DNA of 62,520 nt, the filler included, from Candidatus Methanoxibalbensis ujae (GTDB lineage Archaea > Halobacteriota > Syntropharchaeia > Alkanophagales > Methanospirareceae), in assembly GCA_026134085.1 (NCBI GenBank). It is 5 parts of 5 records of this genome, joined end to end, with 100 filler letters (N's around TTAATTAATTAA, not from the genome) between each part and the next. Parts side by side here need not be neighbours in the genome. Positions count along the whole stretch, not along the records: positions 14,460 to 28,770 come from JAOQIN010000044.1; 4 more parts are not named here. One strand, 5' to 3'. This document shows, in pieces, positions 1 to 62,520 of this stretch (the first letter of the stretch is position 1; every line of letters starts with the position of its first letter). The notes under the pieces were generated by a model that was not told the DNA's origin, made no database searches, and saw only the letters and a list, made by a program, of their open reading frames with translations. The position numbers were made by a program, and so were the translations under genes.

Positions 1-165
1 ATTATAGAAGAGGGAATTATACCCAAAATTCTTATTTTAACACATCCTCCGAACTGGCGAGATGGATTTGTAAATTGGGTGAAATGGCTTATGATACAGA
101 AAGTAAAGAACATAGGTAAGACTTGCCTGAAAATTTATTGGAAAAATTACAAAAATGAAAAATAG
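1..165 (+). CDS. 3' end of hypothetical protein (glycan-cluster, deacetylase-like), 5'-truncated by window
   Basis: Frame 1 is open from base 1 to TAG at 163-165 (…ILILTHPPNWRDGFVNWVKW…) and overlaps the start of the next gene. Confidence 0.55.
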   Translation: MIEEGIIPKILILTHPPNWRDGFVNWVKWLMIQKVKNIGKTCLKIYWKNYKNEK

Positions 166-1336
166 AAAAAATATTGGTGTTATGGTAATTGGAGATCATG
201 TTCAAGCATTGGGGATTATAAGAAGTTTAGGCAGACGTGGCATTCCCGTGTACCTTTTGCATGACAAACATCTCTGCATCAGCAGATTTTCTCGCTACAC
301 AAAGCAATTTATAAAAACACCAAAACCAAGCGATGAATCAAAATTTGTGAATTTCATGATTGAGCTTGCAAAGAAGAGGGGAGTGGAGGGTTGGATATTA
401 ATGCCTACAAATGATGCCGCAGTGTATACATTGTCGAGACATAGGGAGATTTTAGAGAGATATTATAGGGTCTCGACACCTTGTTGGGATGTTGTCAAAT
501 ATGCATATAACAAAAAATTAACTTATCAGGTGGCGGAGAAGATTGGTATTCCAATCCCAGAGACTTTTTACCCTGAGAATATAGAGGAACTGCATGAAAT
601 ATTATCTGATATTTGTTTTCCAGTGATAATAAAACCTGCAATAGTAGACCACTTTTACAAGAAAACAAAGAAAAAGGTGTTCAAAGCAAATACGAAAGAA
701 GAGCTCGTTCAAGCATATATTAAAGCATCTCATATCATAGATTCCTCAGAGATTTTAGTGCAAGAAGTGATTCCCGGAAGTCCTGACAATTTGTATTCCT
801 TCTGCTCTTTCTTTAAAGACGGAAAGGTTATGGGAATGTGTATAGGCAGACGGAGAAGGCAGAGACCTATGGACTTTGGAAACGCAAGCACTTTTGTGGA
901 GAGTGTATATGTGCCTGAATTAGTAGATTTGGGAAAGCGTTTGCTGAGGGCGATTGGTTACTATGGACTTTCGGAAATTGAATTTAAAAAAGATGTCAGA
1001 GATGGTGAATTTAAATTACTGGAAATAAATGCAAGGACATGGTTATGGCATAGTTTAGCGATACGGTGTGGTGTGGATTTCCCTTATCTTTTATATGAAG
1101 ATTTGAGAGGAGAGAATTTCAAATTAAGGACATTTTTTAAGGAAAATGTTAGATTTATACATATTTATACAGATCTGGGAGTTGCTATTATGGAGATATT
1201 AAAGGGAAATATGACATTGAGAGAATACTTATCTTCTTTGAAAGGAGAGAAGGAGTTTGCAGTTTTTTCGTTTAACGATCCCTTACCTTTTATCGCAGAG
1301 ACATTGATGCTTCCTTATCTGTGGAAAATCAGGTGA
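155..1336 (+). CDS. ATP-grasp carboxylate-amine ligase (D-aspartate-ligase-like)
   Basis: Motifs ALGIIRSLGRRGIPV, FPVIIKP, LVQEVIPG and EIEFKKDVRDGEFKLLEINAR. Confidence 0.85.
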   Translation: MKNRKNIGVMVIGDHVQALGIIRSLGRRGIPVYLLHDKHLCISRFSRYTKQFIKTPKPSDESKFVNFMIELAKKRGVEGWILMPTNDAAVYTLSRHREILERYYRVSTPCWDVVKYAYNKKLTYQVAEKIGIPIPETFYPENIEELHEILSDICFPVIIKPAIVDHFYKKTKKKVFKANTKEELVQAYIKASHIIDSSEILVQEVIPGSPDNLYSFCSFFKDGKVMGMCIGRRRRQRPMDFGNASTFVESVYVPELVDLGKRLLRAIGYYGLSEIEFKKDVRDGEFKLLEINARTWLWHSLAIRCGVDFPYLLYEDLRGENFKLRTFFKENVRFIHIYTDLGVAIMEILKGNMTLREYLSSLKGEKEFAVFSFNDPLPFIAETLMLPYLWKIR

Positions 1337-1341
1337 AAAGC

Positions 1342-2163
1342 ATGGAAATTATCCTTATTATCTTCATAACATCGATTTTAATAGCGATGATTATATCAAA
1401 TTTTGTTGCAATAAAAGGATTCTTAGGCATAAAAGTTGGAATTGGGGGGGGATTGGTGGTTGGAACTGTTTCAGGATTTATCACAACTTCTATTTACTTC
1501 CTTATACATGAGTTAAATTTCTTTATAATAGCGATAATTGAGATGTTTACAATTATTTTTGTGGGAGTATTTGGAGTAATGCTTTTATTTTATAGAGACC
1601 CAGAGCGAATGCCTCCGGATGAAGGTGGAATAATTGTTTCACCTGCAGATGGCTTTATTAGATATATAAGGAAATTTGAGAGGGGAACTATACCTGAAGC
1701 TATTAAAGGCAAGAGCAATATCTCAATTAAAGAAATAGCAAAAACAGATTTAATTGATGGTAGTGGCTACATTATAGGGATTACGATGAGGATCTTAGAT
1801 GTGCATGTTAACAGGGCACCAATTTCGGGAAAAGTTATTTTTCAAAGATATATAAGGGGAAAATTCATGTCATTAAAGTCAGCTGAATCTGATGTTCTGA
1901 ATGAAAGGAACACGATAATAATTGATACTGGAGATTTCAGGGTAGGAGTTGTGCAAATAGCTTCACGAACTGTCAGGAGAATAGAATCATATGTTAAGAT
2001 CGGGGATAATGTTCGAATAGGACAAAGAATTGGGATGATTAAGTATGGATCACAGACGGATTTGATTATTCCTCATATAGAAGGATTGAAGATACTATGT
2101 AAAGAGGGGGAAAATGTTTATGGAGGAATATCAATAATTGCGAGATATGAAGATTTTACATGA
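1342..2163 (+). CDS. Phosphatidylserine/archaetidylserine decarboxylase family proenzyme with N-terminal TM segments
   Basis: FYRDPER, IVSPADG, DVHVNRAP, NERN and G-M-I-K-Y-G-S-Q-T-D self-cleavage motif. ATG 1342 follows AGGTGA. Confidence 0.85.
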   Translation: MEIILIIFITSILIAMIISNFVAIKGFLGIKVGIGGGLVVGTVSGFITTSIYFLIHELNFFIIAIIEMFTIIFVGVFGVMLLFYRDPERMPPDEGGIIVSPADGFIRYIRKFERGTIPEAIKGKSNISIKEIAKTDLIDGSGYIIGITMRILDVHVNRAPISGKVIFQRYIRGKFMSLKSAESDVLNERNTIIIDTGDFRVGVVQIASRTVRRIESYVKIGDNVRIGQRIGMIKYGSQTDLIIPHIEGLKILCKEGENVYGGISIIARYEDFT

Positions 2164-2615
2164 AATTAATCAGAAAAATATGCCGTCAATTTGCAAACAT
2201 CTGTTTTCCAAATTCGCTCAGAGTTTGGTTATTGAGATGCAGCGGTGTCAAAATAGGGAAAGAAGTTTACATTGCAAATGGTTTTACATTGGAATGTGAT
2301 CTTGGGAAGGAACATTACCTATGTATAGAGGATAGAGTATCAATAGCATCTAATGTCACTATAATTATAACATCTACTCCAAATAGTTCAATGCTAAGAA
2401 AATACAATGTAGAAAAGGTCGGTAAAGTGAGAATTAAACACGATGCGTGGATTGGAACTGGAGCTATCATACTTCCGAATGTAACAATTGGTGAATTCTC
2501 CATTATTGGAGCGGGTGCAGTTGTTACAAAGGATGTGCCACCCTATACTGTGGTCGCCGGAATCCCTGCCAGAATTATTAAAAAGATTAAAAGTATAAAT
2601 GAAGATTTTAGTTGA
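2160..2615 (+). CDS. Hexapeptide-repeat (LbH) sugar O/N-acyltransferase
   Basis: AWIGTGAIILPNVTIGEFSIIGAGAVVTKDVPPYTVVAGIPAR. Confidence 0.9.
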   Translation: MKLIRKICRQFANICFPNSLRVWLLRCSGVKIGKEVYIANGFTLECDLGKEHYLCIEDRVSIASNVTIIITSTPNSSMLRKYNVEKVGKVRIKHDAWIGTGAIILPNVTIGEFSIIGAGAVVTKDVPPYTVVAGIPARIIKKIKSINEDFS

Positions 2616-3690
2616 TGTAGAGCATCCAGCACATGTGCATTTTTTTAAAAATATGATATGGAAATTAGAAGAAAAGGGACATGAAGTAAAAGTCGTTGCG
2701 AGAGCTACTGATACTACATTAAATTTACTAAATGCTTATAAATTTAAATATAAGAATCTTGGTAAACATCGGAAGAACTTGTTCAGCAAGATTGTTGAAT
2801 TGATTATAAGAGATTACAAATTATATAAGATTGCTAAAGAGTTTCAGCCAGATATATTGACAAGTGTGGGTTCAGAAAGTATGGCACATGTTTCCCGATT
2901 AATAAGGAAACCACACATAGCTTTTGAGGATACGGAGCACGCTAAATTGACTATTTGGTTAACTAATCCATTCTCGGATGTGATTTGTACTCCTTCATGT
3001 TTTAAAAGAGATTTGGGCAAAAAACAAGTTCGATACAACGGCTATCATGAACTTGCATATCTCCATCCCAAATATTTCAAACCTGATCCAGGTGTTCTGG
3101 ATGATTTGGGGTTGAATAAAGATGATAAATACATAATTATGCGATTAGGTTCATGGTCTGCAAGTCATGATATTCGCTCAAAGGGCATCAAACGAGGGTC
3201 GGAATTTGTATTTGTGAAGTCCTTAGAACGGTATGGTCGTGTTTTTATCTCATCAGAAAGGACACTTCCAACTGAACTTCAAAAATATAGATTAAACGTT
3301 CGTCCTGAAGACATACATTCTGTATTATATTTTGCACAACTATATATTGGTGAAGGGGAAACAATGGCGGTAGAATCTGCAATATTGGGAACACCGGCGA
3401 TAGATATAGAAGCAATAAAATTAAAACAAGGCATATTTAATGTAACTGCTATCCACGGAAATGCAGATGAATTGGTCAATAAATATAAATTAATGTTTGC
3501 ATTTACGGATCAAAATCATGCTTTAGAAAAGGCAATAGAAATTTTAAAAGATGATAAATCAAAAAAGAGATGGATGAAAAGGAGAGAAAAGCTTTTGGAA
3601 GATAAAATAGATGTCACAAAATTTATGATAGAGTTTATAGAGGAATATCCAGAAAGTTTTTACAAATATTGCAAGAATAGAGGTACATAG
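2599..3690 (+). CDS. DUF354 family protein (GT-B-like)
   Basis: MKILVDVEHPAHVHFFKN, YNGYHELAYLHP and GEGETMAVESAILGTPAI. Confidence 0.85.
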   Translation: MKILVDVEHPAHVHFFKNMIWKLEEKGHEVKVVARATDTTLNLLNAYKFKYKNLGKHRKNLFSKIVELIIRDYKLYKIAKEFQPDILTSVGSESMAHVSRLIRKPHIAFEDTEHAKLTIWLTNPFSDVICTPSCFKRDLGKKQVRYNGYHELAYLHPKYFKPDPGVLDDLGLNKDDKYIIMRLGSWSASHDIRSKGIKRGSEFVFVKSLERYGRVFISSERTLPTELQKYRLNVRPEDIHSVLYFAQLYIGEGETMAVESAILGTPAIDIEAIKLKQGIFNVTAIHGNADELVNKYKLMFAFTDQNHALEKAIEILKDDKSKKRWMKRREKLLEDKIDVTKFMIEFIEEYPESFYKYCKNRGT

Positions 3691-3695
3691 AATAT

Positions 3696-4787
3696 ATGAG
3701 CTATAAAATTCCTTTAGGGAGACCATTCCTTGGAAAAGAAGAAATAGCAGCCGTGAGAAAAGTCATGGAATCCAGACTAATCGCATGGGGCAATAAAGTA
3801 AAAGAATTTGAAGAGATGTTTGCAAAAAAAATAGGTAGGAAATACTGTGTAATGGTGAATTCTGGAACATCTGCATTATGGTTGGGTATGAAAGTATTAG
3901 GACTCAGAAATGCAGTGATTATCCCCACACTTACATGTAATGCAGTTCTGAATGCTGTATTAAATGCAAGATTACATCCTATTTTTGCAGATGTGGATGA
4001 AGAAACACATAATATTGATATGTCTTCAGTTCCAGAAAAGCAATTAGAAGAGGCTGATGCGGTGATTGTAACTCATACGTACGGACACTCTGCTAATATG
4101 GATACGATTAATCGTTATGTAGAAGAGTATAACTTAACATTAATTGAGGATTTTGCTCAAGCGACAGGGGGGAATTTTAGAAACAAAAAATTAGGATGTT
4201 TTGGCAAGATTTCAATCACAAGCTTTTATGGTCCAAAGCTCATGACAACTGGATATGGAGGAGCAATATTAACTGATGATATAGAAGTGTATGAAAAATG
4301 TATTTATATGAGAGGAGATAACCTTAATAAATACTATCCTGGTTTAATCCCAATGAATATGCGAATGACAGATATACAAGCTGCTATTGGTATAATTCAA
4401 TTAAAAAAATTAGATAAAATGGTGGAAATGAGGCGGAAAATAGCAGAAAAATTGAAGGAATTGCTGCATGATACAAAACTCAAACTACCTGTTGAGAAAG
4501 GATATGCTAAACATACATATTACAAATTTGCTATAATTCTACCAGAAAACATGAAAAAATCAAAATTTATAGAGAAAATGAAAAAATTAGGAATTACTAC
4601 TGGAAAACTTTATGATCCACCGTTACATAAAACAAGGACTGCTATGGATATATTAAATATCACGCTAAATCTTCCAATATCTGAATATTTAGCTACAAGA
4701 ACAGTATCATTACCGATATATCCAGAACTCAGTGAGGAAGATATTATAAGAATTGCAAATTGTGTAAAATTTGTGATGGATGATTAA
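3696..4787 (+). CDS. DegT/DnrJ/EryC1/StrS PLP sugar aminotransferase
   Basis: NSGTSAL, IEDFAQA, SFYGPKLMTTGYGG (PLP Lys) and SLPIYPEL. Confidence 0.9.
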   Translation: MSYKIPLGRPFLGKEEIAAVRKVMESRLIAWGNKVKEFEEMFAKKIGRKYCVMVNSGTSALWLGMKVLGLRNAVIIPTLTCNAVLNAVLNARLHPIFADVDEETHNIDMSSVPEKQLEEADAVIVTHTYGHSANMDTINRYVEEYNLTLIEDFAQATGGNFRNKKLGCFGKISITSFYGPKLMTTGYGGAILTDDIEVYEKCIYMRGDNLNKYYPGLIPMNMRMTDIQAAIGIIQLKKLDKMVEMRRKIAEKLKELLHDTKLKLPVEKGYAKHTYYKFAIILPENMKKSKFIEKMKKLGITTGKLYDPPLHKTRTAMDILNITLNLPISEYLATRTVSLPIYPELSEEDIIRIANCVKFVMDD

Positions 4788-5426
4788 ATGTTCTCAATAA
4801 ACACAATTATAGTATTAAGTCCACATACAGATGACGGGGAGATTGGAGCGGGAGGCACGATAGCGAGATTTGTAGAGGAAGGGAAGGAGATATATTATGT
4901 TGCGTTTTCAAGTTGCGAGGCATCAGTGCCGAAGGGATTCCCTGAGGATGTATTGAAGATTGAATGCAAGAAAGCAACAAGTATTCTGGGTATTAAGCCT
5001 GAAAATGTTATCCTGTTAGAATACGAAGTGAGAACTTTCCCGCTACATAGGCAGGAAATTCTTGATGAGATGATTGCTTTGAATAGACAGATTGAGCCTG
5101 AATTGGTGTTGGTGCCATCTTCAAATGACATACATCAGGACCATCAGGTGATTTATGCGGAGGCGTTGAGGGCATTCAAAAAGAATGCTTCAATATGGGG
5201 TTACGAGCATCCATGGAATAACTTGACCTTCACAACTGATATCTTCGTTAAATTAGAGGAGAGGCATATAAAAAAGAAGATAAAAGCGATAAAACAATAT
5301 GAATCGCAAAATTTCCGCTTTTATTTTGATGAGAAATATATAAAAGCATTGGCATACATGAGGGGAACACAAGTAGATTATCCTTTTGCAGAAACTTTTG
5401 AATTAATAAGATTGTTAGTGAGGTAG
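4788..5426 (+). CDS. PIG-L/LmbE family N-deacetylase
   Basis: SPHTDDGEIGAGGT and DIHQDH metal motifs. Confidence 0.9.
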   Translation: MFSINTIIVLSPHTDDGEIGAGGTIARFVEEGKEIYYVAFSSCEASVPKGFPEDVLKIECKKATSILGIKPENVILLEYEVRTFPLHRQEILDEMIALNRQIEPELVLVPSSNDIHQDHQVIYAEALRAFKKNASIWGYEHPWNNLTFTTDIFVKLEERHIKKKIKAIKQYESQNFRFYFDEKYIKALAYMRGTQVDYPFAETFELIRLLVR

Positions 5427-5428
5427 AA

Positions 5429-6127
5429 ATGGGAAAAACAGTTGCCATACACCAACCCAATTATTTACCTTGGATTGGATTTTTTCAGAAAATAGCAGCA
5501 GCTGACATATTTGTTATATTAGATGTTGCCAAATTCACGAAGAATGGAATTATACACAGGAATAAAATTAGAACAAAAGAGGGTTGGATATGGCTCACGA
5601 TTCCCATAGAAAACAAATATAAAGGTGTTGCTATTAAAGATGTTTACTTACCAGAAGATAGGAAATGGTGGGGTAAACATTGGAGGTTAATAATGGGAAA
5701 TTATGGAAGAGCAAAGTATTTTGCAGAGTATAAAGAATTTTTTGAAAAGATATATTCTGAGAAGAAATATACTAAATTACAGGAATTAAATGAAGTTATT
5801 ATATTTTATTTGTTTGAATGCTTTGACATTCGTCCGAAGATTATAAAGAGTAGTGAATTAAATTTAGATTTATCTTTAGCGAAAACAGATCTGAATTTAG
5901 AGATCGTGAAAAAAGTAGGGGGAGATATTTATATCTCCGGTATGGGTGGAAAGAAATACTTGGAGGAAGAGAAATTTGAGAAGGAGGGAATAGAAATAAG
6001 ATATTTTGAGTTCAGACCTTTTGAATATCCACAGAGATGGGAGGGATTTGAGCCTTATATGAGTGCAATAGATTTACTGTTTAATGTAGGCGAAAAAGCA
6101 AAGGATTTGATAAAAACGAATTTATAG
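5429..6127 (+). CDS. WbqC family protein
   Basis: IHQPNYLPWIGFFQK, HRNKI, YISGMGGKKY and SAIDLLFN. Confidence 0.9.
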   Translation: MGKTVAIHQPNYLPWIGFFQKIAAADIFVILDVAKFTKNGIIHRNKIRTKEGWIWLTIPIENKYKGVAIKDVYLPEDRKWWGKHWRLIMGNYGRAKYFAEYKEFFEKIYSEKKYTKLQELNEVIIFYLFECFDIRPKIIKSSELNLDLSLAKTDLNLEIVKKVGGDIYISGMGGKKYLEEEKFEKEGIEIRYFEFRPFEYPQRWEGFEPYMSAIDLLFNVGEKAKDLIKTNL

Positions 6128-6132
6128 AGTCT

Positions 6133-7575
6133 ATGAGTCAGGGAGATATTTCAATACATCATGGGAATCTTGAACCATTGAGAATCTACGGTATAAACCA
6201 TTTTATGCAAAAATATGGAATTCAATTCAGTTTCAATACTGAATCCAAAATAAATATCGTGTATGGAGACACTTCTCAAGGTATAAATGGATTTAATATT
6301 TACATAAGCAAAAATGAATTGGGAGAGGGTATTTGCGGTTATTTAAGGATTGAGGATGAAAAGGTGCCTTTATTTGAGAAACCCATGAGACTGGATGAAA
6401 GTGGTGATAACTTAGTGGTGTTTGTTGATAACAAAGGGGATGAATATCCCTGTGTGGTGCTAAATAATAACAGTATAGCAGTCGGTTTTGATATTTTTAA
6501 TGAAGTAGGACATATATTGACAGGATATTTGGAGCATTTCTGGAAAATGAAAGAAAATAAACATGAAAAACTTGCAAAGATACCCATGGTGGATTATTAC
6601 GAGAAAATATTATTTGATTGTCTCTTGTTTGCCTCCCGAAGATTGAATCTCTCTTTGAAATACAAACCTTTCTGGCCTGATGGCAAAAAATTCGCAGTTT
6701 GCCTGACGCATGATGTTGACCGTGTGCATAAATCTTACCAATATATCACTCATTTTGTAAGAAATATAGGAAGAGGAGATTTTCGCTCAGCAATGAACCA
6801 AATCACATCTGTTGCGAGGAAACTGCATGGAGATGAACCCTACTGGAACTTTGACAGAATAATGGAAATTGAAAGGAATTTAGGGGTGAAATCCACCTTC
6901 TTCCTCCTGAACGAGCAGAAGAAAGTATGCATTTTCTCGCCAAACGGATGGAAACTATATAGGGGAAGATATGATATAAAAGATAAAAGGATTGTGGAAG
7001 TGATAAAAAAGTTAGATGCTGAAGGTTGGGAAATAGGCGTTCATGGCTCTTATAACTCTTACCGAGATTTTGATATGATGAAAGGGGAGAAGGAGACACT
7101 TGAGGAGATATTGGGTAAAAGGGTTCATGGCATCTCGCAACATTACTGCAATTTAGAGATACCATTAACATGGGAATATCATGAAAAACTCGGATTCTCG
7201 TATGACGCTTCTCTTGGATTCGTCACAGATATTGGGTTCAGATGGGGGACATGCCATCCATTTCATCCTTTTAATCCCGAAAATGGCAGGATATTATCTC
7301 TATGGGAATTGCCAATCATAATAATGGACAATGCCTGCGCTTATAAAAGCTGGCAGGATATAATGGAAATCATAAACACTGTTGAAAGATATAATGGTCT
7401 CCTGCTTTTGCGGTGGCATCAAGCTGTGTTCAATGAGCGAGAGTTCCCTGGAAGGTCAGAGATTTACAAAAGGATAATAAAGGAGTGCATAAAGAGAGGT
7501 GCGTGGATAACGAACGCATATAATATAGCAAATTGGCTGACGGAAAGAGAAAGACATATAAATACTCATGCATGA
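6133..7575 (+). CDS. Polysaccharide deacetylase (CE4/NodB-like) with N-terminal extension
   Basis: CLTHDVD, STFF, EIGVHGSY, YDASLG and LRWH. Confidence 0.85.
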   Translation: MSQGDISIHHGNLEPLRIYGINHFMQKYGIQFSFNTESKINIVYGDTSQGINGFNIYISKNELGEGICGYLRIEDEKVPLFEKPMRLDESGDNLVVFVDNKGDEYPCVVLNNNSIAVGFDIFNEVGHILTGYLEHFWKMKENKHEKLAKIPMVDYYEKILFDCLLFASRRLNLSLKYKPFWPDGKKFAVCLTHDVDRVHKSYQYITHFVRNIGRGDFRSAMNQITSVARKLHGDEPYWNFDRIMEIERNLGVKSTFFLLNEQKKVCIFSPNGWKLYRGRYDIKDKRIVEVIKKLDAEGWEIGVHGSYNSYRDFDMMKGEKETLEEILGKRVHGISQHYCNLEIPLTWEYHEKLGFSYDASLGFVTDIGFRWGTCHPFHPFNPENGRILSLWELPIIIMDNACAYKSWQDIMEIINTVERYNGLLLLRWHQAVFNEREFPGRSEIYKRIIKECIKRGAWITNAYNIANWLTERERHINTHA

Positions 7576-8950
7576 TCGTGTGGAGGAAATGCATCCATTA
7601 GCAGTAAGGTATGTAGTATATCCTGTGTATAATTTCATACAAGGATTGAAAGGATACAAAACGGCGAAATATGAAAAGGAGCTGATGGAGAGCCAATGGT
7701 TCACGCCTGCTCAGATAGAGGAGATACAACAGGAGAAATTGCGATTGCTGATTGAGCATGCATACAAGAATGTGCCTTTTTACAGAAAGTTATTTGATAA
7801 ATTGAAAATAAAACCGAGCGATATAAAGGACATAGAAGACTTGAACAAATTACCTTTGTTGAGAAAGGAGGACATTAGGAAAAACATTTCTGCATTTGTT
7901 GCAAAAAACATTCCGAGAAAAAATTTGAAACCGATGATGTCAAGTGGAACAACAGGAAAGCCTCTCAAACTTTTCAAGGACAAAGACAGGGATGCATGGA
8001 GAGCTGCAGCACGGCATCGCATACAAAAAGTGCATGGATTCGAACAAGGCGATAAAATAGTCACGATCTACGGTTATTCGTTTCCTCGCAAACACCTTTT
8101 CCAAGGTGCATTTCTCAAGATATTAAGGAACGAATGGGTTCCCTACGGATACGATTTAAGTGAAAAAATGATAGGAGCATTTGTAAAAGAATTGGAAAAA
8201 TATAAGCCTGATTTCATAAGAGCATGGCCTTCCTCTATTTATCCGCTTGCAGAATTTGCGGGAGATAATGAGATAAATCTCAGACCCAAGAATATCTGGC
8301 TACATGGTGAGGTCTTATTTAAATTCCAGAAGAGATTAGTTGAGGAGAATCTCGGCTGTGAAATTTTTGATGTGTTTGGGTTAAGAGAGAGCTCCGTTTA
8401 TTCCTTTGAATGTCCAGAACACACAGGGTATCATCTTGATGCTGAAAACGGAGTTATCGAAGTCTTAAATAAAGATGGAGAGCATGTATCCCGTGGTGAG
8501 TTGGGAGCAGCAGTGTTCACAGATTTCACAAATTTCGCCACTCCATTGATAAGATATGTGTCGGAAGATATAGTAGTGTATGCTGGTGGAAGAAAATGCC
8601 CGTGTGGGAGGGGTTTGCCGTTGGTGATAAAATCAATAGAGGGGCGATTCAGCGATTGCCTATCCACAGATAACGGATTTGTGCTTCCCAAAGTTGTTGT
8701 AGATTTGTTCAGTAACATAAAGACAATCAAAAATTTTCAGGTTATCCAAAAAGCGAAAGATAAAATATCAGTCAAGGTGGAGAAGAAGCCGGACTTCTCT
8801 TCAAGCGATGCCGATTTTATTATAGGCGGTATTCAAAAATTTTTCAAATCAGATGTCAATATTGAGATAGAGTATGTTAAATCAATTCCATTAACTGCAA
8901 GCGGTAAGAAGCGATTTGTTATCTCTGAGGTGCCACCAAAATTTATATAA
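7568..8950 (+). CDS. Phenylacetate-CoA ligase family (CapK-like adenylate-forming enzyme)
   Basis: HAYKNVPFYR, SSGTTGKP, PLIRY, CPCGRGLP, IEGR and SGKKRFV. Confidence 0.88.
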   Translation: MHDRVEEMHPLAVRYVVYPVYNFIQGLKGYKTAKYEKELMESQWFTPAQIEEIQQEKLRLLIEHAYKNVPFYRKLFDKLKIKPSDIKDIEDLNKLPLLRKEDIRKNISAFVAKNIPRKNLKPMMSSGTTGKPLKLFKDKDRDAWRAAARHRIQKVHGFEQGDKIVTIYGYSFPRKHLFQGAFLKILRNEWVPYGYDLSEKMIGAFVKELEKYKPDFIRAWPSSIYPLAEFAGDNEINLRPKNIWLHGEVLFKFQKRLVEENLGCEIFDVFGLRESSVYSFECPEHTGYHLDAENGVIEVLNKDGEHVSRGELGAAVFTDFTNFATPLIRYVSEDIVVYAGGRKCPCGRGLPLVIKSIEGRFSDCLSTDNGFVLPKVVVDLFSNIKTIKNFQVIQKAKDKISVKVEKKPDFSSSDADFIIGGIQKFFKSDVNIEIEYVKSIPLTASGKKRFVISEVPPKFI

Positions 8951-9008
8951 CTGACTCGTTAGGATTATTTGAGGAAAAAATAAGGATCGGGATAGAATAA
9001 AAAGAAAA

Positions 9009-9806
9009 ATGAGGAAATTTTTAAGGCATGCGAAATGGTGCTTTCTGGGCAGAAAACACATCAGGAACTGGCTCCCTCTGATATTTAAAGTTAAAGGAGC
9101 AAATGGGTTGCAATTAGCGAAGTTGGATGGCGTAAGTTTGCTTTTCAGAGGGTGGACTGACGACCTCTCGATCATGATGAATATTTTCGCTTTCGGTGAA
9201 TATCGCAGGTATTTTCCGTTCAATCAGACAGCAAGAATAATAGATATCGGCGCCCATAATGGATACTTTTCAATATGGGCTTTTATTAACACGAATAGCG
9301 GGTCGAAGATATTCTCTTATGAACCCGTTCCCGAAAATTATGAAATCGCCTTAGACAATATAAGAATTAACAACATCAACAATATAAAATTATACAATAA
9401 AGGTATTTCAGATAAGAGGGGCGAGTTGATACTATATTTTGATGAAAAGCATACAGGAGGTCATAGTGTATATAAAGAAAAGGTGATGAAATGTGGTGCG
9501 GAGAAAATGTCGGAAATAAGTGTAGAATGTATAACCTTGGAAGATGTATTCAATGAAAACGGGATAAAAGATTGTGACTTTTGTAAGATAGATTGTGAGG
9601 GGGCAGAATTCGACATTTTGTTGAACACTCCAGAAGATATTCTACAGAAAGTAAAAGTCTTTACTATAGAATTTCATGAGTTCGGTGGTCATAATGTGAA
9701 TGAACTGGTGAATTTATTTGAGGAAAATAATTTTCAGGTTGAGTTCAGTTACAGACCTTCCTCATTTGGCATCAGATATGGAATGTTATATGCGAGAAAA
9801 CTTTGA
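9009..9806 (+). CDS. FkbM family SAM methyltransferase
   Basis: IIDIGAHNG, SYEPVPEN and KIDCEGAE. Confidence 0.9.
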   Translation: MRKFLRHAKWCFLGRKHIRNWLPLIFKVKGANGLQLAKLDGVSLLFRGWTDDLSIMMNIFAFGEYRRYFPFNQTARIIDIGAHNGYFSIWAFINTNSGSKIFSYEPVPENYEIALDNIRINNINNIKLYNKGISDKRGELILYFDEKHTGGHSVYKEKVMKCGAEKMSEISVECITLEDVFNENGIKDCDFCKIDCEGAEFDILLNTPEDILQKVKVFTIEFHEFGGHNVNELVNLFEENNFQVEFSYRPSSFGIRYGMLYARKL

Positions 9807-9903
9807 TAACTCAGGAAAATTGAAACGAGCGATATCATATATACCAGCACTGATACCTGCTTTTATTTCAACTTTATCGTGGAAGATTTTTGCGAGGGGG
9901 GAT

Positions 9904-10413
9904 GTGAGCGTGATGACCGCAATTAAAATGCGGAGAAGTATAAGGCATTATAAAGATAAGCCTGTTGAACGGGAGAAGCTCAAAAAAATATTGGAAGCGG
10001 GGAGACTCGCGCCTTCTGCTGGAAATATGCAGGAATGGAAATTCATTGTCGTCAGCGATAAGAATACGAGAGAGAAGCTCGCAATGGCTGCGCATAGCAG
10101 ATTTGTGGTGGAGGCGCCGCTTGTAATTGTGGCATGTGCGACGATTACTGATTGCGTTTTGGAATCAGGACAGCTCGCATATCCGATGGATGTTGCGATT
10201 GCCGTTGACCATATGACGCTGAAAGCGGTGGAAGAGGGTTTAGGAACATGCTGGGTCGGCGACTTTGATGAAAGAAAAGTAAAAGAGGCGTTGAATATTC
10301 CAGATGATGTCAGGGTTGTCACGCTTCTCACACTCGGATATCCAAAATATGTGCCAGGTCCGCGGAAAAGGAAGAAATTAGAAGAGATTGTCGCATATGA
10401 GAAGTGGTCATGA
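9904..10413 (+). CDS. Nitroreductase family protein
   Basis: RRSIRHY, APSAGNMQEWKFIVV and GLGTCWVG. Start moved from the ORF-track 9718 to GTG 9904, which follows GAGGGGG. Confidence 0.88.
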   Translation: MSVMTAIKMRRSIRHYKDKPVEREKLKKILEAGRLAPSAGNMQEWKFIVVSDKNTREKLAMAAHSRFVVEAPLVIVACATITDCVLESGQLAYPMDVAIAVDHMTLKAVEEGLGTCWVGDFDERKVKEALNIPDDVRVVTLLTLGYPKYVPGPRKRKKLEEIVAYEKWS

Positions 10414-11423
10414 GCGTTGAAGTGAGGATTGCAGAGGGTGAAGAGCTGAACTGGAATTCATTGATAGCATCTTCTCCTTTTGGAACGATTTTCCACACAC
10501 TCGGATGGTTGAGAATTGCAGAGAAATACACGAAAAGCAAGTTATATCTTCTTATCGGCGTGAAAGGGGATAATATAGTGGGAGTTTTTCCTGTTTTTTA
10601 CATGAAAAAAGGGATGTTAAGGGCAATTCTGTCTCCTCCGCCGAGAACAGGAATACCCTATATGGGTCCTGTGCTCTCTGATTACGAAAGGTTGAAGCAG
10701 GAAAAGAGGGAATCCCTGCTCCATGACTTTGTGAGAGGTGTTGATTCGTTCATCCATGAGCATTTCAAACCTCATTACATTTATATCAGGATGCCTCCGG
10801 GATTGAATGACTGCAGACCTTTCAAATGGTCGGGATATCATGCGAACCCTGTGTATAGTTATCTGCTTGATATCTCAATCGGTTTATCGGATATAGAAGC
10901 GAGTTTTTCAATACAAGCACGGAGAAATATAAAGCAAGCAATGAAAAAAGAAGAATTAAAATTTGAAGAAGGTTCTGAAGAAGAGCTTGAGATTTTATAT
11001 GATATGCTATTTGAAAGATATAAGGAACAGGATAGAAAAATACCGATTTCAAAGGGTTATTTGATGGATTTATTCAATGAATATGCGCCTGAAAACATGA
11101 AAATTTTCGTCATACGAAATCAGAACGGTGAAATCGTGAGTGGAGGCGTGAAGTTATGCTATAAAGACAGGATAATGGATTGGATAGGACAGCCTAAGAC
11201 TGCGGTGCGCACTTCAAATGATTTTCTCCACTGGTGCGTGATCAGATGGGGCGTTGAGCACAATCTCAGATACTATGAAATTCTCGGTGCTAACACACCC
11301 ACAATATCAAAATTCAAGGCGAAGTTCAATCCTTCACTTGAATTATATTTTGAAATGAAAAAGATGTCATTGATTGGGGCGGTTGCGGAGAAGATATATA
11401 CGAAGATGAGAGACTTCATTTAA
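10410..11423 (+). CDS. FemAB-like GNAT family acyl/aminoacyl transferase
   Basis: GTIFHTLGWL, RRNIKQA and FKAKFNP. ATGA overlap with the upstream stop. Confidence 0.8.
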   Translation: MSVEVRIAEGEELNWNSLIASSPFGTIFHTLGWLRIAEKYTKSKLYLLIGVKGDNIVGVFPVFYMKKGMLRAILSPPPRTGIPYMGPVLSDYERLKQEKRESLLHDFVRGVDSFIHEHFKPHYIYIRMPPGLNDCRPFKWSGYHANPVYSYLLDISIGLSDIEASFSIQARRNIKQAMKKEELKFEEGSEEELEILYDMLFERYKEQDRKIPISKGYLMDLFNEYAPENMKIFVIRNQNGEIVSGGVKLCYKDRIMDWIGQPKTAVRTSNDFLHWCVIRWGVEHNLRYYEILGANTPTISKFKAKFNPSLELYFEMKKMSLIGAVAEKIYTKMRDFI

Positions 11424-11425
11424 AT

Positions 11426-12298
11426 ATGACTAAGGGATACATACTGGTCACAGCAGCTAAGAATGAGGGGAAGAATCTTCCAGAACTCATTCAATCAGTA
11501 GCGGAGCAGACGATAAAACCGCTGTTATGGGTCATCGTGGATGATGCGAGCACAGATAACACGCCTCAGATCCTTGAAGAGGCGAGCAGAAGGTATGAAT
11601 GGATAAAAACTATACGGTTGGAAGAAAGAAGCGAGAGAGACCTCGGTTTTCATCTTTCAAGGGTTGTTAAGATGGCTTTTGACTTCGCTGCTGATTACTG
11701 CAGGGAGAAAGGGATTGATTATGAATACATGGGGAATGTTGATGGCGATATAATCATAGAAAGGGAATTTTTTGAGAAGCTGATAAGAGAATTTGAGAAG
11801 GACTCAAAATTGGGAATAGCAGGTAGTGGAACTCAATACATCGTAAATGGTAAGATAATACAACCAAAGGGTGAAGAGGATGAACCTTCGGGCGGAGATA
11901 TGCTTATAAGGAGAGAATGTTTTGAAGATTGCTGTGGTATTCAAATAACATGGGGTTGGGACAGCACATTGAAGGCGAAGGCGAAGATAAGAGGTTGGAA
12001 AGTCAGGAGATTTGAGCATGTAAAAGCGATTGAAACGAGATTAGTTGGGGGCGTTGAAGGATATTGGGAAAGATACAAGCATATGGGAGAGGCGGCTTAT
12101 TATTTCAACTTTCACCCCGTTCATGTCGTTCTAAAGAGCATGAGGATGATACTGCGCAGCAATCCGCATTACAAGGGCATCGCATATATCGCAGGTTACT
12201 TTTCCTCTCTTTTGAGAAGAAGGGAAAAGATAGATGACGAGGAGATAAGAGCGTTCTTCTGGAACAAATGGAGGTATAAGATGAGAGGATGGAAATGA
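11426..12298 (+). CDS. GT2 family glycosyltransferase
   Basis: VTAAKNE, WVIVDDASTD and DGD. Confidence 0.88.
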   Translation: MTKGYILVTAAKNEGKNLPELIQSVAEQTIKPLLWVIVDDASTDNTPQILEEASRRYEWIKTIRLEERSERDLGFHLSRVVKMAFDFAADYCREKGIDYEYMGNVDGDIIIEREFFEKLIREFEKDSKLGIAGSGTQYIVNGKIIQPKGEEDEPSGGDMLIRRECFEDCCGIQITWGWDSTLKAKAKIRGWKVRRFEHVKAIETRLVGGVEGYWERYKHMGEAAYYFNFHPVHVVLKSMRMILRSNPHYKGIAYIAGYFSSLLRRREKIDDEEIRAFFWNKWRYKMRGWK

Positions 12299-12969
12299 TT
12301 ATCGCAATACACCAGCCAAACTATCTTCCTTATCTTGGATTTTTTGACAAGATGGCAAAATCGGATATATTTGTGATATATGATGATGCTCAGTTTAATA
12401 AGAGCGACTTTCAACACAGAAACCGCATACGAATATATCATGGCTGGAAATGGCTTACCGTTCCTGTGGAGAAGAAGCACATTCCTATAAACGAAGTGAA
12501 AATAAGGAACGAAGTCAAAACATGGAAAGGCGTGAAATGGTCGGATGCCCATTTTAAGGACATCCATGATAATTACAAAGATGCACCTTATTACAGTATA
12601 TATGCGGATGAGCTGATGAGAATATATAAAAGGAACTATGAAAAACTTGTTGATTTGAACATGGAACTGATAAGGTTTCTCATGAAAGCATTTGATATAG
12701 ATGTGGAAATAGTGTTTTCAAGCGAGTTGGGCTTCACATCAAAATCCACACAGCGATTGGTTGAAATAGTAGAGGCTTTGGGCGGAGATGTGTATCTTTC
12801 GGGACCGAAAGGTAAAGACTATCTGGATGTTTCGTTGTTCGAGAGGAAGGGCATAAAAATCGTATTTCAGGATTTCAAGCATCCCGTTTACAAACAGCGA
12901 TATGATGGTTTTGTGCCGAATATGGCGGCGATAGATGCGCTTTTCAATGTAGGGAAGATGCCGGAATGA
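12289..12969 (+). CDS. WbqC family protein (second copy)
   Basis: IHQPNYLPYLGFFDK, HRNRI and YLSGPKGKDY. Start at 12289 or 12295. Confidence 0.9.
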   Translation: MEMIIAIHQPNYLPYLGFFDKMAKSDIFVIYDDAQFNKSDFQHRNRIRIYHGWKWLTVPVEKKHIPINEVKIRNEVKTWKGVKWSDAHFKDIHDNYKDAPYYSIYADELMRIYKRNYEKLVDLNMELIRFLMKAFDIDVEIVFSSELGFTSKSTQRLVEIVEALGGDVYLSGPKGKDYLDVSLFERKGIKIVFQDFKHPVYKQRYDGFVPNMAAIDALFNVGKMPE

Positions 12970-13103
12970 AAAATTCCAATTCCAAATATTACCAAATTCC
13001 GACCTCAAGGGGGAGAAGGAATGAAAAACTCGAAATCCGGATACTACAAAATCCCTAATTCCAATATTCATAACTTCCAGCCTATTTTTTGGATACTCTT
13101 ATT

Positions 13104-13378
13104 ATGCCGAAATAACGCTTTCTATACCGGAAGATGTGTATAAGAAAATGAAGGAGTATGATGTGAAGTGAAACGAAGTCCTCAAAGATGCTATAATATC
13201 GTATATTCGGCGTTTAGAGAAGCATGTGCTGGAAGCTACAACCGAGGAATTGCTTGCGGAGCTCGGTGGGGATTTCATGAAGGAGTTGTCTGAAATAAGT
13301 TTTGAAGAGGCGATAAGTGCTTATGAGAAAATGCGGGAAAAGGAATGGAAAAGGCTATATACGATACAAGCAGTTTGA
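13104..13378 (+). pseudogene. Antitoxin (RHH/CopG-like VapB) pseudogene
   Basis: Reads (M)AEITLSIPEDVYKKMKEYDVK*NEVLKDAIISYIRRLE…; frameshift right after the ATG and TGA at 13169 where Trp is expected. Confidence 0.7.
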
Positions 13379-13659
13379 TAAATGCTTACAGACAAAGGAA
13401 ACGATCGACAGGATATACTACAATCAACATTGTGGATTTCCGAAAATACTTGATTTCAAACTTACAGTGCTATATCCTTCAAAGTCTGATTATAATCTTG
13501 CAATTGAACTTTCAACATGTTGAGAATCGGGAAACCGTTGCCCGCAATTGATATAATCGTGGCTGCAATGACATTGAACAGAAATATGAAACACATAACA
13601 TCGGATAAACATTTCGCAGTAATCTGAGCAGACAGGATTTCAAATTATATATTAAGTGA
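13345..13659 (+). pseudogene. PIN-domain (VapC) toxin pseudogene
   Basis: Fragments in three frames: MEKAIYDTSSLI… / PKILDFKLTVLYPSKSDYNLAIELS / LRIGKPLPAIDIIVAAMTLNRNMKHITSDKHF. Confidence 0.8.
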
Positions 13660-13689
13660 AAGAAATTAGCGAAGAATCGGCGAGAGGAT

Positions 13690-14359
13690 GTGAGGAAGTT
13701 GAAGAATAAATGCATTGAAGAGAAGCGGAGACCAAGAAATGTTCTTGCGGTGGGAGCGCATGCGGATGATGTGGAGATAGGGTGCGGCGGCACAATCGCT
13801 TTACATGCTATAAGAGGTGATAATGTCACCATCTTAATAATGGCGGAATCTTCTTATACTTCCTATGACGGAAAGGTTTTAAGGACAAAAGAAGAGGCTG
13901 AAATAGAGGTAGAAAATGCTGCAAAAGTGCTGGGTGTTAGAAACGTAATTAATCTAGGATTTAAAAATAAAGAGGTGCCCTACTCCGTTGAGTCTATAGA
14001 AGCAATTAACGAGGTCATAGATAAATACAACATAGATATAATATACACACACTGGTATCATGACACGCATCAAGACCATAAGAGAACAACGCAATCGGTG
14101 CTCGCTGCCGGCAGATATGTGAGGAACATACTGATGTATGAACCTGAATATCCTGCAGGACGCTCATATTTAGGGTTCAGAAATCAGTATTATGTTGACA
14201 TCACGCCGACATTTCACATAAAAATGGAAGCTCTTAAGCAGCATAAAAGCCAGGTGAAGAAGTATGGAAAGGATTTTCTTGAGGCGGTGGAGGCGAGAGC
14301 ACGACACAGAGGTTATGAAATCGGAAGCAGATATGCGGAGTGCTTTGAGATAGTGAGAT
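13690..14359 (+). CDS. PIG-L/LmbE family deacetylase (second copy), 3'-truncated at contig end
   Basis: GAHADDVEIGCGGT, DTHQDH and HKSQ. Confidence 0.88.
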
Positions 14360-14459
14360 NNNNNNNNNNNNNNNNNNNNNNNNNNNNNNNNNNNNNNNNN
14401 NNNTTAATTAATTAANNNNNNNNNNNNNNNNNNNNNNNNNNNNNNNNNNNNNNNNNNNN
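14360..14459. other. Artificial contig linker
   Basis: N-run + TTAATTAATTAA (stops in all six frames) + N-run, 100 nt. Confidence 0.97.
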
Positions 14460-14461
14460 AC

Positions 14462-17400
14462 GATTTATTGGATAAAGCGACTGTTGCTTTCAGTAAAGGT
14501 AACGAAACAAAGCATGTGGAATTCGATTTGACAGTTGATAAAGCAGGAAATCACTCACTTGAGGTTTGTGTTGACTGCAATGATACAGTAAAGGAGTTCA
14601 ATGAAACGAATAATTGCAGGAGTATAAATATATGTGTGCATAAAGGGAACGACTTTGCCGTCACAAATATAACATTCAAACCATCTGAGCCTCTAATAGG
14701 AGACATTATTGAAATAAATGCGACAATAGCGAACTTCGGAAATAGAGAAGGAGGCACTATCATAGAGTTTTATGATAATAAGAGCATAGAACTCAGAAGA
14801 ACAAGAGATGATTATTCCGGCGGAAGAATAATCAACGATATCATTATGATTCCTGAAGCTTTAAAAATAAGGGTTCATTTCTCGTATATCGCAGCAGACT
14901 CCTACATTAAGATTTATGAAAGAGATAATCCGATTCCAATTGCGATATATAATACTTGGTCTGATATAAGTGATAATTGGACAAAATGGTGCGATGGCGA
15001 TACAATACGCATAGAATCGCACTCTGGAGAATTCACAGTTGACAGATATGAGGCGATGCTTGCAAATGAGACTGTATATTTGAGTGCAGGAAATTCAACA
15101 AATATTTCTTCTGTCTTGAATCTGACATCGCAAGAATTCGGCTGGGTAATAAATGGAACACATAATATAACAGTAAAAGTTGACCCTTATAATCAAGTAG
15201 ATGAGTTAAATGAGGCGAATAATGCAAAAACAGTGCAGATAGATGTGAATCCTTCTCTTGATTTCGCAGTAACTAATATCTATTTCGGACCAGAAGAGCC
15301 CGTTCTTAACGACAACATTGAAATAAAAGCAAACATAACTAACTTCGGTAATAGAAGCGGGAAAACTTTCGTGGAAGTTTATTATGATAACAGAACCATA
15401 GGACTTGAAAGAGAAATAAGCGGTGAAGGTAATTCCACAGATGTTATTTCACTCCCGCCGGGCGTTACCGGTGCAAGACTTCATTTCAAGCGTGTTCAGG
15501 TAGGCTCTTACGGCTATATTCGTATATATGACGAAAATGGGAATTTAGTTGAGAATATCAAAGAAAAAGGCTGGACTGACTACATATACAGCAAAAATAT
15601 TACAATAAATGCGGAATGCTGGCTTAATACAGAGTCCATTGCATTCAAAATTGATAAATACGAAGCATTGATTGCAAATGAGTCTGTGATATTAAATGCA
15701 TCGGAATCGAAAAATGTCACCGCATCGTGGAACGCGACCACACTTTACGGAGGTGCAGGTCCTCATAATATAACCGTCCGCATTGACCCGCATGATGTAT
15801 TCGCTGAGAAAAACGAAATGAACAACATATTAATCAAGCGAATATTCGTTAATGGCACAGATTTGGCGGTTACAAACATAGACATTCCGCATGAAAACCT
15901 TTTTGCTGGACTGAATGTGAATATTACCGCAACAATAGCCAATCTTGGTGCGATTGATGCGCACAATTTCTCCGTATTCTTCAGGTATAGAGATCAAAGA
16001 AACAACAGTTACGTTGTTTTCAACACCACAAACATATATTATCTGCCAGCTGGCAACTCAACAAATATCACGGTGTCATGGAAACCGCCAGAAAGAGGTT
16101 TTTATACGATAAACGTGAGTGTTACTTTTGTTCCTCTTGTCGACAATGATGAAACGAACAATATGAAGTCCGAAAATATCACTGATCAGGTATACCCGGG
16201 TTGGGACTTCTCAATTGAGAATGTCAGTGTTTATCCTGAAAAAGTGCGAGAAGGTGAAAATGTGACAATAGTAGCAACAGTAGGCAATCCTGGGCTCGTA
16301 AGTGAGAATGTAAGCGTTGGATTCTTCGTGAACTACACAGATTTCGCCGCTGGAGATGAACGATTTGAGCGGATTGGCACTGTTAATGTGTTCGTCCCCG
16401 TTAACAAAACAACTAATATCTCGTTCAACTGGACTGCAAACGTTCATGGCGGCGACCATCTGATAGTGGCTGTGGTGGACCCTGATGACGAATTTGACGA
16501 ATCAAAATATGAGAAGGATAGCGACACGATGAAGGATAGCGATACGATGACAAGCGAAGGTGGTTCCATTTATTTCAGGGGTGAATTTGTCAGAAATAAT
16601 GTGAGGAATACCACATTACATATAATTCCACCTGATTTGAACATATTAAACCTCTCTATAAACCCATCAGCACCAAATATCGGAGACACCGTGAATATAA
16701 CTGTGGAAATAAGAAACAACGGGAACACGACAGCGAACAGCACTGTTTGGTTCTATGTGAAAAGAGATGTATCCGTTCATGGTGAAACAGGATTCACATG
16801 GTCGCTGTGGCGACCAGAAAATGCCAAGATGAGGGTCCATTTTGATTTCATAAATATAACTTTTAAAGAAGGTAAAGGGGTTGTAAATGCGTATAATGAG
16901 AACAAAGAACCTGTGTGCTTTTATGTCACAGAAGGAAAAGGAGCAAATGCGCAAGCAGTAAAAGTGTTCAATATAAAATCTTCATCTACCAATGAATCTA
17001 CACCAGGCTATAGCTCCTGCTGGCACATAACATGCCTCAAGAACGAAGAATGTAAATGTTGGAGATGGCATTGGTCAATTTGTAATTGCACAAATGACAG
17101 TCTTGTTGATCAAAAGCGCTGGCAAAATATCTGGACTGATTGGTGCGATGACAAAAAACTTGAAGTAAATGCAAAAGGCCATGATTACAACACACAGAAT
17201 TGTAAGAATCTTCTAGGTGTGGAGTTTCTGATAGATGAATACCAGTTCCTTCTTGGTAATAAGACCGTGACGCTGAAACCTGGCGAATCAAAGCTATGCA
17301 ATTTCTCCTGGAACATCAATTTCCCTTTGGAAGCGAAAGCAGCAGGTAAGAATTACACATTCATGGCATTCGTGGAAAATGAACATGTAGAAAAAGAGAC

Positions 17401-20400
17401 GCATATAGGTGGAACTGACCTTGGAGTTGTGAACATTTCCATAGAACCTTTTGTTGGGAGAGTGGAGGATGGAATAATTGTTTGGGACAGCAACATCGTG
17501 CGTATAAACGCAACAATAAAAAATTTTGGCTCCATGAATGCATCTGACTTCAACGTATCCTTCTACGAGTCTGCTTCATCTTGTAAATTGCTTGGAACCA
17601 AACATATTGAAGAACTTCCAGTCGGTAATTCCATAACTATTTCGTTTACGTGGAATGCAAGCATTCGGTATACGGAAAAGAAAATAAACACCTATGAAAT
17701 AAATATAACAATTGACTCAAATAAAAATCATGAGGAAGATTATAAGAACAATACCTTTTCACAGAATGTGAATGTGCGTGAATCTCGTGATTTCTTCGTG
17801 TCAAATCTTTCCTTTTCAGTAAATAATGAAACAATCAGACCCGATTCTTCAGGTAAAATATGGTTAAACCTTTATGATAACGTGACTTTGAATGCCATCA
17901 TTAACATAACAAACTATGCGAATCAGGGAGGCACTGTGAATGTCAGCTTCTATCTTGATGACAAAGAACATGAGATAGGTAGCAGAACTGTTATTTTCGG
18001 TCCCGGTTATGGAAATAGGACGATATATACGGAAACAAGATGTGTGAACATTTCGTGGAAGCCAGAAGTCATAGGCGAGCATAACATAACTGTGGTTGTG
18101 GATTCGCTGGAGAAAATATACGAAATAAACGAAAGCAACAACACATACACACAGCCCATTCATATCCGTGCGTCAGACCTTGTGGTAGAAAACCTGAATG
18201 TCAATCCGAAAATTCTCAATCGGTGTGAGAATGCTTACATCAATGTCACGATTGCGAACCGTGGAAAGTTGAACGAGAGCAATGTCACCCTTGTCATTTA
18301 CGACTGCGCGCGGCGACATGTAGAAGATTTATCATTAAATGAAAGATATTGTGGGTTCTCTACGATAGCAGTAGAGCGTGAGAATGCGACTGCAATGCGA
18401 CTGTATCTTGACCTCGCAATAGAAGGAGGGGAAGTTTGCATTTATGATAGTAAGGGCAGAGAGGTAGAATGCTATGATCACAGTTTCCACGGCTGGACGC
18501 CCTGGATATTGGGAAATAAAAGTGTGGTGAAGACGATAAAAGAGAATGTTTATGCGAAGGTCAGCAAGGTTTATTACTTAGAAGAAAGCAGTGAAATTTT
18601 CATGGCTTCTATCCCAAAACTCAATATTAACGAGACAGTGAATATTTCCGCCAACTGGACGGCATCCTCATGTGGAGAACGGTTCATCATAGCAATTATT
18701 GACCCTGAAAATTCCGTTCCGGAATACAACGAATCAAATAATAACTTGGCACAGTTTATAACTGTGCAAACTGCCGACCTTAAAGTTTGCAATATCTCCT
18801 TCAGATGGCTCAACGGCTCACAAATAAGCGAGAAAGAAACAATAAAACACGGCGATAATCTCACAATAACCGCAAATGTAACAAATATAGGTGTAGAAAA
18901 TGCCAGTGAGTTCTATATACGATTCCTCGTTGATGATATGCCTATCAAAAACGAGACAATACAGGGTTTGGCAAAAGGGTCAATAATATCGGTAAATGCC
19001 AACTGGACTGCGATTGTCGGCGAGCATGTGATAAAGGTGGAAGCTGATTACGGGGATAGAATAGATGAGACCAACAAAACAAACAATATAGAAGCGAAGG
19101 AAATATATGTTTCCGGTGCTGAAGTTACCGGAAGCACATCTTGGGAAACCTTAGGACTTCATGGTGATATATTGTTTGAACCCACGCAGCCTTATGACGA
19201 GGATACCGTGAACATCACCGTGAACATCACCAATATTGGATGTTTGAACGCAACAGATTTCAATGTGCTTCTGTTCTATGATTATTCGCCAGACCATTGG
19301 GAAACCTATCCCGGTCATTCAACTGATGGTTGGGTTTGGGTGAATAAGACATATCCCGGCGCTAATCTGGTATATCTCCGTATAATAGACCGTGCCAAGA
19401 AGGAATATATTCGTACGCCGTATGGAGATGAAATTTGGCGATGGAACCCTCTTGATCCCGATGATGTGGAAGTGTATGATGCGGAGGGCAATGCTGTATT
19501 AAATATATCAAATTTCAATGATGTATGTAATTGGGCTCAGATGTTGGATTACAAGGAATGCTGGATTCCAGTGCAAGGTGATACGGCAAATGTTAAAGTT
19601 TATGGCGGATTATGGGAAGACTTTATCATTTTCTTCTATCCTGTCCATCAGAATGGCATCTCGATGTTATATGAAGGGATTAATGTGCCCATAAATAGTT
19701 CGGTAAATCTCACTCCTCCGATGCAAACAGAGGTCAGAGCAGGCGATTTCAAGGTCATCGCGGTAATAGACCCTGAGAATAAAGTGCCTGAAGATGACAA
19801 AGCTGACAATATCATATCACGAACAATACATGTGAAACCCACAAGGGACTTCACGGTATTAAATGTAACTGCGGATAATGTGCTATCAGACACGGATACC
19901 ACGAACATAACCGCAGAGGTGGCAAACCTTGGACTGCGGAACGGAACTGCGGAGGTGAGCTTTGTGGATTACGAAACTGAAAATTGCACATACAGATATC
20001 ATTTCAATAAACGCCTCCCACATTCTTATTTGCCGATACCTCCTGATGCATGCTATCTCGGACCTGAAACCCCTCATTGGATACATTTTACGAATCTGAC
20101 GATTATTCATCGCCCGGGTGTGGATGCAATACAACTCCATTTCAATCAGATAAATCTTCTCAAAGATGATAATGCAATAGGTGCAATAGGGATTTATAAT
20201 GGAACAGGTAATAGGATATGGTATAGAGAGTATGATAAATATCATTGTCACTGGGAAAATTATAATATCACGGTGCCGGGGGATACCGTTTACATTTATA
20301 ATAATAGCCTTGCGACGTTCTCGCTCAGCGGATATGAGACAAAAAAAGTAATTTACAAAGAGAATGTGCATTTGAACGCAACAAAAACATGGAACGAAAC

Positions 20401-23400
20401 GAAGAACATCACCACAAAATGGCTCGCAACCACTGGGAATCATTTTATTAACGTTACTGTGTGGAACGAAACGATAAAAGAGATAAACGAGTCAAACAAT
20501 TCTTTTGTTCTCCATTTGAATGTGAATGCTTCACGAGACCCTACGATTGAAAACATCACATTTAATCCTCTGCATCCAAAAGACGGAGATGATGTGACAA
20601 TTACCGCAATAGTGAGGAATAACGGCACGAAAACTGCAACTTTCATGGTTGATTTGTGGCTTAACCTCACGAGGAACTCATCAATTGCTCCAGTTCCTGA
20701 TGCTGACTGGGCAATTCATCATAAAAAAGGAAACAGAACATCTTATATAATACATTTAAAACGCGAGAATGTCACGCTGGGTCCGGGCAAGAACGGGAGT
20801 GTGAGTGCAGTATGGCATAACATAAGCATTGAAGGCGACCCCAATTATGAGGTGATAGCGATTGTTGACCCTCTTGATTGTATAGATGAGATAAACAACA
20901 GTCAGAGCGACAACGATATGCGTAAAGAAATAAAGATGAACTATCCGGACCTTACAGCGACAAAATTCATTTCGCCTTCAAGAGAAGATAGGAACGCTTC
21001 GGTTGTTATCGCAAATACGGGTGTAAAGAATGCATCAAATGTCACTGTGAGGTTTGAGGTGAGTGAGTATCAAGAAACAGAAATAACAGGGAGCAAAACG
21101 GGCATGCGATGCATAAAAAAAGAAGGCGCAAAGAATATACGTGTTCATTTCAAGTGGCTTGATGCAAGTGACAAAGGTCGCCTTGAGATAAGAAAGAACA
21201 AGACGGATGATGTGCCTGTGAAGGTATATTATGATGAAGAGTTTTGTGGATGGTCTCCATGGATTGACGGAGACAGAATTTGGCTCGTTTACTCACTCTC
21301 AGGTAGAAGAAGCTTCAAAATAGATGCGATAGAGTGGGGCGAAATTATTGAGGAAAATATAAATACGATAGAAGCGGGTGAAAGTGTTAAAATACGCATT
21401 CCTCCGAGGTGGGGAGACCCCGAAAATTACACACAACCCCGCAGACTGAAAGTAATTGTTGACCCTTATAATAACATAACTGAATTGAGAGAGGATAATA
21501 ACAGCAGGACTGGGACGATATATATTGATCTCATGTTAGTGGAGTACAAGAAAAAAGTAGGGAGAAAAGAGGAAGAAGGAAAAATACACTTTGTCTCGCC
21601 AAGTAAAGACTTCCTGTGTGTGCTCGCAGAGGAGTTTGAGATCAGTGCTAAGATCAAGAACAATAATGAGATAGAAGGCATAGTGTTCCCGGTAAGTGAT
21701 TTCAATATTACGCTTGAGGTAAGGGATGATAATGGCACTGTTGTTTTCAGGAAATCGAAGAACTATCAGGATTTTTCGCCGAAGAATAAAACGCTATATG
21801 CAGGAGAAGAAGAGGAGATAACATTTATTGAGAAATCTATTTTTGGAAAACCATTTTCTGAAGATTATAAGTATTTCAATGTTTCGATAATCGTGGATTC
21901 TGAGAACGACATAAATGAGGCAAATGAATTTTATGGAGGCGGTGAAGGGAATAATATGGCACAGGAAACTCCAAATGTTTGGTCTGGTAGTGGATATATG
22001 GGTGGCGATTTATACGAAATTACTCCTTTGGATAATAAAATTTATGGTGATATATTGTTTTCAATTGGAAATAGTGCATATAGAGAGGGCAATATTAAGT
22101 TCAGTGATATTCAAATTCCGAATAGCGTGAATATAAAACTGGCTCGACTTTATCTTTACTGGGTTTGGTCAAAAGATGAATTCCCGAATGTGGATATGAA
22201 GTTCAATGATGTGGATTTATCGCCTGATGAAAGATATTCTCAGCGACCTAAGGCCAGCGCGCATGATCACTGGTATGGAACGTATGCATATGATGTAACA
22301 GATATTGTTAATGACGCTGCTGGACAGGGAGATAGCTACGAGGCAACCGCAACGATAGATGAAGGATATTTATCAGGTATGCTTCTTCTGGTTGTGTATG
22401 AGGACGACTCCAAGCCACTTATTAAATATTGGATAAATGAGGGTGCGGAGTTGATGATGGCTAAAAATAAGGAGTGGCCAACTGGTCTTGGGTTTGATCA
22501 GTGCATTGCGAAAGCTTCTTTTGTGGGTGATGTGGATATAAGTAAGGTGAGTAAAGCGGAATTGTTGACAGTTATACCTTCATGGAAAGTAGAAGACTTA
22601 AGTGATGATGTAACGATAGGAGACGCACTCATGTTTAACGGTTGGAATGTAGGCACACCTAGAGGTAAAAGCTATTGGAAATATGAAGGAGAAGACTGTA
22701 TGGCACTTACCGCAAATCATTGGGAGGACGTTACTAATTATTTAGAATCAACAAATAACAAAGCGGAGATACAGAGCAAAGGTAATTTCATGATGGCAAC
22801 GAATGCGGTTTTAAAGGTCACATACCTGCCTGACCTGACAGTTTCATTTGAAAGCGCTCCTTCATCTGTGAAAGCAGGCACAACCCAAACAATAAAAGTG
22901 AGAGTGAGTAACCTGGGAGAGAGCAAAGCAGAGAACTTTGTCGTGAGATTGAATGCAAGCAAAGGAACGCCTTCTGAGCAAACAATAGAACTGCTGAACG
23001 GGACATACGAAGGAAATAACACCGTTACGGTGGATTTCAAGTGGACTGCTCCGAAATTAGCGATGCCATCATCAGGATACATACAAAGAGTGGAGGAAAA
23101 TGTGAATATATCTGTTGAAGTTGACCCCTCCAATAAGATTGAGGAGCTGAATGAGAACAATAATGCGGATGATGTAACTGTGACGGTGTGGGATGTCCTC
23201 ACGAGGAATCCTGAGTTGAGACCGCCGGGGGGCAGAGGAGCAGGAGGAGGCACTGGCACAGGCTTCGGAACTGGAAACAGATCTGGTAGGGAAGCAGTTG
23301 CATTCGGCGGCGCCCCTGCTGAATCGGAAGAGGCGGGAAAAGGTAAGGAGGTAAAGGTGAAAAAAGAGAGAGCTCATGAAACACTCTGGGGCTATCTTTT

Positions 23401-23578
23401 GAACAAAATGATTGTGCCTGGTGAGGAAAAAGCAGGAGGCTCTTCGGGATTCTCACTGTGGGAATATCTCATTAAAGTTTCCGCTTTCCTCATCGGTGTT
23501 GCTTTCCTCGTTCTCGGCTATTTATTTGAGAGAAGGAGGCACAATGCCAATGCAGCGAAGCATGTGAGAAAAGAATGA
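14462..23578 (+). CDS. Giant cell-surface glycoprotein: ~15 CARDB (Ig-like) modules, DUF3344-like domain and C-terminal TM anchor; 5'-truncated
   Basis: Frame is open to the linker. Repeated VDPxNxxxExNExNN motifs, DUF3344-like block (ARLYLYWVW…YGTYAYDVT…LLVVYED…WINEG), many NxS/T sequons, and a TM helix followed by ERRR. Confidence 0.85.
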   Translation, partial: DLLDKATVAFSKGNETKHVEFDLTVDKAGNHSLEVCVDCNDTVKEFNETNNCRSINICVHKGNDFAVTNITFKPSEPLIGDIIEINATIANFGNREGGTIIEFYDNKSIELRRTRDDYSGGRIINDIIMIPEALKIRVHFSYIAADSYIKIYERDNPIPIAIYNTWSDISDNWTKWCDGDTIRIESHSGEFTVDRYEAMLANETVYLSAGNSTNISSVLNLTSQEFGWVINGTHNITVKVDPYNQVDELNEANNAKTVQIDVNPSLDFAVTNIYFGPEEPVLNDNIEIKANITNFGNRSGKTFVEVYYDNRTIGLEREISGEGNSTDVISLPPGVTGARLHFKRVQVGSYGYIRIYDENGNLVENIKEKGWTDYIYSKNITINAECWLNTESIAFKIDKYEALIANESVILNASESKNVTASWNATTLYGGAGPHNITVRIDPHDVFAEKNEMNNILIKRIFVNGTDLAVTNIDIPHENLFAGLNVNITATIANLGAIDAHNFSVFFRYRDQRNNSYVVFNTTNIYYLPAGNSTNITVSWKPPERGFYTINVSVTFVPLVDNDETNNMKSENITDQVYPGWDFSIENVSVYPEKVREGENVTIVATVGNPGLVSENVSVGFFVNYTDFAAGDERFERIGTVNVFVPVNKTTNISFNWTANVHGGDHLIVAVVDPDDEFDESKYEKDSDTMKDSDTMTSEGGSIYFRGEFVRNNVRNTTLHIIPPDLNILNLSINPSAPNIGDTVNITVEIRNNGNTTANSTVWFYVKRDVSVHGETGFTWSLWRPENAKMRVHFDFINITFKEGKGVVNAYNENKEPVCFYVTEGKGANAQAVKVFNIKSSSTNESTPGYSSCWHITCLKNEECKCWRWHWSICNCTNDSLVDQKRWQNIWTDWCDDKKLEVNAKGHDYNTQNCKNLLGVEFLIDEYQFLLGNKTVTLKPGESKLCNFSWNINFPLEAKAAGKNYTFMAFVENEHVEKETHIGGTDLGVVNISIEPFVGRVEDGIIVWDSNIVRINATIKNFGSMNASDFNVSFYESASSCKLLGTKHIEELPVGNSITISFTWNASIRYTEKKINTYEINITIDSNKNHEEDYKNNTFSQNVNVRESRDFFVSNLSFSVNNETIRPDSSGKIWLNLYDNVTLNAIINITNYANQGGTVNVSFYLDDKEHEIGSRTVIFGPGYGNRTIYTETRCVNISWKPEVIGEHNITVVVDSLEKIYEINESNNTYTQPIHIRASDLVVENLNVNPKILNRCENAYINVTIANRGKLNESNVTLVIYDCARRHVEDLSLNERYCGFSTIAVERENATAMRLYLDLAIEGGEVCIYDSKGREVECYDHSFHGWTPWILGNKSVVKTIKENVYAKVSKVYYLEESSEIFMASIPKLNINETVNISANWTASSCGERFIIAIIDPENSVPEYNESNNNLAQFITVQTADLKVCNISFRWLNGSQISEKETIKHGDNLTITANVTNIGVENASEFYIRFLVDDMPIKNETIQGLAKGSIISVNANWTAIVGEHVIKVEADYGDRIDETNKTNNIEAKEIYVSGAEVTGSTSWETLGLHGDILFEPTQPYDEDTVNITVNITNIGCLNATDFNVLLFYDYSPDHWETYPGHSTDGWVWVNKTYPGANLVYLRIIDRAKKEYIRTPYGDEIWRWNPLDPDDVEVYDAEGNAVLNISNFNDVCNWAQMLDYKECWIPVQGDTANVKVYGGLWEDFIIFFYPVHQNGISMLYEGINVPINSSVNLTPPMQTEVRAGDFKVIAVIDPENKVPEDDKADNIISRTIHVKPTRDFTVLNVTADNVLSDTDTTNITAEVANLGLRNGTAEVSFVDYETENCTYRYHFNKRLPHSYLPIPPDACYLGPETPHWIHFTNLTIIHRPGVDAIQLHFNQINLLKDDNAIGAIGIYNGTGNRIWYREYDKYHCHWENYNITVPGDTVYIYNNSLATFSLSGYETKKVIYKENVHLNATKTWNETKNITTKWLATTGNHFINVTVWNETIKEINESNNSFVLHLNVNASRDPTIENITFNPLHPKDGDDVTITAIVRNNGTKTATFMVDLWLNLTRNSSIAPVPDADWAIHHKKGNRTSYIIHLKRENVTLGPGKNGSVSAVWHNISIEGDPNYEVIAIVDPLDCIDEINNSQSDNDMRKEIKMNYPDLTATKFISPSREDRNASVVIANTGVKNASNVTVRFEVSEYQETEITGSKTGMRCIKKEGAKNIRVHFKWLDASDKGRLEIRKNKTDDVPVKVYYDEEFCGWSPWIDGDRIWLVYSLSGRRSFKIDAIEWGEIIEENINTIEAGESVKIRIPPRWGDPENYTQPRRLKVIVDPYNNITELREDNNSRTGTIYIDLMLVEYKKKVGRKEEEGKIHFVSPSKDFLCVLAEEFEISAKIKNNNEIEGIVFPVSDFNITLEVRDDNGTVVFRKSKNYQDFSPKNKTLYAGEEEEITFIEKSIFGKPFSEDYKYFNVSIIVDSENDINEANEFYGGGEGNNMAQETPNVWSGSGYMGGDLYEITPLDNKIYGDILFSIGNSAYREGNIKFSDIQIPNSVNIKLARLYLYWVWSKDEFPNVDMKFNDVDLSPDERYSQRPKASAHDHWYGTYAYDVTDIVNDAAGQGDSYEATATIDEGYLSGMLLLVVYEDDSKPLIKYWINEGAELMMAKNKEWPTGLGFDQCIAKASFVGDVDISKVSKAELLTVIPSWKVEDLSDDVTIGDALMFNGWNVGTPRGKSYWKYEGEDCMALTANHWEDVTNYLESTNNKAEIQSKGNFMMATNAVLKVTYLPDLTVSFESAPSSVKAGTTQTIKVRVSNLGESKAENFVVRLNASKGTPSEQTIELLNGTYEGNNTVTVDFKWTAPKLAMPSSGYIQRVEENVNISVEVDPSNKIEELNENNNADDVTVTVWDVLTRNPELRPPGGRGAGGGTGTGFGTGNRSGREAVAFGGAPAESEEAGKGKEVKVKKERAHETLWGYLLNKMIVPGEEKAGGSSGFSLWEYLIKVSAFLIGVAFLVLGYLFERRRHNANAAKHVRKE

Positions 23579-23608
23579 AAGAGTAGAGGTGAAGAGAGGT
23601 GAAGCGGG

Positions 23609-24286
23609 ATGGTATGGTTTGAGGCGCTGAAAGGCACAATAACTGCACTGCAAAACATAATATATCTCATTTCCAATGCACTGCTTATCCCGGTAATGGC
23701 ATTGCTTGTCGGCGGTGTGGCAGTCTCCCTCTTTGAACTCGGCAGATTCGTGTATGAGTTCATTCAGCGAAGGAGACATCCGAGCAGAATAGATGAAATA
23801 GCGTGGATTTTTTGTGAAAAGGCAACTGAAGAAAGCAAAGTTAAGAGTGGCGAGGAACTTTCAGAAGCGCTGAGAATTATCCGCTCAAAGGGTTCAAGCA
23901 GACTCGTCCACGATTTCATAAATGATTTGGAGCGGTTGAGGGGTATCCGTGATGAGCGCATTTTGAAAGTGCAAGTGGAGAAGCTGATCCAGGATTACGA
24001 GGAGAAAGCGGCGAAGCGGACGGAAATAACGAGGATTCTTGTCCGGGTGGGACCTATGCTCGGGCTTATGGGAACACTTATTCCGATGGGACCTGCGCTT
24101 CTCGCACTCTCTCAGGGAGATGTGGTGACGCTTGCCAACAATTTAATCATCGCTTTCGGCACGACAGTTCTTGGATTGCTGATCGGTGGCGTCGCTTACA
24201 TGATGACGGAGGTGCGAAACCGCTGGTATGACAGGGATTTGCGCGATATTGCATATATCTGCGAGGTGCTGTTCGGGGAAGAATAA
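23609..24286 (+). CDS. MotA/TolQ/ExbB proton-channel family protein (HmuU-like)
   Basis: RVGPMLGLMGTLIPMGPAL…IIAFGTTVLGL signature and three TM segments. Confidence 0.92.
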   Translation: MVWFEALKGTITALQNIIYLISNALLIPVMALLVGGVAVSLFELGRFVYEFIQRRRHPSRIDEIAWIFCEKATEESKVKSGEELSEALRIIRSKGSSRLVHDFINDLERLRGIRDERILKVQVEKLIQDYEEKAAKRTEITRILVRVGPMLGLMGTLIPMGPALLALSQGDVVTLANNLIIAFGTTVLGLLIGGVAYMMTEVRNRWYDRDLRDIAYICEVLFGEE

Positions 24287-24336
24287 AAAGAGGGAAAGGT
24301 AAAGATAGGAGAAAAAGGGAGGGAGGTGATGGATTG

Positions 24337-24723
24337 ATGAGATATATGCGTGACAGAGGAGGAAACAGGAAAAGAAATGCAAGGAGTGCAGGAGGTGCTG
24401 GTGGAAGGAGGAGGGATGCGGACGAGCCTCTGACAGGTGTTGCAAACTTATTTGATGTTGCGATGGTATTCGCACTCGGCTTGATGGTCGTTATTCTTAT
24501 GTATTACAACCTTCAAGAGCTGTTGAAGCCGCAAGATGTGACCATCGTGAAAAATCCAGGACAGAAAAACATGGAAATAATTGTGAAACATGGAAAGAAA
24601 ATAGAGCGATTGAACATGACTAACCAGACAGTGCAGGCGGAAATTCTTGGAGAATGGGCAAGAATATATGAAACGAGGGGTGGTGGCAAAATCCTTGTGC
24701 CTACAAATGAGAGTAAGAGATGA
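24337..24723 (+). CDS. DUF2149 family protein (ExbD/MotB-like, HmuV-like)
   Basis: EPLTGVANLFDVAMVFA and VTIVKNPGQKNMEIIVKHGKKIER. SD GGAGGTGA at 24322. Confidence 0.9.
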   Translation: MRYMRDRGGNRKRNARSAGGAGGRRRDADEPLTGVANLFDVAMVFALGLMVVILMYYNLQELLKPQDVTIVKNPGQKNMEIIVKHGKKIERLNMTNQTVQAEILGEWARIYETRGGGKILVPTNESKR

Positions 24724-25238
24724 GAGAGTGAGAAATGAGAGTGGGATCCCATCTCAAAAAGAAATAAAATGCAGGAATGTTGAGCTCCGATAGCTCTGAA
24801 CTGTCATCCACGCCGCCTGTGACAGTTGCGCATGTCTCACCCAATCTCAAACATCAGGGAGACTCAACCCGAAAGAGGAGAAATTGAGTTTGAACTTAAT
24901 ATGCAGGTCGTCAAAATCGTAACAGTGAAGGTTTGATAAGTTTCTTTCTCAATTTTTTAATACTATAACTTTACTATTCCTACATTATTGAACGATTTGA
25001 AGATAAAATTATTTCTGATGGAATGAATGCTCAATTCTTCTTTGAAGCTAGTTAAGCAGCTCTCACCGCTATTTGGTTTACTTGTTAAGAAAAAACAGAA
25101 TATAAATAAGGAACTAATACATGTGTAATAAGCACATATAAGCACAGCGGGTTTGTTTTCCCGCATGCAGCGGGATGATACCTCAAGACCTCAATGAGGG
25201 GCTGCTGCGGAATGCGGAAGGGCACAGTTGCCGCCTGC

Positions 25239-25919
25239 TCACCTGCGACGAAATGCATAAAGCAAAACTGCGAAAATGACGAATGCGAATGTGAGTTCAA
25301 ATCCCGGAACACTTGGCGCTCCCGGACTCTTTTGCGGCGTATTTGTGGGATGCTCGCTGACAGTGGGTGCAGGTGTTTCAGGAGTCTCAGGAGTTTCTTC
25401 TGGCATCTGCTTCGGAGTTTCTGTGGGCATATGCGGCGAAGGCATGGATGCGGTTGTCGGATATCCAGCGCTCTTCCATGCGTTTATTCCTCCCTCAAGA
25501 TTGAACACATTGTAACCATATTGTGTGAGGATTTCGCATGCCCGCCTGCTTCCTGAACCACTCCTGCAATAAACAATTATCATCTTTGATCTGTTTATTT
25601 TCTTCTCAACATCCTCCTCGGACATCAGCTCCAGCTCTGATATCGGTATGTTCAACGATTCCACACCTTCCAATGATATATGCTCATTTTCATGCTCTGA
25701 TTTCGTCCTTACATCAATCAGAATCGTCTCAGATGGCGCATCCGTCAGCATCTCATGTGCTTTGTCCGCATCTATATACATGCATCCATCCCCCCCCGGA
25801 GGCATGGGCGGAATTGGCAGTGGCTCCTCCGCTGCAGCGCCGCATCCAGCATACGCCACAATGCTCAACACGAACACGATAAGCAGTCCTTCCCTCAATC
25901 TCAGTCTCATCAGTCTCAT
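25239..25919 (-). CDS. Secreted rhodanese-domain protein with PGF-CTERM anchor
   Basis: Signal peptide, LIDVRT, YCRSGSGS, NLEGGINAW, Pro/Thr/Glu linker and VPGF+TM+RRR. Confidence 0.88.
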   Translation of the reverse strand: MRLMRLRLREGLLIVFVLSIVAYAGCGAAAEEPLPIPPMPPGGDGCMYIDADKAHEMLTDAPSETILIDVRTKSEHENEHISLEGVESLNIPISELELMSEEDVEKKINRSKMIIVYCRSGSGSRRACEILTQYGYNVFNLEGGINAWKSAGYPTTASMPSPHMPTETPKQMPEETPETPETPAPTVSEHPTNTPQKSPGAPSVPGFELTFAFVIFAVLLYAFRRR

Positions 25920-26008
25920 ATTCCATGAGAAATGGAGAAGAAGAAAAAAAGCTTTCGCTCATGGCAGAAAGAAAATGAAAAGAAGTCAGAAAGAGAAAAC
26001 AGAACAAC

Positions 26009-26848
26009 ATGCATTCAGCAGCTGACACGCATGTATTGGAACTGCTCGGAAGGACGAGAGTCGTCATTGAGCGCGGTGAAGTTGTTGAAGTAGGCGAGCC
26101 GATTGTGAGATATTGCCCGCTATGGGAGAAGCTTGGAATAAAAACGATAGACAGGAACATCGTGAGGGAGAGAGTGGAATTTCAGATGAGAGATTTCGGT
26201 CTTTGTTCTGCAAATCGGAAACTTGATCTCGGAGTTTTTGTGGATTTTGGAGCATCTGAAACGCTTATGACCGCGCTTCGCGCACGCATTTTGGACGCTG
26301 TCGTGTCTGTTTGTGATGGTGCTGGAACTGTTATCACATCAAATCCCTCACTTGTGCAGGGTATCGGTGCGAGGATAAGCGGGATCATTGAGACCTCACC
26401 TATTGATGCAGTTCTGAGGAAACTCAGATCGCTCGGCGGCTTTTTGCTGTCTCCACCGCGCATCTCTCAGGTTGATGGCTTGAAATTCGCAATGGATGAG
26501 CTCGGCTTCTCACGCGTCGGCGTCACTGTTGCCTCTGTTGAAGATGCTGAAATGTGCAGGGATCTGAGTGAAAATGCCGTCATATTTGCGGTACATCTCA
26601 CCGGAATATCCGAAGACGATGCAGCAAGACTGTGTGAGGTTGCGGATGTCGTCACTGCATGCGCATCCGCAGCAATACGAAAGGAAGCGATGAGAAAAGC
26701 GCTGATTCAGGCGGGAATTTCAGTTCCTGTGTTCGCAATCTCGCCAGCCGGCAGGGAAATGCTGATTGAGCGTGTGAGGGAAATGCGAAAATCTGTCGTC
26801 ATAAGCACAGCAACACCTCATGGAAAACATCCCATACCTCTCATATGA
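26009..26848 (+). CDS. Methanogenesis marker protein 8 (DUF2099)
   Basis: HVLELLGRTRVVI…EP…YCPL, FGASE, VCDGAGTV…LVQGIGARISG and ACAS. Confidence 0.88.
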   Translation: MHSAADTHVLELLGRTRVVIERGEVVEVGEPIVRYCPLWEKLGIKTIDRNIVRERVEFQMRDFGLCSANRKLDLGVFVDFGASETLMTALRARILDAVVSVCDGAGTVITSNPSLVQGIGARISGIIETSPIDAVLRKLRSLGGFLLSPPRISQVDGLKFAMDELGFSRVGVTVASVEDAEMCRDLSENAVIFAVHLTGISEDDAARLCEVADVVTACASAAIRKEAMRKALIQAGISVPVFAISPAGREMLIERVREMRKSVVISTATPHGKHPIPLI

Positions 26849-26917
26849 GGCTTATGATGCTCTCATATTGCTCTCATATGATGCATCCTGCCATGCATTC
26901 TGCAACCCTCATCTTCT

Positions 26918-27757
26918 TCATTTTCCACCACCGGCGCTTTGATGAGTGCGGCGAAGCGGAAGCACAAACAGCTTTCCGGTGACCTCGTTTCTGCCTATTA
27001 TCACATCAACACCAAACACTTTCCGTATGTTATCCGCTGTAACAACATCTTCAGGTCTCCCAATAGCAACGATTTTCCCCCTGTCAATCATTATAAGCCT
27101 GTCACAAAAAAGAAGTGCGATGTTGAGATCGTGTATGGCTGCTATGACAACAATGCCCTTCCAGGTCAGTTCACGCAGTATTTCCATTATCTCAATCTGA
27201 TAGTTTATGTCAAGATGAGCGGTGGGTTCGTCAAGCAGCAGTATCTTGGGCTGTTGGGCAAGCGCTCTCGCAATCATCACACGCTGCCGCTCGCCACCAC
27301 TCAGCTCGTTTATCTTGCGAGATGAAAACTCAAGACATTTGGTCATTCGCATGCATTCCTCCGCTATCTCTATGTCGCGGCGGGATTCAAGCGCAAACCT
27401 GCTCGTGAGATGCGGATTCCTGCCCATCAGAACAATGTCAAGCACAGTGAAATCAAATGATATGTGCGTGTCCTGAGGAACAAAAGCACATATCTTCGCA
27501 AGCTCTTTGTGGCTGAAATCTGAAATATCTCGGTTGTAAAAGAGAATTTTGCCAAATTTTGGCTTCAATATGCGAGCAAGCACCCTCAGTAATGTCGTTT
27601 TTCCTGAGCCATTCGGTCCTATGATTCCTATAAACTCTCCTTTTTCAGCGCTGAATCTCACACGATCAAGCACTTTCTTGAAATAATATGCATCAACATC
27701 ATTCACTTCAACCGCAGGCAACTCCTCCTCAGCAGGCAACTCCTCCTCGGCGCTCAT
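26918..27757 (-). CDS. ABC transporter ATP-binding subunit, iron-siderophore/heme/cobalamin type
   Basis: GPNGSGKTT, VPQ, MGRNPH, LSGGERQRV, LLDEPTAHLD and HDLN. Start taken at MSAEEELP (27757). Confidence 0.9.
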   Translation of the reverse strand: MSAEEELPAEEELPAVEVNDVDAYYFKKVLDRVRFSAEKGEFIGIIGPNGSGKTTLLRVLARILKPKFGKILFYNRDISDFSHKELAKICAFVPQDTHISFDFTVLDIVLMGRNPHLTSRFALESRRDIEIAEECMRMTKCLEFSSRKINELSGGERQRVMIARALAQQPKILLLDEPTAHLDINYQIEIMEILRELTWKGIVVIAAIHDLNIALLFCDRLIMIDRGKIVAIGRPEDVVTADNIRKVFGVDVIIGRNEVTGKLFVLPLRRTHQSAGGGK

Positions 27758-28034
27758 ATCCGAACTCTTGCCACATTGCTCATTCCATTGTCCGCTCCGC
27801 CGCAGTGACATACTCAACGATGACATCATAGGTGCCAAAACGAAAAGCATTGCGGTGAGCTGCTCGGTGCCGCTCGTTATCCTCATCTGAGAGTAACGAT
27901 GCCATATAGGGATAGACACTGCGCTGACTTCATGTCTTACTAATAGAAGATAAATAATAAAATAGCGGTATATTAATAAGAAAAAGTTATTGATAAAAAG
28001 CGTGTTCATAAACATCAAACAAAATAAATAATGA

Positions 28035-28625
28035 AAGACTATCAACCTCTTTTATGGTGACGGTATAGCGGAAAACTGATTGAGTTACTGAATGAATTTG
28101 ACATTGAAAAGAATAAGATATAGAGGGCGGCGATAGCGATGTATTTCTTCAAGCTTTAGATAGCACTAACTCTCAACATCTACTGTTACTGGATAGAGAG
28201 GTTCAAAGGCGTCTGAAGGGAAAGAGGTCAAAATTGTAATATCAAGATGTTGATGAAACAATTTGTACAATAAGAAGTGTTATCTCTTCGCTTCTCTGGA
28301 CATAGAAAGGAATAAAATCATCCAGATGGTTTATCAGGGAATGCATTGACAGCCTATTCCTTAAGTGCTTAGTGAGAGGTTGAAGAAACCATTCTTGATA
28401 AAGGGCCATGGTGCAAAGACGCTCTAAATAGTTTAGGTATTAAATGACATGAAAGCATTTGAGAAAGGAGCCTGGTTGAGTCTTCAGCTCTTTCAAACAG
28501 GGAGCCGAGATTTTTTTGCTCCATAACAGTCAAGGAAGAGAGAGGAGGAGTTTGGAAGTTTGAGGTGCTATGGCTGGAACATGTTCTGCAGGATGTTCGC
28601 TCAACATGGTGAGGCGGTGTTATTA
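28035..28625 (+). mobile_element. Heavily degraded IS6-family transposase relic
   Basis: Frameshifted fragments KLIELLNEFDI, VDET, CYLFASLDIE, ILDKGPW.KDALNSLGIK and ERSLVES match archaeal IS6 DDE motifs. TIRs not clearly recognisable. Confidence 0.7.
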
Positions 28626-28770
28626 GTTTTTTATAAAAATAAGTAATAATAAAATAAAATAATAAAAATAAAAAATAATAAAAAAATAAAGTCATATCAG
28701 CTCTATATAACCGACGGAAGCCTTCAGGATCAGGAGGACATCACCTGCATCTGCGAGTTTTCCGTTGTTG

Positions 28771-28870
28771 NNNNNNNNNNNNNNNNNNNNNNNNNNNNNN
28801 NNNNNNNNNNNNNNTTAATTAATTAANNNNNNNNNNNNNNNNNNNNNNNNNNNNNNNNNNNNNNNNNNNN
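28771..28870. other. Artificial contig linker
   Basis: Same N/TTAATTAATTAA/N spacer. Confidence 0.97.
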
Positions 28871-29184
28871 TATTTTTCTTCTTAGCTTTCTGATGATAAA
28901 AAATTATATAAAATGAGCGTTTGACCCCCATATATCAGTGTCATTGGAAAATTTTAAAAGTCAATTTAAAGGCTTTCTTAATTAATATCAATGTTAGAAT
29001 AGGATAATTTTAAAAATTTTCAATATAAAATAAGTATCATTTGTCAGAATTTTATGTAAAATTAAAAGGAAAATACGCAAAATTATTGTTTATTATATCT
29101 ATAAATTGAGAGAAAGAGGTTCAGTTTAGGGCTTGCATTTTTCCAAAAACATATATATGGCACCATTTCATTCATACTATCAGT

Positions 29185-32100
29185 ATGAGGGGGAAGGAAG
29201 ATGGCGGGGTAAAAAGGCATGTCTCAATCTTTGTTTTTTTAAGTATCGCTTTCTGCCTCATATTTTGTATGGGCACGGTCAGTGCAGCCCCTTCTATCGT
29301 GGCATGGTCTTCCTCTGGGGGAAACCCAACAAATAAAGACAATCCCCAAGATTTGATGTATCTTGTCAAACCAGGAGATGTCATTACTTTTGAAATCGCC
29401 ACTTCTGAACCTTGCAGTTATAACTGGTCTGTTAACAAAGTTGACCAGGGCATAAATTCAAACACATTTACCTTTACAGTCCCTTCTCTCAACTGCTCTC
29501 AAGATCCTTCAGAATGCATCTGGGAAATCCATGTCAAAGCCTATAATGATAATGGAGAAGCTCATCAGGAATGGGTTATTTCCACTTTAAATGAGTCAGA
29601 GGCGCCAGATATATTTGATTACTTCACAGATAAAAAATATCAAAGCAGAACAGAAACAGATCCCTGGGGTAGAGCGTTGCCTGAATGGAAATATAATTCC
29701 AAATGGGATGAACCCGATGTTTCAAATTGTGATTACCGCATTTCTGCAGATCAAGAGGCTATGTTGGCGATTTTAAATGGGCACGATGTTGCTTTTGGAA
29801 CATGGAAATTCAGATTTTATATTCCACCGAATGAACCACGCGATCCGCAAGGAATCTCATATATTGATTATCATTTCCTAAAACTCAAATCTGGAGATAC
29901 CTTTAAATTCCGAGCCTCTTCTGAAAGCCATTGGTTTTTCTATCATCATAATGTAAATGGTACAGCAGCAACAATTATGATAGATCAAAACTCTGCCATA
30001 ATGAGGCCTTTTGACGATTTTTATGAAGGGAAAATTATAAGAATGCCAGACGGCACTATCTATCTGTATCTAAATGATGTTTTAGCTTGGTACTGGCAGG
30101 AAGCCGCGGGAGGAAATGAGACTTCAAGAGAGGAGGATTGGGATACGTTCTCTATATATTTGGATCAATCAAAACCAGATATGCCAGATAAATTTCCGAT
30201 TATAGATTGTATCGAAATCTATAAGAATAAGTATCTTCTCCCTTCAAAAAATGTAACTTATGGAAAATATGCAAGCAACTGGCTAAATATAGAGGAAGGT
30301 TATCCTCAAAATTATGAACCAATTAAAAGACAAGGTATTATAGTTCGTGGTAAAGGTGTAAGATTAATTGACATTTATAATATGATTGATAACGAATCAT
30401 TGTTCACCTATGACCAGAAAACAAAAACAGCAATTTGCTATACAGATCTTGTGCTTGATTATGGAGCGGAACTTATCATCGAAAATGAAACTCTAAAATT
30501 CCACTGCAATTCTCCAAGAGAGCATTGGCTTTCCATGCTTTGGGCATCCAGAATTAAAATAATAAACTCTACAATTACATCTAATAATAATAATTATTGG
30601 ATTTGGCGCTCAGATAGCACAACACACTTGGGATTTCCTGCACAATTTCTTTTAAGTCCGTATACGTATGGAGTGGCGCCTTTAGGATATGCAAGTTTAC
30701 AATCCATAATCATTGAGAATTCAACAATAGATAATACAGCTTATATGTTTCTTGATTCTTTCTTTGAATTAAAGATTAGGAACAGCAAGATTATAAACTT
30801 AAACGAAGTGGATATAGGAAATTACTCAAAATATGGAACAACAAGAGAAAGACAGCACAAGGAGTTCGTAAAAGGAAACAAATCTTTTTGGATTCTTCTT
30901 AAAGAAATTCCAGCAGTAAGATTTGAGATTGATAATGTTGTTTTTTCTGGAAAGAGTAGTCCAGTAAATATCACTTTTATCATTAATGCGGATAGAAAAA
31001 CGAAAGAAAGGGACTGGGGTCTGTTTAGATTAAATATTTATAACTCAGATTTTGGTAATGAAAACATAGTAGTTAGAAAAAGTGCAAAGTTCCATCCGAT
31101 ACATCGTCCAGATTGGCCTACTTGGTTTGAAAATATCATAGGATTGGTAAACTGCAAGTTTAAAAATCTTATTATCCTCACTGATATGAGCTATGTTATT
31201 TCGAAGTATTATCTTGATGTTAAAGTAGTAGATGATAATGGAAATCCTGTAAAAAATGCTACTGTAAGAGTAGTAAATGAAGTTGATAACCAAAATTATC
31301 CTGCTGAAAATATTGTATTTAAGCGCATTTTGCATCGTAATATTCCTGGCTGGAATCAAAATGAAGACTGGGCCTATGAAATAATCTTATATGAACCGTT
31401 AAATTACACACTAACAGGTTCTAACGGGCATACACCACTACCATCAGAAGACCCTGCTCATACTATCGTAATTGGAGATTATGTAAAAGATATCAATGGA
31501 GCAACTCAATTTACCTACACCATCACCGCCTCTTATAATGGAAAAACAGCCTCCCTTTCAGGTTTAGATATAGATGAAAGCTGGTACAGAGAGAACCCTG
31601 ATGTGCCAACAAAGACAGTTGTTTGCAATATCGATACTGGTAATTGCTGGGTAGAAGGGGTTGCAACAGGCACTCTAAAAGGCAAGGTAACAGACAAAGA
31701 CACAGGACAACCAATAGCCGGTGCCACAGTAACGGCAAACTCCCACCAAACAACAACGAACTCAACAGGAGATTACATTATTACAAACCTACTGCCAGGA
31801 AGCTACACAGTAACTGCTTCTAAGGAAGGCTATTACTCAAGCACAGCAACCGCAGAGATTTTCGCAAATCGAACAACAACTCTGAACTTCCAACTGACTA
31901 AAGTGCCTGTGGACACAACTCCGCCAGAAATCTCTGACATAAACATAAGTTCCATCACCACTCACTCGGCAGTTATTTCTTGGAAAACAAATGAACTCTC
32001 AACATCTCTCGTCAAATACGGAACATCCCCAGGCTCCTATCCTCACTCTAAGGAAGATGCCTCCTACACCACCTATCATTCAATCATACTTACTGGTCTT

Positions 32101-35100
32101 TCTCCGAATACAACCTATTACTTAGTTGTAAGTTCAACAGATAAGGCGGGAAATTCTGCTCAGAGCGATGAACAAAACTTCAAAACAAAAGAACTTTCAA
32201 ACATAGTTTATGTAGCCACAGACGGCACTGGAGATTACAACTGCGATGGCACTGATGACCAGATTGAGATAAATCAAGCAATAGCTTACATCAACAGCAT
32301 AGGCGGCGGCGTAGTTCATTTAAAGAACGGAACATTTGTTATTTCCGATTCAATAAATTTGGCTTCCAATCTCATTCTAGAGGGAGAAGGCACGGAGAAA
32401 ACAACAATAAAGATTGAAGACGGAAGCACAAAAGAGAATTGGGCCACTATCGCAGGAGACGGAATATCCTCAACAGTAATCAGAAATCTAACAATTGACG
32501 GAAATAAGGACAACTGTCCCGTTCCTAATAGAATAAACAGCGATGTTGATACCTTTCATCTCTACAACTCTGATAACATCACAGTTGAAAAGGTAAAAAT
32601 GATTGATTTCTGGACTGATGGTGTTGAATTTTCTCATTCAATCAACTCTATGGTCAAAGATTGTGAAGTTATTCAGGCGGGACATGAGGGATTGAGAGCA
32701 ATATACAGCGACAACATAACATTCTCAAACAACTATGTTTATTCAGCAGGCACTGGAAATGCCGGTATAAGAATATATGAATCCTCAAACTGCATAATAG
32801 AGAACAACTACTTCAATGTCTACGGCTTCGGCATTCTTATCAATCCGCAGGGAGGCGTTTCCTGTGGAAATAACATCTACCGGGATAATTACATAGAAGG
32901 TCACTACGGACTGCCAGGAATAGCGCTCTGGCCCTGGGATACAGAGATAAGCAACGAGACACTCATAAGAAACATCATCGCCAGGACAGACGGAACTCAA
33001 GAACCATACGGACACGGAATTCATCTCAGAACAAGGGGAACTGCAAGTCTCAAGAACATAAAGATAATAAACAATGTGATCAACAATGCTTTAAAATCTG
33101 GAATATATGTGGATGACGGTGCAAATGTGAGCAATATTGTTGCGATGAACAATATCATTGTGAACAACGGTGAATATGGCATATACGGAAATGTCCTTTC
33201 ATCATACAACGATGTGTGGAACAACAACGCTGGCAATTACGGCGGCGGTGCATCCGCTGGAAAGGGGGATATTTCCGCTGATCCTCTCTTCGCATCTCCA
33301 CCGCATGACTTCCATCTGAAATCGCAGGCGGGAAGATGGAACGGCTCTGCCCCCCGAGTGAAAGATAATGTCACATCGCCCTGCATAGATGCTGGCGTTC
33401 CTTCTGAAGAAGACCCCGTTTACGGAGACTATCGCAACGAACCACCACCGAACGGCAGCAGGATAAACATGGGTGCTTATGGGAACACGAGAGAGGCTTC
33501 CATGTCTGTTGAAATTGAAGAGAATACATACAGCATTTCAGGATATGTGAAATATGAGAACGGAACAGGTATATTCAACGCTCATGTCACAGATAACAGG
33601 ACAGGCGCGGAGGATTATACGGATAAGAAGGGATATTATGTTCTACATGGATTGACAAACGGAACTTATCTGATAACTGCGAGCGCAGGATCGCTTTCAA
33701 ATTCAATCGTCGTGACAATCGCAGGAAGAGATGTTGAGAATGCGAACATCACACTCGCCGGAGAACCTCCACAGATCATTTCGTTCTCTCCTTCAGACCT
33801 CACGCCCACTCAATATGTGAACCATACATATACATTCTCGGTCACCGTCAGTCAGCCAGTCTCAAACGCATGGTTCCTTGACGGCGAAGACCAGAACAAC
33901 AACGCTCAATCCTGGACGCACACATGGAGCGCATCGGAAGAGGGAGTGCACAATGTCACTTATTTGGGCATGAACGAGAACGGCAGCGTCTCAGTGAAAT
34001 GGACAGTTGAAGTGAAAAAGAAGAACAATCCGCCATACATATCGCCACTTGAAAATCAGACAGGCTTTGTGGGAGTGCCCTGGTCGTATGACATATCCGC
34101 TTTCGTATATGACCCCGATGGAGACCCGCTCACTGTGACCACTGATGACGAACTCAATATAACAGTTGACGGATTCGTCCTGCACTTTCTGTATTCAGCA
34201 CCTGTGTATGAAAAGCGGGTAAATGTCACAATCACCGATAGCGGAGGATTGAGCGCTACAGAAGACTTTTTCGTCACCGTGACTGAGGGGAATGTGCTTT
34301 ATGTGAGAGACACAAGCGCTCCTCCAGGCACCGTGTCAATTCCGGTTTACATTTCATGTAACATATCAACAGTCGGCATTGGATTCAAACTCTCCTACAA
34401 CAGCAGCGTTCTATCGCTGTTGACAGTTCAGAAAGGAGCTCTCCTCACAGATTCGTGGTGTGATCCCGAAATAGGTGGAGAAGAAGGGGCATATAAGATC
34501 GGTATCGTTGGCCCGGAATCAGATTCGATAGAAAATGGGACATCAGGTCCCGTCATTGTTCTGAATTTTGATGTCATCGGAAAACCGGGAGACAGAACTC
34601 CACTGAACATATCCGATGTGACTTTCGTCTTCGTCGACGGCAAAAAATACACAGAGATAAAAGGCACATCTCGTAATGCGACATTTTCAGTGGAAAATGG
34701 CGATTTCAGCAATTATGTGAGAGGCACAGTGGTATATGCATGCAACAACACGCCCATATCAGACGCATTTGTCTGTTTGAAAGGCGATGACTATGAGGAC
34801 TCAACATACACTGATGAGAACGGCATCTTCATCATATCAATACCGCCCGGCAATTACACATTAACCGCTTCAAAGGAAAGATTCATGGAAAATTCCACAG
34901 TGATTCATATGGGAGATGAGGAGGTGGTCATCATAGATATGATGCTTTACATCAAGGGAGACCTCAATAACGACGGTAATGCATCGCAAATAGGAGATGT
35001 GCAGATGATGTGGAGCGCATGGAAAAAAGAGAAGACCTCACTGCCGGATTATGTTTATGATCTGAATGGAGATGGAGACCCCGCGGATCTGGCAGATGTA

Positions 35101-35142
35101 GCCATGATCTGGAACGCATGGAAAGGAGAGATCGTGCTCTGA
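29185..35142 (+). CDS. Secreted 1985-aa multidomain protein: carboxypeptidase-regulatory-like/Ig/FN3 modules, right-handed beta-helix (disaggregatase-like), cohesin and C-terminal dockerin
   Basis: Signal peptide; VYVATDGTGDYNCDGTDDQIEINQA…DFHLKSQAGRW…SPCIDAG…RINMGAYGNT; cohesin-like VSIPVYI…FKLSYNSSVL; paired GDLNNDG/DLNGDG Ca loops. Confidence 0.82.
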   Translation: MRGKEDGGVKRHVSIFVFLSIAFCLIFCMGTVSAAPSIVAWSSSGGNPTNKDNPQDLMYLVKPGDVITFEIATSEPCSYNWSVNKVDQGINSNTFTFTVPSLNCSQDPSECIWEIHVKAYNDNGEAHQEWVISTLNESEAPDIFDYFTDKKYQSRTETDPWGRALPEWKYNSKWDEPDVSNCDYRISADQEAMLAILNGHDVAFGTWKFRFYIPPNEPRDPQGISYIDYHFLKLKSGDTFKFRASSESHWFFYHHNVNGTAATIMIDQNSAIMRPFDDFYEGKIIRMPDGTIYLYLNDVLAWYWQEAAGGNETSREEDWDTFSIYLDQSKPDMPDKFPIIDCIEIYKNKYLLPSKNVTYGKYASNWLNIEEGYPQNYEPIKRQGIIVRGKGVRLIDIYNMIDNESLFTYDQKTKTAICYTDLVLDYGAELIIENETLKFHCNSPREHWLSMLWASRIKIINSTITSNNNNYWIWRSDSTTHLGFPAQFLLSPYTYGVAPLGYASLQSIIIENSTIDNTAYMFLDSFFELKIRNSKIINLNEVDIGNYSKYGTTRERQHKEFVKGNKSFWILLKEIPAVRFEIDNVVFSGKSSPVNITFIINADRKTKERDWGLFRLNIYNSDFGNENIVVRKSAKFHPIHRPDWPTWFENIIGLVNCKFKNLIILTDMSYVISKYYLDVKVVDDNGNPVKNATVRVVNEVDNQNYPAENIVFKRILHRNIPGWNQNEDWAYEIILYEPLNYTLTGSNGHTPLPSEDPAHTIVIGDYVKDINGATQFTYTITASYNGKTASLSGLDIDESWYRENPDVPTKTVVCNIDTGNCWVEGVATGTLKGKVTDKDTGQPIAGATVTANSHQTTTNSTGDYIITNLLPGSYTVTASKEGYYSSTATAEIFANRTTTLNFQLTKVPVDTTPPEISDINISSITTHSAVISWKTNELSTSLVKYGTSPGSYPHSKEDASYTTYHSIILTGLSPNTTYYLVVSSTDKAGNSAQSDEQNFKTKELSNIVYVATDGTGDYNCDGTDDQIEINQAIAYINSIGGGVVHLKNGTFVISDSINLASNLILEGEGTEKTTIKIEDGSTKENWATIAGDGISSTVIRNLTIDGNKDNCPVPNRINSDVDTFHLYNSDNITVEKVKMIDFWTDGVEFSHSINSMVKDCEVIQAGHEGLRAIYSDNITFSNNYVYSAGTGNAGIRIYESSNCIIENNYFNVYGFGILINPQGGVSCGNNIYRDNYIEGHYGLPGIALWPWDTEISNETLIRNIIARTDGTQEPYGHGIHLRTRGTASLKNIKIINNVINNALKSGIYVDDGANVSNIVAMNNIIVNNGEYGIYGNVLSSYNDVWNNNAGNYGGGASAGKGDISADPLFASPPHDFHLKSQAGRWNGSAPRVKDNVTSPCIDAGVPSEEDPVYGDYRNEPPPNGSRINMGAYGNTREASMSVEIEENTYSISGYVKYENGTGIFNAHVTDNRTGAEDYTDKKGYYVLHGLTNGTYLITASAGSLSNSIVVTIAGRDVENANITLAGEPPQIISFSPSDLTPTQYVNHTYTFSVTVSQPVSNAWFLDGEDQNNNAQSWTHTWSASEEGVHNVTYLGMNENGSVSVKWTVEVKKKNNPPYISPLENQTGFVGVPWSYDISAFVYDPDGDPLTVTTDDELNITVDGFVLHFLYSAPVYEKRVNVTITDSGGLSATEDFFVTVTEGNVLYVRDTSAPPGTVSIPVYISCNISTVGIGFKLSYNSSVLSLLTVQKGALLTDSWCDPEIGGEEGAYKIGIVGPESDSIENGTSGPVIVLNFDVIGKPGDRTPLNISDVTFVFVDGKKYTEIKGTSRNATFSVENGDFSNYVRGTVVYACNNTPISDAFVCLKGDDYEDSTYTDENGIFIISIPPGNYTLTASKERFMENSTVIHMGDEEVVIIDMMLYIKGDLNNDGNASQIGDVQMMWSAWKKEKTSLPDYVYDLNGDGDPADLADVAMIWNAWKGEIVL

Positions 35143-35157
35143 CAAATTCGTTTTGTC

Positions 35158-35196
35158 GTTTTGAGTTGTTTTGAGTTGTTTTGAGCTGTTTTGAGC
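35158..35196. repeat. 10-bp tandem repeat (GTTTTGAGYT) x~4, T-rich, possible terminator region
   Basis: Read directly, just after the stop of the 1985-aa gene. Confidence 0.8.
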
Positions 35197-35424
35197 CCCA
35201 CCGCGGGCATTTGCTGCCTGTCCCCCTTTTGCTCTTCCTCCTCTCTCTTATTCAATATTCTTCCGCTTTCTCTCTCATCCGCTGATTCTCTCTCATCCGC
35301 TGATATTGATAGCAAACTTCTCCTCCTCCTGCGATATAGCTGCCTTTCTTACCGCTCTTTTCTCCTATCTTCGTCTTCTTAGTCTTTCTGGCGTTCTCTT
35401 TTTCTCGGATACCAGTCGGATACC

Positions 35425-35602
35425 ATCAATCCGAAACACCTCCACTGTCGCTACTGTCATTCCCAGGCGTGTGCTGTCCCTGCTGGCGCTTTTCTTTAAC
35501 ACCGCCAACTGAATGCGGGTTCCCGTTGTATTTCTGCTGACAGCGCCGGCGAAGATGGAGTCTCGGAGAGATTGTGACAGCGTGCAGCCGCTACACCGCA
35601 CG
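35425..35602 (-). ncRNA. Candidate structured non-coding RNA, unassigned family
   Basis: 5' hairpin plus a long nested multi-helix stem. Several positions are G-U pairs on the minus strand but A-C mismatches on plus. TATA-like element about 20 nt upstream. Confidence 0.5.
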
Positions 35603-35605
35603 AGT

Positions 35606-35629
35606 GAAATGAAGGATATAAATAATTCG
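35606..35629. promoter_or_regulatory. Putative (bidirectional) BRE/TATA promoter
   Basis: GAAATGAAGGATATAAATAATTCG; TATAAATA starts about 24 nt before ATG 35641 (leaderless spacing) and reads TTATTTATA on the minus strand. Confidence 0.55.
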
Positions 35630-35640
35630 CCAATGTTCCA

Positions 35641-36042
35641 ATGAACTGGCGGCAGGAGTTTGAAATGCGTGAGCGAAGTGGAGAAGAGGAGGAAAACCGG
35701 CGCAAACTTGAAGAACTGAGACGAAGAATAGATGAGACAGATGACGAGATCGCAGAGATGCTGTCAAGGCGAATCAGACTTGCACTTTCCATAAGAAATG
35801 TAAAGAAAGCGCTGAATATACCGATTTCAGATGAGGATAGAGAGAGAGAAGTCATAGAAAAATGGATGGCTCGCGGGAAAATCATTGCTTCAGTTTTCAA
35901 TGCAAACAAATACTGCAAAGTTGAAGATGTTTGTACAGAGATGTTTGCGCGGATAGGAGCTGAAATAGTGAAATACACTCTTCAGATAGAGGAGAAGATG
36001 GATTGTGTGGAGCGAGAGCGTGTGGAGCGTGAGCGTGATTAG
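35641..36042 (+). CDS. Chorismate mutase (AroQ type)
   Basis: LEELRRRIDETDDEIAEMLSRR…VKKALNIPISDEDREREV. Confidence 0.85.
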   Translation: MNWRQEFEMRERSGEEEENRRKLEELRRRIDETDDEIAEMLSRRIRLALSIRNVKKALNIPISDEDREREVIEKWMARGKIIASVFNANKYCKVEDVCTEMFARIGAEIVKYTLQIEEKMDCVERERVERERD

Positions 36043-36058
36043 ATGATGAACGAAGACA

Positions 36059-36637
36059 ATGATGATGACGAGGACGAAGACAATGATGATAAACAGGAGA
36101 CACCGTCGGGTTTTAACGAAGAAAGGTGCTTCAATTGTAATAAGAGACTTCATTGCGGATGACCTGATGAAAGTTGCTGAGATAGACCGTGCTTCGCTGC
36201 TCGGTGGCTCTGCTGAGATATATGCAGCGCTCGCAGGAATCTCCGATACCGCAGACGAAGCCAGAAATGGAGCGATGACAGCGGGAGCGGGAGCAGCAGA
36301 TGTGTTTCTTGTCGCGGTGCCAGCAGCGAAGGAGGCAGCCGAAACTCAGCATGTCCTCGGGTTCATAGTCACAGTTCCTGTTTCACCCCATGTGAGCAGG
36401 ATATTTGCACTCGCAGTCCACCCGTCAATGCGCGGAAAGGGCATAGGAAAGGCACTTCTCAAGGCTGCACTTGACGAATTGAGGAGGCTGCAGAGGTCAT
36501 TCGTGATACTGGAAGTGCGTGAAAGCAATTTCGCCGCTCAAAATCTTTATAAAAGCATGAATTTCTATGAAACGGGATATATCCCCTTCTATTACTGGGA
36601 TGGAGAGGGCGCAATAGTCATGCAGAAAGTGCTTTGA
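36059..36637 (+). CDS. rimI: RimI-like protein N-acetyltransferase
   Basis: LAVHPSMRGKGIG, LEVRESNFAAQNLY and YYWDGEGAIVM. Start uncertain because it lies inside a tandem repeat. Confidence 0.8.
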   Translation: MMMTRTKTMMINRRHRRVLTKKGASIVIRDFIADDLMKVAEIDRASLLGGSAEIYAALAGISDTADEARNGAMTAGAGAADVFLVAVPAAKEAAETQHVLGFIVTVPVSPHVSRIFALAVHPSMRGKGIGKALLKAALDELRRLQRSFVILEVRESNFAAQNLYKSMNFYETGYIPFYYWDGEGAIVMQKVL

Positions 36638-36693
36638 TGGTAAGGTGAACCTGCATTCACATCATCTCACATTCACACATCACAATCGGACAT

Positions 36694-39381
36694 TCACAGA
36701 TTTTTTACCTGTGAGTTTCCGTCTGTGTTTTCTATGAGTATTATGTTATCCGCGGCATCTTCTATTTCGCGATGATGTGTGACTATGATCATCTGGGGCA
36801 GTATTGAGCGAGCGCCTTTGAAGAAGTATTTGAGGATCTCAATGAGTTCTCTTCGCCTTTCCTCATCAAGATGTGTTGTGGGCTCGTCCATTACGATTGA
36901 GGACATTCTGGATGAGAGAGCCCTCGCTATTGCGAGACGGAGTGCGATTGCGACTGCCACCTTCTCGCCACCGCTCATCGCGCGTGCAGAAATCACACCT
37001 CCTCGCTTTATCACGCGCATCTCAAGGTCCTCATCGATCTCAACATCCGATATGTCCATGTTGAAACGCTCTATGAAATCACGCATGTATTCTGATATGA
37101 GCGGAGATATGCGCTGCCTGAGCAATCTCTGCGCTTTGTCTTTTGAGAAGACCTCCCTTATATCCTTAAGAGCAAGGACAAAATCCTTCAACCTGCTCAG
37201 TGATGTGAGCTCGCTGCGCAGATTATCAAACTCAGCTTCTTCAGATTTCAGGCGTGATCTCAACTGATTCTCTCGCTCCTCCATATTTCTTATTGTTGTT
37301 CTGAGGCGCTCAACTTCTTTCGCAATCTCATGATATCTCCGCTCACATTCCTCATATCGCTCAGCTGAGAAGCCCGTCATCTCAATCTCACGCTCTTTCT
37401 CCGATTTCTCCTCTCTCACACGCTCAAGCTCTCCTCTCAAGATCTCAATCTCAGCACTCAGCCGCTCAATGGATGACACCTTCTCCTTCAACACAGCATA
37501 ACGCTCCTTCTTCTCTCGCATAACCTTCAGCTCCTCCTCAGCATCCTCCGGCAGATATCCAAGCTTCTCAACTGTAAGGGAGACTTCTGCCTCGTAATTC
37601 TCAATTTCCTCATTCAACTTCCGCATCTTATCATCAATAGAATCCAGATTTCTCCCTCCTAACGCCTTCTCAGCTGCGATATATTCCTGATAACCGCGCT
37701 CATATTTTCTTTTCTCCTGCTCCAGTCTTCTTATATCCTCTCTCAACCTCTCCAATTTCTGCAATATTTCAGATAATTCCGCCTCAGTACGCTCTATCCT
37801 CTCCTTCTCAGATTCCTTATCTTTCATGCTGCGCATCAGCATCTCAAGCCTTGCGACATCTATCATGCCTATTTCGTCCTTCTCATGTCTGAGACTCTCC
37901 ATTTCACCGTGCTTTTCCTCAATATCGCGCTCAATCCTTCTGAGTTCATCTGAGAGCGTCTGCAGCTCTTTTTCAAATGCCTTTCTGACTTTCTCCCTGT
38001 GCTCCGCGTGAAGAGGGCGCCTGCAGACCGGGCACTCACTCGCCTCATCAATTATGCGCATGTTTTTCGTGATCTCCTTCATCCTTCCGCGTATGCGCCC
38101 TTTCTCATCAATTAACTCACGCAGCACACGATCAATGCTGTGAATGCGGGCATCCAGCTCATTCATCCTGTTCTCCTTCGCAGCGACAGATGCATCTCGC
38201 AGAAACTTCAACGCACGACTCCTGATATGCTCAATCTCCATTTTCATGCGTTCAATCTCCATGTTAAGAGCATCATCCCTGCTCTTCAGCTCCATGAACC
38301 TCCTTTCATGCTCCTTGATATTTTTTTCCTCCTCTTTCATACGCTCAAGTTTTGAAGAGATCTCCTCATATCTGATGTGATCATGCCTGTTGCGCATCAT
38401 ATCATCAATCAATCGCCTTATTTCCGCACGTTCCTCCTTCATTCTTCCATATTCCCTCTTCAAACGCTCAATTTCCGTGATCATCTTGACATACCTCTCG
38501 AGATTTTCCATCCTCAATATGAGGGGCTCAAGCGCCCGCATTTCTTCAGATGCGTGCTCAGCATCCATCAGATCTCGCTCAACCCTCGCCATCTTCTCAT
38601 TAAGCGCACTCACACGCTCGCCAAGCCTCAGCACATCCTCCGAAAGCCGCTGATAACGCGCTCTAACCTTCTTCAAATGTGATAGCTCCCGCTTTACACT
38701 CTCAAATTCAGCCATTATATCATTCAGTTTTTCTGTTTTGGCTTCTTTATCTCGCTTTATTGCAGATATTTCAGCGTTTAACTCCTTTAATATTCTCTTC
38801 TTTTCCTCCATTACCGCTTTCTTTATGTCATATTCCTTCGCCTTATCCTCAAAATAGTCCACCACTTCCCGCATTTTATTCCATGCGGATTCAAGCTTAT
38901 CAATGCCGATCAGCCGGGATATCAGTCTTTTGCGATCTGCCGGCGATGCCTCTATGAGCCCTGTTATCTCTCCCTGTCGTATGAAGAGGGAGTTCATGAG
39001 AGTTTCCCTGTCCATGCCGAGTATGCGGAATACTGCTTCTGTGACCTCTTTATGCGTGCGTGCGATGAGAGTGTCTCCCTCATATATTTCTGCTTCTCCT
39101 GTCCTGTGGCTGCGCGTTCGCATGATGGTGTAGGTGTTTCCTGATTCGCTGAACACGAGCTCAACCCTGGCAAGATCTCTCCCCCGTTTTATGATGTCTG
39201 TTATCCTGTCCCCTCTCACGCGCTCATTGAAAAGTGCAAATATTATGCCGTCAATTACTGATGTCTTTCCCGCTCCGTTCGGACCGATAATCGCAGTAAC
39301 ACCCGCGGAAAAATGAATTTCAGTGTCACTGTGCGAGAGAAAATCCTTGAGATGCACGCGCTCTATTATCATTTTCATCAT
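36694..39381 (-). CDS. rad50: Rad50/SbcC DNA-repair ATPase
   Basis: FLSH, GPNGAGKTS, IRQGEI, long coiled coil with CPVC zinc hook, MSGGE, MDEPTTHLD and IVTHH. Confidence 0.88.
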   Translation of the reverse strand: MMKMIIERVHLKDFLSHSDTEIHFSAGVTAIIGPNGAGKTSVIDGIIFALFNERVRGDRITDIIKRGRDLARVELVFSESGNTYTIMRTRSHRTGEAEIYEGDTLIARTHKEVTEAVFRILGMDRETLMNSLFIRQGEITGLIEASPADRKRLISRLIGIDKLESAWNKMREVVDYFEDKAKEYDIKKAVMEEKKRILKELNAEISAIKRDKEAKTEKLNDIMAEFESVKRELSHLKKVRARYQRLSEDVLRLGERVSALNEKMARVERDLMDAEHASEEMRALEPLILRMENLERYVKMITEIERLKREYGRMKEERAEIRRLIDDMMRNRHDHIRYEEISSKLERMKEEEKNIKEHERRFMELKSRDDALNMEIERMKMEIEHIRSRALKFLRDASVAAKENRMNELDARIHSIDRVLRELIDEKGRIRGRMKEITKNMRIIDEASECPVCRRPLHAEHREKVRKAFEKELQTLSDELRRIERDIEEKHGEMESLRHEKDEIGMIDVARLEMLMRSMKDKESEKERIERTEAELSEILQKLERLREDIRRLEQEKRKYERGYQEYIAAEKALGGRNLDSIDDKMRKLNEEIENYEAEVSLTVEKLGYLPEDAEEELKVMREKKERYAVLKEKVSSIERLSAEIEILRGELERVREEKSEKEREIEMTGFSAERYEECERRYHEIAKEVERLRTTIRNMEERENQLRSRLKSEEAEFDNLRSELTSLSRLKDFVLALKDIREVFSKDKAQRLLRQRISPLISEYMRDFIERFNMDISDVEIDEDLEMRVIKRGGVISARAMSGGEKVAVAIALRLAIARALSSRMSSIVMDEPTTHLDEERRRELIEILKYFFKGARSILPQMIIVTHHREIEDAADNIILIENTDGNSQVKNL

Positions 39382-39467
39382 CTCCAACTACGCATATGTA
39401 TTATATCTCCTTTCTGCGTCTCGCTTTGCCTGAAAGCTTTGTGTGTGAAGGGCTCTGCCCGATAAAT

Positions 39468-40241
39468 CTATTTCAACAAAGCGAATAAGACGAAGCAGGC
39501 ACAGCGGGCGATTTCGTTTGATGCACCGATCACATCACCACTCACCGCGCCTAAATTCCTCACAGAAACGCCGCTCACGATAAATGCGATCACAAAACCT
39601 GTGAACACGAGAAGCGAGCGGTAAAACCCATATAATGGGAAGAAAGGAAGTGAAACAACTGAAGAGATAAAAAGAGATAGAGCAGTAGATGCGAAAAATT
39701 TCTTATATGAGAAATTTTCAATGAAATATGCGCCCATTCCAGCGCGCAATTTCGCATTCTTCCCAAATAACATGCATGAATTCATGCACAATTTCGCCGA
39801 TATCTCAGATACAATGAAAAACTGCGCGAATTGCACGATGGCAGTTTGAGACGACGGGGATCGTGCAAACACGGAATTCAATGCAAATATGTTCAGCAGA
39901 ACAACCGAGAGGACGGCGAAGATCCCTGAAATTCCAACTTTCTCGTCTTTCATCGCTTTTATCTTATCTTCAACGCTGCCGCTTGCGAAAACGCCGTCTG
40001 CGAAGTCCGCCAGGCCGTCAAGGTGAATCAATCCCGTGATGAAATACAGGAAAATCAGTGTTATAACAGCGTTAAGTGAGCTTTCTGATGAAAAATATGA
40101 AATTACCGATGCGAAAACCGCAACTGAAAATCCGATCAACGCGCCTGCAGCAGGGAATAAATAACTTACGCGTGCGATATCGTTTATTCTTGCGTTCCTT
40201 CCGACCGGAAATCTCGTGAGAAAGCCTAAAATGCTCAGCAT
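39468..40241 (-). CDS. cobS: Adenosylcobinamide-GDP ribazoletransferase (cobalamin synthase)
   Basis: FLTRFP, TGLIHLDGLADFADG, AMKD and GAVSGDVIGASNE. Confidence 0.93.
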   Translation of the reverse strand: MLSILGFLTRFPVGRNARINDIARVSYLFPAAGALIGFSVAVFASVISYFSSESSLNAVITLIFLYFITGLIHLDGLADFADGVFASGSVEDKIKAMKDEKVGISGIFAVLSVVLLNIFALNSVFARSPSSQTAIVQFAQFFIVSEISAKLCMNSCMLFGKNAKLRAGMGAYFIENFSYKKFFASTALSLFISSVVSLPFFPLYGFYRSLLVFTGFVIAFIVSGVSVRNLGAVSGDVIGASNEIARCACFVLFALLK

Positions 40242-40499
40242 CTGCCTCACCTTTCCTGTATCACTTTCCTTTCCTGTATCACCACCTTTCCACCGCACAC
40301 AGCATGTCTGCCATTTCATCCAGCAGGCGGATGCATTAGCATTATATTCTGCCTCCAAAAGTGGAAAATCACTCTCACGGTGAGGTGTGAGAGGGGTGTG
40401 TGTTTCTCCTGCTCAACACATGTTCCATTTTTTCATTTTGGGAGCGCGTGTTCAGTTTTCTGGAGCATGAACCAGCAAAGGAACATGGGCCCAAGCGTC

Positions 40500-40710
40500 G
40501 CTCGGTTGGAGCGAAAAGAAGGATAATCTGGAGGAGATCCTGAAGTTATCAGTGATGACCGCGTTTTGTCGCTTATCTCATTCACCCGTGTGACAAACAG
40601 GTGTGCACTTTATTTATATGGCTCAGTCGGTGTGGGGATATTCGCCTTTCCCGCCATTTTCATTGAAGTTGCTCTCCAGGCCTGCGCTCATCGCTTGTGG
40701 GTGGTAATGG
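40500..40710 (+). pseudogene. cbiM: CbiM/NikM ECF S-component, N-terminal fragment
   Basis: Frameshifted pieces EEILKLSVMTAF / VAYLIH / TGVHF / GSVGVGIFAFPAIFIEVALQA match the CbiM consensus AAFFVASLIH..SVH…G.VG…AFPAI…LQA. Confidence 0.65.
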
Positions 40711-40884
40711 TGAGAGGAGTGGATGTTAAATCGGAGCAGATAGGAAGTTTGGGGGATAATACATGGAACGCGAAAAAACGAAAATAATTTTATATTATGT
40801 ACATCACACATCACAATAAGTATGAAAAAAATAGGACATTTGTTTTTACCAGTAGACAGGACCATTGAAGGAAGGTGCGGGAAT

Positions 40885-41802
40885 ATGTATGACAGAATAT
40901 TTGTGGTTGTGCTCGTGGCAGTCATGATTGTGGGAAGCGGTATCGTGGGTATAGCATCTGCTCACTTCACAATGCTCTTCCCGGGTGGTGACAAGGATGT
41001 CAGACCTGAGGATTACATTGCAAGTTTTGGTGAGGAAAAGACCGTGCTGATCACCTGGGGCTGTCCATTCAAGGAACTCTTTGACTGCATTGATGTCCCT
41101 GAGGTATATGTAAGAGATCCTGACGGTATCGTCACGCAGTTAACCCCTGTTGAGACATCAGTTGATGGCGTGAAAGCGTATAAAGTATCTTTCATAGTGG
41201 ACAAACGTGGCGATTACACGGTTTATGCCACGATGAACGTCTCAGCGATTAAAGGTACCTTTGTTGATCACGCAAAGGCGGTAATTCACTGCGGTCAGGC
41301 AATATGGAAAGGGTGGGATGCGGAAGTTGGCGAGAGGGTGGAGATAATCCCCTGTATGCGCCCCTACGGGCTGGAAGAGGGGGCGGTATTCAAAGCAAGG
41401 GCGCTTCAGGATGGAGAACCACTCATAAACACAACGGTTTTTGTCGTAAAGTATCGTCTGAGTGATGATCCCGAGGTGCTCAAGAAAGCAGAGGCGATCT
41501 ATCCGCAGGATCCGTGGATGGTGGTAAAGGGCTACACAAAGACCGATGCGGATGGCTACTTCGTGTACACACTCGATGAACCCGGGGTATGGATTATCGC
41601 GGTCTTTGGCAAGGATCTGATGGAACGTGGCATCTTCATACTACCGGTATTCGAGTCTTTTCCGCCAGCAGGGGACACCTCAGTCAGCCGGAGGACAGAA
41701 ATAACACCAGAGTCGCCGGCAGACGGTTTAGTCGCAACAGTGGTGGTAACTGGGCTTGTCGCAGTTCTTTTGAGGCGAAAAAGATTGGGAGGGATAAGAT
41801 GA
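40885..41802 (+). CDS. DUF4198 (NikK-like) extracellular Ni/Co-transport accessory protein with C-terminal TM anchor
   Basis: Signal peptide then HFTMLFP, EIIPCMRPYGL…FKARAL.DGEP, KTDADGYF…PGVW, and TM+RRKR tail. Confidence 0.75.
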   Translation: MYDRIFVVVLVAVMIVGSGIVGIASAHFTMLFPGGDKDVRPEDYIASFGEEKTVLITWGCPFKELFDCIDVPEVYVRDPDGIVTQLTPVETSVDGVKAYKVSFIVDKRGDYTVYATMNVSAIKGTFVDHAKAVIHCGQAIWKGWDAEVGERVEIIPCMRPYGLEEGAVFKARALQDGEPLINTTVFVVKYRLSDDPEVLKKAEAIYPQDPWMVVKGYTKTDADGYFVYTLDEPGVWIIAVFGKDLMERGIFILPVFESFPPAGDTSVSRRTEITPESPADGLVATVVVTGLVAVLLRRKRLGGIR

Positions 41803-41894
41803 AGAGCGTAGCCATAGACTGTGGAATTGAGTCAGTCTGTATCAAGGCGCACTACGCCGAAGTGACGATTACACCGCGGGATGGAGAGCGTCCT

Positions 41895-41942
41895 GATGGA
41901 CGGATGGACAGATGGACAGATGGACGGATGGACGGATGGACG
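41895..41942. repeat. 8-bp tandem repeat GATGGACR x6
   Basis: Read directly. Confidence 0.9.
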
Positions 41943-41979
41943 GCTGTATATGCTAACTGTACATGAAGACAGATGAGAA

Positions 41980-42170
41980 GATTCGGCTTTGATCCGGGGA
42001 AGGACCGGCTGGTCGTCGGCGGCTGGCTGTGATTTTGAGGGTTCTCTCATCATTCATCATAACTGGGAAGCTTACCGTTGCTTTCGCACTTACGGTCTTA
42101 CACATCCCCATAAGAAGCAGTAGTTGTTGGTTCTGTCGTGTTTTTCTGATGAGATGCCGGAGCTGATGGG
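41980..42170 (+). pseudogene. cbiM: CbiM/NikM, C-terminal fragment
   Basis: LVVGG / LAVIL…ITGKLTVAFALTVLHIPI / EAVVVGSVVF / PELMG match the CbiM C-terminus (H.P…EG..TG..V.FL…PE). Confidence 0.6.
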
Positions 42171-42193
42171 AGCAGAGAATAGGAGGAGAAGGG

Positions 42194-42706
42194 ATGGGAG
42201 GTGACAGGGAAAAGATGAAAAGTAAGTGGGTGTTTTTATCAGTATCGTTTCTGATACTGTCGTGCATAAGTGTTGTGAGCGCTCATAGTTTGCATGTGGT
42301 TTATAAGCTAAACGAAATAGAGATAGAGGCGTACTTTGCTGACGGAACTCCCGTTCGGGATGCAGAGGTGACTGTGTACGACAAAGGAGGAAATTTGTAT
42401 ATGAAAGGAACGACAGACGAAGAAGGTAAGTTCCGTTTTCCTCTGAAGGTAGGCGTGAATGATTATACAGTTGTCGTTAATGCAACACATACAACACACA
42501 TATCCGGTTATAAAGGCGAAACCAGGATAAACTTGAGCCAAGCTGGTATCGGTGCTGATGGACAGGGAATGGAGATGTCATTATACGCCAGAATTGTAGC
42601 GGGGTTTGGTTATTTATCAGGTGTTGCGGGTGCTGCAATGATATACATGGGCTGGAAGCAGAAGAGGAAGCAGAAGAAGAGGTACGATAGGGGTGAGAAG
42701 GATTAA
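42194..42706 (+). CDS. NikL/CbiL-like accessory protein (carboxypeptidase-regulatory-like domain plus C-terminal TM)
   Basis: SAHSLHV…EAYFADGTPVRDAEVTVYD…GTTDEEGKFRF and a C-terminal TM helix. Confidence 0.72.
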   Translation: MGGDREKMKSKWVFLSVSFLILSCISVVSAHSLHVVYKLNEIEIEAYFADGTPVRDAEVTVYDKGGNLYMKGTTDEEGKFRFPLKVGVNDYTVVVNATHTTHISGYKGETRINLSQAGIGADGQGMEMSLYARIVAGFGYLSGVAGAAMIYMGWKQKRKQKKRYDRGEKD

Positions 42707-42941
42707 ATTGTAAAAAAGATGAAGAAAAAAACACTGGATGATCGTACTTTGCGGAGCACTGAGCAATAGACACATACTTCGCATAATAGCAGCACTACTA
42801 TCAGAGAAAGATAAGAAGAAGAAAGTGCAGAACATCATAAACTGAAAGAATTATGAGCTGGCACTAAGACCAGCGGGTGTAATTATAACAAACGAAGCAG
42901 GAGAGGTGGAAACGAAATTTAACGGTGCATCAGTAATGTTC

Positions 42942-43041
42942 NNNNNNNNNNNNNNNNNNNNNNNNNNNNNNNNNNNNNNNNNNNNTTAATTAATTAANNN
43001 NNNNNNNNNNNNNNNNNNNNNNNNNNNNNNNNNNNNNNNNN
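42942..43041. other. Artificial contig linker
   Basis: Same spacer. Confidence 0.97.
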
Positions 43042-43043
43042 CA

Positions 43044-43343
43044 TTTGACCTTATAGTATGCACGGAAGTGCTTGAACATCTTTGTTATCCGCATCACGTA
43101 TTAAAAGAAATAAGCAGAATACTTACAGCTGATGGGTATTTTGTTGTCAGTCTTCCAAATTCGTATAATATCATCGACTTATTCAAGATAATACGCGGAA
43201 AACCGATTCCTGAACTCGATTTTGATGCATATGGACATCATGTATTCACTTCAATAGAACAGAACTTGAACTTCATTAAAAGAGAATTTGATATAATTGA
43301 TTTGACTTTTTGCTCTTTGCAAGAAGAGGGATTGATGCTATGA
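43044..43343 (+). CDS. Class I SAM methyltransferase, 5'-truncated
   Basis: FDLIVCTEVLEHL…EISRIL..DG…SLPN. Confidence 0.82.
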   Translation, partial: FDLIVCTEVLEHLCYPHHVLKEISRILTADGYFVVSLPNSYNIIDLFKIIRGKPIPELDFDAYGHHVFTSIEQNLNFIKREFDIIDLTFCSLQEEGLML

Positions 43344-44440
43344 AAATCGCTGTAGTGTCTCAAGTGTATAAAAAAGGAGGGGGAGGAGCGGTATCAACGT
43401 ACCTTTTAGTAAGCGCATTGAGGGATTTAGGGCATGAGGTTAAAGTTATGCAGACACTAGAAGATATAAGTCCTGATATTGTCTTGCACCAAAACATAAA
43501 AGGATTAGTTAAAACGCAAAAGATATGTGAAAGACGCAACATTCCTTTAATTGTAACGATAAATTCAAATATAACATGTCCTACAGGCGCCCATGTAACA
43601 AATGAGACAAAATATGGTGTTCCTTGCCTGAACTGTTCGCTTTTAAAATGCGTTTCATGTCATATTTGGAACAAAAGAGAAAGAGAATATACAAAAACTA
43701 AGAGAGTTTTAAGTATTTTTGAATCTTTTGCAAAGTATGCTTTGAGAAATTTGAGAATAAAGACATTAAACAAAGTTGATAAGATTGTATGCGTTTCTCC
43801 GAGTCTGAGAGAAAGATTAGCATTTGCAGGTGTTGATAAGAGCAAAATAGAAGTTATAATACAACCTGTTGATAAAAGTTTTTTTAACGATCCAGGAGTC
43901 AGACATTTTGAAGAGAAAGTTGCATTATTTGCTGGGGCGATTTCTTGGATTAAAGGAGCCCATCTTGCAGCGGAAGCGATTTCAAAACTCAATGATATCA
44001 AACTTGTCTATGTGGGAGGTGCAGGGGATAAAATGAGAAAAATAATAAGGAGCTTCTTAAAAGAGCGTGCAATATTCGTTGGGAGGATTCCATATGAGAG
44101 AATGCCTGAATACTACTACTCTGCTCATGTAACGCTCTTTCCGAGCATTTGGTTCGATCCTCACGGAAGAGTCTGGACAGAAAGTTGCGCATGTGGCACA
44201 CCAGTCGTTGCTTTTAAGGGCAGAGGAGGAGCTTCAGACTACTTAAAACATGAAGAAACAGCTCTGCTTTCAGATTACGATGTTGATGAATATGCAGAAC
44301 AAATAAAAAGGTTGTTTGAAGATGAAGTATTGTATAGGAAAATAAGCAGGAATGCGAGGGAATATGCGAAGAAAAACTTTTTGGCAGATGTCGTAGCGAG
44401 GAAATATGAAAAGGTGTTTGAGGAGGTTGTGAAAAAATGA
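43340..44440 (+). CDS. GT4 family glycosyltransferase
   Basis: GGGAVST, KGAHL and FPSIWFDPHGRVWTESCACGTPVV. ATGA-coupled start at 43340. Confidence 0.88.
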   Translation: MKIAVVSQVYKKGGGGAVSTYLLVSALRDLGHEVKVMQTLEDISPDIVLHQNIKGLVKTQKICERRNIPLIVTINSNITCPTGAHVTNETKYGVPCLNCSLLKCVSCHIWNKREREYTKTKRVLSIFESFAKYALRNLRIKTLNKVDKIVCVSPSLRERLAFAGVDKSKIEVIIQPVDKSFFNDPGVRHFEEKVALFAGAISWIKGAHLAAEAISKLNDIKLVYVGGAGDKMRKIIRSFLKERAIFVGRIPYERMPEYYYSAHVTLFPSIWFDPHGRVWTESCACGTPVVAFKGRGGASDYLKHEETALLSDYDVDEYAEQIKRLFEDEVLYRKISRNAREYAKKNFLADVVARKYEKVFEEVVKK

Positions 44441-45609
44441 ACGATAATGTAAAATTTCGAGAACTAAAATCGGGAGAGGAGGAAGAATGGGATGAATTTG
44501 TGTTTAACAATCCAAATAGCCGAATTTTTCATCTTTACCATTATCAGAATCTTCTTAAAATGCCATACAAATGCCAAAAATTTATTCATCTTGTGGCGAA
44601 AGAGGGAGATGAAATTGTGGGGATAATGCCCAATTATATTGCAAACAGGAAAATGTTTTCTCGTGGTGGGATACTTGTGAAAGAGAGGTATGATGATTTA
44701 AAAACCGATTTTTTGAGATTTGTAGAAAAATACATCAGAAGCCACAACCTTTTCGCCTCCTTTATATATCCTGACAGCACAATACCAAGAGAACAGCTAC
44801 AATTTTTAAGAATTTATGGATATGAAGAGAAAATAAGCAAAACTGTAATTTTATCGTTAAGACCTTCTCTGGATGAAATATGGAAAAATTTGAATGGGAA
44901 GAATAGAAATGCGATAAGAAAGGCAAAGAAGAGCGGTGTAAAAGTCGTTAAAGCCAAGAGAAGAGAAGATATGGAGGATTATTATAAACTTGATGTGAGT
45001 GCGGGAAAAAGGAAACACCGTTCCTTTTATCCTCTTTCTTACTACTATGATGCCTGGGATATTCTAAAGGAACATTATCATGTAATGGATGTTTATTTTG
45101 CAGAATTGGATGGCAAAAGGATTGCTGGTGTCAGAGTTAATAAATTCAACAAGAGAGCCTATTATTCTTCGGGGCATTTCTTAGCGGAATATGGCAAATA
45201 TCAACCAAACAACCTTATTCACTGGACAATAATATCCGACCTAAAAGAAGAAGGTTTTGAGACCTATGAACTTGGTCTGGTAGGTCCAGATTCACCAGAC
45301 CCGCAGGTCAGGGGTATTGCACATTTCAAAATGTCTTGGGGTGGAGACGTGCTTGATTATGTAACTTATATCAAATATAAATCGCTACTGAGTAAGGAAA
45401 TAGATCAAGTAATGACTTTAATTCCGATAGGACTGAGAATAATAAAAAGAAATTTGTTAGAAATAAAAAAGAAACTCCGTCTCCCGAAGATTAAAGGGGG
45501 TATTAAAAAGTGTTTAAATCTCTCAGAATCGTTAATTATACAAATTTCCCAATCACATTCCTTATCCATTCGGATTTTATTCCTGTTCTTGCCTCTATTG
45601 CCTTCATAA
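44437..45609 (+). CDS. FemAB-like GNAT family transferase
   Basis: RNAIRKAKKSGV, QPNNLIHW and GIAHFKMSWGG. The 3' end overlaps the convergent flippase. Confidence 0.8.
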   Translation: MNDNVKFRELKSGEEEEWDEFVFNNPNSRIFHLYHYQNLLKMPYKCQKFIHLVAKEGDEIVGIMPNYIANRKMFSRGGILVKERYDDLKTDFLRFVEKYIRSHNLFASFIYPDSTIPREQLQFLRIYGYEEKISKTVILSLRPSLDEIWKNLNGKNRNAIRKAKKSGVKVVKAKRREDMEDYYKLDVSAGKRKHRSFYPLSYYYDAWDILKEHYHVMDVYFAELDGKRIAGVRVNKFNKRAYYSSGHFLAEYGKYQPNNLIHWTIISDLKEEGFETYELGLVGPDSPDPQVRGIAHFKMSWGGDVLDYVTYIKYKSLLSKEIDQVMTLIPIGLRIIKRNLLEIKKKLRLPKIKGGIKKCLNLSESLIIQISQSHSLSIRILFLFLPLLPS

Positions 45610-47059
45610 CAATGACATCTTCACGCTCAAATGTTCTCATTATTAAAAGAAGCAGGGCGTAAATGGAAATGTAGAGGACGAACATTGCAATTAAAATATA
45701 AATTGAAGTTTTAATTTGCCTCGTTAGCAGATAAATCAGTGAGAGTGAGATGAGTGAAGCGGTAAAAATCTTCGCATAATTTATTCTTACTGGCTGAATG
45801 TGTGTGATTTTGAAAACCTCTGCGAATGAAAGTAAGCTCACGGTGAGAACAGAAATGCCTGTTGCAAGTGCAGCCCCCTCTATTCCATAGCAGGGAATGA
45901 GCAGATAATTTAGAATTGCGTCCAGAAACGCTCCAACTGATGTGTTCAGCATTATTAATTTCGTCCTCCCCACTGTCTTTATTATTTGTCCCGTTGGAAA
46001 CATTATTGATATAAAGAAATATGAGAGAGTGAGAATGCAAAATGCATAAGCCCCTCTTATATATGCAGAACCATACAAAATATTCAAAACATCATCGGAA
46101 AAAAGAACCATAAGCATAACTAATGGCAAAACAATCATGAATATCCATTTTGTAACCGCATAATTTGTGTCTTTTATCTCCTCATGCATCCCTTTTGAAT
46201 ACAATTCAGTTACAACAGGGAAGAATATGGTAGTAAAGGAGCTTGGAACAATTTTTAGCAGGCTTGCCGTTGAAAGAGATGCTCTGTAAATTCCAACATC
46301 CTTTGCAGTGAGGAAATAGCCGAGCATTAAGGTGTCAATCCATCCCATAACTAAGCCGAGCATCCCTGCGAACATCAAAGGCCATGAAAAAGAGAGCAGT
46401 TCCTTCCTTGTGAAGACCGCCTTTTCTCTCCAAAAAGGAAAAATTTTGTTCAAGTAAAAAAAAGCGACGAAAGGTGCGCCAATTATGGCAAATGTGTAGG
46501 CGAATGCAGCCCCATATATACCGTAGCCTAATATAAGAAGAGAGACGAGGATTAAAAGCCTGAAAGCATTCTGGAATATGTCTCTCGCAAGAACAACATA
46601 CTTCATCTCCTGAAATCCCCCTACGGCAGAATTGAAGATGTAATACAGACCGTAGAATGGAATGCCGATTGAGAATATCTTCAGTATTGGTGCTAACTCT
46701 TGCTCTTTGAAGATTAAAGATATGGAATCTGCAAAGAAGAAGATGATGGAAGATGCAAGTATGCTGAGCGGTAGGACTATTTGAATTGCTGAAACCATCA
46801 CTCCCTTTATCTTCATTCCCTCCTCTCTTCCCTTATAAAAGGAGACGAACCTGATTATTCCCTCAGGCATCCCTACCAAAACAACAGTAGAAGCGATTGT
46901 AGTAACAGCAGAAGCCAGAGAAATCAAACCGTAGTCTTCTGGACCAAGAAATCTCGCAATTATGAGCATTGAAATGTATGCTAAGAGCATTCCCACTGCA
47001 GTCCCGATGAAAACGATGCCCGCTCCTTTCGCCACCTTCAGCAGCGATTCGTCATGCAT
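45536..47059 (-). CDS. Oligosaccharide flippase (Wzx/AglR-like, MOP superfamily)
   Basis: ARFLGPEDYG, IDTLMLG…VGIY, LIP.YGIEGAALAT and many TM segments. Confidence 0.92.
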   Translation of the reverse strand: MHDESLLKVAKGAGIVFIGTAVGMLLAYISMLIIARFLGPEDYGLISLASAVTTIASTVVLVGMPEGIIRFVSFYKGREEGMKIKGVMVSAIQIVLPLSILASSIIFFFADSISLIFKEQELAPILKIFSIGIPFYGLYYIFNSAVGGFQEMKYVVLARDIFQNAFRLLILVSLLILGYGIYGAAFAYTFAIIGAPFVAFFYLNKIFPFWREKAVFTRKELLSFSWPLMFAGMLGLVMGWIDTLMLGYFLTAKDVGIYRASLSTASLLKIVPSSFTTIFFPVVTELYSKGMHEEIKDTNYAVTKWIFMIVLPLVMLMVLFSDDVLNILYGSAYIRGAYAFCILTLSYFFISIMFPTGQIIKTVGRTKLIMLNTSVGAFLDAILNYLLIPCYGIEGAALATGISVLTVSLLSFAEVFKITHIQPVRINYAKIFTASLISLSLIYLLTRQIKTSIYILIAMFVLYISIYALLLLIMRTFEREDVIVMKAIEARTGIKSEWIRNVIGKFV

Positions 47060-47062
47060 ACT

Positions 47063-47389
47063 TCAAAAATGGTCTAATTCATTTAAAGCAGGCAAGCCGA
47101 TAACAAGCACTTCCATATTTCCTCTCGCTCTGTGCAGAGTTCCGGGTTCAATCACAACCAGATCCCCCTCCTTTACCTTTATCACATCATCGTTCAGCTC
47201 TATCTCTCCTTCTCCCCTCACAATGAAATAGTATTCCTTCGTTTTCTTATGGAAATGCTTTTTTGCATCCTCAATCCTCACGAAATCAAATGAAATATCC
47301 TCAGACAAAAGCCTCTTCAACGCTCCGCAGTGCCCTCTCCTCCATTCAACATCCTCAAACCTTATTACTCTATACCTCTCACCATTCAT
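47063..47389 (-). CDS. Cupin-domain protein
   Basis: KHFHKKTKEYYFIVRGEG…IEPGTLHR. Confidence 0.88.
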   Translation of the reverse strand: MNGERYRVIRFEDVEWRRGHCGALKRLLSEDISFDFVRIEDAKKHFHKKTKEYYFIVRGEGEIELNDDVIKVKEGDLVVIEPGTLHRARGNMEVLVIGLPALNELDHF

Positions 47390-48468
47390 CTCACCACAAA
47401 CTCGTTTATTTTCTCACATACATACATCGCTTCTTCCTCACTTAGCATCGGATGCATGGGAATTGAAAGAATCTCACTGCATATTCTTTCAGTTTTCGGC
47501 AATCTGCTTCCATAACCTGAGAAAATAACCTGTTTATGAACGGGAATTGGGTAATGAATTCCAGTTTCTATTCTATTTACCCTTAAAAATTCCGCCAATC
47601 CATCTCTATTTTTCGTCTTTATCACATAGAGATGATAAACATGCTTTCTGCAATCAAACTCTTCTGGCTTCTTAACTTCTTCTCTCAGCATCTCATCGTA
47701 TATTCCCGCTATTTTTCTCCTCTTCTCATTCCATTCATCAAGATGCTTGAGCTGTTCAATCCCCACCGCAGCCAATATCTCGGGCATCCTGAAGTTGAAG
47801 CCGAGCATCGTGCTTGAATATTTTTCTTTTCTTCTGTAATCCCTGCCGTGGTCTCTCAACGCCTTAAGCCTCGCATCCAACTCATCATCATTTGTTACGA
47901 CCATTCCTCCCTCCCCCACAACTGTAATGTTCTTTGAAGGAAAGAAGGAGAAGCATGCTAAATCTCCGAAAGAACCTGCTTTCTTGCCATTGAATTCCGC
48001 TCCATGTGCTTGTGCAGCATCCTCTATTAAATAAAAATCATGCTTCTCCTTTAACTCAGCGAGAGCATCCATGTCGCACATCTGCCCATACAAATGAACG
48101 CATATAACGGCTTTCGTCCTCTCACTTATCTTTCTTTCAACATCACGAACATCAATGTTGTAATCTTCGCCCACATCAACGAAAACTGGCTTTGCTCCCA
48201 CCATCGGAATGGGCTCAGCGGTTGCTATGAATGTGTGCGATGGAAGAATTACCTCATCTCCCTCCCCTATTCCCAAAGCTCTCAACGCAAGATATATGGC
48301 TGCTGTTCCGCTGCTTACCGCAGTTGCGTATTTAACGCCACAGTAATCAGCAAAATCCCTCTCAAACTCTTTAACTTTCGGACCCTTAACGAATCTACCG
48401 CTCTCAAGCACTTCCAAAACCGCTCTTTTCATCTCTTCCGTCATCACGGGCTTTGACAGCTGTATCAT
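47386..48468 (-). CDS. DegT-family aminotransferase (WbpE-like)
   Basis: SSGTAA, VHLYGQ, EDAAQAHGA, SFFPSKN and IHYPIPVH. Confidence 0.92.
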   Translation of the reverse strand: MIQLSKPVMTEEMKRAVLEVLESGRFVKGPKVKEFERDFADYCGVKYATAVSSGTAAIYLALRALGIGEGDEVILPSHTFIATAEPIPMVGAKPVFVDVGEDYNIDVRDVERKISERTKAVICVHLYGQMCDMDALAELKEKHDFYLIEDAAQAHGAEFNGKKAGSFGDLACFSFFPSKNITVVGEGGMVVTNDDELDARLKALRDHGRDYRRKEKYSSTMLGFNFRMPEILAAVGIEQLKHLDEWNEKRRKIAGIYDEMLREEVKKPEEFDCRKHVYHLYVIKTKNRDGLAEFLRVNRIETGIHYPIPVHKQVIFSGYGSRLPKTERICSEILSIPMHPMLSEEEAMYVCEKINEFVVR

Positions 48469-49406
48469 ATCCTCACCTCCATCACACCATTCACGGACTT
48501 TAGCGCAATTTCACATAATTTAGTGACGATGTAAGCGGAGAATGCATCATTCACGGGTTTTTTACCGCGCTCAACACACTCAATAAAATGTTTTAGCTCC
48601 TCCTTCAACGGCTCCTTTTTCTCAATTTTAACCTCAGCGAAACCCCTGTTTATCGTCTCATCCTGCCTCACTTCTACGAAGTGTTCTTTCATTTTCTGTT
48701 CAAGGAGATCCACATAAACCTTCCTTTCTGAAGCTATTATCCATGCATCCCTTCGCTTCAAAGGATGAAGCCAAGACACTTCAAGTGATGCGTAAAAATC
48801 ACCGTAATCGGCGAGAATTACAGCACTATCCTCCCTTTCCTCCGATATGTAATTTGTTTTCATGCACACCAGCTTTTTTGGAATGCCTATTAAGAATAAA
48901 AGGATGTCAAAGAGATGCGATGCAAGGTTGAATATCACACCGCTATCCTTTCTCGGCGGTTTGTGCGAATGGATATACCTCATTGTTATGTTGTGAATAA
49001 TGCCCAACTCACTCATCCTTTCCTTCAACTTCAAAACCGCAGGATTGAATCTGTAAATGTATCCCGCAGCCAATATTAAATTCTCCCTTTCTGATATTTT
49101 AATAAGTTTCTCTGCCTCTTCAGAATTCAATGTGATAGGTTTTTCCACCAAAACATGCTTTCCTGCAAGCAAACAATCCTTTGCGACTTCGTAATGCATG
49201 TCTGTTGGCACTGCTATTGAAACTGCATCAACAAATTTTAACAGCTTTTTATACGATTCATAGTATTGACAGCCAAATGACTTTTTTTTATCTCTATCTG
49301 AAAATCCAACGAGCTCGCACATTCCTTCGCTCTGAAGCTCCTGAAGCACTCTTATGTGGTTGCTCCCCCATTTCCCCGCTCCTATCACTCCAATCCTAAG
49401 CATCAC
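48465..49406 (-). CDS. Gfo/Idh/MocA oxidoreductase (WbpB-like)
   Basis: IGAGKWG, AVPTDMH, VLVEKP and RFNPA. Confidence 0.9.
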   Translation of the reverse strand: MMLRIGVIGAGKWGSNHIRVLQELQSEGMCELVGFSDRDKKKSFGCQYYESYKKLLKFVDAVSIAVPTDMHYEVAKDCLLAGKHVLVEKPITLNSEEAEKLIKISERENLILAAGYIYRFNPAVLKLKERMSELGIIHNITMRYIHSHKPPRKDSGVIFNLASHLFDILLFLIGIPKKLVCMKTNYISEEREDSAVILADYGDFYASLEVSWLHPLKRRDAWIIASERKVYVDLLEQKMKEHFVEVRQDETINRGFAEVKIEKKEPLKEELKHFIECVERGKKPVNDAFSAYIVTKLCEIALKSVNGVMEVRI

Positions 49407-50349
49407 TCAAAACCTCCTCAAGCACTCTTAAATACATGTCGGCAACCTCCCTCCATGTGTAAACCTTCACTCTCTTAACGCCATCGGCAAGCCTTTCGCG
49501 CAATTCATCATTTTCTACGAGGGCTTTAAGACCCTTTTTTAAGTCATCAGTAAGATAAGCGTTCTCAAGATGCGTCAAAACATAATTTAATCGCCCTCTT
49601 ATGCCGAGTATCGCTTTCCCCGCTTTAATGTATTCAAACATCTTGAGCGTGCAGTCATCATCCGCGGTTAAAACTAAAATGTCCGCAGCCTTCAAATAGC
49701 GGGGCAACTCACTCTGAGGAATCAATCCAAGAAAATGAACATTTTTCATGCCTTCCCATCTTCCACTCAACTCCTCGCTCACCTTACCCGCTAAATACAA
49801 ATCGCAATCAAGCCCCTTAACAGCTTCAATCAGCATATTAACTCTCTTCCTCCTTGATATTTCCCCAGCATAAAATACCTTTATCTCGCCTTCAAGCTCA
49901 ACAGGATGTTTCTCATCAAAGTCCTCTGGGACACCGTGTGGTATATAAAATGCCTTCTTATCCCATAACTTGCATCTTTCATACTTAAATATGCTCGGCG
50001 TCGTTATATAATCTGCATTTTCAACCGTGAAGTATTCATACAACGCCATCTTTGTTATTCCATGCTCTTTCCCGTTTATGTCAACATTGTCATCCGTCCA
50101 ATCGTGAACATGTATCGCCCTTACAAATCTCAATTTCTTCAATACAGAGGGTATAAATGCTATCGGTCCTACGGAGATCAATACATCTGGCTTGAATTTC
50201 AAGTATCTGAAGTAAAAATATTTCCATTCCTGTTTCAGTATGTGATCTATTTCGTGCCCCTTCTCCTCAAAGTAAAGCGGAAGCCAGTGCCATCTCATTT
50301 TGACTGCCGGCTCTTTTTCAGTGTTATGTGCAATTATTTGAATTCTCAT
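49396..50349 (-). CDS. Glycosyltransferase (GT4-like)
   Basis: YIPHGV, YAGEI..RK, LKMFEYIKAGK and YTWREVA. Confidence 0.85.
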   Translation of the reverse strand: MRIQIIAHNTEKEPAVKMRWHWLPLYFEEKGHEIDHILKQEWKYFYFRYLKFKPDVLISVGPIAFIPSVLKKLRFVRAIHVHDWTDDNVDINGKEHGITKMALYEYFTVENADYITTPSIFKYERCKLWDKKAFYIPHGVPEDFDEKHPVELEGEIKVFYAGEISRRKRVNMLIEAVKGLDCDLYLAGKVSEELSGRWEGMKNVHFLGLIPQSELPRYLKAADILVLTADDDCTLKMFEYIKAGKAILGIRGRLNYVLTHLENAYLTDDLKKGLKALVENDELRERLADGVKRVKVYTWREVADMYLRVLEEVLSDA

Positions 50350-50650
50350 CTTCCAACCCTTCTTTGTCTCTTATAGATGTTCTCAAAAAATAACTGCTTT
50401 TTCTTTCCAATATTTCTACTTCCTCTCTTTCCAGGCTCTATTGGAAAAATCATCCACGATAGATTCTCCCTGTCACTATTCGCTCTGAAATTCGTTCATA
50501 TTTGCGTTGTCCTCTCATTCTTCTTGAAATTATGAAAACTTCACAACCCCTTCTCGCCAAGCTCTCCGCCACCTTCAAAACATGCGTTAATACAAACTCG
50601 CCAGTGTGCAGCACAGGAACATCAGGTGCTGAAGGATCATAATGACCCAT
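50350..50650 (-). pseudogene. Internally deleted GT4 glycosyltransferase remnant
   Basis: THVLKVAESLARRGCEVFIISRR…RIYRG is a GT4-type N-terminus that ends in stops. Confidence 0.5.
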
Positions 50651-50785
50651 ACACATACACACATACCAGACAACAAAAAAATCGACTCTCCTGCTCACAG
50701 CAAAGTGCTCAGCAGCCATGCGCTGATGCTGTTTGGCATTGCAATGCTCGTGTTTGAGGTGCAAGGATGCATTGAGCGATGGAGG

Positions 50786-51799
50786 TCATGCTGTGCCCGC
50801 TCTCCACCACTCTGCAGTTCTTCTCAATCCCTCTCTCAATCCCATCTCAGGCTTCCATTTGAGTAGATTTTTTGCTTTATCTATGAGAGGGCATCTCCTC
50901 CTCGGATCGTCCTCAGGCTGTGGATGGAAGCTCATATTGGATTCAGAACCTGTTATTTCAATTATCATTTCAGCAAGCTCCAAAATTGTCGTCTCCTCAG
51001 GATATCCGATGTTGACAACTTCCCCACTCGCACCATCAAACCAGGCGAGGCGCAGCAACCCCTCTATCTGATCTGTCACATAGCAGAAGCTCCTCGTTTG
51101 CTTTCCATCACCGAATATTGTAAGTTGTTCATTTCTCAAAGCCTGATAAATGAAGCGTGGAACAACTCTGCCATACACACCTTCAGCCCTCATTCTCGGT
51201 CCATATGTGTTGAATATTCTTGCAATCCTCACATCAATGTTGTGTTGCCTCTTGTAAGCGATGCAGATGGCTTCGCCAGCCCTCTTTGACTCATCGTAGC
51301 ACCCTCTTACACCGACAGGGTTGACATTTCCGTTGTATGTCTCAGGTGTCGGAACAACTTCAGCACTTCCATATACCTCACTCGTGGATGCGAACAAAAA
51401 CCGCGCTCCATGCCTCTTTGCAATTCCCAGTGCTATCCATGTGCCGAGTGTGTTTGCCTTGAATATCTGTATTGGATAGTCATAAAACTCCAGAGGCGAA
51501 GCTCTGCTCGCCAGATGCATCACAACATCTATGTTCTCATCGAAAAATATGGGCTGAGCAATGTCATGCCTGACAAATCTGAAGTTTTCAGCGTCAAAAA
51601 GGTGTGAAATATTGCTCTCAGTTCCGCTCGCATAGTTGTCAATGCATATCACATTCGCATTTTGCTCAACGAGCACATCACATATATACGAGCCGAGAAA
51701 GCCAGCACCTCCTGTCACAATGACAGTCATGTCCTCAAAGCTTATCTCACCGAGATTTTTGATTATCTGTTTTATGTCCCCCTCTACAATTTCGTCAAT
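50786..51799 (-). CDS. UDP-glucuronate decarboxylase-like NAD-dependent epimerase/dehydratase (SDR)
   Basis: VTGGAGFLGS, HLASRASP, STSEVYG, CYDESKR, RIFNTYGPRM and DDPRRRCP. First ATG is at 51730, but a conserved-looking 23-codon extension runs back to ATT at 51799. Confidence 0.88.
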   Translation of the reverse strand: MDEIVEGDIKQIIKNLGEISFEDMTVIVTGGAGFLGSYICDVLVEQNANVICIDNYASGTESNISHLFDAENFRFVRHDIAQPIFFDENIDVVMHLASRASPLEFYDYPIQIFKANTLGTWIALGIAKRHGARFLFASTSEVYGSAEVVPTPETYNGNVNPVGVRGCYDESKRAGEAICIAYKRQHNIDVRIARIFNTYGPRMRAEGVYGRVVPRFIYQALRNEQLTIFGDGKQTRSFCYVTDQIEGLLRLAWFDGASGEVVNIGYPEETTILELAEMIIEITGSESNMSFHPQPEDDPRRRCPLIDKAKNLLKWKPEMGLREGLRRTAEWWRAGTA

Positions 51800-52686
51800 T
51801 ATCTCTTCATCACCTCCTCTATGAATTCTCTGATGCCATCACCGAGTTCCTCATCCTCAACCGCAAGCTCAATGTTCGCCTTCAGCCAGTCCATTTTATT
51901 ACCTATGTCAAATCTTCTGCCTCTGAACACATATGCATGCATCCTCTCCCTTGTGTTGAGTATTCTCATCGCATCTGTCAGCTGGATCTCGTTCTTTCTT
52001 CCCGGTTTTGTATTTCTGATGCACTCAAATATCTCCGGATTGAGTATATATCTGCCAAGAATGGCGAGATTAGAAGGTGCTTCTTCCACAGAAGGCTTCT
52101 CAACGAGGTCATCTATCAGATGAACACCCTCATCAAGCTCCCTAACCTTCACAATGCCATACATGCTCACCTTATCCGCGGGAACTTCCTCAACAGCCAC
52201 AATTGATGTCTTGTATTTCTGATGGATATCTATGAGTTCTCTTGTGCATGGAGGCAATGTTATCGTGTCCCCGAGAAGCAATGCGAAAGGCTCCTCATCA
52301 ACAAAGGATTCACCGTATCTGACAGCATCACCCAGGCCCCTCTGCTCCTTCTGCCTCACAAAAAATATGTTGACTTCATCCAAAATCCTGTCGAGCTCCT
52401 CACTGTATTTCTCAGCCTTTGAATGCACTGAACGGTCAAAATGGTCCTCAATCGCCCGCTTTCCCCTGCCTGTGATTATCAGAATATCCCTTATGCCTGA
52501 ATAATATGCCTCCTCAACAACATACTGTATGACTGGCTTGTGCACAACAGGCACCATCTCCTTAGGCTGCGCCCTTGTGATGGGCAGCATCCTCGTCCCC
52601 ATACCAGCAGCAGGTATTATCGCTTTCCTCACCCTCATCAAATTCACCCTGCATGTTTTTGTTTTTTTGTTACCTTTTGCTACCAC
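51799..52686 (-). CDS. galU: UTP-glucose-1-phosphate uridylyltransferase
   Basis: KAIIPAAGMGTRMLP.T…PKEM, GLGDAV, LVEKP and EIQLTDA. Start at 52686 or 52638. Confidence 0.93.
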   Translation of the reverse strand: MVAKGNKKTKTCRVNLMRVRKAIIPAAGMGTRMLPITRAQPKEMVPVVHKPVIQYVVEEAYYSGIRDILIITGRGKRAIEDHFDRSVHSKAEKYSEELDRILDEVNIFFVRQKEQRGLGDAVRYGESFVDEEPFALLLGDTITLPPCTRELIDIHQKYKTSIVAVEEVPADKVSMYGIVKVRELDEGVHLIDDLVEKPSVEEAPSNLAILGRYILNPEIFECIRNTKPGRKNEIQLTDAMRILNTRERMHAYVFRGRRFDIGNKMDWLKANIELAVEDEELGDGIREFIEEVMKR

Positions 52687-53544
52687 CTATTCCCTCACGC
52701 CGTATTTCCTCTTCATCTCCTCGTTTATCTCATCAACCGCTTTCAACAGCTTGACCTCCCTGTATCTCTCAGCAAATGATATAAATGCCTTCAGGTCCTT
52801 GGGAAGACATTTACCGCCAAAAGCCATCCCGTGTATCGTTCCGTATCTGCCTATTCTCGGGTCAAGTGCAACGATGTCCGCAACCTTCTGCGAGTCCACA
52901 CCTATTTCCCTACATATCATGAATATCTCGTTCCAATAGGATATTTTCGTCGCGAGCATACAGTTTGATGCATATTTTATCATCTCTGCCGTCTTCAGAT
53001 CAGTTCTGAATATTGGCTTTTTAAGCGGTTTGTATATATCTTCAAGCGTATCTCCCGATTTACTGTCGTATTCTCCTATGACTATTCTGTCCTCTGTGAA
53101 GAAGTCCTTCTTGTAGCTTTCATTATCCGTCCAGGAATGCTCTATCTCTGTCAGAAATTCGGGATTCATGCAGACACCGAATTCCCCAGCTTTTTTACCT
53201 GAGAACTTCTCAATTATGGGAATCACCACATTCTCTGTTGTGCCGGGAACGACTGTGCTCTTCACAGCAACCACATGATAGTCCTCCTTCTCCGAAAGCA
53301 CTCTCCCTATGTTTTTTGAAACCTCTTCAACATAGCTCAGGTCGATCCCCCTCTCGTCCGTGGGTGTTGGAACACATATAAACGATACATCAGTGTTCTT
53401 CACAGCATAACCTATGTCCTTCGTGAAATTGGGCAGGTCCTTATCCACAATATCATGAAAAATCACTTCATGTCCTATTTCAATGAAACCACGTCCGACA
53501 GCAGTGCCGACCCATCCAGCGCCTATTATGCTTATTCTCGCCAT
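52687..53544 (-). CDS. UDP-glucose/GDP-mannose dehydrogenase family, short form
   Basis: GAGWVG, ICVPTP, KSTVVPGT, NPEFL, AEMIKYASN and FGGKCLPKD. Confidence 0.88.
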   Translation of the reverse strand: MARISIIGAGWVGTAVGRGFIEIGHEVIFHDIVDKDLPNFTKDIGYAVKNTDVSFICVPTPTDERGIDLSYVEEVSKNIGRVLSEKEDYHVVAVKSTVVPGTTENVVIPIIEKFSGKKAGEFGVCMNPEFLTEIEHSWTDNESYKKDFFTEDRIVIGEYDSKSGDTLEDIYKPLKKPIFRTDLKTAEMIKYASNCMLATKISYWNEIFMICREIGVDSQKVADIVALDPRIGRYGTIHGMAFGGKCLPKDLKAFISFAERYREVKLLKAVDEINEEMKRKYGVRE

Positions 53545-53768
53545 CTCGCATTATTTATTGAAATAAATTTAAATAATCGGATGATTGACCGAAAACGAAA
53601 GAAATGAGAGTAGAATGAAATGAGGGTTGTTGTGGTGTGGTGGGTGGTGCGGGCGGGCCCAGTTTGCTCAAGATGAAAGAGAGAGAACGGCAGGACGGTG
53701 AGGAGGAAGTCAGCGGAGGGGCGGAGCGCAATACGAGCAACTGAGGAACAGTGAACTGAAGAACAGTT

Positions 53769-54623
53769 ATGAGCAAAAAGAAAGAGAAGAAAAATAGAAG
53801 TGAAATGAAGGAGGTGTATGGGGTCATAGGTGACCCGGTGGAGCACAGTCTGTCTCCTGTGATGCACAATGCTGCGTTTGAAGCGCTCAACATGGATGCC
53901 ATATATCTCGCGTTCAGGGTCCCTCCTGAATACACGAGAGATGCGATAAGAGGAGCCTGGAGTCTCGGATTCAGTGGTCTGAATGTGACGATTCCGTTGA
54001 AGGAGATTGCGCTGTCTTATGTCAGTGCTGACGAAATTGCGAGGAAAATAGGTGCGATTAACACGATAAGTTTCAAAAAAGGCGTTCCCTTTGGTCACAA
54101 CACAGATGGTATCGCCGCTCTCAAAGTGCTTGAGGAAGCTGTCGGAGATATAAGAGAGAAGCATGTGCTGATATTGGGCGCTGGTGGTGCTGCAAAGGCT
54201 ATCGCATTTTACCTCGCGAGTGCAGGCGCATTCGTGAAGATCGCAAACAGAACTGCTGAGAGGGCTGCTGAAATCGCATCAAAACTCAACGCATCTTGGA
54301 CAGATCTTGAAAACCTGAAGGAGCACATAAAAGATGCCGAAATACTGATAAATGCAACTTCCGTCGGCATGTATCCATATGTGGAAAACACACTTGTCAC
54401 AGCAGAAATGATGCATCATGATCTCATCGTCTTTGACATCGTGTATAATCCAGTGGAGACGAGATTACTCAGAGAGGCGAAGAAGGCAGATGTGAAAATG
54501 ACAATAGATGGCGTTAAAATGCTTGTTTATCAGGGAGCTGCCGCGTTTGAGATATGGACAGGCGTTGAACCGCCTAAGGATGTTATGGAGCGTGCTGTCA
54601 GAAATGCACTCTCTGATCTCTAA
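53769..54623 (+). CDS. aroE: Shikimate dehydrogenase
   Basis: HSLSP.MHN, NVTIPLK, GAINT, NTD, GAGGAA, DIVYNP and MLVYQG. Start may be 53805. Confidence 0.95.
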   Translation: MSKKKEKKNRSEMKEVYGVIGDPVEHSLSPVMHNAAFEALNMDAIYLAFRVPPEYTRDAIRGAWSLGFSGLNVTIPLKEIALSYVSADEIARKIGAINTISFKKGVPFGHNTDGIAALKVLEEAVGDIREKHVLILGAGGAAKAIAFYLASAGAFVKIANRTAERAAEIASKLNASWTDLENLKEHIKDAEILINATSVGMYPYVENTLVTAEMMHHDLIVFDIVYNPVETRLLREAKKADVKMTIDGVKMLVYQGAAAFEIWTGVEPPKDVMERAVRNALSDL

Positions 54624-54683
54624 GCGGCTCTTGGCGTGTGTGATTGATCTTGGCGATTGATCTGATTGATCTTGACTTGACAT

Positions 54684-55487
54684 CTATACAATCATATATT
54701 TCACGACATCGTAAATTGTTGAGACCTCTTTCACATCCATTTTTCCTTTCATATATTCTTTGAGGTCTATTCTCCGCGGCTCGTAATACACATTGATGAA
54801 TGTGAATGGACCGATATGCCTTTCAACTTCTTTTCGCTCCCAGAACACGACTTCGCTCTGACCATCGGGAACGAGAAACAATGACATTCCGTTCCGTTCG
54901 GCGGCAAGCGCTTTTTCATAGACCGCGCCGATGCGTCCGATACTGCCATCTCTCTCAATTGTGCCTGTGATTGCGACATCTTCACGCACTTTTCTGCCAT
55001 CAAGCGCGGCAATTGTCGCAGCGGTTATTGCAGCACCTGCCGAAGGACCTCCTATGAGTGTTCCGTTTATATCAAAAGAGATTATAAAATCATATGAACT
55101 CATATCAGAATGCGTGTAACTGGCAGCAACTTCGACAGCTGTCCGCGCGGATTCTTGTGTATCTGGCTCAATGAATGGGTTAGTGCTGACAAGAACCCTG
55201 CCACTTCCCTCTTTGACCTCAACCCTGACCTTGCCCAGGACCCCTTTCCCCGTGTCGCTTCTCACAGCCACTATGTTAGCGGTTGCGATATGCTCCGCAC
55301 TGATATGGGGTTGTGTGCCTGTGCCTGTGCCTGTTGTTGAGGTATGTTGAAGCTGAGAGGAATCAGCGTTTGATGCGAGCAGATGCTTTATTATGCACTG
55401 CTGATAATGATAAGTGATGAAGGAAGATGCAACTGTCAGTATGAGAAGGATGCTCAACACAGATATCGCAATGTCCCTCTTGTCCAT
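54684..55487 (-). CDS. Membrane-anchored S16 (Lon C-terminal) serine protease
   Basis: N-terminal TM; GGPSAGAA, ITGTI..DG.IG.IG and EKALAA (Ser-Lys dyad). Start MDKRD at 55487. Confidence 0.88.
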   Translation of the reverse strand: MDKRDIAISVLSILLILTVASSFITYHYQQCIIKHLLASNADSSQLQHTSTTGTGTGTQPHISAEHIATANIVAVRSDTGKGVLGKVRVEVKEGSGRVLVSTNPFIEPDTQESARTAVEVAASYTHSDMSSYDFIISFDINGTLIGGPSAGAAITAATIAALDGRKVREDVAITGTIERDGSIGRIGAVYEKALAAERNGMSLFLVPDGQSEVVFWERKEVERHIGPFTFINVYYEPRRIDLKEYMKGKMDVKEVSTIYDVVKYMIV

Positions 55488-55590
55488 ATATAATGAGATG
55501 GTGCACTTTATTATTAAAAGGTTTGGGACCCAAATTGGGAGCAAATCAGGCGCATAGCATATATAAATATGTGTCAAAAACGGTTTTGCG

Positions 55591-56859
55591 ATGCCAGCGG
55601 GAATTTCCATAGATGATATGTTGAAGGGGCGAGAGCGTCATATGCTGGAGTGTTTGCGTGAGCTCGTGAGCATTCCGACATATGTGCCGCCAGGTGAGAA
55701 CTACGGAAAGATTGTTGACATTCTGGTTGAAAAATTTGAAAATCTTGGATTCAATGCGAGGCGTGTTGACATTCCTGAGGAGATATACGAGGAAAAGCAG
55801 AAGCAGGACAGCCTTTCAGGCGAGCGGGCTAACCTGATAGCAACAAAACATCACGGCGCGAAGGAGGGTCTGACAATATACACGCATCTTGATGTTGTCC
55901 CAGCAGGTGAGGGATGGGAGACGCCTCCCTTTGATGTTGTAGTGCGAGGCGACCGAATATACGGCAGGGGAACGGCGGATGCGAAAGGAGGAGTTGCAGC
56001 GCTCCTCACCGCGCTTGATGTCATAAATGAGGAATGTCTGGAGTGCAGGTATGATCTGTGTGTTGCGCTCACAACAGATGAGGAGATCGGTCCTTATTCG
56101 GGATTGTGCTACTTTGCGGATGAAGGTCTGCTTGAAGGTGAGTATATGCTGTGCATGGACGGAGAGAACGACGGCGTCTGCATCGCGACTAACGGCATAC
56201 TTACATGGGAAGCCACTGTTTTCGGAAGGTCGTGCCACAGCTCCCTTCCTTATCTCGGGGAAAACGCTATAGATAAAGCAGTTGTCCTCTACGAGCTCTT
56301 AAAAGAGCTGAAGAAGCGGGTTGAGAGCAGAGAATCCAGCGTGAAATGCATGCCTGAGATTGCAGCTCTCACAGGATGCGAGCATGTCAAGCCTGTGCTG
56401 AACATAACAATGATTCATGGCGGCGTGAAAGAAAACATAATACCGCCGAGCTGCACACTCCGCGGCGACAGGAGATACACGCCCGAAGAAGACATAAGGG
56501 ATGTCATGAATGAGTTTGAGGAGATATTCAAATCCGCAGAGGAAGAAGGCATCAGATTGGAATGGAAAGTGAAGCACGGATATCCTCCCCTGTTCACAGA
56601 TCCTTCCTCAGAATGGGTTTCTCGTGTCAGGCAGGCTGCTTCCGCAGCGTTCGGCGTTGAGAAAGATGCATGTGGTGTCCATGGCAGCCTTGATGTCGGA
56701 TATGCAGTTGAGCGAACAGGGCAGCATGCATGTGTGTTCGGCGTCGGAGATGCGGTTGATAGCAATGCTCACGGAGCCAACGAGAACATAAAGCGTGATG
56801 ACCTCTTCAAATACACAAAGTTTCTCATATTACTTCTGACAGATTATGGTGAGGATTAA
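55591..56859 (+). CDS. M20 family metallohydrolase (ArgE/DapE-like)
   Basis: HLDVVP, YGRGTADAKG, DEEIG, HSS and AHGANE. Confidence 0.92.
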   Translation: MPAGISIDDMLKGRERHMLECLRELVSIPTYVPPGENYGKIVDILVEKFENLGFNARRVDIPEEIYEEKQKQDSLSGERANLIATKHHGAKEGLTIYTHLDVVPAGEGWETPPFDVVVRGDRIYGRGTADAKGGVAALLTALDVINEECLECRYDLCVALTTDEEIGPYSGLCYFADEGLLEGEYMLCMDGENDGVCIATNGILTWEATVFGRSCHSSLPYLGENAIDKAVVLYELLKELKKRVESRESSVKCMPEIAALTGCEHVKPVLNITMIHGGVKENIIPPSCTLRGDRRYTPEEDIRDVMNEFEEIFKSAEEEGIRLEWKVKHGYPPLFTDPSSEWVSRVRQAASAAFGVEKDACGVHGSLDVGYAVERTGQHACVFGVGDAVDSNAHGANENIKRDDLFKYTKFLILLLTDYGED

Positions 56860-56919
56860 ATTCTGCTCTGTGCAGTTTGCATTTTGGACATGAGCAACCT
56901 TGACATTGATATGTCTGAT

Positions 56920-57021
56920 TTATGTGTGTCCTCTTGGAGCTATATTCAGCGAAGCAATCCCATCCGCGTTGCAGTCCAAACTGCATAATCTTTCTCCCGA
57001 CTCCTCCACCCCCGCACATGC
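56920..57021 (-). mobile_element. TnpB (IS200/IS605) C-terminal relic at contig end
   Basis: …LCSLDCNADGIASLNIAPRG resembles the zinc-finger/RuvC-III end motif C…(N)AD.(N)AS.NIA.RG. Confidence 0.55.
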
Positions 57022-57121
57022 NNNNNNNNNNNNNNNNNNNNNNNNNNNNNNNNNNNNNNNNNNNNTTAATTAATTAANNNNNNNNNNNNNNNNNNNNNNN
57101 NNNNNNNNNNNNNNNNNNNNN
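57022..57121. other. Artificial contig linker
   Basis: Same spacer. Confidence 0.97.
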
Positions 57122-57124
57122 GGC

Positions 57125-57832
57125 ATGAGGAAAATAAAAGCGGTGTTATTTGACCTTGATGGAGTTCTTGTGGACTCTTTTCATGCGTGGATGCTCGCGT
57201 TCAATGCTATGCTCCGAAAGTTCGGTCGCAACGAGTTGAGCGAGGAGGAGTTCAGGGAGCGATGCTGGGGACCTGATCTCAAGGAGAATCTTGCAGAGTT
57301 CGGGTTGGATGATGATGCCGGCGAATATTGTATGAATGTGCAGAAGGATCTGATCGACCACATAAAGTTATTTCCGGATGCGAGAGATGTGCTTCACAGA
57401 TTGAAGGAATGCAACATTAAAACGGGACTTGTCACGAATACGCCGCGAGAGAACACGCTCCTCATCATAAATCAATTCAATCTGAGGTTTGACGCTGTTG
57501 TGACAAGGGACGATGTGCGTGTCGGCAAGCCGAATGCTGAGATGATCTTAAAATGCTGCGAGATGCTTGGCGTTTATCCGAAGGATGCGATGTTTGTCGG
57601 AGACACAGAGAGCGACTTCATAGCGGGAAGGAACGCAGGATGCATCACAGTCGGCATAAATGCAAATGGCGCGGACATCACCATACAAAGGCTGCATGAG
57701 ATCATAATTATATGCTGCCCCTCACAATCCCAATCCCAATCACAATCACAATCCCAATCCCAATCTCACAATTTCACAGTTTTACAATCTCATCACTCAA
57801 TACAGAGCTCACAATCGCAAGAGCAGCATTGA
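57125..57832 (+). CDS. HAD-family hydrolase (phosphoglycolate-phosphatase-like) with repeat-derived SQ tail
   Basis: FDLDGVL, VTN, KP and VGDTESD. Confidence 0.9.
   Translation: MRKIKAVLFDLDGVLVDSFHAWMLAFNAMLRKFGRNELSEEEFRERCWGPDLKENLAEFGLDDDAGEYCMNVQKDLIDHIKLFPDARDVLHRLKECNIKTGLVTNTPRENTLLIINQFNLRFDAVVTRDDVRVGKPNAEMILKCCEMLGVYPKDAMFVGDTESDFIAGRNAGCITVGINANGADITIQRLHEIIIICCPSQSQSQSQSQSQSQSHNFTVLQSHHSIQSSQSQEQH
57722..57763. repeat. 6-bp tandem repeat TCMCAA x7 encoding (SQ)7
   Basis: Read directly. Confidence 0.9.
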
Positions 57833-57887
57833 GGCATTAAGAAAAGCAGGCAGGAGCGAGGGATGAGTTGAAGGAGGCGAATCCGCA

Positions 57888-58982
57888 ATGCTTGTGAGGG
57901 CTTTTGCACCTGCGAAGCTCATACTGTTCGGGGAGCATTTTGTTGTGTATGGTGCGGATGCGCTTGCCGCTGCGATAGACAGATATGTGACGGTGGAGGT
58001 CTCCGACTACGAAAAAGGTGCTCTTGCGATAGTGTCGGAGGACATCCCCCTTCTCGGTGTTGAACTGGAAGTGAGAGGCAACAGGATAAGTGCGTCTTAT
58101 GAGGCTGAAGAAAGTCTGATTTATGTCAGAAAAGTGCTTGAGCACCTCACAGGGAAATATGATATTCCGGAGAGCGGATTCAGGATAAGAATAAAATCAG
58201 ATGTGCCGATATCTGCTGGACTCGGCTCATCTGCTGCAACATGTGTGGCGACAATTGCTGCGCTTAAGGCATATTTCGGCATTGAATCCGATACTGATGA
58301 AACACGAAAAGATGCCCGTGAGGTTGAGCGTGCGGTGCAGGGTGCTGCATCACCCATAGACACAGCGGTATCCTCCTATGGAGGGTTCATTCATGTGAGC
58401 GGAGAGGATGTTTTGAGAATTCGCAGCGACAGTGATTGCAGCGGCACAGGAGATGAGATTGGAGGGAAAGGAGGAAAAGAAAAGAGGAAGGAGGAAAGAC
58501 GAGATGAGGAGGAAATAAGCATGATGATCGCTATCAGCCACGCATTCCGGGCATCTGCGCTGCAATTGAAGACCAAGAACATCATTGAGAGAGTCAGGGA
58601 AAGAAAGGAGAGATTTCCCTCCGTTTTCTCATATCTGCTGAACGCAGCCTCCGAGATAACGAGAGCTGGCGTTGAAGCGCTGAGAGAGAATGATATTAAA
58701 ACGCTTGGAACGCTTTTTTTCATAAATCACGGGTTGCTTGAGTCAATAGGAGTTGTCACGAAGAATCTGAGTGCTTTCGTGAGTGCTGCCAGGCGAGCTG
58801 GTGCAACAGGTGCAAAGGTGACAGGCGCTGGCGGTTTGGATGAGATGGATGTTGGCTCTGTTCTTGTGCTTTCTCCCGCTGAGAAAAGAGCGTGCATAGA
58901 AGGTGCGCTTATTGCTGAAGGTGCGGAAGTGATGCATGTGAGAGCTGGCGTTTCAGGGTTGCGTGTGGAGGTGGAGGAATAG
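57888..58982 (+). CDS. mvk: Mevalonate kinase
   Basis: APAKLILFGEHFVVYG, PISAGLGSSAA, SPIDT…GG and AKVTGAGG. Confidence 0.92.
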   Translation: MLVRAFAPAKLILFGEHFVVYGADALAAAIDRYVTVEVSDYEKGALAIVSEDIPLLGVELEVRGNRISASYEAEESLIYVRKVLEHLTGKYDIPESGFRIRIKSDVPISAGLGSSAATCVATIAALKAYFGIESDTDETRKDAREVERAVQGAASPIDTAVSSYGGFIHVSGEDVLRIRSDSDCSGTGDEIGGKGGKEKRKEERRDEEEISMMIAISHAFRASALQLKTKNIIERVRERKERFPSVFSYLLNAASEITRAGVEALRENDIKTLGTLFFINHGLLESIGVVTKNLSAFVSAARRAGATGAKVTGAGGLDEMDVGSVLVLSPAEKRACIEGALIAEGAEVMHVRAGVSGLRVEVEE

Positions 58983-58985
58983 CAG

Positions 58986-60203
58986 CTATACGCCTGATGC
59001 GATTGTTGCGATGCCGACGGCGCCTGCGAACTGTGAGTGATGGGGCACAATGATCTCGGAGCCAATGATTTCCTCAAATTCTTTTTTAACGCCTTTGACG
59101 AGAGATACGCCTCCCACGAATATGACAGGTGGTTTTATTGTCATCTCGCGCATCTGGTTCTCATATACCTGCTCAGCAACGCTCCTGCATGCTGCAGCTG
59201 CCACATCCTCACGGCGTATTCCGCTTGCAAGAGCAACCACAAGGCTCTGAATGCCGAAAACCATGCAGTAACTCTGGAGCTCAAATTTCTGCGTTGAGCG
59301 GAGTGCGAGCTCACCGAGCCCCTCAACATCAACATCAAGACGGTGGGATACAACCTCAAGAAATCTTCCGGAGGAGCCTCCACATATTCCGCCGAGGCTG
59401 AATGAGTTCACTATGCCATCTCGCATGAGCAGGAGTTTATTGCTCATGCCTCCTATGTCAATGACAGTTGCATTTCCTCTGTGCGCATCTGCGAGCACTG
59501 CTGCTCCCTTCGCGACAATGCTCACCTCCTCTATATTCAAATCTGCACGAATTGCATCCGCAATTATGTCTCTGCCGTATCCTGTAACGCCTATCGCATC
59601 TATCTCCGATCTCTTCATACAGGCATCTGAAAGCGCTGATTCAAGTGCTTTTTCAGCGCTCTCCAATGGATCTGTCGTCGGCAGCCACACTGATGACGCA
59701 ATTTCATTCTCATGCATCACCACAACCTTTGTCATTGAGGAGCCTGAGTCAATGCCCACTGTCGTGCCTTCCTGACGCTGCCTCATCAGAAGGGATTTTT
59801 TCGTTATTATCGTGCTGAGAGCATCAAACCTCGCAAATATCTCAGCTTCCTTCGGCTTCTCAACATTTGAGTATGTGATTATCGGTATTTCCCCACGATG
59901 CTCCTGCATGTATCTCCTCACAAGATCACGCACAATCGCGCCCTCAGAACATTTGAAGCATGTGAGAAGTATCGCTCCTTTTATCGTTGGGTCCTTCATC
60001 GCAGATACCGCTTTCGCTATCATCATGTTCAACGACGGGCTCCTGGCCCTGAATCCCACCTCCTCGCACGCCGCATCTATCTCCTCAAGCGTCATCTCGG
60101 GATACAGAAGCTCAATCCCAGCACGCTCAGCCATCTCTTTCAATACAGGCTGAACGCCACTGTATTCAGTTCCACAGGATATCTGCGCAACTTTTGCCCT
60201 CAT
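58986..60203 (-). CDS. Methanogenesis marker protein 15 (CoA-substrate activase-like ASKHA ATPase)
   Basis: AQISCGTEYSGVQ, TCFKCSEGA, GIDSGS, GVTGYGR, DIGG, GGICGGSSGRFLE and YCMVFG. Confidence 0.92.
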   Translation of the reverse strand: MRAKVAQISCGTEYSGVQPVLKEMAERAGIELLYPEMTLEEIDAACEEVGFRARSPSLNMMIAKAVSAMKDPTIKGAILLTCFKCSEGAIVRDLVRRYMQEHRGEIPIITYSNVEKPKEAEIFARFDALSTIITKKSLLMRQRQEGTTVGIDSGSSMTKVVVMHENEIASSVWLPTTDPLESAEKALESALSDACMKRSEIDAIGVTGYGRDIIADAIRADLNIEEVSIVAKGAAVLADAHRGNATVIDIGGMSNKLLLMRDGIVNSFSLGGICGGSSGRFLEVVSHRLDVDVEGLGELALRSTQKFELQSYCMVFGIQSLVVALASGIRREDVAAAACRSVAEQVYENQMREMTIKPPVIFVGGVSLVKGVKKEFEEIIGSEIIVPHHSQFAGAVGIATIASGV

Positions 60204-60271
60204 CCAAATCACTTCCCATAACACGCTCACCCTCTTTCCAGCATCACTATATCCCATCGCATCGCCCTATC

Positions 60272-60718
60272 CTATCGCCGTTCATAGGCATGCAGTCTTT
60301 CAAGGAACTCCTTTATCCTCATGACAACCTCTTCCATCCTGTCTCCGCCCTCATAGCGCACCTCAAGCGTTGGAATTTTCTTATTCCGTATGAGATATTT
60401 GAAGAGTTCGTCTGCAACTGCACAGCCCATGCATCCGTATGTCGGCGGTGCATCCGTCATGATGATGGAGGCTTCCGCCTCCTCGAGCAACGGTGCGAGC
60501 AGGCCTATTCTCCCCTTCAGACCAGCAGGCTCCTCAACCGACACATACTTCAGAGAACGCTTTATGTCCGCCTCAGTCACATTCAGAGGAGGCGCATCTA
60601 TCTCAGGATCCCTCACATGCTCTCCTATCTCACGCATAAGCACAACAGGCTCATGACCGAAACGCTCAACCAGATCCGCAAGTATGAGACTGTTCGGTGG
60701 ATACACCAGCACCTTCAT
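60272..60718 (-). CDS. Methanogenesis marker protein 5 (DUF2112)
   Basis: YPPNSLILADLVERFGHEP, PPLNVT, EPAGLKGR and GCMGC. Confidence 0.93.
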   Translation of the reverse strand: MKVLVYPPNSLILADLVERFGHEPVVLMREIGEHVRDPEIDAPPLNVTEADIKRSLKYVSVEEPAGLKGRIGLLAPLLEEAEASIIMTDAPPTYGCMGCAVADELFKYLIRNKKIPTLEVRYEGGDRMEEVVMRIKEFLERLHAYERR

Positions 60719-60778
60719 TTCCCTCCACCTCTTTCCTGTCCATCACATCTGACTCGCATTTCCTTCATCTCCATGTCA

Positions 60779-61186
60779 TCATGATGTATGCCACAAAACT
60801 TCAAAACCTCCGCTTGTTTCATCTCCCTCTATGACCACTCTATGAATGCCGCTGGCACGCACTGGAATTTCCACATCTCCTCTCCGACTGTGATTCAGAG
60901 AGACTGCCCACAGGAGATTTTCCTCGGGATCAATGACGCGTATGTGAAGTGTGCCCCTTCTGACAGTTGCATTGAAAGATAGAGATATGTTTTCGCCGCG
61001 AGATGCCTGAAGAATTCCGCTCTCCACTCCTGAGAAAATAGTGTATGTGTATGCGATATGCCCCGGCACATTATATCCCGCAAATCCCACACGAATCTCG
61101 CCCACACGACCACGATCAAACGGATGCAGGAGCAGAAGGATCACAATGAGAAACACAATCAGAGCAACCACATATACTCCTCTCAT
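60779..61186 (-). CDS. Hypothetical small exported/membrane-anchored beta-sandwich protein
   Basis: N-terminal TM then beta-rich domain; SD-like GAGGAGGGG upstream. Confidence 0.7.
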   Translation of the reverse strand: MRGVYVVALIVFLIVILLLLHPFDRGRVGEIRVGFAGYNVPGHIAYTYTIFSGVESGILQASRGENISLSFNATVRRGTLHIRVIDPEENLLWAVSLNHSRRGDVEIPVRASGIHRVVIEGDETSGGFEVLWHTS

Positions 61187-61244
61187 ACAATCCCCTCCTC
61201 TCACAGCTCAGCGAGAGGGTTGGCCCGCTGTCCTCTGTCAGCTG

Positions 61245-61670
61245 TCAGTATTCAAAGTTGAGAGTCCTTCCTTCTCTTCCTCCTTCTCCTTCACTCGCCC
61301 CTCTGTTCCACTGACGCCTCCCTGTTTCCGTTGCTATCTCCTTTTCCAAATCCGTCCCCTCATCATAGAGATCATCTGTCAGGTCCTCAACAAAGCATTC
61401 TTCAACGAGTTCTCTGATTGAGTTCAGCAGGGACATCGCCCTTTCACGGTCATATGGAAAATTTATTGTTTTGCGCGCCCATCTGCTCTCAACAATCCTG
61501 TCGCCGTCCATCTGCTGAACCCAGTGTGTCTCAATTGATAGAAATTTCCCGTAATCACCTTCCTTCACGAATCCCCGCAACACCTGACGAGGTGCCCCGT
61601 CGCTGTCTCGCATAAGCACACGATATCCCACATCACGGATAACTCTCACCTTCGGTCTCATGTCATTCAT
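61245..61670 (-). CDS. Hypothetical protein with acidic C-terminal tail
   Basis: 141-aa ORF with ATG start, genome-typical composition and a TTTAAA promoter-like element upstream. Confidence 0.7.
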   Translation of the reverse strand: MNDMRPKVRVIRDVGYRVLMRDSDGAPRQVLRGFVKEGDYGKFLSIETHWVQQMDGDRIVESRWARKTINFPYDRERAMSLLNSIRELVEECFVEDLTDDLYDEGTDLEKEIATETGRRQWNRGASEGEGGREGRTLNFEY

Positions 61671-62251
61671 GCTACTCTCTTAAATGAGTGTGTTTAAAGA
61701 GTTTCTCCTTTTCAGCACGCAGCCGACCCCTCCATCAGCTTTGAATGCTGAAGTTTATCTCATGCAGAAGATCCATGCAGAAGATGCAAAAACGTGGCTG
61801 CTATTCATGTTTACTCGTTCTGGACACCAATAACATCTCCCGTTTTAATTTCCTGCCCGTCTGTTAAAGCAGAGGCCTCTCATGCAGAACATATGATCAT
61901 ATTGCTCACACCAGATGGGTGCTATTATAAGAATGCACAGCACAGATTTTTGTGAGCTGTAATTTCGTGCAGAAAAATAAGTTGCCGAGGGCAATTTGGG
62001 CGATGCCTTTCATGTTGATCAGGTTGAAGTCAGCTTTCTCTTACCTCTCAACTCCATGTTTTTCAGTCAAACCTGTTTTTCAGCCAGATAACGGACAACT
62101 GACAGAGGCAGAGAGTATAGATCTCCCGGTTGCTCCGTGATGGATGAAACATTATTAGAAGTGGCTTAATTATCATTCTTAGATTAGAGATGAGGAGAAT
62201 CTGTCTCTGAAAGCTGATAAATTTTTAAATTTTAGGATGATGTTGCTGCTG

Positions 62252-62520
62252 ATCCCCTCCTTTTCAAAGGAGGGATACAGCAGGGGAGGCGGGCGGGAAA
62301 GATTTTTAAGTAGAAATATACTAAAAATTAATGAAACTGACTTGACTGTCAAGTGCGAGCTCACAGGTTTGACGAGGCGGAAGAGGGAGTTACTGGATAG
62401 GGAGTATGATAAAGTATTGGCTTGAAACGGGAAAAGATAGAGGGCTATATTCAGCATACAAGATGCGAAGTGGCTATACAAGAAGGCGAAGCGGATGAAA
62501 GGGGTTCCAATAAGGAAAGA
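62252..62520 (+). mobile_element. TnpB-like (IS200/IS605, Cas12f-related clade) 5' pseudogene with upstream hairpin, runs off window
   Basis: Hairpin ATCCCCTCCTTT/AAAGGAGGGAT at 62252-62276. From ATG 62331 the frameshifted reading is MKLT-VKCELTGLTRRKRELLDREYD…LYSA…PIRK. Confidence 0.6.

Follow-up and report, generated by a model that had tools for sequence, protein, structure and literature searches.

What would an ion-driven motor of the ExbB type pull on in an archaeon, and is the very large surface protein encoded directly upstream its partner? ExbB-type motors have been studied in double-membrane bacteria, and archaea are not known to have an outer-membrane receptor. A recent survey, in the part of it available, describes partial Ton systems of single-membrane bacteria as likely non-functional (PMC12204202). 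The answer we favor, at slightly better than even odds, is that the motor, formed by an ExbB-family protein and a DUF2149 protein, grips a short box near the C-terminus of the giant protein and pulls, the likeliest purpose being the release of a scarce metal or cofactor that was caught extracellularly.

The window (the whole 62,520-nucleotide stretch analyzed, in which several contigs are linked end to end by N-linkers) comes from the ANME-1-like genome of a methane-oxidizing archaeon. A check of ORFs and Pfam matches found the three tightly spaced, co-oriented genes of the original prediction where they had been placed, at 14462-23578 (3038 codons open), 23609-24286 (225 aa), and 24334-24723 (129 aa). 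The intergenic gaps are 30 and 47 nucleotides, each with a purine-rich, Shine-Dalgarno-like sequence, and this spacing suggests that the three are co-transcribed. Because the giant gene begins at the edge of contig C39, it appears here without start codon, signal peptide or promoter. Its alignment to a 3675-aa orthologue begins at orthologue residue 670, so about 670 residues are absent, and no matching contig end was found elsewhere in the genome. A promoter and terminator scan, designed for bacterial signals and applied to this archaeal host, stayed at chance level, and 23 upstream regions of related genes yielded no consistent common operator, either palindromic or NikR-like.

The second gene (23609..24286, plus strand) encodes an HmuU-like subunit of the ExbB/TolQ/MotA family. 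It matches MotA_ExbB (PF01618) with an E-value of 1e-11 (44.6 bits, cut-off 22.9) and E. coli ExbB in a profile comparison (E 3e-5), and hydrophobic segments near residues 24-42, 140-168, and 179-197 give it the three transmembrane (TM) helices of its family. Residues P149, T156, and T186, invariant in 47 rows, align with P141, T148, and T181 of E. coli ExbB, whose role is treated in the available part of PMC12215075. The third gene (24334..24723, plus strand; Pfam DUF2149, E 3e-23) encodes an HmuV-like subunit with a basic N-terminus, one TM helix (39-57), and, in a low-confidence model, a small five-strand outer domain. Every one of 54 aligned homologues keeps Asp41 of that helix (24454-24456; in ANLFDVAMVF). 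The motor-type residues are thus conserved in both subunits: the Thr pair and Pro in one, the TM Asp of the original prediction in the other. A conserved Pro and Thr pair that line the pore are typical of the A subunit of the MotA/TolQ/ExbB family, and a single TM helix with a conserved Asp is typical of the B subunit of 5:2 ion-driven motors. The DUF2149 outer domain is predicted, at low confidence, to be all-beta (pTM 0.31), and no profile match was seen to the one ExbD sequence used as target, so that homology to ExbD beyond the TM Asp is unsupported. Fold searches with this model gave nothing at E<=0.001 (best Z 3.4, to plain helices), which, given the model's low confidence, leaves room for an ExbD/TolR-type domain; a PDB sequence search gave nothing significant, and the ESM Atlas returned only known DUF families. 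A seemingly natural ExbB-DUF2149 fusion at locus L056 proved to be an upstream in-frame extension over the true ExbB gene.

The C-terminal end of the giant has the architecture originally described. A Gly-rich, charged flexible linker (23222..23377) is followed by the box ETLWGYLLN (23378..23404; family consensus [VI]-x-G-[YFKHR]-x-[MFL]) and, by hydropathy, by a single TM helix (23468..23575). An invariant G-[YF] closes the helix, and E-RRR and a basic cytoplasmic stop come after it; all lie on the plus strand. The box Gly is present in 50 of 54 aligned rows, 35-43 residues ahead of a Gly at the TM end that is found in all 54. The box itself sits 15-25 residues outside the membrane, ahead of the helix. 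The partner differs from a transducer of the TonB/TolA type, with its N-terminal helix and SHLS motif: its only TM helix is C-terminal, lies in the opposite orientation to that of TonB, and has neither His nor SHLS. PGF-CTERM, PEF-CTERM, and GlyGly-CTERM likewise combine a motif, a TM helix, and a basic stop at the C-terminus. In our set, however, the box precedes the helix by 15-25 residues, the distribution follows DUF2149, and the 54 tails correspond to no curated CTERM model of the archaeosortase or rhombosortase kind: any one NCBIfam sorting-signal family matched at most two of them, the best CTERM matches having E-values of 0.008-0.1 in one or two members. The tail is already contained in NCBIfam model PRK05989.2-3. 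Our literature search found no description of the box or of the motor-plus-giant layout.

One tail serves several unrelated heads. It occurs on CobN/HmuS-like enzymes, on DUF3344 giants (31 of 32 homologues), on giants with a toroid and a propeller, on beta-helix proteins, and on a BtuF-like Peripla_BP_2 protein whose gene immediately precedes a motor; all 77 tail matches in the collected loci end within 22 residues of a C-terminus. Among 30 motor-linked CobN/HmuS C-termini picked independently of the tail profile, 25 carry G-x-x-[MFL] at a distance of 15-26 residues ahead of the helix, where shuffled sequences give 1.4 +/- 1.1. Since the motif is common to unrelated nutrient-capturing proteins, the gut-bacterial heme enzyme HmuS included, the tail is likely to be the handle of the predicted motor. 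Only one motor was detected in the whole genome, along with two tail-bearing giants, the protein on C39 and one of 4404 aa on C12, and these two account for every box (2 of 38) among its C-terminally anchored secreted ORFs. For the toroid of the sister giants, two PDB searches left a transcobalamin-like reading unsupported, the 54 matches including squalene cyclase and prenyltransferase repeats and no transcobalamin.

If the tail does engage the motor, the energy might instead be spent on biogenesis: very large proteins, whatever their heads do, would be threaded through the S-layer or sheath, unfolded, positioned or shed. This would suit clients that are mostly of 1300-4700 aa with unrelated heads, and motor subfamilies that track partner type. 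We consider this unlikely, since clients of only 543-663 aa bear the tail too, the tail is missing from the genome's remaining large secreted proteins, and periplasmic HmuS carries the box yet crosses no outer layer.

The preferred reading, a motor that pulls on its client to free a captured ligand, draws on the distribution of the tail across genomes. At E<=1e-5, the tail is found in 78 of 83 DUF2149-positive genomes and in none of 168 DUF2149-negative ones (251 in all), so that tail and motor co-occur; five motor-positive genomes have no match at this threshold, and at looser cut-offs weak matches appear in six (E<=1e-3) and twenty (1e-2) DUF2149-negative genomes. Motor-adjacent proteins served to build both the tail profiles and the box pattern; with the 12 training genomes removed, the count is 66 of 71 DUF2149-positive genomes. 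Among 61 relatives, the tail is present in 32 of 37 with DUF2149 and 1 of 24 without. The association is partly operon co-inheritance among kin. On motor-unlinked genes, too, the box is kept, but only in motor-containing genomes. DUF3344 itself also occurs in genomes that lack the motor; of eight such genomes, only one (61% complete) has the tail. Linkage to tail-anchored giants recurs, as anticipated, in other ANME-1, in ANME-2, and in alkane-oxidizing archaea. At eight of eight loci with full or near-full DUF3344 giants (L209, L210, L212, and L214-L218), the DNA fetched contains no motor gene, and coupling there must therefore be in trans. Tandem paralogous motors sort by partner type rather than by genome.

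Metal or corrinoid uptake genes flank many related loci, and downstream of many giant-linked motors lie genes for BtuF-like, FeoA, and radical SAM proteins. A nearby ABC ATPase had also been tied to the present locus. Its gene (26918-28045) is two genes away and runs in the other direction, and the contig ends before any permease ORF. Nor does it occur in the 10 kb that follow the most closely orthologous motor (L093). The link is thus unsupported, and we set the ATPase aside as a component of the system.

For the contact between motor and handle, a complex of two DUF2149 outer domains with a 36-aa segment containing the box was predicted at ipSAE 0.36 (interface not given), the best of three controls reaching 0.00. 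The runs agreed in at least 71% of contacts, with partner pLDDT of at least 49. The mark used was reached by 116 of 157 solved pairs and 2 of 215 mismatched ones, and at <=0.60 it takes in 18 of the 157 solved pairs together with both mismatches, so the prediction gives weak support to binding of the box by the DUF2149 dimer. By analogy with ExbBD, TolQR, and MotAB, five ExbB-like subunits would surround two DUF2149 helices, and a flux of H+ or Na+ would rotate the dimer. Its outer beta domains may hold the box, much as an ExbD dimer captures the D-box of TonB according to the available parts of PMC10907165 and PMC12215075; like the D-box, the box is short and conserved, with only a brief linker between it and a single TM helix. 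The tail helix would dock on the ring, and rotation would for that reason put the Gly-rich linker under tension. The client would act as its own TonB in the reversed, N-out and C-in, orientation. Tension on the membrane-proximal head, here DUF3344, could then free the ligand for BtuF-type ABC importers.

The head belongs to a secreted glycoprotein (14462..23578, plus strand; 5'-truncated at the contig edge) of which 3038 residues are visible, in keeping with the claimed length of over 3000 and with orthologues mostly of 3000-3900 aa. Pfam identifies CARDB in 11 stretches (E 2e-124) and DUF3344 (E 1e-41). The protein comprises about 13-15 CARDB Ig-like units, six with an insert that may be CUB-like, a label suggested by PF00431 in 2 of 32 homologues and by what we take to be the CUB motif, and it has 134 N-glycosylation sequons and no CxxCH. 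The DUF3344 domain (21992..22819, plus strand), which has a single CARDB unit between it and the membrane linker, is predicted to be a double jelly roll (pLDDT 90, pTM 0.89) and is a candidate ligand-binding head. Fold searches with the model gave weak matches (best Z 7.0) to PNGase F, double-jelly-roll capsids, and carbohydrate-binding modules. None was to a tetrapyrrole-binding protein, and the tetrapyrrole ligand suggested earlier is thus unsupported for this giant. The long Ig stalk, the CUB-like inserts and sequons, the resemblance to carbohydrate-binding modules, and a screen for fibrillar adhesins that classed DUF3344 among its ambiguous clusters would fit a glycan- or mineral-binding adhesin whose retraction or tensioning by the motor keeps partner bacteria or particles attached, or through which the motor senses contact. 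This too we think improbable, a little more so than a role in biogenesis: DUF3344 is membrane-adjacent, not at the tip, and metal uptake operons encode enzymes and binding proteins with the same tail. The main text of PMC9012536 mentions none of CARDB, ExbB, TolQ, adhesin, cobN or chelatase.

HmuU and HmuV of the Bacteroidota hmuYRSTUV operon, found also in BtuS clusters, share both Pfam families, and the gene order, with the present pair, and HmuS, which has N- and C-terminal membrane helices, shows a box-like G-x-x-[ML] before the latter. The partner here is instead a DUF3344/CARDB giant, and contig C39 has no CobN/HmuS, DUF2162 (HmuT-like) or TonB-dependent receptor. In the genome, which is 89% complete, the sole CobN identified is a cytoplasmic protein encoded on C1 that has neither signal nor tail, and one DUF2162 query found no match in the same assembly. 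The literature, so far as available, leaves HmuU and HmuV uncharacterized, and the available parts of reviews suggest that HmuT, HmuU, and HmuV help heme or iron cross the inner membrane, their roles being stated as unclear. That the pair is such a channel or permease accessory and the tail merely an anchor inherited with the operon, as shared operons among kin and the weak complex prediction would allow, is the least probable alternative, given a box kept outside the membrane from archaea to Bacteroidota and Proteobacteria, its restriction on unlinked genes to motor-containing genomes, and the scarcity of sorting-signal matches.

If the motor does pull on the tail, a broader proposal follows, one that we put forward tentatively, at a little under even odds: 5:2 ion motors would have a third class of force transducer, in which a portable box-and-helix handle at the C-terminus turns any surface protein into its own TonB. 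Such a handle would work in archaea and bacteria and would allow cells with a single membrane to use ion motive force for work outside the cell. HmuU/HmuV would then be the engine of the heme de-chelatase HmuS rather than an aid to the outer-membrane receptor. In archaea, a conserved motor with such a defined handle would show ion-powered mechanical work on the cell surface and would mark the 3000-4700-aa surface proteins of ANME as energized devices. The handle may also bear on the membrane-fraction dependence of purified HmuS, and it would address the role of archaeal CobN/HmuS homologues. In Methanosarcinales and other methanogens, extracellular CobN-like (BtuS) proteins have the same tail and motor families, with an enzyme head in place of DUF3344 and with DUF2162 present; those of M. 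barkeri respond to the Fe/S source (PMC10846266, whose available text does not discuss their tail or motor). In a tree, giant-linked motors stand apart from the archaeal CobN-linked ones on a 98* branch, which also holds three long-branch bacterial rows.

The window joins several contigs through N-linkers, and the motor and giant-protein genes fill the opening 10 kb of one of them, C39 (14460-28770). The reading frame of the giant surface protein (14462-23578, +), to which Pfam assigns CARDB and DUF3344, is already open at the contig edge, so the sequence lacks its start, signal peptide and promoter; the protein's alignment begins at residue 670 of a 3675-residue orthologue. The ExbB-like gene (23609-24286, +; Pfam MotA_ExbB) and the DUF2149 gene (24334-24723, +; Pfam DUF2149) follow. 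Named homologues point to Methanophagales/ANME-1. The proposed linkage of motor to giant recurs, with the exact gene order found in independent metagenome contig L231, and the order found also in L093, where the giant is frameshifted, and in L117 (Ca. Syntrophoarchaeum butanivorans). The original prediction also drew in a nearby ABC ATPase (26918-28045, -), which on present evidence is not part of the system. This gene is BtuD/FecE-like and probably starts about 100 codons later than listed; no permease ORF lies between it and the end of the contig. Convergent on the motor genes is a gene (25239-25919, -) for a secreted protein with a rhodanese domain and a PGF-CTERM-like end; such a gene also follows the closest orthologous motor, in L093. 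A different contig, C40, encodes a 1985-residue secreted protein (29185-35142, +) with beta-helix, FN3 and carboxypeptidase-regulatory-like regions and a dockerin-like end; it has no tail of the kind described below.

Motor partners share a C-terminal tail, in the order low-complexity linker, box motif [VI]-x-G-[YFKHR]-x-[MFL], spacer, transmembrane (TM) helix, basic stop. The helix ends in an invariant Gly, and the box Gly, present in 50 of 54 rows, lies 35-43 residues ahead of it. Compared with curated sorting signals, the tail is not one of them. Of the giant's 32 long homologues, 31 end in this tail, and the exception is labelled partial. From 1.84 billion cluster representatives, a 17-row tail profile picks out 99 at E<=0.001; on inspection, nearly all of these have the C-terminal tail layout. 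DUF2149 occurs in 83 of 251 genomes of the phylum; at E<=1e-5 the tail profile matches 78 of the 251, every one DUF2149-positive, leaving 5 of the 83 without a match, while DUF2149-negative genomes give 0 of 168 (6 at 1e-3, 20 at 1e-2). With the 12 training genomes left out, 66 of 71 DUF2149-positive genomes have the tail. Among 61 relatives, 37 of them with DUF2149, a 54-row profile matches 32/37 positive vs 1/24 negative genomes, and 1/8 of those having DUF3344 without DUF2149. Because kin are not independent, these co-occurrence counts must be viewed as patterns rather than significance tests.

Across 80 loci, 72 ExbB genes comprise 27 with a tail-bearing gene directly upstream, 22 with one within 3.5 kb, 17 with short flanks and 6 with none by the same rule, a count in which many rows had trained the profile. 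The motor genes occur in several contexts. Some loci have the order DUF2162-ExbB-DUF2149 together with a gene for a secreted CobN-like protein. In others a giant surface protein is encoded immediately 5' of ExbB, and a BtuF-like PGF-CTERM protein and a PF01902 ATPase often follow. Elsewhere DUF2162 and a beta-helix protein adjoin the motor, or ExbB takes a longer form and a DUF3344 giant is encoded one gene downstream. A quick ExbB tree, whose bacterial long branches are unreliable, groups tandem paralogues in four loci by partner type, not genome. A strict operon model for giant and motor is counted against by eight DUF3344 giant loci that have the tail and no motor in the DNA fetched, DUF2149 lying elsewhere in those genomes. 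In the window's genome, which is 89% complete, DUF2149 is matched once and DUF3344 four times, and the single CobN has neither signal nor tail. By a hydropathy rule, the box occurs in 2 of the genome's 38 C-terminally anchored secreted ORFs: the C39 giant and a 4404-residue CARDB and toroid surface protein with box-and-helix tail (contig C12, 44341-57555, -) that no motor gene adjoins and that probably serves as another client of the one motor. Motor plus tail-bearing partner is a real, conserved, uncharacterised module.

Several loci vary this theme. Tandem motor pairs, each adjoining its own tail-bearing beta-helix protein, occur in L039, L106, L110, L132 and L140, the second motor with DUF2162. 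A conserved gene for a secreted BatD/DUF11-like protein of 510-550 residues immediately follows DUF2149 in L122, L147, L154, L160, L119 and L127, loci with DUF3344 giants. In low-GC loci L271, L287 and L283, DUF2149 is divergent (NLVD), and the CobN-like and FmdE-domain proteins bear a variant box, K-S-Y-E-V. ExbB-like proteins in L112 (8717-9970), L115, L116, L147 and L234 (437-2302) carry C-terminal extensions of 200-400 residues, either an extra TM hairpin plus small domain or a PsbP-like domain. Some 270-340 nt upstream of ExbB, L243 and L244 have a common inverted repeat with AAAACCGTG arms, possibly an operator. The giants encoded in tandem in L077 (2156-14337) are nearly identical apart from their ends: cohesin-dockerin in one, the motor tail in the other. 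Tail fragments are duplicated downstream of DUF3344 giants in L211 (2365-6416) and L214 (9131-10979), in L211 beside what we take to be an IS66-like transposase.

The motor is of the HmuU/HmuV type, its ExbB-like/DUF2149 pair being that of the Bacteroidota hmu operon, and stands outside the Ton system. A profile from 47 ExbB-like proteins matches E. coli ExbB (E 3e-5), and invariant P149, T156 and T186 align with ExbB P141, T148 and T181, given as pore residues in the part of PMC12215075 consulted. DUF2149 has a single TM helix, and the Asp singled out there by the original prediction is indeed conserved (Asp41, 54/54 rows). Because profile comparison with an ExbD gives no match for its outer domain, which is predicted with low confidence as five beta strands (pTM 0.31), DUF2149 is ExbD-like by position and Asp only. 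We infer a 5:2 ExbB-like:DUF2149 assembly. Our literature search found no paper describing the archaeal motor system or a box in HmuS, though HmuS alignments in supplements could show one. In excerpts, PMC9425974 lists methanogen DUF2149 among membrane proteins, with a link to TolQ; PMC12583661 depicts HmuU and HmuV as the power source of HmuR and calls the use of archaeal homologues unclear; and PMC13227078 and PMC12094164 term HmuU and HmuV uncharacterised.

The motor likely works like Ton, the client's own tail serving as transducer. Coupling of tail to motor we consider fairly probable; coupling and nutrient unloading together stand at about an even chance. We recorded the hypothesis of box-DUF2149 binding ahead of the complex prediction, whose input was two DUF2149 outer domains and a 36-residue box segment. 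The complex reached ipSAE 0.36 vs 0.00 for the best of three controls, with contacts agreeing at least 71% between runs and partner pLDDT of at least 49. Our mark is reached by 116 of 157 solved pairs and 2 of 215 mismatched pairs; because those reaching it at 0.60 or under include only 18 of the 157 and both mismatches, the model argues weakly that a DUF2149 dimer may bind the box.

Bacterial CobN-like proteins adjoining such motors have a box-like motif ahead of the last helix, strong in Trichlorobacter and Runella and taking the form G-x-V-[ML]-K in Bacteroides and Prevotella HmuS. A pattern fitted after the alignment was viewed occurs in 25 of 30 motor-adjacent C-termini, many of them near kin, vs 1.4 +/- 1.1 in 2000 shuffles. 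A Peripla_BP_2 protein directly upstream of the L223 motor also bears the tail; the locus (879-9096) runs CobN, radical SAM, this BtuF-like binding protein, ExbB, DUF2149, and the BtuF-like protein is the smallest, most testable client. Genes flanking related motors encode BtuF-like, FeoA and radical SAM proteins. A metal or cofactor is the captured cargo we favour, on the evidence of HmuS-like and BtuF-like heads and flanking genes elsewhere rather than the window's locus. The DUF3344 model is a confident fold of two jelly rolls, with middling matches only, to PNGase F, capsid proteins and carbohydrate-binding modules. Since a single Ig unit separates DUF3344 from the linker, and the long stalk extends on the far side of DUF3344, the motor's pull would reach this head ahead of the stalk. 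On a Runella plasmid (L174, 1743-16001), motor and CobN-like gene lie within hydrogenase maturation genes hypABFCDE, surroundings that hint at nickel as the cargo there.
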